The notes under the pieces: generated by a model | The model's database searches: none | Told to the model about the DNA's origin: nothing | Seen by the model: the letters and a program-made list of their open reading frames with translations, nothing else | From: Raja brachyura | Lineage: Eukaryota | Length of the DNA stretch: 64,000 nucleotides | Assembly: GCA_963514005.1 (NCBI GenBank) | Contig: OY740784.1 | Span: 100,254,001 to 100,318,000 of the forward strand | Reading direction: 5' to 3' | Translations under genes and position numbers: made by a program | In this document: in pieces, positions 1 to 64,000 of the stretch | Layout of the letters: the number at the start of each line of letters is the position of its first letter | Position numbering within the stretch: the stretch's first letter is position 1

Positions 1-1460
1 GGACTCCCCCAACATTGGGAACAATCTTCCAGCATCTAACTTGTCCAACCCCTTAAGAATTTTGTACGTTTCTATAAGATCCCCCCTCAATCTTCTAAAT
101 TCCAGCGAGTACAAGCTGAGTCTATCCAATCTTTCCTCATATGAAAGTCCTGACATCAGAGGAATCAGTCTGGTGAATCTTCTCTGTACCCCCTCTATGG
201 CAAGGATGTATTTCCTCAGATTTGGAGACCAAACCTGTACGCAATACTCCAGGTGTGGCCTCACCAAAACCCTGTACAACTGCAGTAGAACCTCCCTGCT
301 CCTATACTCAAATCCTTTCGCTGTGAATGCTAACATACCATTTGCTTTCTTCACTGCCTGCTGCACCTGCATGCCTACTTTCAATGACTGGTGTACCATG
401 ACACCCAGGTCTCGTTGCATCTCCCCCTTTCCTAATCTGCCACCATTCAGATAATAGTCTACCCTCATGTTTTTGCCACCAAAGTGGATAACCTCACATT
501 TATCCACATTATACTGCATCTGCCATGCATCTGCCCATTCACTCAGCCTATCCAAATCACCCTGCAGCCTCCAAGCATCCTCCTCACACCTAACTATACC
601 CCCCAGCTTGGTGTCATCTGCAAATTTGGAGATGTTGCATTGAATTCCCTCGTCCAAATCATTAATATATATTGTAAATAGCTGGGGTCCCAGCACTGAA
701 CCTTGCGGTACCCCACTAGTCACTGCCTGCCATTCTGAAAAGGACCCGTTTACTCCTACCCTTTGCCTCCTGTCTGCTAGCCAGTTCTCTATCCACATCA
801 ATATTGAACCCCCAATACCGTGTGCTTTAAGTTTGTATGCTAATCTCTTATGCGGGACCTTGTCGAAAGCCTTCTGAAAGTCTAGATATAACACAGCCAC
901 TGGTTCTCCCTTATCCACTCTACTAGTTACATCCTCGAAAATTCTATCAGATTTGTCAGACATGATTTACCTTTCGTAAATCCATGCTGACTTTGTCCAA
1001 TGATTTCACCAATTTCCAAATAAGCTGCTATCCCATCTTTAATAACTGACTCTAGCAGTTTCCCCACTACCGATGTTAGACTAACTGGTCTGTAATTCCC
1101 CGCTTTCTCTCTCCCTCCTTTTTTAAAAAGTGGGATTACATTAGTTACTCTCCAATCCTCAGGAACTACTCCAGAATCTAAGGAATTTTGAAAAATTATC
1201 ACTAATGCATCCACTATTTCTGTGGCTACCTCCTTGAGTACTCTGGGATGCAGACTATCTGGCCCTGGGGATTTATCGGCCTTCAATCCGTTCAATTTAC
1301 CCAACACCACCTCCCGGCTAACCTGGATTTTACTCAGTTCCTCCATCTTATTTGACCCCCTTCCACTGCTATTTCCGGCAGATTATTTATGTCTTCCTTA
1401 GTGAAGACAGAACCAAAGTAGTTATTCAATTGGTCTGCCATGTCCTTGTTCCCCATGATC
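1..1460 (-). mobile_element. CR1-clade LINE, ORF2 reverse transcriptase fragment (decayed; runs off window start)
   Basis: Minus ORF 927-1346 has KSPGPDSLHPRVLKE, PLFKKG, GNYRPVSLTSVVGKLLE and [14 protein letters not shown], all typical CR1 RT motifs; frameshifted continuation toward position 1. Confidence 0.93.
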
Positions 1461-2019
1461 AGGTGGGGATCCATTATTCCACTCTTCCTCATAAATTTGT
1501 CAAAACAGAGGTAACATGCTGGAGACAGAATGGTTCCTTACAGATCAGACCTCACCTGCTCATTGACATCATTCCATTATTTACGACAGATAATGACGGC
1601 AGAGTCAAGCATCATTATTTAAGAGACTATTTAACTGTGAAGTCCTCCTTCCATTCCCTAAATAGATTAGGGACAGCTTTACATTACAGCCATGTGAGGT
1701 TCACTAGAATTATAAACACTTGCATTTGCTCTATATGTTTGAAAGATAGGGTCTTCCATCTGCTGAAGAGGAAGAGATGAGAATTGAAGATCATCCACAT
1801 CTGCAGGAACCAATTAGATTTGATGCCATTTTACATTTACTGAGAGAAAATCATTAACCTAGTTTATTTTACATGATGCACTGTTTAACAAAATAATATT
1901 TACAATGTTTAATCACCAAAAATTGAGAGTTCTAGAGAGCTTAAAAATATAATTCATGAAAGTCTTATCAACAAATAATATTCCTTATCTGACCAGGACT
2001 ATATATTGATGAAGGGTGG

Positions 2020-2653
2020 TGGTGCTGCTGCTCCGGGCACGTAAGGAGGGAAAGGAGTGGCACCCTCAAGATCCTTGTGAGGTGAGGAGGGAGAGAAGGG
2101 GTACTGAGGGAGAGGAGGGGGTAGGAGGGAAAGTGGTGGGTGGTGGGGGGGGGGGGGGAGGAGGGAGAATGGGGGAGAAGGCAGAATAGAGGGAGATAAA
2201 GGAGATTGGGGGAGATACGGATTGGGGAATAGAGGGAGAGGAGGGCAGTGGGGGAGATGAGGAGGGATAGTGGGTGATAGGGGGAGGTGAGGAGTGGGGA
2301 GGTGGGGGATAGAGGGATAGGAGGAGGGTATGGAGGGGAGAGGAGTTATGGAGGGAGGGAGGGGAATGACTGAAGGTAGGAGAAAGGAGAGTGAGGGAGA
2401 GATTGGGGGAGGGGATGAGGAGAGGGGAAAGAAGAGGGAAGATGAAGTGGAGTGAGAGGGAGTGCTGGGGAATGAGGGGAAATGAGCCGCGCCTGCTCAG
2501 TTGGGGGATATGAGTGAGTGGTGGAATATTGCGTTGGGGAACAGGTTACATTGGGGCTATGTGTGAGCAGTGGAATATTGTGTTGGGGAATGGGTTGCGT
2601 TGGTGACCAGGCCCCCTGTGTGACAGGGACCCAATGCATCCCACATGGCCTAG
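2020..2653 (+). mobile_element. Purine-rich non-autonomous repeat with a Helitron-like 3' end
   Basis: GA-rich low-complexity tract at ~2040-2470, short subterminal repeats (GTGGAATATTG x2, GTTGGGGAA), then an imperfect hairpin GGGACCC-AAT-GCATCCC just upstream of terminal CTAG (2650-2653) followed by T. Confidence 0.45.
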
Positions 2654-4814
2654 TGTTTCATTATCCATCTTAGCACATCTACCCGTCCACATTCAAACAC
2701 TTGACCCGAGGATCTCTGCGACATTTTCCCATGGAAACCCTGGGCTTATACTATTACAGCTATTCCTTTGGTCCCATCCTTCCAACCAACCACTTTCCCA
2801 GCAACTTAAAATTAACATGATTTTCTCTCTTTCCCAATTTTGCTGGTTTAGTCGACTTGAATCATTAATTCTGTGTTCTTTACCATGTGCCTGCAGAATG
2901 TTTTCTGTGTTTTATTGTTGTGTTTTGGAATGCATGAACTATGTGTGGTGAACCCATAGCAATTGGCAACTTTCATACTGAAATTGAATAATTGAGATTG
3001 AAGATTTACAGGACTGCCAAGAAGGAGCACATTTTCAGTGCTAATAAGACAGCTGAACCAAGGTTTCTCACAGGAACAATAGACCAAAGGCCCTTTGTGC
3101 TACATCAGTTAATGATTATTTAAAATAAGAAACTAATTATGCTGGGGGGAGGGTTTGCCCCAATAAAGGGCCAATTTAGTAAATCAGCAATATGGAGTAA
3201 TAGAAATCTCGTATTCTTCCCTTGAAAGGAAGAAGCTACATTGATTGAAAGTTTGTGCTCAATGTTACATAATTAACACAGATAAATGGAACTAAACAGA
3301 TCAATCATGTCCCACTAAATAACCATGTAATATTTTGTCGCTTTAAGAATTTCCATCTAACTTTCCAATTAACTCCAAACCTTTCCTTATGTTTTATGGT
3401 AAGGCAGGCTGGGACTGAAGAGGCAAATATTATATTTTTTCGTATTGACTTCATTTCACATCTCTTCATTTATATTATTTGGACTAAAGAATAATTTATT
3501 GATGAATCAGGAATTGACGATTATTTTACTATGCATAAGAAATTTGCATTGCCTGAAATGTTTGCAGTATATATGCATTGTCAAAAGCAGAATTAACTTT
3601 ATGTACTTGCTGCTTACATTACCTGCATTTGTATTTCCTTTTAGTGTTCCATGCCATATGTTCAACTTTTTAGTGGAGGTTGGTTCCACAAAGATAAATG
3701 CCTTTGTCATTTTCATGCGTTAAGAGAATGTATACGCAGGAAAGATCTAAGCAGTCTTTCACCTGGACAACTTTATCAAATCACTAACCTGTGCTATTTT
3801 TTGGCTTTTGATAGCACAGTCACACTGTTCACACAGTTACATTATCTCCATCCCTTGAATGCTAAAGTGTTATTACATATTACATTCAGTTTGTATGCAA
3901 ACATAGCCTTCACAAAAGCTTCTGAGAAACTTGTGGCTTCATCCACAAAGAACATGAGGGATTCAATCACTGAAAATGGTCTTAGCAACTGAACATGGGC
4001 ATGTATAAGACTTATTCCTGGATTTTGTTTTCTCTATTAGCTAGGGAAGCACAGACCTAAGGGTAAGTAGGGGTTTCTTTGATTGAAAAAATAGAGTTCT
4101 CCAATGAAATGTACTCTGGGATCAAGATATAAAGAGTATTTGGTTATTCATTGAAGATAAAATACGGGCAAAGCCAGTAGAAGGTACAACATTAAGGAAG
4201 AAAGGAGACAACAGTAGGATTTTCTGAAGGGTTTGTGAAGGACAAATGTGACAAATTTAACAAACATATATAACGTGGAAAATGTAGAGCAGGGAACCAT
4301 AAATCAATGGAACGAAAGAGCAGGCCAACCACAAGCACAAAGAAGATATTACTCTCGGAGAATGCCATGAAGAGATGAAGTGGGATCCTGTTCTAAAATT
4401 CCAGTGTTTGAAACATGAAAGCTCTTTTAGCAAATTATGTGAACAGCTGAAAATCTCTATTTTACCTGAATTTGACATGATTGTTTTAGCAGGCTGTCCT
4501 GACGTGAAGAACTCCTCAATTGTTTCATAGGATAAGAATTTCAAAGATCAACTAGAAATTCTGTAGAACCCCAAAGTGAAAATGTTTTCAGACTTCCAAG
4601 AAGTTCATGAATGATATCTGCCACAATGCCAGCAGAAAGGCAGGGTAACTACAATTCCTTCTCTCGTGGAATAGATAGGATTCATGTCACCCCGGTATCA
4701 CACCATCACACGCAATAGGGGTGTTGGTGAATTTTGTTATGTATGTTCAACAATCAAACAATTTATATGTACTCATTCACAGAATTTGGGTTTCTCAGGG
4801 AAGCACTAAATTGT

Positions 4815-5135
4815 ATTAACCCATCCCTAAGTGCCTGACCAGGATGGTAGTGGTCGGGCGTTGAGAGTTGGTTTCAATAAGCAAACTAATTGTCAACTAT
4901 AGTTACCTGTCTAGAGTCACATATTGCCCAGGGTGACAACTTCCCTTCCTTGAAGGTCATAGGTAGTAAGGTTGAATTTTTTAGAAGTAATGTCTTGGTC
5001 CAGATTATTGATAAGAGCCTTTTCTAAAAAGAAAACCCAGAATTTAAATTCCCCCTCCGGTCTGGTGGGATTTGGACTATAACCGGCAAATCATTAGTAT
5101 AGATCCTCTGGGCTATTGGTAACATAACCATCATA
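4815..5135 (-). mobile_element. Ancient, highly decayed SINE-like repeat
   Basis: Resembles old chondrichthyan tRNA-derived SINEs (GAATTTAAATTCC...GGTGGGATTTG...GTAACATAACCA); recognised by eye only. Confidence 0.4.
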
Positions 5136-6519
5136 CGATTGAAAATGTAATTTCTAAATTGAAAATTGATTTGAAGGTATTCAGCAAACACAAACCTAAG
5201 GAAGGTTGCTGAATCGAGCTTCCTATTATGTTGTGTTTAACACTAAGAGAATGCATTCTTTTTAGATGTTAAATAAATCAAGGCAAGCTTGTGCAAGAAC
5301 ATGATATTAAAATAAAATATCACCTTTGATATTATGGAAATATATAGGATTAGAACAAGCGGACAAATGGACTGCTCATGCTTCTTCATACATTCCTCTA
5401 TACTTAAGTAACAATTTAAACTAGGAGCCAGAAGATGCATCCTGATTGTCCTGTTGACATTGAATTTCCTTTCTCGGCTAGCCAAGTGAAAATATGTCAA
5501 ATAATTACATTGAGAGTAGAATTTCTCAATATCAGGTGCCTCCGACAAGTCTTGTTGAATTTATCTGTTTGGATGTTCAATGACTGCCTTTTCAATCTAT
5601 TCAGCCTTTTTATGTCCACTTTAAAATTTTACTGCACTTCCTGAACAGTTGTACGGTGTGAAGTTTACTACCTCATTTTAAACAGAGGATTCACTGTCTG
5701 GATTTCTATTCATCGCAAATACTTCCTGCACTGTGCCTGTCCCAATTTAAATATAACAAGAATAAATAAATGTGTTCTGAGCAAAAAGGGAATGCATGAA
5801 AAAAGATCTATCTTTGGTATTGCATGGTTTTATAGAAATTAGTTCACTGATTTTTGTTGGTGTGTAATATTTAGTTTTACTAACCAGTGGGCAGAAAGCA
5901 TTGTTTCATTACTCACAGGGAAACCTGAACATCATATGACCATGTAATTTATTGCTTTAGGTAAAATGCTTTGCCTACACAGTCAATAATGGGGATGTTT
6001 TAATTCTCGGCCTCTGCCATTTTGCTGGCAGACAGTACCACAGAAAGGCATCGGAAGCTGCATTTGAATGTGAATTGTGCGACTGCCAGGAATAAATGGA
6101 GTGTTATCGAAAAAGACAAAAGTAACACACAAGAGATGAGCAATATATAAACAGAGCAGGGGCATGTGAAATATTGAGGGAGCAACTGAGAATCATTTAA
6201 AGTAAATGGTGGGCTAGGAGAAATTCGCATCATCAACAAGATTGATTGGATCCGAGCCAGTTGCTCGGGCTTTACCAGCTGCAAATGCTATCAATGCAGA
6301 GCCACTGCCATTAAAGGAGAAAACCTGTCTATATTACTGTGTAAAGCTTTGAAAGATGAGACTGCTAAGAATAAAATATCCAAACTTGACTGCTGCTGCA
6401 GCAAAACACAAAGTGTAGGAGGAATAATGCTGGAGGATGATACTCAATGTATACCATGGATTGGTCAGGCAAGATAAGTAAAGGATATGAAACAAAAGAA
6501 CTGAGGCGCTGGAATGGGT

Positions 6520-6822
6520 TTAGATTGATTGATTGAAAGATGTAAAATGGAACTGGCTCGTCGATTCATCGCGCGCACACCGACCATCAATCACTCATTC
6601 ACGCTATTTCTTGTTATCCCACTTTTGCAATTACTCCCTACACAAAATGGCAATTTACAGAGGCCAACTAACCTCAGATGCATACGCTTTGGGAGTGTGG
6701 GCGGAAACCAGAACAGCTAGAAGAAACTTACATAGCCACAGGGAAAATGTGCAAATTCATAAAGAGAGCACCCAAGGTCAGCATCGAACCTGCGCTCTAT
6801 CAACTGCACTTCTGTGCCACCC
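6520..6822 (-). mobile_element. HE1/V-type tRNA-derived SINE (decayed)
   Basis: B-box-like GGTTCGATGC on minus strand near 6782-6791, V-domain-like middle, short tandem (TGAT)n tail at the left end. Confidence 0.65.
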
Positions 6823-7351
6823 CTTAAAACTGGTGAATCCATGGCTTTATTCAAAAGCCAAAATGGAAGATACTAGATTTCACCACACTATGTTTTGTGT
6901 GATACAGTGTGTTTTGTGTGATTTCAGTGAGTGAAAAATTAAATAAAATGAAAAATGTGAGAGTCGACCCAACATCTAGCATACCCTGACGTGCAATGAT
7001 ATGCAATACATGTCTGCACCTCACTGCCATAAGTTTCAGTTATGCACGTGTGGCCTGTGCCATTTATGGTCTGTGACTGCAAAGGAAGTTTTTTCCAGCA
7101 GCTGTGAAACCTGCTTCAGTGTGAATGACAAGGACCTGGCCAAGCAGGAGCAACTTGGGAAACTGACTCGGGTGGCCTGACACTTACCCATTGCTTTGTT
7201 ACTCTCTCTCTCTTGATGATGGAAATTTTGAAAATTTGTAAGGAAAATTAATAGATAAAAAATGGCCAAATTAAGGATGTTGGTTGGGCAATAAATATAT
7301 TGATCATAGTGTTTAGGTTCCACAGCATAACTAGTTTAGTTAACATGTGTA

Positions 7352-7577
7352 TGGAGGAACTGCAGATGCTGGTTTACAGTGAGGATAGACACAAAAACCT
7401 GGAATAACTCGGTGGGTTAGACAGCATCTTCAGTCTGAAGAAGGGTCTCGACCAAAATGTTTACCTATTCCTTTTCTCCAGAGATGCTTTCTGATCCACT
7501 GAGTGCTCTCCAGAGAAAGCTTCTCCAGAGATGCTTTCTGATCCACTGAGTTACTCCATCTTTTTGTGTCTATCTTT
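7352..7577. mobile_element. Inverted pair of Penelope terminal-repeat fragments with a degenerate hammerhead core
   Basis: GATAGACACAAAAACCTGGAATAACTC (left) is inverted relative to GAGTTACTCCATCTTTTTGTGTCTATC (right); CTGAAGAAGGGTCTCGACCAAAATGT at ~7435; internal ~37-bp duplication CTCCAGAGATGCTTTCTGATCCACTGAGT. Confidence 0.7.
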
Positions 7578-8570
7578 AGTTTAGTTAAAATATACACTGG
7601 GGCCTGTAAACACTTGAGGGTAATACAACTAATCAAGGGGTACTGACATTTATAATACCTATTTGTTTTCCAAATGCAAAGAGGGGTATACTAAGTAACA
7701 GGGCGCATCAGGTTAAATATAACTCTGGAAAAAGACAAAGATGAAAGGTATCAGAGACATTGATCAATGACATGTAAAAATGTAGAATCCACAAAAAAAC
7801 ATTATGTTATAATATAAAAATCCTGTAGGTACTGTGAATCTTTGATACCCTTTTGGTTCTCTCAGAGTGTTTTTCAGTGCACACTGATAAGGCCTTCAAT
7901 AAACTGACTTGTTTGGAAAACTCACCACTGATCTACAAGATGTTTTATTTTGTGTTTGTGCCTATTTGATCTGGGACCCAAATAAAGCCAGATACAGGAT
8001 ACGGGTATAACACAAACTTCCACCTTTACTCCCAGTCGCCCTGTCTATACCCAGCCATGTGAACCTCACCCAACTTATCCCCCAGTCGGTGATCCATGTG
8101 TTTGGACAAACAACCCCTTGACCTTTGATCATTTTCTCTTCCATCCTTCCTGAATCCTAAAACTAACCCCCAAACCTGCTAACCACTGAAAGCATCCACG
8201 ACTACCAATTATACTTGTAGACACACCAAACCTTCCAGCTTTACCTTGCAGACCCACCTCCCTCAGCACCAAACTAGTTCCCACCATTGCCCAAGGGGGC
8301 AAGGAGAAGGAAATAAAGATGTTAGCCAATAAATTGGATTGCTTTGTTCTATTTTAATATACAAAGTGCACTAAAAATAATTTAGTATGCAGTTCATCAC
8401 ACCAGAGGAAAGATAAGGTGAAATCACTACCATTACATAACAGGACTGGGAACTTTTGAACACAGGTCAATTCATGCATATAATGTTTTTCCTGTGTCAG
8501 ACTTGCAACCAATGATCTCACTACATTCACAATGCCCATTGCCACACTTTCAACATAAATTAAAGCTTTA

Positions 8571-9128
8571 AGGGCCTGTCCTACCAGCATCCGACTCCAT
8601 GCGATGAGCATGATTAAACTAGAAGCGGGGGCTGCGCGGAGGTCGGGTGATCCCCTGTACAGGGCCGTTCCCACCAGCATGCGCCTGCATGCGGCAAGTG
8701 CGACCAAACCGGCAGCAAGGGTCGCGCGGAGGTCGGGTGAGTGGGGCGAACTTGGAGCGAAGTCTTAAGGTAAGTTCGCCAGGACAGAGAGGGGCACACA
8801 GAGAGGGGCACAGAGGCACACACACAGAGGGCCACGAAGCCACACACATAGAGGGTCACGGAGGCACCTACAGATAGGTTCACGGAGGCACGACGTCGAG
8901 GCGGTGTGTAATGCGTCGAGGCGACTACGAGCCGACAAGCTATTGCCGTGCGGAATTTTTGAACATAGTCAGTTTTTCGGAGCCCCGCGCGATGTTGGGA
9001 TGAACTCCGCACAATTCCGCACGGCTCCGGCGATCGAAGGGGGACCGGCCCCGTGACGCCGGACAGCTCAAGCGACCACGTTAGGTCGCGCTCGTCGCAT
9101 GGAGTTGCATGCTTGTAGGACAGGCCCT
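8571..9128. mobile_element. PIF/Harbinger-type MITE
   Basis: ~34-bp TIRs AGGGCCTGTCCTAC(C/A)AGCAT..ACTCCATGCGA; TTA target duplication at 8568-8570 and 9129-9131; CpG-rich non-coding interior. Confidence 0.88.
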
Positions 9129-10840
9129 TTAGAGTGCAACCCATGACTGTCAGACAACATCATTAATACCATTGGCTATAAATTGAGCAGCGTTGTTACT
9201 ACTATTATTATTTATTGGGACAATCTGCTGACATTGAAAGCACTGACTGCACAGCTTCAGAGGCTACTGCAGGCTGTTCGAACATTTTCATTAGTCCACC
9301 GTGTGTACTACTGGTAGTGAGTGTTTTCTCAGATATTTAGGCATTGATGTACTCGTCTAGTGGGTGCTTCAATAGTGACCCTGATTATAGTAGTCCATTA
9401 ACTATAGTCCATTGATTACCTTTCCAAGTGAGTCTTTTCAGTGTTTGCAAATATATCGTGGCTCCCTCGTTCCCTTGTTTCTGCTCACTTAGAGCCAATG
9501 ACATGTTGTTGACTTCAATGGCAAGGAAGGATTGTCTAGCTTCAAGGGGGAGACTGAATATGAGCAGTAAAACTGTTTACCTCCATCTGTGCCTCTGAGA
9601 AACTGTCACCTGGACCAGGAGGTGCAATGTGATGAGAGTGTCTGATCCTCAGCAAATAAGTATATGTGGCCTCCAAAGTGAAAATCAAGGACCACTGGCA
9701 CCTGACAAACTTCTGAAAGAGAAGGGGATTTTAAAAAACATCAGAAATAAATATTATTTAAGAAAATATAAACAAGAAACACAAAGCAGTACATTGCTTT
9801 CTTTACATTCACAGTTGTCAACTCTATACATTTGTAGTGTCATCAGGTGATGACATATTTATGTACATGTTGTCACTTTAAAAGATACACTCTTCAAGTA
9901 TTTGCCGAGCTGTTACACAGGACATAGACCCTCAGTGGTGGCAGGACCTTGGATTGGCATCTTTCCCCACAAAGCCTTTGCATTGACTGCGCAAAGCTTT
10001 AATGTGTCCCTTAGCATGTACTCCTGCAGCCTGAAGCATGCTAATTGGCAGCATCTACTGCAGACATCTCATTTTACAGGAAGACTAATACATTTCAGGC
10101 AGACCATTATTTAACCCCCCCATCACCTGTAACCACCTATCTATCACTTGCTAGACTTTGTCCCATCCCCACCTCTCTTTTCCAGCTTTCTCCCCCAACT
10201 ACAATTAATCTGAAGAAAGGTCCCGATTCAAACCATCACCTGTCCATTCCCTCCACAAACGCTGCCTGACCCATTGAGTTCCTCCAGCACTTTGTTGTTT
10301 AGATCAAAGTATGGGATCCATTGAGTTGATAATTTTTCAGCAGCACTTACTGTTTATCTTATGGGCCTGTCCCACTAGGGCAATTTTTCAGCGGACTGCC
10401 GGCGACTGTCAAGTTGCCGGCAGTCGCCTGAAAAACCGGGAACTGGAACGACAACTGTCAGATTGGAACACACACAAACGCATCACAAAGGCGGGGTCCA
10501 GGGCATGCGGGGGGGAGCGCTGTCTGAAATTCACATGGTGCAAAGTCAAGGTGATACAGACACACACTGCGATGAACAGGAATGTTGGTGCTGTAATTAA
10601 GACAGCGAGCACAGTGTACAGTAAATCCTTTAAACGAAGGGGAGGAGAGACGGGGGCGCTGGTGAGCAGTGACATGTAGGGACGTGTTTTCCTGAGCTCT
10701 TGCCCAGGGCAAACTTTTTTTACTAGTAACTCTTTTTCTATTAACCTCAGAAGACTTGGGTTTAAGATATGCGTTATTGAACTGCAGGTGCACCAAATTA
10801 GATATTTTGCATTTGCATATTGACAGCGTTTATAGATGCC

Positions 10841-11658
10841 ATGGGCAAAACAAAGTCTGACAAGGACAAGGCCGCTAAAGCCTCGGGTTCCCAAGATGGT
10901 GAGTCTGCCAACTTGTCTGAAGTAATGGCTGCCATAACAAACAGTGAAAGCAGGATCTTGGCATGAATAGATTCAAGCACCAAAGACTTGAATGCTAAAA
11001 TAGACTCTATAAGGGACGACATGGGGAAACAAGACACCCGTTTGAAAGAGCTGGAGGGCGGTCTGAATACATACTCCAACAAGACGACGAAACTTGAGGG
11101 GGAAAGGAACCAGGTAAAGTCAGAAGTTGCCATGCTACGCCTAAAACTAGATGACCTGGAGGGACGACAACACCTGCGCAATGCGGGCATCGTCGGGATA
11201 AAAGAGGGATTCGAGACCGGCGGAGACCAACGGCCTACGGATTATTTCGCTAAGAAGTTACGGGAGCTACTGAGCCTCGACTTTACTGGACTCCCGACCA
11301 AGCTCACTGTAGCCTACGTCCTCCACCCAACGCAGGAGAACCTCCGAGGGTCATCGTGGTAAAGTTCCATTACTACCGAGAGATAAGTGAAGTTTTCCGA
11401 AAAGCTGCCCGCTTGGCCCCGCTGACCCTAAATGACAAGCGAGTGAGCATTTTCCCGGATTACACCGCAGCGGTGGCTAAAAACAGAGCGGCCTTCTCTG
11501 AAGCTAAGCTGCTACTCCGGACCTGCCAGGGCATAAAGTTTGGAATCCTGTAGCCTGCGACTCTCCGTATCTCGTTGTCGACCGGCCAAGATAAGCAGTT
11601 TGGAGACCCGTTGGAGGCGGTGGACTACATCAGGAAGAATCTTAAGCCCCAAGACTGA
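10841..11658 (+). pseudogene. L1 ORF1p (coiled coil + RRM/CTD), with stops and frameshifts
   Basis: MGKTKSDK...; LKLDDLEGRQHLRNAGIVGIKEG, VKFHYY and VSIFPDYTAAVAKNRAAF match L1 ORF1 motifs. Confidence 0.85.
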
Positions 11659-12270
11659 GATATCGACATGCTCATAATAGCGGCTAACTGGTGTTGGTGG
11701 CTAACCGGCATTAGCGGCTAACCAGCACTGATGGCCAAGTGCTGGCAGCTAGTGCAACAGACTGGCAAGGAGTCGAGATGTAGGGTAAAGTTACAGTTCG
11801 AGTTTGACGTTTTTTCATTATTCAACAGTCATATTCCCAAATTCACGTGTAATGTTGCCTTTATTGATTAATACAGATGTGTTTCAATAATGACTAATCC
11901 ATCTGAAAAAAATATATTTTTAATATTCTACAAGGTCATTTAGTGTTTGGAAATTATCCTGATGACCGTGTTTCACTGACCTATAAGGGGACTGCTATGA
12001 TAACTGTTGTGCAGAGGTTAATGCACATATTTTTCAATCAGAAATATTGTAAGTTCATTGTAATATAATCTCTATAAGATTATGGTTCACCCTGTTTAGG
12101 GCTCATTGTTAGAGGGTTTTCTTTTTAATATGGTTATTTGCTATGTTACACTGGTAGTGAGGGATGCGATCTCTAGGGTACTGGTAGATCAGCAGGGGTT
12201 TTTAAGGCTCTGTTTTTTGTTTGTAGGCATGGACTTGCTTTTTACTTTCTTACTATCCTGTAAAAAATGT

Positions 12271-15200
12271 ATGACAACAAAAATAAGGCCCTCATTTGTT
12301 TTTGAGTTGGAATATAAAGGGAATTAATAATCCATTAAAGTGGAGCAGGTTCTTTGCTCATTTAAAATCTCTGAAATGTGATATTATTTTCCTTCAAGAA
12401 ACTTTCCTCCGATCAAGTGAACATGTGAAACTGAAAAAAGACTTGATAGGTTAAGTATTCTGCCCCAAAAATGAGTTTAGATCACGAGGCACAGCTATTT
12501 TAATCAGGAAGGGGGTTCCATTTATCCTATCATCGACCATCACCGACCCCAGGGGAAGGTATGTAGTTGTAACAGGCAATCTAAATGGCACACAGGTGGC
12601 TCTAGCCAATGTATATGGACCAAATTGGGACAACCCATCATTTTTCTCTAGCTTCATAACATCCCTCCCAAATCTCAATGACCACCAACTGATATTAGCG
12701 GGGGATTTTAATTGTGTATTATGTCCTTATTTGGACAGATCCAACCCGAGACCTAATAATAACGTTTCAAATTCTGGTCGCTGGTATCAATTCATTTATA
12801 GAATCCTATACTCTTTTTGACCCCTGGAGAAGAAATAACTCCAAAACAAAACAATATTCCTTTTTTTCCCCAGTACACCATTCTTACTCAAAAATGTATT
12901 TGTTTCTTGTAGATAGTAGGCCTTGTCAATTCTTCCCTTCCCTCCCGCTCCACCCCTTCCCCGGGCACTTTCCCTTGCAATCGCAAGAGATGCTACACTT
13001 GTCCCTTCACTTCCCCCATCCACTCCTTTCAGGGACCCAAGCAGTCCTTCCAAGTCCGACAGAGGTTCACCTGCACCTCCTCCAACCTCATCTACTGCAT
13101 CCGTTGCTCCAGCTGATCTACATCGGTGAGACCAAGCGGAGGCTGGGCGATCGTTTCGCCGAACACCTCCGCTCGGTCCGCAATAACCAACCCGACCTCC
13201 CGGTGGCTCAGCACTTCAACTCCCCCTCCCATTCCGTATCCGACCTTTTGGTCCTGGGCCTCCTCCACGGCCAGAGTGAGCAACACCGCAAGTTGGAGGA
13301 ACAGCACCTCATATTCCGCTTGGGGAGTCTGCATCCTCTGGGCTTAAACATTGAATTTTCTCAATTCTGTTAACCCAGGCTGCCTCCTCCCCCTCCCCAC
13401 CTCTCCCTCAGCCCTCGGGCCCTGGCATTCCTTCTCTCTCTATCTCCCCCCCCACCCAAGTCGCACTAGCTTCTCATTTTATCATCAATTCCTTTATCAT
13501 CAATACCTTTTTGCATATCTTTCATTCATTGTTCTTTATCTCTCCACATCACAGTCTATATCTCTCGTTTCCCTGATCCCTGACCAAGATCTCGACCCGA
13601 AACGTCGTATATCTCCTTCGCTCCTTAGATGCTGCTGCACCCGCTGAGTTTCTCCAGCTTTTTGTGTAACCCAGGGTCCTTTCCATGGTTAACGGGAGCC
13701 AGTATAACAGTATTGTTATTTCTGACCACAGCCCTGTGCAACTAGATATAGGCTTCCTAGACTGCCCGAGACCTCGATGCACTAGGCGGTTTGATCCTCT
13801 GTTGATAACCATGGAGTCCTTCAAAAGATTTATTTCTTCACAAATAGACACAAATTAATAATATTCTGGACATGCACTTAGCGACTATCTGGGAGGCTCT
13901 CAAAGCCTACCTTTGAGGCCAGATAATCTCATATACAGCATATGAGAGGAAGAAATATAAACAACATCTGATAGAACTGTCCCTCAGTATAGGGGAAATA
14001 GACCGCTTGTATGCCAATTCGCCCGAACTTTACAAGGAGAAATTATTATTTAAAACGGAATTTGACAATTTATCCACCAGACAAACAGATCAACTAATCT
14101 TCAAATCAAAGCAGTTTTTTTATGAACACGGAGAAAAGGCAGGAAAACGTTTAGCTCACCAGATCAGGCAGTCCACAGCCGCCAGTACTATTCCTGAAAT
14201 TTTAACATCGCCGGGGGTAAAGACTACTGATCCAGATGCCATCAATGACCAGTTTAAGCAGTTTTATTTTTCCCTCTATGCTTCAGAACCACCTAGTGAT
14301 CTGTCATGTATTCCTGCCTTCTTAGACAGCCTGTACATCCCAGAAATTACTACAGAGGACCAAGCACAAAATTGACAGGGAAATATCAACTGAAGAAATA
14401 TTACAAGCAATTAAAACGATGCAGAGCAACAAAGCTCCAGGACCAGATGGTTCCAGGATTGAAATATACAAAGAGTTTGCAATCAAAGTGGCTCCAACAC
14501 TTAAATTGTTTTATCAGGAAAATTTTAGCCAACCAAAACTACCTCAAACAATGTCACAGGCAACTATATCATTCCTACTTAAAAAAGATAAAGACCCACT
14601 ATAGTGTGGTTCATACCGCCCTGTACGCTTGTTGAATTGTGATTAAAAATCCTCACACAAATCTTAGCCTCCCGTCTTGAAACAGTAGTCTCCAAAGTTA
14701 TTAACCCTGACCAAACTGGATTTATACCGGGCAGGCAGCCATTCTATAACATGCGGCACCTACTTAACGTATTGTATACACCTCACACCACAGAACAATC
14801 GTAAGTAATTGTTTCTTTAGATGCCAAGAAGGCATTCAACCATGTCGAATGGCAATATTTGTTTACTGTTCTCAAAAGATTTGGCTTTGGTCCATCATTT
14901 TTATCATAGATGAAACTATTATATTTTGTGCCAATGGCAGCTGTGCGGACCAACAATATAATCTCTGACTACTTCCAGCTCCATAGGGGCTGCAGACAGG
15001 GCTGCAGCCTTTCTCCCTACTTATTTGATTTAGCAATAGAACCACTTGCTATAGCTCTTAGGACAGAAGATGGTATTAGAAGTATCTTTCGAAGTGGTAA
15101 ATCTTACAAAGTATTGCTGTACACGGACGACCTGCTGGTATATATATCCAACCCAACTGACTCCATACCAAAGCTACTGCATATCTTAGAGAATTTTGGC

Positions 15201-16793
15201 CGCCTGTCAGGTTATAAGATAAATTACTCAAAGAGCATGCTTTTCCCAATCAATCACACTGACGGTGACTGCTCCAGCTTCCCATTTTAACTGGAGAAAA
15301 ATGTATTTACTTACCTGGGAATTAAAGTCAGCCATACCATGGGAGGGTTACACAGCCATAACTTTAAATCATTATTAGAACAAACAAATCAGGACTTCAA
15401 AAAAATGGTCAACACTACCACTCTCATTAGTAGGCTGTATCAATATCGTTAAAATGACAGTTTTACCTAGATTACTTTATCTTTTTCAAATGATCCCCAT
15501 ATTCATACCCAGGCCAACTTTTCAGCAATTAGATAGACTAATCTCATCATTTATTTGGAACAATTCAAATCCCAGGATGAAGAAAATATACTTGGAAGTT
15601 CCTAAGAAGGCGGGTGGTCTAGGTTTGCCTAACTTTATCTATTACTACTGGGCTGCAAATATTGTAAAACTTTTACATTGGACATATTCATATGAGAGCA
15701 AACAGGTCACAGACTGGGCACAGGTGAAACTCTTACCTGACCCTCTACCGATAATCACCTGCTCACTACCTTATAATCGTTAAATACACATGTCAAACCC
15801 GGTGGTTAAAACCGCGCTTAAAATACGCTTAAAACAGTTCAGGAAACATTTTGGACTGAAAGGTACTAACAGGCTTTTCCCGGTGGCAAATAATCAATTT
15901 TTTACATCCTCCATGTTAGATACTGTGTTTTCATATTGGCATAGGAATGGACTGTTATATTTTTGTGACTTGTTTACTGATGGAACGTTCACTTCCTTTG
16001 AAACGCTTGCTGAAGACCACAATATGCCCAGATCTCATTTCTTCAGGTATCTTCAAATACGTAGCTTTGCTAAAACTGTGATTCCCTCATTTCCTCATCT
16101 GTCCACTAAGAGCCAATTAGACACTACTCTGGAGTTGGACCCCTTTGACAAGAAACGTGTTTCAGCAATTTACACATTAATACAGGAATTAAAACAGATA
16201 ATCTGGGACAAAACTAAAGTGGCATGGGAGAGGGACCTGGGTGTAGAGCTTTCTGATGAGGTGTGGCGAGAGAGCTTAATTTGTATACACACCCCTTCGT
16301 TGTGTAAACGCCATGGGTTGATCCAATTTAAAGTGCTTCACCGTCTTCATTATTCAAGAGACAAACTTGCCAGAATCTTTTCTACCACATATCCTGGCTG
16401 CCCTAGATGTGGCCATAGCCCAGCCTCTGTAGGTCACATGTTTTGGACATGTCCACCTCTCAACAGCTACTGGGGAAACATATTTGAGGTATTCACCCAT
16501 ATCTGCAGACAGACTATAAATCCTGACTTGCACACAGCTATCTTTGGAATACCACCTCCAAACTGTAAGCTTACAAATTTACAAGCAAATGCTTTAGCAT
16601 TTGCATCATTGCTTGCTCGCAGGCTATCTTTTCAACTGGAAGTCAAAAAAAGCTCCATCTTTTTTTGCAGTGGTTAAAGGAGGTGCTCTCCTATTTACCC
16701 TTAGAAAAGATCAGGTATAAATGGTGCAAGGCCCGCAGAAACTTTGCTCTGATCTGGAACCCTTTTATAGATTTTATTCAAGATTTTTCCTAA
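12271..16793 (+). pseudogene. L1 ORF2p (APE endonuclease, RT, C-terminal Cys/His knuckle), disrupted
   Basis: SWNIKG, LANVYGPN, ILAGDFN, ISDHSPV, KAPGPDG, RGCRQGCSLSPYLF, LYTDD, CPRCGHSPASVGHMFWTCP. Confidence 0.92.
12921..13672 (+). mobile_element. 5'-truncated Penelope-like element (GIY-YIG endonuclease + 3' repeat) inserted in the L1 APE domain
   Basis: [18 protein letters not shown]...HFN...[14 protein letters not shown]; ends TTTTTGTGTAACCC; L1 reading ...LVDSR|VLSMVN... resumes after it; possible AGG TSD. Confidence 0.9.
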
Positions 16794-16905
16794 ACCTGAA
16801 AATATTGTCTACACAGTCGTAATCATTTATTTATATTTGTATGTTGCTGTTGTTAGCATGTAACATTTTAACACAAGACTGTCCCATTTTTGTATTTTTA
16901 TCTTT

Positions 16906-16941
16906 TTATTATTGTTATTATTATTATTATTATTATTATTA
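16906..16941 (+). repeat. (TTA)n microsatellite in the L1 3' UTR
   Basis: ttattattgttattattattattattattattatta. Confidence 0.9.
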
Positions 16942-18591
16942 GGTTTTTTTTCTCTTTCTATTTTTTGAACCTTGGGGATGGGGAGTGGGGGTGTATACGT
17001 TTTGTACTGTTCTGTACTGTTTGTTGGTGTTCTGTGTACATTTGTGTTTATCACTTGAAAACCAAAATAAAGTTATATAAAAAAAGAGGGGGAGAGAGGG
17101 GGGGGGAGATGAGGAGGGAGAGCGGGGGGTTGGGGGGGGGGGGTGTGAAGGGGGAGAAAGGAGTGGAGACAACTTTTTTAAGAAGCCAGAGATACACAGC
17201 TGTGAAGTCCACGGACATTTAACATTACCGGTCGGTTATCCTTGGTTCTGAAAACTCCTGCTTATGTATTTCTTCCCCCAATGAGCCAATGAAAATGACT
17301 GGACAGCAAAGGTGATTAACTAAAACTACCTACGACTGCCCATATCTACATGGCGACGCCACTACAACTGCACCTATGACCACAGGATTAGCGATTATCT
17401 CCATGGTGACCAAATTTTGTTGAAAATTTTGCAGCATCCATACTGAGGCCGCGACTAGTTTGTAGAATGCGGAAACTCCTCACGACCATGAAGGAGACTC
17501 ACCTGAGACCACCAGCGAACATGTGGCGAGTGCAGAGTCTCCTGCACTTGCCTAAAAAGTCACCTAATTGGGACAGGCCCATTAGTGTGCATCCCTGCTT
17601 CCTTTCCCAGACCAACTTTGCAAGCACAATCCAAAAAAGATGAACAATCATCTCATCCTCAATGTAGCTGCCTTGTGGGCAGCGTATGCTGGGAGTGGGT
17701 CGCCAACTGTTTCTTTGACAATCAAGCCAAGTCTTTATGCTTGTTGGTAAGTTATGATGAAGATATGTTCTGCCAAATGGTTTTGACATTCTGCTTGGGA
17801 AATTGAAGATGGGAGTTCAATGCTCCTCGTCTCCTGGCTTCAATCACGCAGGCTTGAAATCACATTCATGATCTTGTAATGCTTTAATCGATCATGCAAC
17901 CTGATTTATATTCTTATCCGTACCTGGGCACACTCTAAGGATGTGTAGCCTCCACCTAACCTCTGCCCCACTGCCCCATCTCTGAAGAGTTCCCCCACCA
18001 GATTCCCTCCACCTATTTCTTACGATTGCTGTGTGAATTGTCCTGTGATTGGAATCCTACAGAGACATGGCTGCAGGAGGTTCGGGCATGGGAACTTAAT
18101 ATTCAGGGTTATACATCCTACGAAAGGACAGGCAGGTGGGCAGAGGATGGGGGGGGGGGGGGGGGCGGGTAGCTCTGCAGGCGAGGGATGGAATTCAGAC
18201 CCTTGCGAGGGAAGACATAGGGACTGATGAGGTAGAGGCACTGTGGATTGAGTTGAGCAATTGCAAAGGCAAGAAGACACTAATTGGTGTTATCTACAGA
18301 CCCCCAAATAGTAGCCTGGATGTAGGGTGTAAGTTGCAGCAGGAGTTAAAACTGGCATGTAACAAAGGTAATGCCACTGTAGTGATGGGGGATTTCAATA
18401 TGCAGGTAGACTGGGAAAATCAGGTTGGTTCAGGTCCACAAGAAAGAGAATTTGTAGAGTCCCTCCGAGAAGGATTCTTAGAGCAGCTTGTAATGGAGCC
18501 GACCAGGGAAAAGGCAATTCTGGATTTAGTGTTGTCTAATGAACCAGATTTGATAAGAGAACTAGAGGGGAAGGAACCGCTTGGAGGTAGT

Positions 18592-18723
18592 CATCTTTCG
18601 TGTGGCGTGCACAGCCTAAAGTTGTAGGACAACTTGTTGTATTTGATCTTCCATTTGTGCATGTTGAGTTGATTACATTAGTCAAAACAGGGCGGACCAC
18701 GTGATGATGCAATCGTCCACCCC
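18592..18723 (-). mobile_element. 132-nt non-autonomous retroposon headed by an HDV/CPEB3-like ribozyme
   Basis: Flanked by an 11-bp TSD, TTGGAGG(T/C)AGT (18581-18591 and 18724-18734); interrupts the CR1 motif PLGGS|DDNM. Confidence 0.85.
18671..18723 (-). ncRNA. Putative HDV-like (CPEB3-type) self-cleaving ribozyme, minimal form lacking P4
   Basis: GGGGUGG-AC-GAUUGC-AUC-AUCACGU-GGU-CCGCCCU-GU-UUUGA-CUAAU-GUAAUC: P1 7 bp with G1-U wobble, P2 6 bp, P3 3 bp, L3 one change from UUCACGU, J4/2 CUAA. Confidence 0.75.
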
Positions 18724-20751
18724 TTGGAGGCAGTGATGATAATATGATAAGTTTTAATCTGCAATTTGAGAAGGAGAAGGTTAAATCGGAAGTGTCAGTG
18801 ATGCAGTTGAACAAAGGGGACTATGAATGCATGATGAAGAGCTGGACAAGGTAGATTAGAAAGGGATCCTAGCAGGAATGACGGTGGAACAGCAATGGCA
18901 GGAATTTCTGGGCATAATCCGGAAGACGCAGGATCATTTCATTCCCAAAAGGAAGAAACATTCTAAGGGGAGTAGGAGTCAACTGTGGCTGATGAGAAGT
19001 TAGGGATAGAATAAAACTAAAAGAAAAGATGTATAACACAGCAAAGAGTAGCCGGAACCCAGAGGATTGGGAAACTGTCATAGGACAACAGAAGGAAACA
19101 AAACGGGCAATACGGGCTGAAAAGATGAAGTATGAGGGGAAGCTGGCCAGGAATATAAAGAAGGACAGAAAAAGCTTCTTTAGATATGTTAAGGGAAAAA
19201 GAATAGCAAAGCCAAATGTGGGTCCCTTGAAGGCAGACACGGGTGAAATTATTATGGAGAGCAAGGAAATGGCAGAAGAGTTGAACAGGTACTTCGGATC
19301 TGTCTTCACTGATGAAGACACAAACAATCTCCCAGATGTACTGGAGGACAGATGATCTAAGTGGGTAGTGGAACTTAAAGACATTTTCATTAGGCGAGAA
19401 ATAGTATTGGGTAGGTTAATGGGCCTTAAGGATGATAAATCTACTGGGCCTGATGGTCTGCATCCCAGGGTCCTCAGGGAGGTGGCTCTAGAAATAGTGG
19501 ATGCATTGGTGATCAATTTCCAATGTTCAATAGATTCAGGATCAGTTCCTGTGGATTGGAGGATGGCTAATGTTATCCCACTTTTCAAGAAAGGAGAGAG
19601 AAAACGAGGAATTACAGACCAGTTAGTCTGACTTTGGTGGTGGGAAAGATGCTGGAGTCAATTATTAAAGAGGTCATAATGGGGCATTTATATAACAGTA
19701 AAAGGATTAGTCCAAGTCAGCATGGATTTATGAAAGGGAAATCATGCTTGACTAATCTTATGACTTTTTTTTAGGATATGACAAGTAAAATGGAGCCAGT
19801 GGATGTAGTGTATCTCGACTTTCAGAAAGCCTTTGATAAGGTCCCACACGGGAGACTGGTGACTAAAATTAGAGCACATGGTATGGTGTTGACATGGATA
19901 GAAAATTGGTTGGCAGACAGGAAGCAAAGAGTACGAGTGAATGGGTCCTTTTCAGAATGGCAGGAAGTGGCGAGTGGAGCGCCGCAAGGCTCGATGTTGG
20001 GGCCGCAACTGCTTACCATATATATTAATGAGTTGGAAGAGCACCTTAGGAGCAACACTAGCAAGTTTGCGGATGACACAAAGCTGGGTGGCAGTGTGAA
20101 CTGTGAAGAGGATGTTACGAGGTTGCACGGTGATGTGGACAGGTTGAGTGAGTGGGCAGATGTGTTGCAGATGCAGTTTAATATAGATAAATGTGAGGTT
20201 ATCCACTTTGATGGCAAAGACAAGGGGGCAGATCATTATCTCAATGGGGTTAGGTAAGGTAAAGGTGAGGTACAGTGAGACCTGTGTGTCCTTGTACACC
20301 AGTCACTGAAAGTTGGTGTGCAGTAACAGCAGGCAGTGAAGAATGCTAATGGAATGGTGGCCTTCATAACAAGTGGATTTCAGTATAGGAGAAAAGAGGT
20401 TCTTCTGCAGTTGTATAGGGCTCTGGTGAGACCACATCTGGAGTATTGTGTACAGTTTTGGTCTCCTAATTTGAGGAAGGACATCCTTGTGATTGAGGCA
20501 GTGCAGCGTAGGTGCACGAGATTGATCCCTGGGATGGCGGGACTGTCATATGAGGAAAGATTGAAAAGACTACGCTAGTATTCACTGGAGTTTAGAAGGA
20601 TGAGAGGGGATCTTATAGGAACATATAAATTTATAAAAGGACTGGACAAATAGATGCAGGAAAGATGTTCCCAATGTTGTGTGAGTTCAGAACCAGGGGC
20701 CACAGTCTTAGAATAAAGGGGAGACCATTTAAGACTGAGGTGATAAAAAGC

Positions 20752-21950
20752 TTTTTCTTTTTTTTTAAAATGTATTTATTAGAAGTACATTACATTTCAA
20801 TGGTGCCTTTTTACACGTTCCCAAAATTATTAAAACATTTTTGTACAACTTCTTTTTTTTTTAGAAAGAAATGAGAATGAAAGATGTAGTGAAGAGTAAA
20901 GAATAGTCTAGTGAGTGTAGTGTAAAGAAAGAAATAAGTGAGAAAGTGAAGCAGAATAAGTGAGAATGTGAAGTGAGATTCTCACACGCCACAAGTCGAT
21001 ATTTTTTTAATGTTCTTAATCATTTTTCACTCAAACCCAGAATTTTTAATTTTACGATGCCATTACACCCCATGAATCCACAAGATCAATAAATGGAGGC
21101 CAACTCGTTAAGAATTTGTCTTTTGTTTCTATTAGGAGGAGTCTCATTTCTTCCGAATGGGCCGTTTCCAACATATTACCAATCCATATTTTGAGTGTTG
21201 CTATAGTAGCCTTTTTCCAGAATTTGAGTATGAGTTTTTTCGCTATTATTAAACCATAATTAAAAAATGAGATTTGTTTCCATCTCCTAATACTCCAAAG
21301 ATAATAATTTCCATGCTAGGTTCCATTTTTATCTTAAACTAGTGAATATATCAAATATATCACACCAAAATCTTTGAAGTTTTGTGCAAGTAAGGAAAGA
21401 ATGTGTGAAGTTGGCATTTTGAGAAAGGCATTTATCACAGATGGGAGAGATTTTTGAATAAAATTTATTCAACCTAACTTTTGAATAATATAATCTGTGT
21501 AATATTTTAAATTGAATTCAATTATGTCTAGTGTTAATCGAACATTTATGTTTATATATCAAATACCTCTCCCACGTTTCTTTAGAAATTTTTATCATTA
21601 AATCTTTTTCCCACTCTTCTCTAATTGCCTCTGTCAATGGCAATTCTCTATTAAGAAAACTGTTATATAGATATGATATTAATTTTTGTGAGTCCACCTT
21701 AATACCCATTGCTTCTTCCAGTGGGTCTATCGTTATATTCTGTAATCTTGGTATATATTTTTTTATAAAGTCACATATCGGTAAATATTTGAAGTATTGG
21801 TTATTATTCAGATTAAATTTTGATTTTAATTGGTGAAATGATAATAAATTTCCCATTTCATACATGTCACCCAACTTTTTAATTCCCAATCTTTCCCATT
21901 GTCTATATGTTTTATCCATAAAAGATGGTTTAAATACCTGATTATTCACT
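20752..21950 (-). mobile_element. 5'-truncated L1 3' end inserted in a T-run of the CR1
   Basis: Minus strand encodes NNQVFKPSFMDKTYRQWERLGIKKLGD...FKYL..CDF...WEKDL...CSINTRH; AATAAA and poly(A) at the left end; CR1 resumes at TTTTTCACCCAGAGAGTTGTG. Confidence 0.88.
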
Positions 21951-22519
21951 ATTTTTTTCACCCAGAGAGTTGTGAATTTGTGGAATTCCCTGCCACAGAG
22001 GGCAATGGAGGCCAAATCACTGGATGGATTTAAGAGAGAGTTAGATGGAACTCTAGGGGCTAGTGGAATCAAGGGGATATGGGGAGAAGGCAGGCATGGG
22101 TTATTGATTAGGGACGATCAGCCATGATCACATTGAATGGCGGTGCTTGCTCAAAGAGCCAAATGGCCTCCTCCTGCACCTATTTTCTGTGTTTCTATGT
22201 TTTCAACTAATTTACCCATTGTGAAGCCATTCTCTGAGGTGGTATTATGAGGGCCCAGGCACACTGCGGTCATTACCCTCATTGTCATAATCCCCATCCT
22301 TTCCCTCCATGCTCAACACATATTGACATTGAGGATATATATATAATCTAGTATGATACCTTGCAATGATCAAAGTGAAAATATTTCTATTTTGTGGAAC
22401 TGCAGGAGGACTGATAAAAAAGGGGCTCCTTCCATTCCACTGGCAATTTTCTTAGTCCTTGCTGTTTTTTCCAAAACAAAGCGATGAATAACATTAAGTA
22501 ACGTCTTCATAATCGTCCC

Positions 22520-24160
22520 TTCACACGTTAAGAGGAAGAGCTAAAATATCTATGGTAGGTCGAGCGTGGGGTAGGAATAGGAAAGGGAGGACTGTGTGGT
22601 TTGTAACAACATGTGTGTGTGCAGATATTAGCGATGACACAAAACTTACCTTCAGCGGCGCTGCAGATCTGCCACGGGCCATGTGTGCAATTTTGGCGCC
22701 TTTGAGGGGAGGGGCGGGATTAAAATGCAGGTTTGTATCGCTTGTCGGAGAGGGATTTCCTCGCGCTGCTAGTCGATCAAGAAAAATCGATCGGACTTCC
22801 ATTCCCGGTTTTATTTTATTAAAAAATCACTGGACTATTTAATAGTTGGATTAAAGAAAAATGCGACTTTGAACGCCCTGAACACCTACAACGTGGGATC
22901 ATAATATCAGAACAAAACAAAAGGTGAGTCATTTATTTCTCATATAATATTGCTTCTTCTGGTGGCTTTAGCCTAATTTTACGAAGCGAAAATGTTATTT
23001 GGGCCCCATACGAACCGGCAGTGTCTTTGCCTGCCGATATGGGGTTAAAATTCACGGCAACGGTAATGTTCCAAACAATCGCATTCCAGAAACACCCACT
23101 TGCAAGATGATTTAAATCCTTTTTTTTGGACAATCATGTCATAAATTGTCTTTATTTTGTGTAATTGTCTATCCATAGACAATATTTTTATACTAAATAT
23201 GCACAACAGTTTTAGCCACGTGTATTGTGCAAAAAATAATCATTGTAATATTGATTATATTGAGAGTGGATGTTTCTAGATTAATTTATGGGAATTAAAC
23301 ATTAAATTCCTTCCATCTGGCAAATAATTTCATGACAGTGAGATTTAAAAATCATGTTATATTTTGAATCCTTGTGTGAATGGGTTTGTTATTTGCATAC
23401 TTAGGCTATTAAAAAAATCCTTTTCTTAAGAAATGGATAGATGTTTAGATGTAGTAATTGAATTTAGATGAATTGATAAATTGATTTGATGAAACTGATA
23501 AATATGAATTTTTTGTTGGGTATTTACTTTTTGTTTTAGCGTTTAACTTCATCATTTCTACCTTTTTTGTAAAACTGCAAATAATAACTGATTATAATAT
23601 GCCAATGTACCAGCTAGCAACTGATCTTCTCCATAAAGACTTGGTCTATTACTCAAAATTGTAATGTATTTACCTATCTGTTACGGACTTCCAGCATATA
23701 ATACAATAATATTAAAGTTCTGATCTTAAGAATATCACATTTTTTGAATTTTCAGGGCAGTCTGGGTGTTTATTACTATTCCCTTACAATGATCAATTTT
23801 GTAATTAGCTCCAGTTAGGTAACTAACTAATTATATGCTTTAATTTTAGGTCACGCAAGTAAGATATTTGTTTCAGAATGGTTCAATCTATAATAACTGA
23901 AAATTGCATTCAGTTAGGGTAATTTTTAAGAAAATTACGGGCTTTTGACTGTCCTTGATAACAGCTTTTGTGTTAAGTCAATGGAAAAGCAATAGGGAAC
24001 AAGATGCTAATTTATGAGTACGAAATTGGCCATAACTTGTTTAATACTGAAGATATAAAAGTGATTTCGGTATCAAATTAAACTTATTTTTATGCTTTAT
24101 CTGATGGGATAAATTACAGACTAGATGTTTTAAATCTCAAAATTTTGTAACATTGCTACA
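22520..24160. mobile_element. Unclassified interspersed repeat, probably a non-autonomous DNA transposon
   Basis: CpG-rich left part and AT-rich right part with GGCCATAACTT/AAATTTTG motifs typical of DNA-transposon subtermini; ends not resolved. Confidence 0.35.
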
Positions 24161-24869
24161 GATATGTGTTTCTTGGTGCATGTCGGTGAGTTCCTTTGAG
24201 GAGACACTTTGCCAAATTTGTTTGTCAGTCTGCTTTCCCCTTCTCTCTCACGAGTGTGTCAGAAAGAAGGAGGGAGATTGAAGGAGCTATGTTTAAATTG
24301 TTACAGAGTTCACCTTCACATATCTCAGATCATCATAACATTTATGTCAGCATCCCTCAGTTCTACATCAATTCTCATTGCAGGCAGCCACCTCCTGCCA
24401 GGATTATCTGATGGCTGCTCTTTTGTGCCTCCGCTCTGTCTCTTGGTCTACTCCCCTGGCCTCTATCTCCCACACCAAGACTTCAATATCACAATGTGTC
24501 AGTCCACTAGCTCTCTCCCTTTCCCCTGTCGTCTCTCCCTCGACCATGACAGTTATCATTTGTTCTGTGGCTCTGTCAAAGTCAAATTGTATCCTTGAAA
24601 GTATAGGTTGCTTTCCACAGTCCCAAAATCCATGAACTACTTTGTAAATGATTGACTCTTGGACAAATTACCTCTCCAGAACAGTGGCGTGGCTGTTTGC
24701 CTGCACAAAAAATATGAAACATTGAATTAGTTTACAAATACTAAAGAAGACGTCTCTTTCCTAGTGAAACGTCAAACATTTATTTAATCTATATTCAAGA
24801 AAGGAGATAAGGCACAGAGAAATGGATAATAACGTGTATTTATGCAGCTCCATGAACATTATGTACAAA

Positions 24870-25600
24870 AATACTGCTCTGGGGTGTGTTGTGGCACAGG
24901 GAGTTCCAGGACTGCAGGTACATACTGTAGTTCCTTGAAGGTGGTGTCACAGGCAGATCGGGCAGTCAAAAATGCTTTTGGCACATTGACCTTCATCAGT
25001 CAGAGTATTGACTATAGAATTCATGTTGCAGTTATACAAATCATTGGTGAGGCCCCATTTAGAGTATTGTGTTCAGTTCTGTGCACCGTGTTAACAGGAA
25101 AGATTTTGTAAAACTGAAAGGGTACAGAGAAAATCTATGAGGATATTGCCAGGACTGAAGAGTCTGAGCTATAGGGAGAGGTTGAGCAGGCCAAGTCTCT
25201 ATCCCTTGAAATGCAGGAGAATGAGGGATAATCTTATAGAGGTGTGTAAAATTATGAGAGGAATAGATTGGGTATACACACAGAGTCTCTTGCCCAGAAC
25301 AGGGGAATCGAGAACCAGAGGACATATGTTTACGGTTAAGGAGGATTTTAATAGGAATCTGAGGGGTAACCTTTTCATACAAAGGGTGGTGGGTGTGTGG
25401 AAAGAGCTGCCAGAGGAGGCAGTGAAGGCAGGAATTATTGCAACATTTAAGAAATAATTGGACAGGTACGTGGATTGGACAGGTTTAGAGGGATATGGGA
25501 CAACCGCAGGCAGGTGAGACTCGTGTAGATGGGACATGTTGGTCGGTGTGGCGAAGTTGGGCCGAAGGGCTTGTTTCCATGCTGTTTGACTATAACAATT
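24870..25600 (+). mobile_element. CR1 3' fragment
   Basis: RILPGLKSLSYRERL...RTRGH...FIQRVVGVWKELPEE; 3' UTR GGGCCGAAGGGCTTGTTTCCATGCTG. Confidence 0.9.
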
Positions 25601-26214
25601 ATAGAAAGTTACATTACAAACAGCAACTCTGCCTATCAATTCCATGCTGGCTAAACTGAACCAGTTATAAATAATACTTAAATGTAATGTCATTTTTTTG
25701 GCAATGAACATTTCAGGAAAATACTTCCCGTTTCATGGCATTCTTTTAATAAAAAAATGCAAAATTAATTCAAATAGTAATTAACGTAATTGGTATTTCC
25801 TGTGGCTGAGATTTTAAACTCAGTTAATAATTTGAAATATCATGTATTTGACCAGAACCAATAGGTATTGGGCTCATAGCTGCAAAGTGGAAACAACATG
25901 AGTAGATAAACATTGTCAGCTGCCGATGCTTCATATGTTTTGCTGCAATGTTTGCTCATTATATTCCACTTCTGAAAATTGTGTAATTGAAGTCCATGGA
26001 CTGATGGCAGTCTCTAAAAATGTACTGTCCTAAATGTGGCTGAGAATTATACTCCAACAAACTAATGTCACTGCAGTGCAAAACAACAGTCCATCATCAA
26101 CATTCCATCCCCAGGCAATCAGGGAAGAATTAAACTAAAGTACAATATGCTCTGTGGCTGAGCATAGGACTGGATTATAAATTTCCAAATATTTTAGTCA
26201 GAAATTCCCCTCGA

Positions 26215-27160
26215 CAAGGTCAAGAGAGTCAAGAGTCAAGAGTGTTTCATCGTCATATGTCCATGATAGAACAATGAGATTCTTATTTGCAGCAGCAAAA
26301 AGGATTTCCAAGGACTCATTGTAATAAACCCAGTGACTCACCATTCCCAAAGGCAAAGGAAACATTTTTTCAGCATCCACCATGTCAAAGATGTTTCATT
26401 GAAGCGACCTCTTATTCCTTTGAATTCCATTATATGCCAAATCCATTTAGCTTTGTATTCCTTTGCAGATTTCTTGTCCATTACTTAATCTGTCTATATC
26501 GTTTTGCTAGCTCCAGATGTCCACATCACAGTTTATTTTCCCACCTAGCTTTTAATTATCAGTAGATTTGCCTATTGACCATCACTCATGGACATGAATA
26601 GGCATTGGTAATGGTTTATTATTGTTACATGGACTGATATACAGTGAAAAACATGGTTTTGCATGCTCTTCAGTCAAATCATACCAAATATGAATACAAT
26701 CAAGCCATATGCAAGAACAACAGATATAGCAAAGAGAAAAATAACCAGAATGCAGAATATAGCATTAAAGCTACAAAGGGTAGCTTCAGCATCGAGAGCC
26801 TCGATCGCCTCGACGCAGCGGGAGAATAAGCAAGGAAGAGATAAGACTTTTTGCCTTCCATCTCAGTGAGGAGGTACCTGGAGATTCACTGTGATGGATG
26901 TTTGTGTTAAATTGTGTCCATTGTGTGTTTTTTGTTGCTTTTTTTCTGTCATGACTGCAAGGTACGCAATTTCGTTCAAATTTGAATGACAATAAAGGAA
27001 ATTCAATTCAATTCAAAAATGCTACATTTAAGTTTTGTATTAACTTATTTTATTGCAGATCATAAATCTAATCATAAATCTAATGACTACAGAAACTTAA
27101 TTTTGTTTGAACCTCAATGAGGTTCAAATGACAATAAATGGTATTGTATTGTATTGTAAT
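26215..27160. mobile_element. Cluster of Rex1/Babar-type 3' tails and derived short repeats
   Basis: AATTTCGTTC...AATGACAATAAA followed by short tandem tails (AATTC)n and (TATTG)n; (CAAGAGT)n tail in reverse orientation at 26220. Confidence 0.55.
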
Positions 27161-27584
27161 GATAGCATGTTTGGTTTAACTTTGTTGTCTGTCCATTAAC
27201 CTCCTCAATCCATGCAGTGTAATCTCCGGGATCGCATCTCACAAACTGCCCAGACACACCAGATCTATTGCTTCTCCCTTTGCAATTCAGCTAGTTACAA
27301 CAAAAACTCAAACAAATTTAAGAAAGACTTCATTAACACATGGTTTTCTAATTGTCCCATTATTACCATGTTCATTATAGATTCAAGCATTTTCCCTATT
27401 ACTGAAATATAGGTAATTAATCTTTGGGTCCTTGTTTTACCTCTGTCAGAATGTCAGGCTATATTTGCTATCTTCCATCATTGGGACCGTTTAAAATCAA
27501 GGGAAAAAAAAGAAACTGCTGGAAGGACTCAGCAGCTCAAACAGCATATGTGACTTTAAAGGAATGGTTAATGTTTCAGGTGAA

Positions 27585-29372
27585 GATCACAAGGTCATAA
27601 GATCATAAGTGATAGGAGAAGAATTAGGCCATTCGTCACATCAAGTCTATTCCGCCATTCAATCATGGCTGATCTATCTCTCCCTCCAAACCCCATATTC
27701 CTGCCTTCTCCCCATAACCTCTGACACCTGTACTAATCAAAAATATATTTATCTCTGCCTTAAAAATATCCACTGACTTGGCTTCTACAGCCTTCTGTAG
27801 CAAATAATTCCACAGATTCCCTGCTTTCTCTACACGACCTGCCCTTCCACCTATTTTCGTACCATCCACAAACTTGGCCACAAAGCCTTCGATCCCCTCA
27901 TCCAAATCATTAATATACAAAGTGAAGAGCAGTGGCCGCAGCACCGACCCCTGCAAAACACCGCTAGTCACTGCAGCCAACCAGAAAAAGCCCCATTTAT
28001 TGCCACTCTTTGTCTTCTGCCATCCAGCCAATCTGCTATCCATGCCGGTATCTGCCCTTTGATACAATGGGCTCTCATCTTCCTTAGCAGCCTCACGTGT
28101 GGCACATTATGAAAGGCTTTCTAAAAATCAAAGTGAGCAACATCTGCTGATTCTCCTTTGTCTGTCCTGCCATTTACTTCTTCAAAGAATTCCAGCAGAT
28201 GTGTCAAGCAGACCTCCCCATCACAAAGCCATGCTAACTTTGGCCTATTTTATCATTTTTTAAGTAATCCATAACCTCATACTTTTCAATCTTACCAACC
28301 ACCGAAGTCAGACTAACCAGCCTATTATTTGCACTATTCTCCTTTTCTCCCTTCTTGTGCAGCAGGGTAATATTGGCAATTCTCCAATCATCTGGGAAAC
28401 GCTCCTGTCTCTAGTGATCCTTGACATATCACTGTCAATGCTTCTACAATCTCTAAAGCCACCTCTTTCAGAACACTAGGGTGCAGTCCATCTTGTCCAG
28501 GTGACTTATCCACCTTCTGTCCTTTCAGCTTCCCAAGTACCTTTTCCCTAGTAATATCCACTCCACCAAGTTCCATCCCTGACTCTCTTGAATTTCAGGC
28601 ACATTGCTGGTATCTTCCACTGTGAAGACTGTTGCATAAAAGTTATTCAGCTCCTCTGCCATTTCTTCATTCCCCATTATCACATCTCCTGCCCAACTTC
28701 CACTCTAGCCTCTTTATATAACTGAAGAAACTCTTGCTATTCTCTTTTATATTATTGGCCATCTTACCTTCATATTTCATCTTTTCTCCCCATATTGCCT
28801 TTTTAGTTACCTTCTGTTGTTCTTTCAAAGCTTCCCAATCCTCTGGCTTCCCATTAATCTTTGCTATGTTATACACCTTCTCTTTTAGTTTTATACTGTC
28901 CTTGACCTCCCTTGTCAGCCACGGTCGCCTCTTTCTCCCCCTGGAATCTTTCTTCGTCTTTGAAATGAAAAGACCCTGCATCTTCCAGATTATTCCCTGA
29001 AATTCCTGCTATTGCTTTTCCACCATCACCCCTGCTAGGGTACCTCTCCAGTCAAATTTGGCCACTCCTCCCTCAGGCCTCTGTCTGTAGTCCCCTTTTC
29101 TCAGCTGCAATACTGACACATATGATTTCGCCTTCTCCCTCTCAAATTGCAGATCATGTTGTGGTCACTAGCTCCTAATGGTTTCATCACCTTGAGTTTC
29201 CTTATCAAATCCGGTTCATTATATAACACTAAATCCTGAATTGCCTTTTCCCTGGAAGGTTACAAGCAGCTCTAAGAATCCATCTCAAAGGCACTCTACA
29301 AATTCCCTTTCTTGGAGCCCAGTACCAACCTGATTTTCCGAGTCTACTTGAATATTGAAATCTCCCATAACC
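27585..29372 (-). mobile_element. CR1 LINE ORF2 with internal deletions
   Basis: [59 protein letters not shown]. Confidence 0.9.
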
Positions 29373-29389
29373 TCAAAATTCTCCCATGC

Positions 29390-30190
29390 TGATCCTACAT
29401 CAGCATTGAAAGGGAAGACGGAAGGTAGCCAATATAAAGAGAGGAGGAGGGTTAAGGCAGGCTTGTGTGGGTGACTGGTAGACCAAGGAGGGGTGAAGGA
29501 TAATGGACAGTTGGAAACTGGTGGGAGAAGAAGAGGGGTGGATTTGGAGACAGAGGTGGGTGATATGTGGAAGTTGACAAGGAAAAAATAAAAAGCAGAT
29601 TCAAGGGACTGCAAATGTTGGGGTTACCTGAAATTGAGCATGTTCAAATCATTCAGTTGTGGACTAGAAAATTGGGCGTTGCCCCTCTAGTTTATGGTAG
29701 CCCTTACCCTGGCTGTGGAGTAGCTTGATGATGGGCTGGTTGGAGTGGGAATTGGAAAAGGAGTTGAAATGGCATGCATCTGGAAACACCAGATACCTAT
29801 TGAGGTGCGAGTGCAGGTGTTCTGCAAACTGGTTACAAAATCAGTGCCTGGATTTGTCAGGGCAAAGAACAGTTGCAGACAAAGTTGAAGAGTCATGTGA
29901 ATTGTTGCCTTACTTGGAAGGGGCATTTAGCTCTCTTTATATTGGAGGCGGAGGAGCTGTTGGGACAAATATTGGATCTCCTATCCTTGTAGGGAAAAAT
30001 GCCAGGGGTCAGGGAAAGGTGGGGTGGAGAGGGTTCAGCATGTCTGGGATTCACAAAGAGAATGATCCCTGGGTAAGTTGGAGAAGGGAGTAGAGGGGAA
30101 GGTGTGGTTCATGATGGGATCCCAAAGCAGTGAAGCTAGTAGGGTGAAAGGTGAGCACCAGAGGAACTCTATCTCTGTTCTCAGAGAGGT
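29390..30190 (-). mobile_element. Decayed Penelope-like fragment
   Basis: [16 protein letters not shown] and a degenerate GIY-YIG C-terminus on the minus strand, homologous to 61100-61700. Confidence 0.7.
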
Positions 30191-30581
30191 AACAATGGAC
30201 AAAGTCAAACGTCATGGCCCACAGGTGGCCAGAGCGCAGGTGTGGGTCATTGGTGGCAGTGGCACCGCCACCTGAAAACGGCCGAGGAAGCTGTGTGGGC
30301 CAGCGGTGGTGGCAGAAGGGCTGGCTTGTATTTGCAAGGGAGGTGACGCGAGCTGGAGAAGGCATGGGAAGCTGCGGTAGGTTAGTCGTCAAAAATCAAA
30401 ATCTAAAACTAAAACCAAAATCTGTTATAGAGGTCCGTTAACATGATGGTTTACTGTATACACATTTCCATTCCCCCTGCCCTTGCTTCAGCCTGCACAT
30501 TTTACTTTAGGTGCTTACATATGTCCTCATGCCGTCAAACCATCCCTTAATGGGAACAACTTTTATCTATTTACTCCAACT

Positions 30582-31062
30582 AAGTCAAAAGTCAAAGTCA
30601 AAGTCAAACAAACTTTATTGTCATTTAGAAATACATTGATATATGCAGTTCCAAACGAAATTACGTTGCATTTGGCTCTCTGTGCAACACGATAAATTAA
30701 CAGAAGGATAGGCATGGATAAAAAGGATAAAAGGATAAATAGACAATGGTGGCAGCCCATTACATGGCATTCAGGAGTCTGATGGCTCGTGGGAAGAAGC
30801 TGTTGCAGAACCTTGATGTTCTGCTCCTTATGCTGCGATATCTTTTTCCCGAGGGCAGCAGAGTGAACAGTCCATGATGGAGATATGTGGGGTCTTTTAT
30901 AATACTGCTGGCCTAGACACGCAACGTTTGGTCGCAATATCCCCGATTGAGGGGAGAGAGGTCCCGATGATTTTTTCCGCTGTCCTCACCACTCTCTGCA
31001 CAGACTTCCAGTCGGAGGCTTTACAGTCCCCAAACCAGACAGAGATACAGCTGGTCAGAATA
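30582..31062 (-). mobile_element. Rex1/Babar LINE 3' end
   Basis: ILTSCISVWFGDCKASDWKSVQRVVRTAEKIIGTSLPSI; 3' UTR AATGACAATAAA plus (TTTGAC)n tail. Confidence 0.88.
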
Positions 31063-32130
31063 CCAGAGCCACAACTAAGCCACATGATCTTGTACACCAC
31101 TATCAAATCTATCTCATTATACTTACTAAGTAGAACAACCTTCAGATCCTCCAGTCTTAACGTTGTAGCTAGAATCTATTATCCTCGGGAACTTTTCTTG
31201 TAAAACTACTATGCCTGCTCTCTAGAGACATTGCATCCTTATAAAGCGCAGTAACCAGAGTTGGATGCAATATCACAGCTGTGACCAAACCTTTGTTTGA
31301 TAAAGGCTCAACATAAACTCTCTGCCTTGTTACAACCTCTCTTTACAAAGATTGGATTCTCTGACAAATGAATCGTCATTTGAAGTAATATATTTGAAGT
31401 AATCTTCATGCAAAATGTTGTTTATTTGCAGAATGCATGAACAGACAGGATGGTGGAAAAAGTGTTCATTCTTTGCTGAATGCAGCATACCACTCACACA
31501 TACAGCCTGTTGTCCCCAAATCTTGCAATTAATTGTTTTAGTTACACAAAGCCAATCTCTCCAGTTGAGAGCCAATGGTTTAGGTTTAGGTTTATAATTG
31601 TCACGTGTACAGAGGTATAATGAAAGCTTTGCTTTGCATGCTATTCAATCAGATCAGATAATACTATATACAAATACAATCAAGTCAAACTCAAGTGCAA
31701 TAGAAACATAATGCAGAATATTGGTGTGACAATGCCTGCAACCAGGGTACCAGGCAAGATGTAATTTGGTCACCATGGTGGGCCAGGCCAAGCCCTGCCT
31801 CCAAGGCAACCTACCAAATTGTCAGCAATATCTCCACCTTTGCCTTGGGTCAATTTTTTGGAGGCATTAAGTGGGGTCCCGGTGGGAATAGTGGAGAGGT
31901 CGGTGTGGCAGTCGATGAAGGCGTTGACCTGCGGACGAGGACAGAGCACTTGGGAATGAGGACGCTGCTGACGGGGGGAGTAACAAAGGAGGACCCGGCG
32001 TGGGGGGACTGGCGTGAGGGTGGCGGGAAGGGGAAGGCAGGAATCAATTGAAATTAAATTAAGAATAAAAAAATTATTAATTTTGAGATTAAATATAAAT
32101 TATGCAAGATCTATAAGAAAATACAATGGT

Positions 32131-32312
32131 CTTCTTCTTATTGAGTCAACACATAAGATTAGAAGTGGTTCAGCCAGAGCTGAACACACTTCCCGGCATC
32201 TGCGTACAATGGTATCTGTCTTGCGCTTCTTGTGCTCCTTGTGCTCCTTGTGCGTGGTGGTGGAAAGATTGGTGGAAACAGGGCCGCGATGTGAACACTC
32301 TTTCCTTGACCC
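32131..32312 (-). mobile_element. 182-nt non-autonomous retroposon headed by an HDV/CPEB3-like ribozyme, with (GAA)n tail
   Basis: Minus strand starts GGGTCAAGGAAAGA and ends AATAAGAAGAAG; TGGT duplicated at 32127-32130 and 32313-32316; internal (GCACAAGGA) repeats. Confidence 0.75.
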
Positions 32313-32313
32313 T
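32262..32313 (-). ncRNA. Putative HDV-like (CPEB3-type) ribozyme, minimal form lacking P4
   Basis: (A)GGGUC-AA-GGAAAGA-GUG-UUCACAU-CGC-GGCCCU-GU-UUCCA-CCAA-UCUUUCC: perfect 7-bp P2, P3 GUG/CGC, L3 UUCACAU, P1 6 bp. Confidence 0.75.
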
Positions 32314-34234
32314 GGTTCAACTGTGTAAGTGTAGGTGAATCATTGTGAGGTGATAACCTGGCATTTGTGTTTGAGTGTGTAGGGTCCAAAACATTCTGTA
32401 CTTACAGTTGTCAACGTGATTGTTTGATGTGCAACAATCAACATTTATAAGCAATATACACCCCACGACTTCTTGATAACTTAAACCATATAATTAAAAG
32501 GGACAATTTTTAGAGAAAAATTAGCAATTTGAGATGACATTGTGTGTTCTTTTAATGAATCAACAGTGAATTAATGGGTGGTGTTGCCCCCTTCTGTGCT
32601 GGAAGATTCTATGATCATCTCCAGGCCTGTCACTTACCGAATATATTTTTGTTTAATGGCTTTTTCTATTTTAAATATCTGTGTTGAATTATTTTACAGT
32701 TATAGGTTTAATTTATTTCATTTTTGCATGAAATGGTAGGTGGCTTAACAACAATGCACCTGGAGGCAATGGTAAATTTGAGAGACAATCTGGAGATAAT
32801 AATATAATTCTTCATTATATATATTTATATCACTTGCATTAAAAGCATTGCCTTTTTACGTAGCTTCTTTTCAAGTAATGTTTGTTACACAAAGTTTAGC
32901 CTTCCAGGCTTTTTACAATCAGCTCTCCTAATCCGATGTATTGATTTTATTACCTCTTGCTCCAAACTAAGTACACACTGTAGTAAATTTAATCAGAATG
33001 TAATGTCTGGTACTCTGTTCCACCAATTCAGTCTCAACTAAAAACTAGATCAAGTTGAGCCTCTTAATCGGCTTTCAAGCTCGAGGAACTGACCTGAAAT
33101 AGCCTCAGTAATATATATTTTGTGTTCAAATAACTCGATTTTCGTTCTACTTTAGTTCAGAATAATTATGTCTTGCAGTTTTACAGTGTACTCTGTCATG
33201 TGTTAATATTCTGTTATGAAATCCCTGTCATTTTATCAGAGATAGAATGAAAAGTATTTGTGACAGTTTATCACAAATATCTCATTGAGATTTCATTAAC
33301 CTCATGCTCTTTTAGAATCATGATGAGGAGTTTCTTTGAAAATGGGAATACCCAATGCTACTGTGACTTCTAACACTATGGAATGGAAACTCGAACTGAA
33401 GGAATGCCTCAACATTGCTCACATCTGCACTAGAATCAAAATTGTAATACTATTGCCATGCTACCAAAAAAAAATTCTAACATCCTTGCCATAATTCCAT
33501 ATACATTGTGGTATCTTGCTGTGACCTCCATGATGCGTTTTTTCCCCCCAGAAAATTCTGTAAATGAGATATCGGAGAAGGAAACTGAGGTGATCCTTCC
33601 TGCTAGACAGACTTTGACCTGAAAATGAAATTGCAGGACAACAGAGTGTTGCAGCAAATGAGCGGCAAGCCAGCTGCATCTGAATGAATTTGAGTAATCT
33701 CTGAGCGTGTTACAGCTCAACAATATCCATTAGATACAGCTTTTTCTACACAGTAAACCTATTATCATACAGAACACTTCATTTATCATTAATTTCCATC
33801 ACTGAATTCATACACAACCCCATATTTTCTGCTTGGCAAAATATTTATAAATCAATCACTAAAATCATAAATAGATTTTGATCAAAAACCATTAATAGTC
33901 CTGGATTTTTATAAATGCATTGTCATTTGTTTTATCGCTAGGTACCCATTGTTTTCTTCTTTCCAGCCAATCTGTTTAAACAGTTCCAAATACCACTTAG
34001 AGGTGCAACATTCCAGAAAGGCTTCACTATTCTTTAGGAAGCTCATCGCAGAGTGAATTATTTGATTATTATTAAAGTCAAATTTGGTCTGAGCTTACTG
34101 CAGTGGATGGGGTGCATGCTCCTATAAATAGTAGGTGGTTCTTAGGCAATGGCTCCGCATTTTCATCTTTTCTGCTAAATTCTGTTATTTCTGGTATTTT
34201 TGCATGGCTTTCCAATCAAGTAATATCAAGCCAG

Positions 34235-34675
34235 AAGATAGACACAAAGTGTTGGAGTAACTCAGCAGATCAGGCAGCATCTCTGGAGAAAATGGATGGG
34301 TGAAATGGATGGACGGGAAGGGAATGGAGGGGTATGGTCTGAGTGCAGGTAGATGGGACTAGAGGAAAATAAATGGTCGGCACGGACTGGAAGGGCCGAG
34401 AAGGCCGGTTTCCATGCTGTAATTGTTATATGGTTATATGGTTATATGATATTATACCAGCATGTGCAGTTCCTTTCTACACAATTAAGCCAGGATTTAT
34501 TGAACATCTCAAATCAGATGGAAATCATATAATTCCTGACAAGATGCAAAGGTTTTTCTCAGAAAGATTGGAACCAATAACAGAAGAAAGGTCTCGACCC
34601 AAAACTTCACCCATTCATTCTCTCTAGTGATGCTGCATGTCCCGCTGAGTTACTCCAGCTTTTTGTATCTATCTG
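34235..34675. mobile_element. Inverted Penelope terminal fragments flanking a CR1 3' tail
   Basis: GATAGACACAAAGTGTTGGAGTAACTCAGC and its inverse ending ~34673; CR1 tail at 34305-34447 ending (ATATGGTT)n; degenerate hammerhead at 34581. Confidence 0.65.
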
Positions 34676-35399
34676 CAGAATATTGAATATCATTAACTTG
34701 TTTGAGAACAGGCATAAATTACGAGCGCATCTTAATCCTTGGGGAAGAGCTTTGAATATCCTGTAAATCTTAAATGATTTGTGTCCTTAAGATTTCATTT
34801 TCAGTGTTACTTTTAGACATTACTTTAGACTTCAGAAACAGACTTTTTGGCCCACTGAGTCTGAGTCGACCAGCAATCACCCCACACACCAAGACTATCC
34901 TACATACTAGGGAAAATTTACAATTAGCAGAAGCCTGCTATTTCCAAGTCCTCTCCATCTCAATCTATTTGTATTGAAAAATATCCATGGGCCTCTTTGA
35001 CCTTGGTTAAACTATGGGATTTGTCAACTTGAGTTTGATGGTGTCCAGGTCATTTCCAAATAAAATTAATGCTTAGCTAATTTCTATCCAGATTTCTTTG
35101 ACTTTTAGTTGAAGACATGCCTCTGATGTAATTTCCATGGGGAAAATGTCAGAAAGGGGATTTGATATCCAATACAATTTATTTGTTTCTTGCGATGTAA
35201 CCTATGCAGATCGGGGAGCTGAGTTTAATACCGAGATTTACTTTACTGCACTCTAATTATTTGGTTCCCTAAATTGTATAGTTTAAATGCAGAACAAGGT
35301 ACACTAGCTGCCATTGTTTGCTTATTAACTTTGAGTTGATTAAACATCACTGCACACTGGTACGTTTTAACCACAGTGCAGAATATAGTTTTATGGCAT

Positions 35400-35790
35400 T
35401 TTAGCATGGCAGATACAGGGAAAATGTGCAAGGTCCAAAACTAGTTAGGTTGCGAATTAGGACTGTACCTAAGCTTATGGGAGGGCTGTCCAGTACTCTG
35501 ATAACAGCAGAAGAAGCTGTTCCTGAATCTGATGGCAAATGCTTTCAAGAAGTTTAGTTTTTTTTACTTTAGTTTAATTCAATTTATCGTCACATATACC
35601 AAGGAATAGTGAAAAGCTTTTGTCGCATGCTAACCAGTCAGCGGAAAGACAATACATGATTACAATCGAGCCATTCACAGTGTACAGATACATGATAAGG
35701 GAACAATGTTTAGTGCTAGATAAAGCCAGTAAAGTCCAAGTTAGATAGTAGTTCAGGACTGCTCTCCAGTTGCGGGAGGATGGTTCAGTC
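35400..35790 (-). mobile_element. Rex1/Babar-type 3' tail fragments
   Basis: GAAGCTGTTCCTGAATCTG and GTGAAAAGCTTTTG...CATGCTA motifs, the latter shared with 31580-31720. Confidence 0.5.
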
Positions 35791-37289
35791 AGGCATGGGA
35801 ATCGCTGTCAAAACCTGTGGGGGACACAATTTCTTGGCGGTCGTGCGCTTGCGCACACATGCAAGGCTTTGGCAGTGGGGCCCTGTGGACGGTAACTTCG
35901 GGAGCTGACCTGGTTGGTGACCGACTATGAACTCCAGCAACGGCAGCTTCATCCGTCCCGAATCGTGGGGCTTGAATCGGCTGGCGGGGCTTCAACATCA
36001 GGATCACCTTGATGCGGAAGTTTGATTTTAAGCCACGCCAGGGCACTGAAAAGCCCTGCAAACAGGCCAATGCAGCCCTTAGAAAGAGGCTAATAAAGTG
36101 CGGATGACAAAACATTGGGGGGGGGGGGGGCGGGACAATCCTGAGGCTTTTTACACATACATCAAAAACAGGGCAATCCGGGAGAAAGTAAGATTGCTCA
36201 AGGATAAAGAAGAACATTTATGCTTCGGGTCAGAGGATAAATGAGGTATTAAGTAAGTACTTTGCATTTGTATTCTTCAAGGAGAGGGACATGGAGGACA
36301 GTCATATCAATGTGGGGAATACCAATGTGCCAGGGCAATTTAAGATCAGGAATATAATGGTGTTGGAGCTCATGAAGAGCATTTAATTGGATAAATCTCC
36401 AAGGGCCTGACATGATCTATCCCAAGTTATTGAGAGACAAGAGCAGGAGATTGCAGGGGTCTTGATGAAGATCTCTATTTCTTTTCTAGCCACACGAGGT
36501 CCTGGAGGACTGGAGACTAACCAACATATTCCTTTGTTTAAGAAGGGAAGTAGATATAATCCAGGAAATTATAGGCTGCTGAGCTTCAATAAAAGCTACT
36601 GGGGGGGATTCTGTGGGATAGGATATACTCAAATTTGGAAGTGAATTTGGCTTATTAAAGACTATCACTTGGTTTTGTCCATGGCAGGCTATGCCTTGTG
36701 AACTTAAGTGGATTTTCTGAGGTCACAACAATGATCAATAAAGGTATAGGCAGTGCATGTTGTCTGCATAGATTTTAATAAGGCACTTGTAATGATGTTA
36801 TTTCAGGATATGGTCCAAATACAGGCAAATTGGCCTATCATAGAAGGGGCTTTTTAATTTGACATGGACGTCGGGCTTAAGGACCTGATTCCCTTCTATG
36901 ATTGTATGACTACTTGATAAAGTCCTTCATGGTAGGCTGTTCCAAAAGATCAAAAGATGCATGGAATCCACAGTGACTTGGTGATTTGAATTTTACTTCG
37001 GAGTCACGTGAGTGACTTCGTGAAGACCCCGCCAGGCACGCATGCGCGACATATCGTCGACCGCATGCGAGCGACAGGCAGGGAGGAGCGTTGCTCCTCT
37101 ACTGCTGGGACCTGCAGGTAAGTAAAACACTAACCTGCGGTCTTTTTCTTCTAGGTGGCCCTGTCGCAGGGTCTCGAGGCCGCCTCGGATCTGACTGCTG
37201 CGGCAGTCAGCGGCGGCTCCAATAGTTGGAGTCGGGAAGCCCGTTGACCCAGGAGGGTCCGGGCTCACACACTCGCCGGCGGAGGACGG

Positions 37290-37900
37290 TAGAGGCAGCC
37301 CGACTCCACACCGCAGCCCGCGGGGGACGCCGCGTGCTGGCGGCACGAAAAGGAATGGGGCTTGCCGGCTCGCCGTCTCAAGTTCGCGACGGCAGCGCGG
37401 CAGCCCCGACTCTACACCACAGCCCGCGGGGAACACCGCGGGTTGGCGGTGTACATGTAGGAGTGGGGCTTGCAGGCTCGCCGTTCAAAGTAGGAATGGT
37501 AGAGCGGCAGCCCCGACTCTACACTGCAGCCGCGGGGGATACTGCGGGCTGGCGGTGTGCTTGCAGGAGTCGGGCTTGCAGGCTCGCCGTCAGAAGTTTC
37601 AACGGCGGAGCAGCAGCCCTGACTCTACACCACAGCCCGCGGGGGAAACAGCGGGCTGGCGGTGTGCATGCAGGAGTCGGGCTTGCAGGCTCGCCGTCAG
37701 AAGTTTCAATGGCGGAGCGGCAGCCCCGACTCTACACCACAGCCCGCGGGGGTGATACTGCAGGCTGGCGGTGTGCATGTGGAGTAGGGCTTGCTGTGCT
37801 TGCCATGGGCAGCAGCCCGACTCTACGCCGCAGCCTGCAGGGGTTCTGCGGGTTGCTGGCATTCAGGGAGAAGCAGGCTTGCAAGCAAAGGCAGCCTGAC
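37290..37900 (+). repeat. Tandem array of ~106-107-bp GC-rich hairpin units in the DIRS leader
   Basis: CAGCC(C)CGACTC(T/C)ACAC anchors at 37296, 37401, 37508, 37614, 37721 and 37813. Confidence 0.88.
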
Positions 37901-38509
37901 TCCACACTGCAACTGCAGGGATTCTGTGGCCTGGCTACATTAAAGTGCCCTGCTACTCTAGGGCAAGTAGTTCAGACTGCCAACATATAAAAGTTATTAA
38001 AGCATGAGAGGCTGGTCACCATACTTCTTCAAGACCCTCAGGTAAGATACTAACTTTGAATAGCTAAGCGTCTGTATTAGAGTTTGCTTACAGAGGGATG
38101 GAGACCAGAATGAAGGCAGCGAAGCAGGTCTCCAAGGGCCGTGCGACTTCAGATGGGAGTCAGCGGCCACCATTCCAGGAGAACGCGGAGGTCGGGGAGC
38201 CCTGCGCAGCCAGGACCCGTCTCTCCACCACGGCTGACCATGGGGCCGCAAAATGGTGGAGCACCGCGTGGGAGCAGGGTAGGCAAGACCTGGACTCCCT
38301 ACCACTCTCACCTATGCATAGTGACTGTGGGGCAAAGGTGCGTAAACATGTGACCCGCTCGGCGGCTCGTTTTGTCTCTCCTACTATGCAGGTATCAGAG
38401 ATGGGGAGAGCTGCGCACAGGTCATGCCCCGCTGCAGTGGGAGGCATCGACATACCGCCAGGGGTAACCTGCTAGACTGCAGGCCGGTGATGGACCTGCT
38501 GGAAATCGG

Positions 38510-39040
38510 GGAGCCCTGCAGGAGCAGGAGCAGGAGGTACCGGTGTCCACCGGAACAGGCTGCCGGAGTGCAGACCGGTGGCAGCAGTTTACGGCTAGGC
38601 AACCCCATTGCTACGGGTAAAGCCGGCTATGCGCCCTCATGGACCCGTGTGGTTAAGGGTGATGGCAAGCCTGCATGGACAGCGGAGCCGGTATTGGGGA
38701 CCGGTACCGATCCTTTCCTCTGCCTTCCCACCAGGCAGAGGTGCCGCTTAGGTCCAAACGACGGCGGACTGGCGGTATGTCCGTGCAGGAGTCGTACAGC
38801 CTGCGGGAGCAGGAGGTACCGGCACTGCACCGGAACAGGCTGCCGGAGCGCAGACCGGTGGCAGCAGAATACGGTTCGGCAATCCCGTTGCTGCGGGTAA
38901 AGCCAGCCAAGCGCCGTCACAGACCCCTGGGGGTGAGGGTGATGGTGTGCCTGCACGGACCACGGAGCCGGTATTGGGGACCGGTTCCGACTCCTTTCCT
39001 CTGCCTGCTCGTCAGGTAGAGAGGCCGCTAAGGTCCGAGG
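38510..39040 (+). repeat. ~281-bp direct duplication in the DIRS gag-like region
   Basis: CGGAGCCGGTATTGGGGACCGGT at 38682 and 38963; GAGCAGGAGGTACCGG..CCGGAACAGGCTGCCGGAG.GCAGACCGGTGGCAGCAG occurs twice. Confidence 0.85.
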
Positions 39041-41089
39041 GATGCCGGGCTAGCGGGTTGTCCTTGCGGAAGTCGTTCAGCCCCGCAGGAGCGGGTGCTG
39101 ACGAGTACCTGTCAGCCACTTCGTTGAGGTGTGACCTACTGGCAGAAGCCCCAGCGACTCATCAGGGCCTGGGGAAGTCGACCTGTTGTCCGTGTGTAGC
39201 GGCAGCGGTCGCATGGCTAGGATGGAGCTAATGGTGGAGCAACTATATCAGCAGGACCTGGGTCGGCAAGAGCAGGTGTCTCAGCGGTCTGGGAGTTCGG
39301 ATCATGACCACCACCTTCAATCTCACCGTCGTCCATCGGGAGTGCTAGCATTCAACAGATGGCCGATTTGACAAAGAAGCGGCAGCAGAAGAGCCCACTG
39401 CTCTCGATCCAGAAGAAGAAGTTGGAGGTGTCGAAAATCCGAAACCTGTTTTCAGGGGTACCGCTGCACTCTACATTGGCAGTAAGTATTAATTTCTTGA
39501 CGACACACCAGTTCCTAGACCAGGTGCTTTCAGAAACCATGGAGAAGTACAAGGATCCTGGAAACTGTGTTACCCTGAACATCCCGAGGGTCGACTCAGC
39601 CATCTGAGGGAACATCATTTCCAATGCGAGGGAACAAGAGATGAAGAGGCAGAAAATTCTGAAGCTATTGGCGTCGGGCATCACGGCGCTCATCAGGACC
39701 CTCGATGGGGCAGGTGCATCCGCAGAGCAGCAGGATGCTCTAGCCCTCCTGTGTAGCACACTTCGGGAAACTGTTTTAGTCAGAGCTCCATCCGGCCCGA
39801 CATTAACCCTGAATTCGCTGGGTTGGGTCGTACCTCCACCACACCTCCAAGACAGCTGTTTGGGGAGGACCTGCCCAAGCAGGTCAAAGACGAGGCCATC
39901 AAGAACACATCTGCACCAGCTCCCCAACAGCAGAAGCCTTGTTAGGGCAGAGCCAGCATAGACTACCTCACCACACACCAGCTGCAGGAACAAGGATTTA
40001 CCGAGGCGATCGAGCAGCACCCAGCAAAGAAGGAATACTAGAAACCAGAACGTCAGGCTCGCCGGTAACCATGGAGGTAAGGGGGCCTGGTTCTCTTGGA
40101 AGTGCTGCATGCATAACCTCACAAGTAGGAGGAACGTACATACATTCTGCGGCTCTGTTTGTCACTATCCAGGGAACAGAGCTATAGCCATAATAGATGC
40201 ATGTAACAGCCTTGCTTGCGCCAGGGAACCAACTTTCGACATGCTGCTAAGCTATGGGTAAATTGGAGCTACATTCCAGCCACATAATTGGGTCGTTACG
40301 CTATCAAAGCTTGGGTGAATAAGCAAAATCTCGGCATGTATAGCAAATGCTGGACAATTACGAGCTTAAGCAGCTGCCAATCAAAGCATAATTGAGGTAC
40401 AACGGTGGATTAGCAATGGTTGTGATTGTTAAATCCCATCATTACATCAAACCTAGTAGTCGCGTTACAAACCGACGCAAGCGCCAAGGGCTGGGGAACT
40501 ACTGACACCATTCCAGGTGGGGCGGTAAATGGGATTGCATGAGTCTACTTTCTTCAATCACAAGGTATAAACTGTTTAGAAATGCTGGGAGCATGTCCAG
40601 GGCTGCACGTTAATGCACTAATCTGCAGCATACGTATGTTCGTCTTCAAAATAATACCACTGAGGAGGCATATTAAACCTTATGGGTGGCGTCAAGTTAA
40701 TATCTTGGGATGAATTGGAAACATTAATTTGGCTCTGGTGGATTGAAAGAATTGGGTTCAGCTATGTACCTTCTGGATAAGCTCAATATAGTGGCGGACA
40801 CCAGGTCACAAGTATTAATAACGACATCAAGTAGATTGAACCTCCAAATATCTTCTAAAATGATAGCCTAATATGGAATACCAGATTTCGACCTCTTTGC
40901 GTCCAGATTGAGCCATTGGATACCAACATATGTCTTGAGAACTAGATCCTGGGGCAGTGGCGATGGACGCGTTTTCGCTACGTTGGGGGGAAATGCGGGG
41001 TTTCTATGTTTTCCCCATTCTGCTTCATCAGACAGGTGCTGCAGGATACGCAACCAGGCTCTGCAACATAAAGGACCATGGATGTCCAA

Positions 41090-41755
41090 CAGCATCGTGC
41101 AGAGAGAGTCCAGTAGGAAGCAGTACCTCGCCTACATAAGGATATGGGAGGTTTCTGTAGTCGGACCTAGACCATCTACATATCTGCTATACTCTCCAAG
41201 GTGCTGGAATACTCATGGGTCGTCATTATGACGAGTCCCTCAGTTACAGTGCTGTATACAGGAGTGCATTGTCGTCCTATCGCTAGATTGGACTGGGATG
41301 AGGTAGTGTTGACCCTCCTCAGGAGCTGGTCGCCTATGATGGACTTACTCACCTTCAAAGTGCTTATGATAATGGCACTGAACACAGCTCAACAGGTTGA
41401 CTTTACAGGAATTAAACCTGGATAGAATGATCGGACCATAATAAGGTAACTTCTTTATAGAAGAATTACTTACACTACACAGACCTGGGACTACACGTCT
41501 GCAAATGGGCATCAGATATATGGAGACGGGTCTGTTTCAGCCATGGTAACCCACGTCACAGGGTGATTGTGCAGACTATCTCCAGATGACACGAGGTGGT
41601 ATTCGGTGCAGCAGGTAAGACACTAATATTTTAAATGTCATTCTATCAGGGCTGCATCCACATCAGTGGCAAGCACTATGGCGGTGTTCATGGATTTTGG
41701 CCTCGCAATAGCGAGCTGGGCCAGTGAATCTACACTTCAGCGGTTTTATAACTGA
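41090..41755 (+). pseudogene. DIRS tyrosine recombinase remnant
   Basis: LTFKVLMIMALNTAQ (box I region) and HSIRAASTS...SWASESTLQRFY (HxxR...W...Y), broken by deletions. Confidence 0.75.
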
Positions 41756-41970
41756 TTTATAACCGCTCCCGCAACGTTGGCGGATTCAGTTTTAAGTGCT
41801 GTTCCCTAAACGTTTGTCCCCGAGTTCAGGGGGTTATTGTTGTATTAACAAATGTTATTATTTTTCAGCTTGTTCAAGTCTGAAATACGTTAACATACTT
41901 CCTCCATCAGAATTACGGCAGTGTGTGAGCATGGGCGTGGTCCAGGGCATGTAATCACAGAGCTTTGAAA

Positions 41971-42083
41971 TCTTCACGAAGTCACTCACGTGACTCCGAA
42001 GTAAAATAGTAAGATTAAACAAGAACTTAACAGTTTGAAGTTTGATCTTTATTTTATGAGGAGTTGCGATGAGGGATTTCGTG
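41971..42083 (+). repeat. DIRS internal complementary region (ICR)
   Basis: First 34 nt are the exact reverse complement of 36993-37026; the rest is the reverse complement of 42218-42296 with 2 mismatches. Confidence 0.92.
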
Positions 42084-42509
42084 CCCTCCGCTCCCAACCC
42101 TCTATTATATATTCAACTGGTATGGTCAAGTTTTAATCTTACTATCTTCGGTTTGTGATCTGTGATTCCACACCGCTGCTTTGAAGAATGTCGCGCATGC
42201 GTGCCTGGCGGGGTCTTCACGAAATCCCTCATCGCAACTCCTCATAAAATAAAGATCAAACTTTAAACTGGTAAGTTCTTGTTTAATCTTACTATTAAAA
42301 ACTGATTTATTCTTTAAAGACTATGAAGAGGTTTCTGGTGGATGGTAATTTTGCTGGCTGGAGATTTATACCAGTGAAGTTCTGTGGGTATCTGTGCTTG
42401 GACTTTCATTGTTTGTGGTATACATAAATGACTTGGATGTAAAAATAAATGGGATGGTTAGTAAGTTTGCAGATGTCTGCTGGAGTTGTAGACAGCGAGG
42501 GAGACTGTA

Positions 42510-42705
42510 TACACTACCTTGCTTCCCAAAGTCAATAATTAGCTCCTTCATCTTGCTGACATTGAGTGAGAAGTTGTTGTCTGGACACCATTTTGCTCAG
42601 GTCTCTATATCCTCCATGTACTCCGACATGTCATTGTTTGACATTTGGCCTACTAGGCTTATGTCATCTGCGAGGTTGTAAATGGAGTTAGAGAAGAAGT
42701 TAGCT
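42510..42705 (-). mobile_element. Rex1/Babar RT fragment
   Basis: Minus strand reads ADDISLVG and MKELIIDFGK (KTKELIVDFRK-like). Confidence 0.6.
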
Positions 42706-42889
42706 GCCCAGAGTGATTTAAATGAACTTGCAGGTTCACTTCATAGTCACCTCATTGGTCACCTCGCTGGTAAAGACTAATATTTAAGGAAATGCAATCA
42801 AAATAGCTTAGACACATAACTGTAGTGGATTTTGAAGACATAACTTACTACAGCAACTGTAATTGTAATAGAGGGAACAAATACTTAAG

Positions 42890-43350
42890 ATGGTGGATGG
42901 GTGTTTATCCAAGATGCTGTTGAGATTGTTCAAATTGCATTTCTCCAGGCATGTGGAGAGTATTCCCCACTTTCCTGACTTTATAAAAAAATGAATATTA
43001 AAAGGCTTTAGGTTGTCAGAAAGCAACAAGATACCTAGCCTCTGAACTCCTCTTGTACTGTAACTACAGTGTTTGCATGGCTGATTTGCAGGTTAATGGA
43101 GACCCCTAGAATGTTTGCAGTGGAGATCTTGACATTTGTAAGGCCATTGAATGACAAGTGTTGGTTATTAACCTCTTTCGTTGATGATGGTCATTGTTTG
43201 ATACTCTGATGACATGAATACCACTTGTCCAATCTGTAAGTTGGCTTGTTCGCACTAAATGCACGACTGGATTGTTTCATTTACTGACTGAGTTGAGCTT
43301 GGAATTGAACATTGTGGCATAATCAGTGGATATCACCGCATCTGCCCTTA
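42890..43350 (-). mobile_element. Ancient CR1/L2-like RT remnant
   Basis: Degenerate similarity to LINE RT C-terminal coding sequence; recognised by eye. Confidence 0.45.
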
Positions 43351-44319
43351 TGGTGTGGCTAATTCCTAAAACTTTGCGATTCATTAAGATTCTTAAAGCG
43401 TTGGCAAATGGATTTTACTCAAACAACAACCCTGAAAATTCAAAAAAAGATGACTGAATAGATTCTGACTTGGTTGAATTATCTGATGTCTTTCTTTAGG
43501 AATCTCATTAACAGCCTGACCACAGAGGTTCAGCAGACAGGGCAGTCAGTTAGTTTCAACTAATACATGTCACTGTATGATCTGATTGAAACACGATTTC
43601 GAAGCAGTCATCGTTTCCTTCTTCAGTCACACAGCACATTCACAAGTTCAATCAATCCAGTCGGGGTCTCATTCTTTTTTTGTAGAAATGATTCACGTTT
43701 GCATTCCATCCAGTTTGCTTCATTCTGAAGATCCATTTAAAGTCCAGTTGGTTTCTTGAGGAAAGTTTAAGTTAAACAACTTCCTTGTTGCAAAGTTGCA
43801 TAATAACCAAAAACACCATGTTTTTTTTAACACAGAGAAGCTCAGATTAAAAAAAAAATCAAATAACCTCCCTGCTACTGACATTATACTCACTGGCTTC
43901 TAATTACTTTGGCGTCCAAACCACAGGAAGGGTCTTATAACTCATTCATGCTACAAGCTATAGAACACATGGGCTGTCCTAACCTACTTTGAGCAAAGGC
44001 CCCTTAAAGTGATCAAATATGTTCTGACACAATTTAAAAAAAGAGAGAATACTCTCCAGTCATTTAGTTGATTGGCACAATGTTGCACCATCTTACTAAA
44101 TTCCAGAGCTATGATGATACTGCAGAAGCTCCTCAGCAAAGGCAGTACTGCATGACAATTGCATTCCCAGATTCACTGTGAAGCCTGTGACATCCTGGCA
44201 GCCTCAGGTCCTCCTGTACCCACAGGCATTGTTGCAGATTGTCCTTCCTGAGAGTGAATGTAGGGGAAACAAATGGCTCAGATGAAGTTTGCACCATGTA
44301 CTCTGAAATGTTGTCAAGT

Positions 44320-45090
44320 TGGGAAAAGGGGAAGTACAACGAGATCTGGCGGTCCTTGTTCATCAGTCACTGAATGTGAACATGCAGGTACAGCAGGCAA
44401 TGAAGAAAGTGAATGGTATATTGACCTTCAGAACAAGGGAGGTTTAGTATAGGAGCAAAGAGGTCCTTCTACAGTTGTACAGGGCCCTAGTGAGCCAAAA
44501 CCTGGAGTATTGTGTGGGGTTACACAAAAAGCTGGAGAAACTCAGCGGGTGCAGCAGCATCTAAGGAGCAAAGGAGATAGGCGACGTTTCGGGTCGAGAC
44601 CCTTCTTCAGTATTGTGTGCAGTTTTGGTCTCCAAATTTGAGGAAGGACATTCTTGCTATTGAGGCAGTGCAGTGTAGGTTCACAAGGTTAATTCCCAGA
44701 ATGGCAGGACTGTCATATGTTGATAGAATGGAGCAGCTGGACTTGCTTAGAAAGATGAGAGGGGATCTTATTGAAACATATAAGATTATTAAGGGATTGG
44801 ACACGCTAGAGGCAGGAAACATGTTCCCGATGTTGGGGGAGTCCAGAACCAGGGGCAACAGTTTAAGAATAAGGGGTAGGCCATTTAGAACGGAGATGAG
44901 TAAAAACTGTGCAATTCTCTGGATGCTTTCAGGAGAGTTAGATAGAGCTCTTAAAGATAGTGGAGTCAAGGGATATGGTGACACAAGGCAGGAACGTGGT
45001 ACTGATTGTGGATGATCAGTCATGATCAAATTGAATGGCGGTGCTGGCTCGAAGGGCTGAATTGCCTACTCCTGCACCTATTGTCTATTG
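44320..45090 (+). mobile_element. CR1 3' fragment containing a short Penelope insert
   Basis: QFWSPNLRKDILAIEAVQ..FTRLIP; 3' UTR ending CCTATTGTCTATTG. Confidence 0.9.
44517..44610 (-). mobile_element. ~93-nt Penelope terminal fragment beginning at a hammerhead core
   Basis: Minus strand CTGAAGAAGGGTCTCGACCCGAAACGTC...TTTTTGTGTAACCC; 11-bp TSD AGTATTGTGTG (44506-44516 and 44609-44619). Confidence 0.85.
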
Positions 45091-45216
45091 CACAGACCAG
45101 CAGGATGGAGTATTCATAGCATCTTTAAACTTTCCCTACTCCATTCATGATTCTCATCTAACTCCACCTCCGCAGCAAGGATGAATGGACTTACACTCTG
45201 CGCATGATACCCAATG

Positions 45217-46580
45217 TTTTAGTTTAGGCTAGTTTAGAGATACAGAGCGGAAACAGGCACTTTGGCCCACACCGCCCAGTGATCCACACATATTATCACT
45301 GCTCTACACACATTAGGGACAATTTTTTTCGCATTTATACATTTATACCAATTAACCTACAAACCATATAACCATATAACCACATAACAATTATAGCACG
45401 GAAACAGGCCATCTCGGCCCTTCAAGTCCATGCCGAACAACTTTTTTCCCTTAGTCTCACCTGCCTGCACTCATACCATAACCCTCCATACCCTTCTCAT
45501 CCATATGCCTATCCAATTTATTTTTAAATGATACCAACGAACCTGCCGCCACCACTTCCACTGGAAGCTCATTCCACACCGCTACCACTCTCTGAGTAAA
45601 GAAGTTCCGCCTCATGTTACCCCTAAACTTCTGTCCCTTAATTCTAAAGTCATGTCCTATTGTCTGAATCTTCCCTATTCTCAAAGGGAAAAGCTTGTCC
45701 ACATCAACTCTGTCTATCCCTCTCATCATTTTAAAGACCTCTATCAAGTCCCCCCTTAACCTTCTGCGCTCCAGAGAATAAAGACCTAACTTATTCAACC
45801 TATCTCTGTAACTTAGCTGTTGAAACCCAGGCAACATTCTAGTAAGTCTCCTCTGTACCCTCTCTATTTTGTTGACATCCTTCCTATAATTGGGCGACCA
45901 AAATTGTACACCATACTCCAGATTTGGTCTCACCAATGCCTTGTACAATTTTAACATTACATCCCAGCTTCTATACTCAATGCTCTGATTTATAAAGGCA
46001 AGCATACCAAAAGCTTTCTTTACCACCCTATCTATATGAGATTCCACCTTCAAGGAACTATGCACGGTTATTCCCAGATCCCTCTGTTCAACTGTATTCT
46101 TCAATTCCCTACCATTTACGTCCTATTTTGATTTGTCCTGCTAAGGTGTAGCACCTCACATTTATCAGCATTAAACTCCATCTGCCATCTTTCAGCCCAT
46201 TTTTCCAACTGGCCTAAATCACTGTAGACTTTGGAAATCCTCTTCATTATCCACAACACCCCCTACCTTGGTATCATCTGCATACTTACCACCCCTTCAT
46301 CCAGATCATTGAGTACATGACAAACAACAAAGGACCCAACACAGAACCCTTGAGGCACCCCACCAGTCACCTGCCTCCAACCCGACAAACAGCCATCCAC
46401 CATTACCCTCTGGTAAACCTGTACGTCTTTGGAGTGTGGCAGGAAACCGAAGATCTCGGGGAAAAGCCAAGCATGTCACAGGCAGAAGGTACAAATTCCG
46501 TACAGACAGCACCCATAGTCAGGATCAAATCTGGGTCTCTAGCGCTGTAAGGCAGCAACTCAATCCCTACGCCACCACGC
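45217..46580 (-). mobile_element. HE1/V-type SINE split by a CR1 insertion (arms 45217-45365 and 46415-46580)
   Basis: tRNA-like head at 46500-46580, V-domain, CR1-like tail; AACCTAC-AAACC|TGTACGTCTTTGG rejoins across the insert. Confidence 0.82.
45366..46414 (-). mobile_element. 5'-truncated, comparatively intact CR1 with (ATATGGTT)n tail
   Basis: 215-aa open C-terminal ORF 45457-46104 (LYKALVRPNLEYGVQFWSP...FFTQRVVAVWNELP); AAACC at both junctions. Confidence 0.92.
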
Positions 46581-47184
46581 TGTTCAATCTCTGGTGCTAG
46601 ACTATTAAACCATTAGTGATCTCCTTATGACTGCAGTTGCTGGAAGCTGGAAGAAAAAACAAAATGCTGGAGAAAGTAAGCAATTTGAGCAGCATGCACA
46701 AGGAAAGGGAATTGTCGACATTTTGGGTCAAAACCCTGCCTCAGGACCTCTAATCCAAGAGTTTAACATCTTGATGGACAGAATACATGTTACTCCCATT
46801 TAAATGACTAAATAACAGAACAGAAATCAGTATTTTCACCATCAGTGATGCATACATTTTTGCAGGGATACATTCCTCACCTCTGCCGAGAGCAACTGAT
46901 GAGAAATGTGTTGTGTTTTATCTGGGCATTGCCAGACTCTCCTGCTATTTTAGAGATGTTTGAAGGCAATAATTGCATAGTTCTCACTGGTCTATTTCAC
47001 TTTCTCCTCTGTGCTCATTCACTGAGCTCTTGCAATTCATTTCACCTCATTGTTCATGTTTCCTCCGGCTCACAATCAAACTCAACATCTGCCATCAATC
47101 TGAAAATTCCCTTGAAAGTTGATCAGCTTGATAGGTTTAACGCTTTCTTTCTGTCACCATACATGTAACTTTACCTACAAAGCA

Positions 47185-47351
47185 NNNNNNNNNNNNNNNN
47201 NNNNNNNNNNNNNNNNNNNNNNNNNNNNNNNNNNNNNNNNNNNNNNNNNNNNNNNNNNNNNNNNNNNNNNNNNNNNNNNNNNNNNNNNNNNNNNNNNNNN
47301 NNNNNNNNNNNNNNNNNNNNNNNNNNNNNNNNNNNNNNNNNNNNNNNNNNN
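47185..47351. other. Assembly gap (167 N)
   Basis: Run of N. Confidence 1.
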
Positions 47352-47514
47352 CTGTCTTTGAAATTTATTTTAACATTTCTCCTTCATTTAAAGACATTCA
47401 CTGTTCATGAAGCCAAACTTGAGCTCATGCTGATCATAGTGAGTCTCATCAAAGCCTACTTATGACCCACTTCTGCTTCTCTCTAATGCACAGATCTCTC
47501 TTGGTCATTGTCAG

Positions 47515-47790
47515 GGTGTCATATGGCATGGAAATAAATCCTTCTCCCCATGGAACCACATTGACCATCAATCGCCTATTTACATTAGCCCTACTTATTC
47601 CCATTTTATTCTTCCACTATCAATCACCTACATATTAGAAGCAAGTTACAGTGGCCAAACAACAAACTGACCTAGGTTTGGGGAGCCATGGTGTTACAGA
47701 AAGAACACAGATAGCACCAAATGTTAGGATTGAACCTGGATAGCTGGAGCTGTGAGGTAGTAGCTCTACTAGATACACTGCTGCACCTTG
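47515..47790 (-). mobile_element. Decayed HE1/V-type SINE
   Basis: Minus-strand head GGTGCAGCAGTG..GTAGAGCTACTACCTCACAGCTCCAG..GGTTCAATCC (A/B box-like). Confidence 0.65.
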
Positions 47791-47971
47791 TACTTCAAGA
47801 GCAGGGACATCTATGTGCCTTTCTGAATAGTGTGGCGATTTCTCCTGCTGCCGCGTAGCCTCTCCCATCTCACAATGGCCACAATGGGTGCACCAATGCA
47901 TCATGGGGAGCGTGCTTCCATAGACTCATGCCTCCTGTAGCAACTGCTCAGCAAAGTGTTAGAAATATACT

Positions 47972-48337
47972 CATACAGTCATAAGTGATAGGAGCAGAAT
48001 TAGCCCTTTCGGCCCATCATCTACTCCGTCATTCAATCACGGCCGATCTATCTCTCCCTCCTAACCCCATTCTTCTGCCAACTCCCCAAAACCTCTGACA
48101 CTGTACTAATCATGAATCTTGATACTGCGTGGGTATCTCTGCCTTAAAAACATCCACTGTCTTGGCTTCCACAGTCTTCTATGGCAAATAATTCCACAGA
48201 TTCACCACCCTCTGATGAAATAAATTTCTCCTCATCTCCTTCCTAAAGGAGCGTCTGAGAAATTCTCAGGCTATGACCTCTAGTCCTGAAAGCTCCCACC
48301 AGTGGAAACATCCTCTCCACATCCACTCTATCAAAGC
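47972..48337 (-). mobile_element. CR1 3' end fragment
   Basis: Homologous to 27600-27820 (CATAAGTGATAGGAG.AGAATTAG..; TTCCACAGATTCACCACCCTCTG). Confidence 0.8.
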
Positions 48338-49039
48338 CGAACACTGCATCAAATATATATTTGAAATATGATGTGCTTTCTTTCCATTTACTTCCCAATT
48401 TGGAGCTGGTGCTAACAATCATTCTTTAGTTCATTAAAACTTCCTCTTTTTTTGCCCTATTTTCACATGTGTTTTTTGTTCTCCTGGCCTTTCTCTCTCA
48501 TGACAGGCCACTGTCCTGAGAATTCCACAAACAATGGAAATTGGTCAATGCTCTGTATGAGTATTTTAAAAATCACATGTAGCGTCCTTGAAGTAAAATG
48601 ATGAACACAAGCAAAATACTGCATTCAATTAATTGTTAAAATGTTATAACATCTTGCAAACTATGAACAATTAAAATTGGTTAGCAGTCTATATGAGAGT
48701 AGTTTCAAAGTCTCAGTAGCTCCCTTAGAGCAAAATGAATGCAAAGGAAATGTTCTCTTCCAATTGAAGTAATTGGTACAATATTGTTAAATTCTGTAAA
48801 ATACTCCATTTCCAGATGCAATCCAATTTTCCACTGATCTTAATAAGCCCCCCATAATTAGGGCATCATAGTTATGTTGGGGATTTTTTTTTGTTTAATT
48901 AAGAAAACCATAACTTGATCTGCTAATTATATGGGTTCAGAATCTCAGGATGTTCCTCTGATCTTAATTGAATAAGATATGCCAATGAATCCTTTAACTT
49001 TTCCCATGATCATGCATTGATTCACAGACACACTAATTG

Positions 49040-49345
49040 GGATTGCATGGTGGCACTGGGGTAGAGTTGCTACCTACAGTGCCGGAAATTCAGGTTCAAT
49101 CCTGACTACGGGTGTTATCTATATAGAGTTTGTACGTTCTTCCTGTGACCGCGTGGGTTTTCTCTGGGAGCTCCGGTTTCTTCCTACATCCCAAAGACAT
49201 GCAGGTTTGTAGGTTAATTGGCTTCAGTAAAAATTGTAAATTTTCCCTAGTGTGTCTAGAATAATGCTAGTGCAACAGCATTGCTGGTTGGTGTGGACTC
49301 ACTGGACTGAAGGGCCTGTTTCTGCGCTGTATCTCTAAACACTAC
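49040..49345 (+). mobile_element. HE1/V-type tRNA-derived SINE, full length
   Basis: A-box TGGCACTGGGG, B-box GGTTCAATCC, V-domain GGGTTTTCTCTGGGAGCTCCGGTTTCTTCC, CR1-derived tail GAAGGGCCTGTTTCTGCGCTGTATCTCTAAAC. Confidence 0.85.
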
Positions 49346-50175
49346 AAGGCACAGCATTGCATTCTTTATTCAATGGAAGTAGTTATTTTAAATAGCCTAT
49401 TGCAAGTACAATGCAGTGACTCATTTCATTTTGTTACTTTAGTGCCTCATTTGACTTAAATTATTCCTTTAAAAAGATGAATTTACACTTAACACCAAAG
49501 TACCAATTCTATTGCGATCTTTGTTGTTTAATGTATACACATTTAAGGATTGAGACAATAGCTAGTCATTCGTTTTACTCTTTCATGACTGTATATTGTA
49601 TGCCTCTACAGGAAAGATTTTCCAAGAAAAGGTCAGTGCAAATGTAAATTTGTGGAGTTAACCTACTCCGATTTAAATATTTAATTTGTGTTAAAGTTGT
49701 ACCACTTACTCATGCAGTCTACTTATTCATCCTTTCATCTTTAGAGAGAAAATTGTTGAAACCATTCAGCTTTGTAGGCTAAAAATGAAGATATACATTA
49801 AGAATAGAATTAAATTACCAATAGCATTGTAACTGTAACATTGTAATCAAATCACCTGAATATTTAAATAATCCTTATAGTATATCCACAACTTCTTGAG
49901 AGTATCATAAATAATTAATGTATATCACCCTTGAACTTCTTACAACCTGAATATACTTAAAATAAATTCAAAAATAAAATGGAGAGAGTAAATTTCTGAT
50001 GGTTCCCTGTCAATCTCCTGAGAAGAAGCCAAACTACAGATGCAGCTGTGAATCTGAAGGACCAGGAGATGCTTTGTAAATGTATCTAAGGAGATATAAG
50101 CAATGTGTGTTGCTTCAGAGCCTTTCTCTTACACACTCACATCTACACAGCAATTAGCCAATTAATTTCTGGATT

Positions 50176-51030
50176 TCACACCAGGTCATCACAAATGTCC
50201 TAATTCTTCAGAAAACGTGGATTCCCCTCCCCCACTATAGATGAGGCTCGCACCAGGGTCACCCCCATACCCCGCAACACTGCCCTCTCTCCCCATTCCC
50301 CCACTCACACCAAAGGCAGAGTCCCCCTGGTTCTCACCTTTCACCCCACCAGCCGGCACATACAACACATAGTCCTCCGCCAGTTTCGCCACCTCCAACG
50401 TGACCCCACCACTCGCCACATCTTCCCATCTCCCCCCATCTGCCTTCCGCAAAGACCGCTCCCTCCTCAACTCCCTTGTCAATTCCACCCTTCCCTCCCG
50501 CTCCACCCCTTCCCCGGGCACTTTCCCTTGCAACCGCAAGAGATGCTCCACTTGTCCCTTTACCTCCCCCCTCCACTCCTTTCAGGGACCCAAGCAGTCC
50601 TTCCAGGTCCGACAGAAGTTCACCTGCTCCTCCTCCAACCTCATCTACTGCATCCGCTGCTCTAGATGCCAGCTGATCTATATCGGTGAGACCAAGCGGA
50701 GGCTTGGCGATAGTTTCGCCGAACACTTCCGCTCGGTCTGCAATAACCACCCCGACCTCCCGGTGACTCAGCACTTCAACTCCCCCTCTCATTCCGTATC
50801 CAACCTCTCTGCCCTGGGCCTCCTCCACAGCCAGAGTGAGCAACACCGCAAATTGGAGGAACAGCACCTCATATTCCGCTTGGGTAGTCAGCATCCTCTG
50901 GGCTTGAACATTGAATATTCCCAATTCTGTTAACTCCTGCTGTCTCCTCCCCTTCCCACTTCTCCCCCAGCCCTCAGGCTCCTCCTCCTCCTCCTTTTTC
51001 CTTTCTTCTCCCTGACCCCCCCCCCCCCCC
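50176..51030 (+). mobile_element. Penelope-like fragment (linker + GIY-YIG)
   Basis: ORF 50400-50933: [14 protein letters not shown]...[23 protein letters not shown]...HFN...GLN. Confidence 0.92.
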
Positions 51031-51312
51031 TTCACACTGCCACGCAGCTTTGTGTCATCTGTAAATTTGCTAATGTAACTTTGAATCCCTTCATCTAAAT
51101 CATTGATGTATATTGTAAATAGCTGTGGTCCCAGCACCGAGCCTTGCAGTACCCCACTAGTCACTGCCTGCCATTCTGAAAGGGACCCGTTAAGCCCTAC
51201 TCTTTGTTTCCTGTCTTCCAACCAATTTTCTATCCATGTCAGCACTTTAACCCAAATACCATGTGCCCTAATTTTGCCCACTAATCTCCTATGTGGGATC
51301 TTATCAAATGCT
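51031..51312 (-). mobile_element. CR1 RT fragment
   Basis: [50 protein letters not shown]. Confidence 0.9.
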
Positions 51313-51339
51313 CAATAACGTAATATAAAGGGCATAATA

Positions 51340-52020
51340 ACAAGGTTTGCAGATTATAGAAAAAATGTTGATGTGTTTGAAAATAACGAGGGAAAATTTA
51401 GTCCATCGGAAAATTTGGATGATCTGCTTAGAAAAAAAGGCAAGTAGTATTTGGTCCAAATAATTGACATGAAAAATTTAGAGAGATAGAACAGGACCAG
51501 GCAATGAAAGTATATTGGTGCAGGGAACAAAGAGACATTTAGGATGCAAGTCCACAGATGGTTAAAGGTAACAGGACAAGCAATTAGGTAATTAAAAAGG
51601 CATATATGAAGATTTACTTTATTAAGTAAAACATAAAATATAAAAGCAAAGAGATTATACAAGAACTGTATAAAACTACAGTGGGAGATTGTGCACAATT
51701 CTGGACAATAGGAAAGTACACAATTGACCTGCCAAAGCAAGAGACATTTTCCAAGTTTGTTCCATATTCCAAGAGACTTAACTGAGGTGTTTACTGAGGA
51801 CCATTTGGCAAATAGAATGGAACCATTTCCTCAGCCGAGGGTTAAAAAAACAGGAGAATTAAATGTAATGTGATTGCTGGAAGGATTAGAAAGATGAACA
51901 AATTTGGTATCATCCAAATGGTGATTAAAAGCAAGCACTCGCTGCCTTCAAGACATTTTAACTACTTGGACAAGCACTTGAAGAGCCAGAACTCCTCAGG
52001 CCTAGTACAGATAGGTGGGT
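51340..52020 (+). mobile_element. Ancient CR1 3' remnant
   Basis: Begins AGGTTTGCAGATTA (KFADD-like); degenerate TGTGCACAATTCTGG and TTGGACAAGCACTTGAAG. Confidence 0.5.
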
Positions 52021-52345
52021 AAACATTGTGTCACTATTTCTCTCAGACTAATTGTACTGAAAGTTTAGACTACCTCTTTTGTCCTACTTCATTTGATGGC
52101 TCCAAGAGTGTCCAAATAAATCAGACTTAGCTTAAAGCAATTATGTTAGCCCTTTCAGGAAAGGACAATCAAGATGCAAAAATATATATTTTGTACAATA
52201 ACAGATTACAAATAATGGTATCCTCTGAATGACCATGAATAATGCCAAAGAGCAAATTGCAAATTTGGAACTGCCAACAATCAAAATGTTTAAGTTATTG
52301 TGACTTAATGTGCAGAAATGGATTACGCCTATTAACATTGAAATA

Positions 52346-53940
52346 CAGTGGCTTGCAAAAGTATTCATACCCCTTGAACTTTTCTACATTTTGCCACGTT
52401 ACAACCACAAACATAAATGTATTTTATTGGGATTTTATATGATGGGCCAACACAAAGTGGTGCATAATTGTGAAGTGGAAGGAAAATTATACATGGTTTC
52501 CAAATGTTATTACAAATAAAAAAAACAAAAAAGTGGCGTGCGAAAGTATTCAGCCCCTGAGTCAATACTTTGTAGAACCACCTTTCATTGCAATTACAGC
52601 TGCAAGTCATTTGGGGTATGTCTCTACCAGCTTTGCACATCTAGAGACTGAAACTTTTGCCCATTCTTCGTTGCAAAATAGCTCAAGCTCAGTCAGATTG
52701 GATGGAGAGCATCTGTGAACAGCAATTTTCAAGTCATGCCAGAGATTCTCAATTGGATTTATGTCTGGACTTTGACTTGGCCATTCTAACACATGAATAT
52801 GCTTTGATCTAAACCATTCCATTGTAGCTCTGGCTGTATGTTGAGTCATTGGCCTGCTGGAAGGTGAACCTCCGCCCTAGTCTCAAGTTTTTTGCAGACT
52901 CTAACAGGTTTTTTTCCAAGATTGCCCTGTATTTGGCTCCATCCATCTTCCCATCAACTCTGACCAGCTTCCCTGTCCATGTGGGAAAGCATCCCCACAG
53001 CATGATGCTGCCACCACGTTTCACAGTGGGGATGGTGTGTTCAGGGTGATGTGCAGTGTTAGTTTTTCACCACACAGAGCGTTTGGCATTTAGGCCAAAA
53101 ACTTCAATTTTGGTCTCATCAGACCAGAGCACCTTCCTCCACATGTTTGCTGTGTCCCCCACATGGCTTGTGACAAACTGCAAACGGGACTTCTTATGGC
53201 TTTGTTTCAACAATGGCTTTCTTCTTGCCACTCTTCCATAAAGGCCCGATTTGTGGAGTGCACGACTAATAGTTGTCCTGTGGACAGATTCTCCCACCTG
53301 AACTGTGGATCTCTGCAGCTCCTCCAGAGTTACCATGGGCCTCTTGGCTGCTTCTCTGATCAATGCTCTCCTTGCCCGGCCTGTCAGATTAGGTGGACAG
53401 CCATGTCTTGGTAGGTTTGCAGTTGTGCCATAGTCTTTCCATTTTCCGATGATGGATTGAACAGTGAGATGTTCAAAGCTTGGGACATTTTTTTATAACT
53501 TAACCCTGCTTTAAACTTCTCCAGAACTTTATCCCTGACCTGTCTGGTGTGTTCCTTGGGCTTCATGATGCTGTTCACTGATGTTCTCTAACAAACCTCT
53601 GAGGCCTTCACAGAACAGCTGCATTTATACTGAGATTAGATTACCACAAGTGGACTCTATTTACTAATTAGGTGACTTCTGAAAGCAATTGGTTGCATTG
53701 GATTTTATTTAGGGGTATCAGAGTAAAGGGGGCTGAATATTTTTGCACGCCACACTTTTCAGTTCTTTATTTGTAATAAAATTTGGAAACCATGTATCAC
53801 TTTCCTTACACTTCACAATAATGCACCACTTTCTGTTGGTCTATCACATAAAATTCCAATAAAATACATTTACGTTTGTGGTTGTAACGTGACAAAATGT
53901 GGAAAAGTTCAAGGGGTATGAATACTTTTGTAAGCCACTG
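52346..53940 (-). mobile_element. Tc1-family DNA transposon with long IR/DR-type TIRs
   Basis: TA|CAGTGGCTTGCAAAAGTATTCATACCCC ... GGGGTATGAATACTTTTGTAAGCCACTG|TA; ~215-bp TIRs with an inner repeat AAAGTATTCAGCCCC. Confidence 0.96.
52562..53566 (-). pseudogene. Tc1 DD34E transposase, frameshifted
   Basis: MKPKEHTRQVRDKV.., [50 protein letters not shown], ending KGGSTKY*. Confidence 0.92.
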
Positions 53941-54278
53941 TACACTTTTATTGACACTGTCATTTGTGAAAAAATGACAAGGAATAAGTGGCAACAAAGT
54001 GTTGGTGCCAAAGAATAGATAACAGCTATTTTCAGACAAAATGTTCCAAAGCCAATATTGCAATGCCACAGATACAGGATGTGGCTGAGAAGGAAGATAT
54101 CATCTTGCAGGTTATTCTTTAATTGAAGTTTAAATCCAAAAGAGAAAGTACAGATGTGCCCTATTTATCTGGTCCCTATCCTCCCCATCATATTTCTTGG
54201 ATCTTGTTCTGTCCTCCATTTTTGTTTTATTCCTATTTTGCAGACCAGGAATTCCCATTAAAATGAATAAGGGTTTCA

Positions 54279-57200
54279 ATAGACAATAGGTGCAGGAGTA
54301 GGCCATTCGGACCTTCGAGCCAGCACTGCCATTCAATGCGATCATGGCTGATCATCCCCAATCAGTGCCCCGTTCCTGCCTTCACCCCATATCCCCTGAC
54401 TCCGCTATCTTTAAGAGCTCTATCTAGCTCTCTCTTGAAAGTATCCACAGATCCAGCCTCCACCGCCCCCTGAGGCAGAGAATTCCACAGACTCACAACT
54501 CGCTGTGAGAAAAAGTGTTTCCTCGTTTCCATTCAAAATTGCTTACCTCTTATTCTTAAACTGTGGCCCCTGTTTCTGGACTTCCCCAACATCGGGAACA
54601 TGTTTCCTGCCTCTAGCGTGTCCAAACCCTTAACAATCTTATATGTTTCAATAAGATCCTCTCTCATCCTTCTAAACTCCAGCGTGTACAAGCCCAGCCG
54701 CTCCATTCTCTCAGCATATGACAGTCCCGCCCAACATGGAATTAACCTTGTAAACCTACGCTGCACTCCCTCAATAGCAAGAATATCCTTCCTCAAATTA
54801 GGGGACGATAACTGCACACAATACTCCAGGTGTGGTCTCACCAGGGCCCTGAACAACTGCTGAAGGACCTCATTGCTCCTATACATCGACTCCTCTTGTT
54901 ATAAAGGCCAACATGCCATTTGCTTTTTTCACTGCCTGCTGTACCTGCATGCCTACTTTCATAGAATGATGAACAAGGACCCCAGATCCCGTTGTACTTA
55001 CCCTTTTCCCAACTTGACGCCATTTAGATAGTAATCTGCCTTCCTGTTTTTGATACCAAACTGGATAACCGCACATTTATCCACATTAAACTTCATCTGC
55101 CATGCATCTGCCCACTCCCCCAACCTGTCCAAGTCACCCTGCATTCTCATAGCATCCTCCTCACAGTTCACACTGACACCCAGCTTTGTGTCATCTGCAA
55201 ATTTGCTAATGAATCCCTTCATCCAACTTTGAATCCCTCCATCCAAACCTTGATGTATATTGTAAATAGCTGCGGTCCCAGCACCGAGCCTTGAGGTACC
55301 CCACTAGTCACTGACTGCCATTCTGAAAGGGACCCATTAATCTCTACTCTCTATTTCGTGTCCACCAACTCATTTTCTATCCATGTCAGCACTTTACCCC
55401 CAATACCATGTGCCCTAATTTTGCCCACTAATCTCCTACATGGGACCTTATCAAATGCTTTCTTAAAGTCCAGGTACACTACATCCACTGGCTCTCCCTT
55501 GTCCATTTTCCTAGTTACATCCTCAAAAAAGTCCAGAAGATTAGTCAAGCATGATTTCCCCTTCGGAAATCCATGCTGACTCAGACTGATCCAGTTACTG
55601 CTATCCAAATGTGTGGCTATTTCATCTTTTATAATTGACTACAGCATCTTCCCCACCACCAATGTCAGGCTAACTGGTCTATAATTCCCTGTTTTATCTC
55701 TCCCATCTTTCTTAAAGAGTGGGATAACATTAGCTGCCCTCCAATCCACAGGAACTGATCCTGAGTCTATAGAATATTGGAAAATTATCACCAATGCAAC
55801 CACGATTTCAAAAGCTACTTCCTTATGTACCCTGGGATGCAGTCCAGCAGGCCTTGGGGATTTATCAGCCTTCGATCCCATCAGTCTACCCAACACCATT
55901 TCCTGCCAAATGTGGATTTCTTTCAATTCTTCCGTCACCCCAGATCCTCTGGCCACTACTATATCAGGAAAATTGTTCGTGTCTTCCTTAGTGAAGACGG
56001 ATCCAAAGTACCTGTTTAACTCTTCTGCCATTTCCTTGTTCCCCATAATAAATTCACCTTTTTCGGTCTTCAAGGGTCCAACTTTGGTCTCAACTATTCT
56101 TTTCCTCTTCACATACCTAAAGAAGCTTTTACTCTCCTCCTTTATATTCTTGGCTAGTTTACCTTCATACCTCATCTTTTCTCCCTGTATTGTTTTTTTA
56201 GTTATCTTCTGTTGCTGTTTAAACATTACCCAATCCTCTTGCTTCCCGCTCATCTTTGCTACATTGTACTTCTCTTTTATTTTTATACTGACCCTGACTT
56301 TGCCACGGTCGCCCCTTACTCCCCTTGGAATATTTCTTACTCCTAGGAATTAACTGATTCTGCACCTTCTGTATTATTCCTAGAAATACCTGCCATTTTT
56401 GTTCCACTGTCATCCCTGCTATGGTATCTTTCCAGTCAACTTTGGCCAGCACCATCCTCATGGCCCCATAGTCCGCTTTATTCAGCTGTAACACTGACAC
56501 CTCCGATCGACCTTTCTCCCTCTCCAATTGTAGATTAAACATGACCATATTATGGTCACTACCTCCTAATGGCTCATTAACCTCAAGTTCCTTTATCAAA
56601 TCTGTTTCATTACATAACACTAAATCCAGAATTGCCTTCTACTTGGTTGGCTCCAATACAAGCTGCTCTAAGAATCCATCACAAAGCCACTCTACTTTCT
56701 TGGGGTCCAGTACCAACCTGATTTTCCCTTTCTACCTGCATGTTGAAATCTCCCGTAACAACCACCACATTACTTTTACTACATGCCAATTTTAACTCTT
56801 GATTCAACTTGCACCCTATGTCCAGGCTACTGTTTGGGGGCCTGTAGATAAGTCTCATTAGGATATTTTTACCCTTACAATTGCTTAGTTGTATCCATAC
56901 TGACTCCACATCTCCTGTTTCAATGTCACCCCTTGCAAGGGACTGAATTTCATTCCTCACCAACAAAGCTACACCACACCCTCTGCCCACCTGTCTGTCT
57001 TTTTGATAGGAGGTATCGAAAAGACAGATATCCCTTGGATATTCTGTTCCCAGCCCTGGCCCTCTTGCAGCCATGTCTCTGTAATTCCCACAACATCATA
57101 CTTGTCAATTTCTAACTAAGCCTCAAGCTCGTCCACTTTATTCCTTATACTTCGCGCATTCATATACAACACTTTGTCCTCCATATTCACGTCCCCCTCT

Positions 57201-60200
57201 CGCACCGCTCGCAATTGGCCCTGACCTTACTCTTTTATCCCTTCTCGAACTTTCCTTCCCAATAAATCGAGAATCTTTTGTAAATTTTCCTGTACTCACT
57301 TCCCCTTCAACTCCATCTTTATACTTCCAATTTTCCAATTCCCCCCCCCCCCCCACTATTTAGTTTAAACCCAGATGAGTAGCCCTAGCAAACCTGCCTG
57401 CCAGAATATCGTCCCCCTCCAGTTAAGGCATAATCCATCCCTTTTGTACAGGTCACCACTACCACAGAAGAGATCCCAGTGGTCTATAAATATAAATCCT
57501 TGCTCCCTGCACCAACCCCTCAGCCACACATTCACATCCCCTATCTCCCTGTTCCTGTCCGCACTAGAATGAGGTACTGGAAGCAATACAGCCTAGAAGT
57601 CCTGCTTTTCAGTCTTCTTCCTAACACTCTGAAGTCATGTTGGAGAACCTCCTTCCTCTTCATTCCGATATCGTTTGTGCCTATGTGCACAAATACTACC
57701 TTGGAATGTATGCTGCATAGTTTTCTAAACGAACATGTAGAGGAACCAATGAGAGAGCAGGCTATTCTAGACTGGGTATTGAGTAATGAGGAAGGGTTAG
57801 TTAGCAGTCTTGTTGTGCGTGGCCTCTTGGGCAAGAGTGACCATAATATAGTTGAGTTCTTCATTAGGATGGAGAGTGACAAAATTAAGTCCGAAACAAG
57901 GGTTCTGAACTTAAAGAAAGGTAACTTTGAAGGTATGAGATGTGAATTGGCCAAGACGAACTGGCAAGTGATTCTCAAAGGGTTGACGGTGGATATGCAA
58001 AGGAAGGCATTTAAAGACTGCATGAATGAACTACAACAATTGTTCATCCCAGTTTGGCAAAAGAATACATCAGGGAAAGTAGTGCATCCGTGGATAACAA
58101 GGGAAATCAGGGATAGTATCCATACAAAAGATGAAGCATACAAATTAGCCAGAAAAAGCAGCTTACCAGAGGACCGGGGGAAATTCAGAGTCCAGCAGAG
58201 GAGGACAAAGAGCTTCATTAGGAAAGGGAAAATAGATTATGAAAGAAAACTGCCAGGGAACATAAAAACGTATTTATAGATATACGAAGAGAAAGAGGTT
58301 AGTTAAAACAAATGTAGGTCCCTTGCAGTCAGAAATGTGCGAATTGATCATGGGGAACAAGGACATGGCAGACCAATTGAATAACTACGTTGGTTCTGTC
58401 TTCACTAAGGAAGGCATAAATAATGCCAGAAATAGCAGGGGACCGGGGTCAAATGACATGGAGGAACTCAGTGAAATCCAGGTTAGCCGGGAAGTGGTGT
58501 TAGGCAAATTGAATGGATTAAAGGCCGATAAATTCCCAGGGCCAGATAGGCTGCATCCCAGAGTACCGAAGGAAGTAGCACCAGAAATAGTGGATGCATT
58601 AGTGATAATTTTTCAAAACTCTTTACATTTTGGAGTAGTTCCTGAGAATTGGAAGGTAGCTAATGTAACCCCATTTTTAAAAGGGAGGGAGAGAGAAAAT
58701 GGGGAATTACAGACCAGTTAGTCTAACATCGGAAGTTGGGAAAATGCTAGAGTGAGTTATTAAAGATGGGATAGCAGCACATTTGGAAAGTGATTAAATT
58801 ATTGGACAAATTCAGCATGGATTTACGAAAGGTAAATCATGTCTGACGATTCTTATAGAATTTTTCGATGATGTAACTAGTAGAGTGGATAAGGGAGAAC
58901 CAGTGGATGTGTTATATCTTTCAGAAGGCTTTCGACAAGGGCCCACATAAGAGATTAGTATACAAACTTAAAGCATACGGTATTGGGGGTTCAGTATTGA
59001 TGTGGACAGAGAACTGGATGGCAAACAGGAAGCAAAGAGTAGGAGTAAACGGTCCTTTTCAGAATGGCAGGCAGTGACTAGTGGGGTACTGCAAGGCTCA
59101 GTGCTGGGACCCCGATTATTTACAATATATATTTATGAGCTGGATGAGGGAATTGAATGCAACATCTCCAAGTTTGCGAATGACACGAAGCTGGGGGGCA
59201 GTGTTAGCTGTGAGGAGGATGCTAGGAGGGAGCAAGGTGACTTGGATAGGTTGGGTGAGTGGGCAAATGCATGGCAGATGCAGTATAATGTGGATAAATG
59301 TGAGGTTATCCACTTTGGTGGCAAAAACAGGAAAGTAGACTATTATCTGAATGGTGGCCGATTAGGAAAAGGGGAGATGCAATGAGACGTGGCTGTCATG
59401 CTACACCAGTCATTGAAAGTAGGCATGCAGGTGCAGCAGGCAGTGAATAAAGCAAATGGTATGTTGGCATTCATAGCTAAAGGATTTGAGTACAAGAACA
59501 GGGAGTTTCTACTGCAGTTGTACAGGGTCTTGGTGAGGCCACGCCTGGAGTATTGCATACAGTTCTGGTCTCCTAATCTCAGGAAATACATTCTTGCCAT
59601 AGAGGGAGTACAGAGAAGGTTCACAAGACTGATTCCTGGGATGGCAGGACTTCCATATGAAGAAAGACTGGCTAGACTCGGCTTGTACTCACTGGAATTT
59701 AGAAGATTGAGGGGGGATCTTATAGAGACTTACAAAATTCTTAAGGAGTTCGACAGGCTAGATGCAGGAAGATTGTTCCTGATGTTGGGGAAGTCCAGAA
59801 CAAGGGGTCACAGTTTAAGGATAAGGGGGCAGTCTTTTAGGACCGAGATGAGAAAGTCATTTTTCACACCGAGAGTGGTGAATCTCTAGAATTCTCTGCC
59901 ACAAAAGGTAGTTGAGGCCAGTTCATTGGCTATATTTAAGAGGGATGTAGATGTGGCCCTTGTGGCTATAGGGATCAGGGGGTATGGAGAGAAGGCATGT
60001 ACAGGATATTGAATTGGATGATTAGCCATGATCATATTGAATGGCGGTGCATGCTCGAAGGGCCGAATGGCCTACTCCTGCACTTATTTTCTATGTTTCT
60101 ATGTTTGTCTCTCGAAGATGTTCTGAATTTGGCTCATGACATCATGAACCCTGGCACCAGGGAAGCAACAGACCATCCTTGCATCTCGTCTGCCACCACA

Positions 60201-60751
60201 GAATCTCCTGTCGGCTCCTCGGACAATGGAGTCACCCACCACTATGGCTCTGCCCGACGACGGACGATCCCTTCTCTAGGATTGGAGCCACTGACGTGTC
60301 CACTGCTCGGACAGGAAGCATCGTCTCCCCCGACAGTTCCCAAGAGGGCGTAACTGTTTTCATTAGGCACAGTCACCTGGGTCTCCTGCACTCCACAGTT
60401 ACCACCCTTTTTCTCCGTCACACACCTTAATTCTTCCCATATCCTCATCATGACAACCTTACTGTAGGTCATGTCCCGGAAACTCTTGTTTTCCCAGATG
60501 GCCCTGTCATCTAGTTGCTTCTCCAGTGCCCCAACACGATCCTTCAGGAGCTGAAGCTGGACGCACTTGCCACAGTTGTAGCAGTCAGAGGCTCCATCCG
60601 TGTCCCTGGGCTCCCACATTCTGGAAGCATCACACTGTCTCATCTGTCCTGTCATGTGTTCACTGTGACCCGTCCTCTCCAGCTTTTTGCATAGCCTCCT
60701 CTCCTCGCCGAAGACTCTCGAGCCAAAGACTCACACTTTACTCACAAAGCA
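54279..60751 (-). mobile_element. Near full-length CR1 (ORF1 zinc finger/zipper + SGNH esterase; ORF2 APE-RT), split by a nested opposite-strand CR1
   Basis: ORF1 N-terminus MTGQMRQCDASRMWE..CYNCGKCVQLQLLKDRV (60242-60655); esterase VHIGTNDIG and WLRGWCREQGF..DHW..DGLCLN (57365-57690); ORF2 ~57200-54400; CTATTGTCTATT tail. Confidence 0.9.
57695..60104 (+). mobile_element. 5'-truncated CR1 inserted in ORF1 of the minus-strand CR1
   Basis: [54 protein letters not shown]; tail TTTCTATGTTTCTATGTTT; same subfamily as 1-1460. Confidence 0.92.
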
Positions 60752-62232
60752 GGGGGGTTACACAAAAAGCTGGAGAAACTCAGCGGGTGCAGCAGCATCT
60801 AAGGAGCGAAGGAGATAGGCAACGTTTCGGGTCGAGACCCTTCTTCAGACTGGTCAGGGATCAGGGAAATTAGAGATATAGACAGTGATGTGGAGAGATA
60901 AAGAACAATGAATGAAAGATATGCAAAAAAGTATTGAAGATAAAGGAAACAGGCCATTGTAAGCTGTTTGTAGTGTGAAAATGAGAAGCTAGTGCGACTT
61001 GGGTGGGGGGGGGGGGAGATGGAGAAGGAATGTCAGGGCCCGAGGGCTGAGGGGGAGGTGGGGAGGGAGAGGAGGCAGTCTGGGTTAACAGAATTGAGAA
61101 AATTCAATGCTTAAGCCCAGAGGATGCAGACTCCCCAAGTGGAATACGAGATGCTGTTCCTCCAACTTGCGGTGTTGCTCACTCTGGCCGTGGAGGAGGC
61201 CCAGGACCGAGAGGTCAGATACGGAATGGGAGGGGAAGTTGAAGTGCTGAGCCACCGGGAGGTCGGGTTGGTTATTGCGGACCGAGTGGAGGTGTTCGGC
61301 GAAACGATCGCCCAGCCTCCGCTTGGTCTCACCGATGTAGATCAGCTGGCATCTGGAGCAACGGATGCAGTAGATGAGGTTGGAGGAGGTGCAGGTGAAC
61401 CTCTGTCGGACTTGGAATGACTGCTTGGGTCCCTGAAAGGAGTGGATGGGGGAGGTGAAGGGACAAGTGTAGCATCTCTTGCGGTTGCAAGGGAAAGTGC
61501 CCGGGGAAGGAGTGGAGCGGGAGGGAAGGGAAGAATTGACAAGGGAGTTGCGGAGGGAGCGGTTTTTGCGGAAGGCAGACGGGGGGGAGATGGGAAGATG
61601 TGGCGAGTGGAGGGGTCACGCTGGAGGTGGCAAAACTGGCGGAGGACTATCTGTTGTATGCGCTGGCTGGTGGGGTGAAAGGTGAGGACCAGGGGGACTC
61701 GGTCCTTGTTGTGAGTGGGGGAATGGGGAGAGAGGGCAGTGTTGCGGGGTATGGAGGTGACCCTGGTGCGAGCCTCATCTATAGTGGGGGAGGGGAAACC
61801 CCATTCTCTGAAGAACGAGGACATTTGTGATGACCTGGTGTGGAACACCTCATCCTGGGAGCAGAAGCGGCGTAAACGGAGGAATTGGGAATAGGGGAGG
61901 GAGTCCTTTCAGGAAGCAGGGTGGGAGGAAGAGTAGTCCAGGTAGCTGTGGGAGTCAGTTGGTTTGTAGTGGATGTCAGTCAGGAGTGTATCACCTGCAA
62001 TAGAGATGGTGAGGTCAAGGAATGGTAGGGAAATGTCGGAAATGGTCCAAGTGTATTTGAGTGCCGGATAGAAGTTGGTGGTGAAATGGATGAAGTCAGT
62101 CAGTTGTGCGTGGGTGCAGGAGGTGACACCAAAGCAGTCATCAATGTAACGGAGGTAAAGGTCGGGGGTGGGGCCTTGGTACGCCGAGAACAAAGATTGT
62201 TCGACGTGCCCGACAAAGAGCTTACGACCACA
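60752..62232 (-). mobile_element. 5'-truncated Penelope-like element (RT C-terminal half + GIY-YIG + 3' repeat)
   Basis: LFVGHVEQSLF..YLRYIDDCFG..LPFLDL..IHYKPTDSHSYLDY; GIY-YIG; 14-bp TSD TTACTCACAAAGCA (60738-60751 and 62233-62246). Confidence 0.93.
60821..60848 (-). ncRNA. Minimal hammerhead ribozyme core of Penelope terminal repeat
   Basis: CUGAAGA-A-GGGUC-UC-GACCC-GAAA-CGUU; the same core with a GUC triplet occurs at 44583-44610. Confidence 0.65.
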
Positions 62233-63464
62233 TTACTCACAAAGCACTTCCCTCACTACCGCTTCCCTAGAGCAACCTTGCTTATATTAACTGATAAATT
62301 GCCTAATTTACAAACCAATTTCCTCAGTTTTAAACTGGTTTCCCCCTGTGACTTACCTTTCCCCACGGGTTTCAGACAATAAGCTCTTCTCCCTGCTTCT
62401 CTTTGATTGCTGCATCAGGTCTCTCCATGGGTCTTCGTGTGGAGATCAGTAATGGGGCATTATGAGAATTGAAGCAACATCCAACACTCAAATATCACAA
62501 ACATTGGAACCACTAGCCATGGTGAGGAAGGTTCAGCCTGTTACCAAAGGCAATACCCAAATGAGACCAAATTTTGCTTTGGCTGGAAATTTTGGATTGG
62601 AAAATAATCTCACTCAGCTCATATGCTATTTGATAATACCACCTATCTTCCTATCCAGAGTAAATACACTTTAGGAATGACAGACTGAGACTGAGAACCT
62701 GTGGATACTGGTTTTGTCAACAATAATGCTATATGTGGATTTTCACACCAACAGAACCATAGCAGTGACTATGAGCTCTAAATAAGTCTAAGTTTAAAGT
62801 ACAATCAATCTGTATACATGCGATCTTTGGCCAAATATATCAAAACACCAAATTAAAAAAGAAAACTGTAGCCCAGGAAAACAAAATGTATCTTATTCAC
62901 ATGTTGGAGTTCTTTTAGTCTCTTACAGCTTTTATAGGCCATTGAAATGTATGCTCTATTGATGTTTCTGGTGCAAAATGATAGGAGGGTAAAACTTGAT
63001 TTTGGTGTTTTAGATACAAATCTCAGTAAGAATGATCACTTACAGACTTGGCAACCCGATTTAAATCTGACCAGTATCACCCACCGTTGTGAAAGGCCAT
63101 TATCCTTGACCTTGACTTACTTGGAGTAGGGAAAGGAATAATTCACGCTCTTAATTAAAAGTAGAAATACTGGAGATACTCCATAGTCAGGCAGCATCTG
63201 TGGAGCAAGAATTCAGGTCAATGATGCATAATTTTCTGTTATTATTTCAGATTTCCAACAGTTGCAATTTTTGCTTTTTTGATTCCCACTCATGATTGTA
63301 GGTTGTCCCCTCAGCACTATTTGTCAGCCCATGCAGTTTCTAACTGAAAGCTTTGTTGTTCTTTGATCTGTGATCTGGCTGATGTTGTTCTAGGTGTCAT
63401 TTTCCGCTTAGTATCACTGTGCTCTTCGAAGATGGGGACTCCCCTTTGTTTCCTCGTTGAGATT

Positions 63465-63708
63465 TTTGGGAGTCAGAGAGTTGTGAATCTATGGAATTCT
63501 ATGCCACAGAGGGCAGTGGAGGCCAATTCACTGGATGTATTCAAGATAGCGTTAGAGATAGTTCTTAGGGCTAACGGAATCAAGGGATATGGGGAAAATT
63601 CAGAAACAGGGTACTGATTGTGGATGATCAACCATGATCATATTGAATGGTGGTGCTGGCTCGAAGGGCCAAATGGCCTACTGCACCTACTTTCTATATT
63701 TCTATGTT
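63465..63708 (+). mobile_element. CR1 3' end fragment
   Basis: SQRVVNLWNSMPQRAVEANSLDVFK; 3' UTR GCTCGAAGGGCC..TTTCTATATTTCTATGTT. Confidence 0.88.
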
Positions 63709-64000
63709 TCACTCAATTGATGCAAGAACTACTGTGATGAGAAGTTATTTTTTCCTGATGCCTGTTCCTTCAGATCACAAGGCACAACGGTTCCTTTGCA
63801 TGACACCATTGATGCAAGTGTTTCTCCTGCACTACCCTCCCTCTGCCCTCGACCATCTATACCAACCTTCCATCGCACTCAGAGCCAGAGAGCCAAGGTG
63901 CTGTCTGTTTGTTCCAGGTTGCTCACCAATATTGGAAATACCAAATGTTGCTGTGCTTTTGAGTCAGTTGTTGAAAGAAATCCAGATAAACTTCATAGTT

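What the first reader, a model, noticed from the sequence alone, without database searches (positions are those of the whole stretch)
18592..32313. Two unrelated mini-retroposons share a covarying minimal CPEB3/HDV-like ribozyme head: candidate ribozyme-headed SINE class
Seen: the elements at 18592-18723 and 32131-32312 (both minus strand) have different helix sequences (P1 GGGGUGG/CCGCCCU vs GGGUC/GGCCC; P2 GAUUGC/GUAAUC vs GGAAAGA/UCUUUCC; P3 AUC/GGU vs GUG/CGC). They keep the same order of parts and the same unpaired core: L3 xUCACxU, GCCCU-GU, a 5-nt linker in place of P4, and CxAA. Neither has a tRNA head or an ORF; both have direct-repeat flanks. Established: the human CPEB3 ribozyme has L3 UUCACGU followed by P1'-GU, and HDV-like ribozymes process the 5' ends of R2, RTE and Ingi/L1Tc non-LTR elements. 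Inference: these are promoter-less, non-autonomous parasites of an Ingi/Vingi- or RTE-like LINE that cut themselves out of host transcripts. That would make a mobile reservoir of ~52-nt CPEB3-like ribozymes in a cartilaginous fish. The repeat families may already be catalogued, but the ribozyme may be unannotated.
Basis: partly seen in the sequence, partly recalled or inferred. Interest (0 to 1): 0.88.

Follow-up and report, generated by a model that had tools for sequence, protein, structure and literature searches.

The report
Vingi mini-retroposons carrying CPEB3-like ribozyme heads
These two short repeats, present in thousands of copies, are cut-down versions of longer retrotransposons (likely of the Vingi group) and begin exactly at an RNA fold predicted to cut itself, a fold that likely shares its origin with the mammalian CPEB3 ribozyme.

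Summary
Both elements are real, abundant retroposons: at least 12,039 copies of A and 1,367 of B, with (AAG)n tails and 7-13 bp target duplications. They are neither unrelated nor a new SINE class. Each joins the first ~70 nt and the last ~40-75 nt of its own ~3-kb LINE, found here in the same genome (APE + RT + CCHC, no RNase H; Vingi-like). That makes them SIDE/NARTc-type internal deletions.

The head folds as an HDV-like double pseudoknot with CPEB3's core, and its P4 is reduced to 5 nt. The helices covary across five families. Copies picked by their tail alone start at P1's first G (24 of 30 and 26 of 30), the predicted cleavage site. Both window copies carry core mutations. Cleavage is untested, and "promoter-less" is unproven.

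Sister LINE heads that keep P4 reach 65.8 bits on the mammalian CPEB3 model, and one family shares CPEB3's P4 stem sequence. The published Vingi-2_Gav 5' end matches the CPEB3 consensus at 52 of 54 compared positions. The CPEB3 ribozyme, described as mammal-only, is therefore likely an exapted Vingi 5' end. I found no paper making this link.

The parts
18592..18723 (-). Element A: non-autonomous, internally deleted Vingi-like retroposon (~131 nt)
18671..18723 (-). A head: predicted P4-less HDV/CPEB3-type ribozyme. This copy has lost 1 nt at P3 and has the first L3 U changed to A; predicted catalytic C at 18681
18654..18723 (-). Part of A shared with the 5' end of its partner LINE (58 of 70 identical to L198)
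18594..18632 (-). Part of A shared with the 3' end of the same LINE: last ORF codons, stop, short 3' UTR, start of the AAG tail (33 of 39 identical to L196)
18724..18734 (-). Upstream copy of A's 11-bp target-site duplication, abutting G1
18581..18591 (-). Downstream copy of A's target-site duplication (10 of 11 match)
32131..32313 (-). Element B: non-autonomous, internally deleted Vingi-like retroposon (~175 nt; 183 here); no clear duplication at this copy
32262..32313 (-). B head: predicted P4-less ribozyme with a 6-bp P1. This copy has G1 changed to A and the L3 G changed to A; predicted catalytic C at 32272
32240..32312 (-). Part of B shared with the 5' end of LINE copy L233 (64 of 73 identical)
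32131..32205 (-). Part of B shared with the 3' end of the same LINE: ORF C-terminus, stop, 3' UTR, (AAG)3 tail

Best explanation
A and B are short internally deleted copies of two different LINEs, likely of the Vingi clade, whose shared 5' end is predicted to fold into a P4-less CPEB3-type HDV-like ribozyme that likely cuts itself out of read-through transcripts at its first G. Steps: (1) an element is transcribed from an upstream or internal Pol II source (inferred); (2) the head folds (P1, P2, P3, a one-pair P1.1, and a 5-nt loop for P4; supported by covariation) and cleaves just before G1 (inferred from the fold and from where copies start); (3) the partner LINE's APE-RT protein recognises the retained 3' end and copies the RNA into the genome by target-primed reverse transcription, leaving an (AAG)n tail and a 7-13 bp duplication (ends and duplications shown, protein action inferred). 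The head came with the LINE: the partner LINEs already lack P4.
For: Partner LINEs carry both ends of each element: L199, L196 and L197 for A, L233 for B, with its own target duplication; 13 further loci share B's last ~75 nt. Pieces of these and sister LINEs hit Exo_endo_phos_2 and RVT_1, and no RNase H model, including a 578-aa RT-to-stop stretch of a sister family. In samples chosen by a tail word only, 24 of 30 A and 26 of 30 B copies align from nt 1-4, and a duplication abuts nt -1 in 19 of 30 each versus 0 of 30 for a shifted control. No letter lies between the duplication and G1 in 39 of 49 A and 20 of 29 B copies; an extra G occurs in 2 and 2. The majority letters pair at all P1-P3 positions in A and B; the predicted catalytic C is kept in 70 of 71 and 73 of 75 copies. 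Across 13 heads of 5 families, 93.5% of 200 cells pair and 11 of 17 pairs change on both sides; covariation 0.664 against 0.216 shuffled and at most 0.160 slid. G1.U, U20, G25, a P1.1 of one G-C plus U-U, a 4-nt J4/2 and the catalytic C match CPEB3 as described in PMC4836649 (passages). Families E and G have L3 UCC with GG, the others UUC with GU, so P1.1 covaries too (2 copies of E, 1 of G). Ribozyme-headed internal deletions are active in R2 SIDEs and NARTc/SIDER (PMC3414825, PMC4035085, passages).
Against: No cleavage was measured, and only assembled contigs were available, which cannot show RNA ends; many run past the 5' end into flanking sequence. The combination of no P4, a one-pair P1.1 and, in B, a 6-bp P1 has no tested precedent in what I read. 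Minimum-energy folding does not give the active fold (pseudoknots not modelled). Two of the five measures do not exceed the shuffles (43/500, 289/500), and the rows were hand-picked and related. Shared non-CpG variants are only slightly rarer in A's head than in its body (2 of 54 versus 8 of 77 columns). B's head-to-ORF link rests on one copy. Clade assignment was not tested against reference Vingi, Ingi or RTE proteins. Both window copies are damaged; G1A greatly lowers CPEB3 activity (PMC8233481).
Confidence: 0.7

Rival explanations
1. The head is mainly an internal Pol II promoter with its start at +1, as Pr77 is in L1Tc. The P4-less fold is kept as a protective or protein-binding 5' structure and cleaves little or not at all in A and B.
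For: L1Tc's 77-nt head is both promoter and ribozyme (PMC4035085 passages). Bipartite LINEs are thought to be Pol II transcribed (PMC5786205). The fold can protect 5' ends like a cap (PMC13708176). B's P1 has only 6 bp. A precise start site would also make copies begin at nt 1.
Against: Catalytic-core letters outside the helices are invariant across families whose helices differ. The boundary falls exactly on the HDV cleavage position. Extra 5' Gs, the trace expected from copying a cap (recalled), are rare: 2 of 49 and 2 of 29.
Confidence: 0.22
2. These are a new class of SINE in which unrelated elements independently captured or evolved a ribozyme head.
For: The A and B partner proteins are only 37% identical and were never grouped in 200 bootstrap trees, yet both have the same kind of 5-nt P4 remnant (UUCGA, UUCCA), so convergence or head swapping between lineages is possible.
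Against: Each head continues directly into a LINE ORF in its partner. At least six other LINE-linked heads in the genome have the same core. The AU test does not reject a single origin of P4 loss (p 0.085).
Confidence: 0.06
3. The fold is a chance or pattern-matching artefact.
For: Rfam does not hit A, and scores the window's B below its cut-off. The descriptor was written after the fact.
Against: 0 hits in 40 shuffles; covariation across families; 32 genomic relatives over the CPEB3 gathering score.
Confidence: 0.02

Closest known systems
R2 SIDEs (Drosophila) and NARTc/RIME/SIDER (trypanosomatids)
   Same: Short internal deletions keeping a 5' HDV-like ribozyme and the LINE 3' end; moved in trans (PMC3414825, PMC4035085; passages read).
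   Different: Vertebrate-type genome, dispersed, 10^3-10^4 or more copies, only 131-175 nt long, P4 reduced to 5 nt, parent LINE lacks RNase H.
Vingi LINEs and their non-autonomous derivatives (Vingi-1_EE derivatives, Vingi-2_Gav, SINE2-1_AMi)
   Same: Compact single-ORF APE-RT LINE without RNase H (PMC13708176 passages); known to spawn internally deleted copies (PMC5786205, main text read). The Vingi-2_Gav 5' end printed in that paper's supplement has the same head.
   Different: [quoted passage not shown] These families could not be checked against Repbase or Dfam.
Mammalian CPEB3 ribozyme (Rfam RF00622)
   Same: Same P1/P2/P3 layout, L3 UUCACGU, GU at P1.1, G1.U, 2-nt J1/2, C-N-A-A. Sister heads score up to 65.8 bits; family I has the same 7-bp P4 stem letters.
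   Different: CPEB3 is a single conserved intronic copy with P4. A and B lack P4, differ in helix sequences and are mobile.
Minimal HDV-like and theta ribozymes
   Same: HDV fold without P4, catalytic C first in J4/2 (PMC10879173 passages).
   Different: Those are almost all in gut phages beside tRNAs; that paper's search of its eukaryotic set reported none. Here the P4-less form heads eukaryotic retroposons and their LINEs.

Membership tests
HDV-like ribozymes | P1, P2, P3 of the nested double pseudoknot can pair and covary | tested here: met
HDV-like ribozymes | Catalytic C first in J4/2; G1.U at the cleavage site; U20/G25 in L3; P1.1 | tested here: met
   Family majority letters against PMC4836649; both window copies deviate in L3, and B also at G1
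HDV-like ribozymes | 7-bp P1 as in the CPEB3 layout | tested here: inconclusive
   7 bp in A, 6 bp in B
HDV-like ribozymes | Mg2+-dependent self-cleavage before G1, lost on C-to-U | not testable with these tools
   No assay; contigs only. Indirect: copies start at G1
Minimal HDV-like ribozymes | P4 absent | tested here: met
   5 nt between GU and the catalytic C, no hairpin predicted
CPEB3 ribozyme, RF00622 | Score at or above the gathering cut-off of 35 bits | tested here: inconclusive
   Window B 25.7 and window A none; intact A copy L012 none; other B copies up to 37.4 and P4-bearing relatives up to 65.8
CPEB3 ribozyme, RF00622 | Single copy in a CPEB3 intron | tested here: not met
   Dispersed repeats
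SIDE / bipartite non-autonomous LINE | 5' end and 3' end come from one LINE, with the ORF deleted | tested here: met
   A: three LINE copies with both ends; B: one copy
SIDE / bipartite non-autonomous LINE | Target duplication and tandem-repeat tail of target-primed insertion | tested here: met
   Exact duplications of 7-13 bp in 49 of 65 A and 29 of 53 B full-length copies
SINE in the strict sense | Head derived from tRNA, 7SL, 5S or snRNA | tested here: not met
   No tRNA and no such Rfam hit; the head is LINE-derived
Vingi clade (parent LINEs) | Compact single ORF with APE and RT, no RNase H | tested here: met
   ~2.9-3.1 kb copies L091 and L199; Pfam on pieces; all copies are broken, so 'single ORF' is inferred
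Vingi clade (parent LINEs) | 5' end like a named Vingi element | tested here: met
   By-eye match of families C, F and I to Vingi-2_Gav as printed
Vingi clade (parent LINEs) | RT phylogeny: inside Vingi, sister to Ingi | not tested
   No reference proteins were fetched; the tree holds only this genome's families

The most novel reading that the evidence does not exclude
Vingi retrotransposons generally start with an active HDV-like ribozyme, and the mammalian CPEB3 ribozyme is an exapted 5' end of an ancient Vingi insertion. In this genome two Vingi lineages have shrunk it to a 52-54 nt P4-less form, spread in more than ten thousand copies, over a thousand of them letter-perfect, any of which could cut a host pre-mRNA.
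Probability: 0.6. Interest if true: 0.87.

Novelty: new variant of a known kind. Interest (0 to 1): 0.73.

Why it matters
The CPEB3 ribozyme is tied to memory, and a 2021 study states it has not been found outside mammals, leaving no outgroup (PMC8233481). These LINE heads supply outgroups and a testable origin from a transposon. They also add Vingi to the clades with 5' ribozymes, which bears on Vingi-based gene-insertion platforms that keep the native 5' UTR (PMC13708176). P4-less HDV folds were known from phages and metagenomes; here they would be native to a eukaryotic genome at very high copy number, giving a natural series (no P4, short P4, long P4; one- or two-pair P1.1) for structure-function tests.

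Tried and rejected
1. Expression and RNA 5' ends: the run search gave only assembled contigs whose RNA status is mostly a guess. Four runs were laid; three hold many copies and one holds 2 contigs, but contigs show neither ends nor strand, so this is no evidence on cleavage.
2. More B-headed LINEs: a head-plus-NxEG pattern gave only short B copies; 1 of 20 longer B-partner loci had the head on the LINE; a junction word found only that copy.
3. Family I (the CPEB3-like P4): none of 8 loci has a sense ORF after the head; 3 of 8 have Vingi-like ORF pieces upstream on the opposite strand, so its LINE link is indirect.
4. One or two losses of P4: unresolved (0 of 200 bootstraps join A and B; AU p 0.085; 15 of 25 rows used).
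5. Energy folding did not recover the active fold.
6. tRNA head: none.
7. Literature: 'CPEB3'+'Vingi' gave 0 papers; 'Vingi'+'ribozyme' gave 6, of which I read 3 and none names a Vingi ribozyme; searches showed no such link in their listings. Kojima 2011, Ruminski 2011 and Webb 2009 are not held; they, their supplements, patents, Repbase and Dfam could already hold part of this.
8. Earlier scan findings: none.
Full report
Observation. Both elements are in the sequence on the minus strand: A at 18592-18723 and B at 32131-32313. An Rfam scan of 15,000-35,000 hits only B, with the CPEB3 ribozyme model at 25.7 bits, below the cut-off. A minimal HDV descriptor, written after I had seen the elements, finds these two sites in the window and none in 40 shuffled windows. 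A has an 11-bp target duplication; the window's B copy has no convincing one.

They are abundant retroposons. Similarity searches gave 2,923 and 2,543 candidates. Exact tail words occur 12,039 times for A and 1,367 times for B, with 0 in the reversed control; these are lower bounds. I took the first 30 loci of each tail search, chosen without regard to the head. 24 of 30 A copies and 26 of 30 B copies align from nt 1-4; one more A copy has a full head behind an insertion. A duplication abuts nt -1 in 19 of 30 of each family and in 0 of 30 for a shifted control. Among all distinct full-length copies held, exact duplications of 7-13 bp were found in 49 of 65 (A) and 29 of 53 (B), with nothing between the duplication and G1 in 39 and 20 of them (this set includes loci picked by similarity). 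Copies differ from the column majority by a median 7.6% (A, 45 copies) and 5.0% (B, 41 copies). 1,320 places match the 54-nt head of copy L012 letter for letter.

The fold. By column majority over 71 A and 75 B heads, A is P1 GGGGUGG/CCGCCCU, P2 GAUUGCA/UGCAAUC, P3 ACC/GGU, and B is P1 GGGGUC/GGCCCU, P2 GGAAAGA/UCUUUCC, P3 GCG/CGC. Both have a 2-nt J1/2, L3 UUCACGU, GU, a 5-nt stretch in place of P4, and C-N-A-A. 20 of 71 and 14 of 75 copies keep every pair and core letter. This is the CPEB3 layout (G1.U, U20.G25, P1.1 of one G-C and one U-U, catalytic C opening a 4-nt J4/2; PMC4836649, passages) without P4, as in minimal HDV-like ribozymes (PMC10879173, passages). On 13 hand-picked heads from five families, 93.5% of cells pair and 11 of 17 pairs change on both sides; three of five measures beat all 500 shuffles and two do not. 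In A, the only shared non-CpG variants in the head fall in J1/2 and the second J4/2 letter (2 of 54 columns, against 8 of 77 in the body; weak). The window copies are damaged: A has lost a P3 base and its first L3 U, B has G1 and the L3 G changed to A. G1A strongly lowers CPEB3 activity (PMC8233481, passages).

The parents. Searching the genome with RF00622 listed 41 matches of 59 scored, 32 over the cut-off, best 65.8 bits. One heads a 2.94-kb LINE copy with endonuclease, RT and CCHC motifs, an AAG tail and a duplication (L091). A protein search from it revealed further families D-H with similar short 3' ends. Targeted patterns then found the partners. For A, 8 loci continue from the head into an endonuclease frame, and 3 of them (L196, L197, L199) also end in A's tail. 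For B, 13 loci share its last ~75 nt, which encode the ORF's C-terminus; one copy, L233, has B's head, ORF, tail and a duplication. Pfam finds APE and RT domains and no RNase H in the pieces scanned. Size, domains and 5' end fit Vingi as described in PMC13708176 (passages) and PMC5786205 (main text and supplement passages). The clade was not tested against reference proteins. The two partner proteins are 37% identical over 343 columns. They never group in 200 bootstraps, but the AU test does not reject grouping (p 0.085), so P4 was lost twice, swapped between lineages, or lost once.

Mechanism. Shown: both ends come from a LINE, copies start at G1, and insertion leaves tails and duplications. 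Supported by covariation: the fold. Inferred: cleavage before G1, release from read-through RNA, and mobilisation by the partner's protein. The main rival is a +1 internal promoter with a fold that no longer cuts, as the L1Tc head doubles as a promoter (PMC4035085, passages). The scarcity of extra 5' Gs argues mildly against capped templates (the expectation is recalled). Sequencing runs gave contigs only and settle nothing.

Comparison. Ribozyme-headed internal deletions are known as R2 SIDEs and NARTc/SIDER (PMC3414825 and PMC4035085, passages; PMC6765202 and PMC8256844, review passages), and Vingi is known to make bipartite derivatives. So this is not a new SINE class. Three things were not found in print by my searches (three key papers, patents and repeat databases unseen): a ribozyme at Vingi 5' ends, a P4-less HDV fold heading eukaryotic retroposons, and the link to CPEB3.

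The CPEB3 link. Family I heads carry the same 7-bp P4 stem letters as the Rfam consensus; copy L064 matches 54 of 67 ribozyme positions by my count. These hits were found with that model, so some selection applies, and family I is tied to a LINE only indirectly. Independently of that search, the Vingi-2_Gav 5' end printed in the supplement of PMC5786205 matches the Rfam consensus at 52 of 54 positions outside the inner P4 (by eye); the paper does not remark on it. Helix letters are free to vary in this fold, as A and B show, so such identity points to common descent. [quoted passage not shown] I therefore consider it likely that CPEB3's ribozyme is an exapted Vingi 5' end; the mammalian locus itself was not examined.

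Verdict. Real feature; new variant of a known kind; interest 0.73. Cleavage assays and a reference phylogeny are the decisive missing steps.

Noticed in passing
G000 loci L091, L127-L145, L193-L233: At least eight distinct Vingi-like LINE families coexist in this genome (33-58% protein identity), all ending shortly after the stop codon and most with an AAG tail; heads of D and H were not seen.
   Followed up: partly
L133:~616-720(+), L135, L141:~613-689(+): Families E and G have L3 starting UCC and a GG junction (two-pair P1.1, HDV-type), while A, B, C, F and I have UUC and GU (one pair, CPEB3-type); E has a long P4.
   Followed up: partly
L080:~1511-1600(+): A ~90-nt family C derivative (head joined directly to tail), a third independent internal deletion.
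   Followed up: no
L298 (=L064), L295, L301: Family I heads lie beside Vingi-like ORF pieces on the opposite strand; in L298 the head abuts the piece, as a twin-priming 5' inversion would give.
   Followed up: partly
PMC5786205 supplement: The body of alligator SINE2-1_AMi is a CPEB3-like ribozyme sequence with an 18-nt P4 but altered P1 and L3 letters, possibly an inactivated ribozyme behind a tRNA head.
   Followed up: no
window 18671-18723 and family A: The P4 remnant could form one U-A pair closing UUCG (A) or UUCC (B); in A an alternative GU/AC pairing would trap the catalytic C.
   Followed up: no
window 32226-32252: B's body has a short tandem unit (about 9 nt) whose copy number varies; the window copy has one extra unit.
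   Followed up: no
runs X1, X4, X6: Family A copies occur in contigs of at least three other coded organisms, so the family is not confined to this genome.
   Followed up: partly
window 18100-20257, 12455-16677, 53067-53492: A is inserted into a degraded CR1-like LINE; the window is otherwise mostly LINE and Tc1-like fragments (names recalled from ORF motifs, not searched).
   Followed up: no

What the first reader, a model, noticed from the sequence alone, without database searches (positions are those of the whole stretch)
32127..32316. 182-nt (GAA)n-tailed element with a core nearly identical to the CPEB3 ribozyme
Its core AGUGUUCACAUCGCGGCCCUGU resembles CPEB3 AGCGUUCACGUCGCAGCCCCUGU, and the P3/L3 differences (GUG, CAU) are what CpG decay would produce. 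P2 is a perfect 7 bp. P1 is only 5-6 bp, shorter than the canonical 7. The body has tandem GCACAAGGA units and ends in AAGAAGAAG, a tail style seen in RTE/Ingi-related LINEs. It may bear on a retroelement origin for CPEB3-type ribozymes (inference).
Basis: partly seen in the sequence, partly recalled or inferred. Interest (0 to 1): 0.75.

Follow-up and report, generated by a model that had tools for sequence, protein, structure and literature searches.

The report
Jumping-gene source of CPEB3 ribozyme
This is a decayed copy of a short, high-copy jumping element whose front end is predicted to be a self-cutting RNA, and its sister elements carry near-copies of the mammalian memory-linked CPEB3 ribozyme, which therefore likely began as the front end of such a jumping gene.

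Summary
The stretch is one aged copy of a dispersed ~175-nt repeat (2,543 first-look candidates; target-site duplications in 23 of 30 copies against 4 of 870 controls). It is a Vingi-type LINE with the middle deleted: a longer partner in the genome has the same head and tail around a reverse-transcriptase and zinc-finger frame. The element starts at the predicted cleavage G of a 52-nt HDV-like fold (6-bp P1, 7-bp P2, no P4). Family copies restore GCG and UUCACGU, and 70 loci keep the head intact; the window copy lacks G1 and the L3 G and is probably inactive. Three sister families in this genome carry full-length heads scoring up to 65.8 bits on Rfam's mammalian CPEB3 model; one shares its P4 stem 14/14. 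The published Vingi-2_Gav 5' end matches the model at 46 of 48 non-P4 positions. A related LINE family has an HDV-like head with another core, so the fold does not force this sequence. The CPEB3 ribozyme, described as lacking outgroups, is most likely a domesticated Vingi 5' end. Cleavage is untested. I found no paper making this link.

The parts
32131..32313 (-). Whole non-autonomous element (internally deleted Vingi-type LINE derivative), aged copy
   Evidence: 39 other scored copies 86-90% alike over the same span; ends shared with long partner L153; 12 of 172 columns differ from the family majority
32262..32313 (-). Predicted 52-nt P4-less HDV-like ribozyme: P1 32313-32308 with 32285-32280; P2 32305-32299 with 32268-32262; P3 32298-32296 with 32288-32286; L3 32295-32289; GU 32279-32278; predicted catalytic C 32272
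   Evidence: this copy has A at G1 (32313), C>T at 32297 and G>A at 32290
32201..32261 (-). Rest of the LINE 5' leader, with 9-nt tandem units (32220-32253), up to the deletion joint at about 32201-32205
   Evidence: aligns to the 5' end of L153; tandem array
32140..32201 (-). Last codons of the LINE frame, stop codon at 32161-32159, short 3' UTR; predicted hairpin about 32193-32161
   Evidence: matches the 3' ends of 12 coding fragments; fold z -2.19, 8 of 200 shuffles as good, in this copy but not in copy L057
32131..32139 (-). (AAG)3 tail
   Evidence: same tail on partner LINE copies
32127..32130 (-). ACCA, repeated at 32313-32316; possible short or decayed target-site duplication
   Evidence: seen directly; below the score used

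Best explanation
The stretch is an aged copy of a short element made of the two ends of a Vingi-type LINE, whose first 52 bases are predicted to fold into a self-cleaving HDV-like ribozyme, and the mammalian CPEB3 ribozyme likely descends from the 5' end of a related Vingi element. Shown: dispersed copies with target-site duplications, a start at the first base of P1, ends shared with a coding LINE, paired stems that covary across four families. Inferred: a host transcript running through a copy would be cut just before G1, giving an RNA with a defined 5' end; the partner LINE's protein would bind the 3' hairpin and tail and copy it into a new site by target-primed reverse transcription. Inferred: one such 5' end, inserted into the CPEB3 intron of an early mammal, was kept for its cleavage activity. 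The window copy itself is probably inactive.
For: Repeat family with 2,543 first-look candidates, 40 scored. Target-site duplications in 23 of 30 loci against 4 of 870 mismatched flank pairs; they end at G1 or one ambiguous G further in 16 of the 23, and 2-3 nt upstream in 7. Partner LINE L153 has the same head (90.5% over 74 nt) and tail with RT and a CCHC-type end between them. 70 exact copies of the intact head, 0 for the reversed control. RF00622 search: 58 matches of 59 scored, 32 over cut-off; the 30 fetched are 12 family B, 5 C, 5 D, 8 of this family. B and C heads are joined to APE-RT frames. 29 heads from four families: 92.3% of cells paired, 10 of 23 pairs changed on both sides, slid controls 39-50% paired. 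Family C copies match the RF00622 consensus at 54 and 55 of 67 positions, P4 stem 14/14 in L034 (counted by eye). Vingi-2_Gav positions 2-74 match at 46 of 48 positions outside P4/L4, and SINE2-1_AMi has the same P4 stem 14/14 (by eye, PMC5786205 supplement). Other HDV-like models do not ring over cut-off: RF01787 0 of 56 scored, RF00094 1 of 84, under cut-off. Family E and L200 have HDV-like folds with another core. The CPEB3-like gene of this genome has no match in 150 kb.
Against: No cleavage was measured. A 6-bp P1, no P4 and a one-pair P1.1 together may be weak, and nested folding programs give no support for the head (z -1.04 and +0.60; they cannot model pseudoknots). Active-site sequences of HDV-like ribozymes are known to converge (PMC3774820), so this family's core alone proves no descent. 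Pair counts come from four related families, not independent events, and B-D were picked with the CPEB3 model, which favours likeness to it. No mammalian DNA was examined, so no Vingi remnant or target-site duplication beside the CPEB3 ribozyme is shown. No named Vingi protein was available; the RT tree is rough. L153 lacks the endonuclease part, and family D was not tied to a coding frame.
Confidence: 0.8

Rival explanations
1. The element is as described, but its P4-less, 6-bp-P1 head no longer cuts; the fixed 5' end comes from an internal promoter, as Pr77 does in L1Tc and NARTc.
For: L1Tc/NARTc carry promoter and ribozyme in the same 77 nt, both starting at +1 (PMC3383444 passages). The head is reduced at two places at once. 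7 of 23 duplications end 2-3 nt upstream of G1.
Against: All helices and catalytic positions are kept in the family majority and in the partner LINE's layout. P2 differs from sister families by changes on both sides. R2 ribozymes have P1 of 6 or 7 bp, silkmoth R2 ribozymes lack P4 and still cleave at low levels, and a 5-nt P4 replacement is reported from abalone (PMC3774820 passages).
Confidence: 0.15
2. The likeness to CPEB3 is convergence on a constrained catalytic core, not descent.
For: Convergence of active sites is documented among R2 ribozymes and HDV. For the window family the identity is confined mostly to P3, L3 and the 3' side of P1 (22 of 23 positions by eye).
Against: In sister families identity extends through P1, P2, J4/2 and the P4 stem, whose sequences are free to covary. 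An identical 7-bp stem by chance is about 1 in 16,000 (rough, equal base use). The same LINE group also uses another core (family E). The one-pair P1.1 with a U-U pair, which PMC9901934 describes for CPEB3 (passages), is shared.
Confidence: 0.08
3. CPEB3 and these heads are homologous, but the mammalian copy came through an intermediate (a SINE with a Vingi 5' part, like SINE2-1_AMi) or the LINEs took the ribozyme from a host locus.
For: SINE2-1_AMi carries the Vingi head with a CPEB3-identical P4 stem.
Against: In that SINE L3 is changed at both ends and P1 is shortened, as expected if cutting off the tRNA head is selected against (argument of PMC5786205). The ribozyme is reported only in mammals at CPEB3 and is absent there in this genome, while heads sit on several diverged LINE families (RT 36-51% alike between A, B and C in a rough alignment, best rows), which points from LINE to host.
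Confidence: 0.07
4. The parent LINE belongs to RTE or another clade, not Vingi.
For: RTE elements are also compact, make two-part non-autonomous copies and carry HDV-like ribozymes. No tree with named Vingi proteins could be built.
Against: The head is near-identical to the named Vingi-2_Gav 5' end. The full-length relative L061 is about 2.94 kb, single-frame APE-RT with a CCHC-type end; Vingi-2_Gav is 3,128 nt. A C-terminal zinc finger is not typical of RTE (recalled).
Confidence: 0.05

Closest known systems
NARTc / RIME (non-autonomous derivatives of L1Tc / ingi) with the L1Tc ribozyme
   Same: Short element made of the 5' and 3' ends of its LINE; HDV-like ribozyme whose cleavage site is the first base of the element (PMC3383444).
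   Different: Vertebrate, Vingi-type; ribozyme lacks P4 and has a 6-bp P1; (AAG)n tail instead of poly(A); core of CPEB3 type; activity untested.
Vingi clade LINEs and their deletion derivatives (Vingi-1_EE derivatives, Vingi-2_Gav, SINE2-1_AMi)
   Same: Compact single-frame APE-RT element, two-part non-autonomous copies; 5' end near-identical to Vingi-2_Gav.
   Different: [quoted passage not shown] Whether this family is already in Repbase or Dfam could not be checked.
Mammalian CPEB3 ribozyme (Rfam RF00622)
   Same: P3, L3, the GU after P1, two-base J1/2 plus 7-bp P2 and C-N-A-A J4/2; in sister families also 7-bp P1 and P4.
   Different: Not intronic in CPEB3, not single-copy; this family has no P4 and a 6-bp P1.
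Minimal HDV-like ribozymes (drz-Mtgn-1, theta ribozymes) and P4-less R2 ribozymes
   Same: P4 replaced by a short linker (PMC10879173 introduction; PMC3774820).
   Different: Those are in gut phages beside tRNAs or in insect R2; this one heads a high-copy vertebrate retroelement and has the CPEB3-type core.

Membership tests
Two-part non-autonomous LINE derivative | 5' and 3' ends of one LINE, middle deleted, no long frame | tested here: met
Two-part non-autonomous LINE derivative | Dispersed copies with target-site duplications and a simple-repeat tail | tested here: met
   23 of 30 against 4 of 870
Vingi clade | Compact single frame with APE endonuclease and RT | tested here: met
   L061: RVT_1 E 2.2e-7, Exo_endo_phos E 0.007 under cut-off. 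The direct partner L153 shows RT and C-terminus only; its APE part is missing
Vingi clade | No RNase H domain | tested here: inconclusive
   None evident in translations of L061 and L153; Pfam was run only on stop-free pieces that do not cover the whole C-terminal part
Vingi clade | 5' end homologous to a named Vingi family | tested here: met
   Vingi-2_Gav 2-74 in the PMC5786205 supplement, compared by eye
Vingi clade | RT groups with named Vingi elements, sister to Ingi | not testable with these tools
   No named Vingi protein among 120 listed homologs; families A-H form one group apart from CR1 in a rough tree
HDV-like ribozyme | Nested double pseudoknot P1, P2, P3, P1.1 | tested here: met
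   P1.1 was counted for families B-D only and read by eye for this family
HDV-like ribozyme | G1-U pair, L3 U and G, catalytic C in J4/2 | tested here: met
   Family: G1 31 of 34, L3 G 25 of 34, C 34 of 34. The window copy fails at G1 and the L3 G
HDV-like ribozyme | Self-cleavage before G1 | not testable with these tools
   No assay; only contigs were available for reads
Mammalian CPEB3 ribozyme RF00622 | Score at or above 35 bits | tested here: not met
   Window copy 25.7. Best family copies reach 35.1-37.4, sister families up to 65.8
Mammalian CPEB3 ribozyme RF00622 | 7-bp P1 and a P4 stem | tested here: not met
   6-bp P1, no P4 in this family; met in families B, C, D
Mammalian CPEB3 ribozyme RF00622 | Single copy in the CPEB3 intron | tested here: not met
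   Dispersed repeat; no match in 150 kb over the CPEB3-like gene (paralog named from recalled motifs)
tRNA- or 5S-headed SINE | Polymerase III RNA-derived head upstream of the LINE part | tested here: not met
   Element begins at P1 and its head aligns with the LINE's own 5' end; no tRNA scan was run

The most novel reading that the evidence does not exclude
The mammalian CPEB3 ribozyme is a domesticated 5' end of a Vingi retrotransposon. Vertebrate Vingi families supply its missing outgroups, and this family shows the same ribozyme cut down to a working 52-nt, P4-less, 6-bp-P1 form that drove thousands of insertions.
Probability: 0.7. Interest if true: 0.88.

Novelty: new variant of a known kind. 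Interest (0 to 1): 0.8.

Why it matters
[quoted passage not shown] Vingi heads would name the donor, give outgroups for ancestral and mutational work, and let one ask what changed on domestication. A 5' ribozyme in Vingi also bears on RNA-template design, since Vingi-1 is used for gene insertion and its 5' UTR is kept in driver and donor RNAs (PMC13708176 passages). The 52-nt form would be a natural minimal HDV-like ribozyme in a vertebrate.

Tried and rejected
Rfam at gathering level finds nothing in the window. No second copy of the element in the window. A search with the 3' half alone listed 40 short matches that I did not fetch, and did not lead to the partner. The first RT search fetched 30 of 150 matches, none with this family's tail; a gapped pattern found the partner instead (12 of 30 fetched loci were coding fragments, the rest mostly short copies). 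Nested folding of the head was uninformative. No RNA holder listed; four contig sets from four studies hold pieces of the element with unrelated flanks at the same 5' boundary, but contigs cannot show starts or expression. Twenty further LINE loci (17 family E, 3 family F) gave no Rfam match at E 0.5; one, L212, reached a 5' head. I first took window 26837-27123 for a piece of the partner LINE; it is an unrelated repeat inserted in L153. Papers not held: PMC3002237 (Vingi description), PMC3308841 (LINE ribozymes), PMC3159031; they or their supplements may bear on novelty. The tool for DNA around database proteins was closed, so heads in other species were not examined. Two look-ups of earlier scan findings returned nothing.

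Full report
Observation. The minus strand of 32131-32313 reads, in order: a 52-nt head, a leader with 9-nt tandem units, a hairpin region and (AAG)3. Rfam's CPEB3 model matches the head at 25.7 bits, E 0.00017, under its cut-off. A descriptor scan finds this fold once in the window, against once in six shuffled 64-kb strands.

It is a repeat. The genome search gave 2,543 first-look candidates; 40 were scored, the 39 others 86-90% alike over the same span. In 30 fetched loci, 23 have target-site duplications, against 4 of 870 mismatched flank pairs. The duplication ends at the first G of P1, or one ambiguous G further, in 16 of the 23 and 2-3 nt upstream in 7. The window copy has none above the score. 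These 30 copies, chosen for likeness to the window copy, differ from their majority by 3.3% on average, the window copy by 7.0%. Changes are five times commoner at CpG sites (56 of 473) than elsewhere (114 of 4,671). Seventy loci hold the intact head exactly. Contigs of four runs from four studies hold pieces of it, with unrelated flanks at the same 5' boundary. The host is a non-mammalian vertebrate, probably a cartilaginous fish (inference, not tested).

The head. In 34 of 39 heads counted, the majority gives P1 of 6 bp with G1-U, a two-base joint, P2 of 7 bp, P3 GCG/CGC, L3 UUCACGU, then GU, a 5-nt linker in place of P4, and C-C-A-A before the second half of P2. The predicted catalytic C is in 34 of 34. 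Fourteen of 30 loci pass the strict scan. The window copy has A at G1 and has lost the L3 G. In CPEB3 the G1-to-A change alone drops cleavage from 92% to 3% (PMC8233481, first two of six parts read), so this copy is probably dead. P1 of 6 bp and loss of P4 each have precedent in R2 ribozymes (PMC3774820 passages).

The parent. A gapped pattern found coding fragments that share the last ~75 nt with the element; upstream they encode a CCHC-type end. L153 carries the same head (90.5% over 74 nt), an RT frame with breaks, the same tail and a flanking duplication; its endonuclease part is missing. The short element joins the LINE leader to the last codons at a few shared bases. Short copies mostly carry two changes that would lengthen the 3' hairpin (26 of 30, against the shorter form in 7 of 12 LINE ends), which fits a recognition signal (inference).

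Sister families. Searching the genome with RF00622 gave 58 matches of 59 scored, 32 over cut-off, best 65.8 bits. The 30 fetched fall into four repeat families: B (12), C (5), D (5) and this one (8). L061 is a full-length B element of about 2.94 kb that starts at G1, encodes APE, RT and a CCHC-type end, ends in AAG repeats and has a 10-bp duplication with one mismatch. C heads are joined to a related frame; D was not tied to one. Over 29 heads, 92.3% of cells pair and 10 of 23 pairs change on both sides; slid controls pair 39-50%. These are four related lineages, so the counts overstate independent events.

Link to CPEB3. Counted by eye against the RF00622 consensus, single decayed C copies match at 54 and 55 of 67 positions, with the P4 stem 14/14 in L034, and B copy L031 at 51 of 67. 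The supplement of PMC5786205 (two passages seen) prints Vingi-2_Gav 2-74, which matches at 46 of 48 positions outside P4/L4, and SINE2-1_AMi, which has the same P4 stem. That paper's text (passages) has no mention of CPEB3 in the search listing and leaves Vingi out of its list of ribozyme-bearing clades. Controls: no other ribozyme family appears at these heads at E up to 10; drz-agam-1 gives 0 of 56 scored and the HDV model 1 of 84, under cut-off. That one hit (L200) and the head of family E (L212, read by eye) are HDV-like folds with P3 ACC/GGU and GG after P1, so the fold does not force the CPEB3 core. None of the 58 matches lies near the five CPEB loci, and 150 kb over the CPEB3-like gene hold no match. 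Against: convergence of active sites is documented, B-D were selected with the CPEB3 model, and no mammalian flank was examined.

Mechanism. Shown: structure of the element, shared ends, duplications, conserved and covarying stems. Inferred by analogy with L1Tc/NARTc (PMC3383444 passages): cleavage frees the element RNA from a host transcript at G1, and the partner's protein copies it in trans. An internal promoter in the same bases is not excluded.

Literature. Nine searches of the held library: CPEB3 with Vingi gave 0 papers; Vingi with ribozyme gave 3, of which I saw passages of two, none assigning a ribozyme to Vingi; CPEB3-like with ribozyme gave 1, seen as listing only; some searches gave listings with no such claim in titles or abstract starts. 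Passages of PMC6765202, PMC10919898, PMC8256844, PMC4035085, PMC9901934 and two preprints name no donor; PMC7761336 proposes domestication in general terms. Subscription journals, patents, Repbase and three unheld papers were not seen, so prior notice is possible.

Verdict. The element is a new variant of a known kind. Its interest lies in leading to a named, testable source for the CPEB3 ribozyme. Interest 0.8.

Noticed in passing
L200 (G000:C1:88136270-88136352, minus): Single-copy, fully paired HDV-type fold (7-bp P1 with G1-U, 7-bp P2, two-pair P1.1, P4) with no frame downstream; 43.8 bits on RF00094. A lone LINE 5' relic or a second kept ribozyme.
   Followed up: partly
L212, about 455-520 in element orientation (G000:C53:3942150-3944950): 5' end of LINE family E carries an HDV-like fold with a core unlike CPEB3; not detected by Rfam at E 0.5.
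   Followed up: partly
L157:2610-3914: Family E copies are about 95% alike, and protein pieces are 84-92% identical to entries from an eel, a skate and an icefish, which suggests horizontal transfer among fishes.
   Followed up: no
L163 and L076: Ribozyme head inverted and joined to the LINE body, the pattern of 5' inversion during insertion.
   Followed up: partly
L031, L032, L046; L042; L038-L040, L048, L049: Families B, C and probably D also have short internally deleted forms that begin at the ribozyme.
   Followed up: partly
L056: A copy of this family interrupted by an insert with inverted ends, like a small DNA transposon.
   Followed up: no
window 37294-37794 and 38524-39095: GC-rich tandem array of period 107 and a ~280-nt direct repeat inside a GC-rich stretch at 36000-40000.
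   Followed up: no
window 1-1460, 18051-20750, 54277-60106 and others: Most of the window is fragments of CR1/L2-like and L1-like LINEs (class names recalled from the translations); no host exon was recognised among 26 of 35 long frames read.
   Followed up: no
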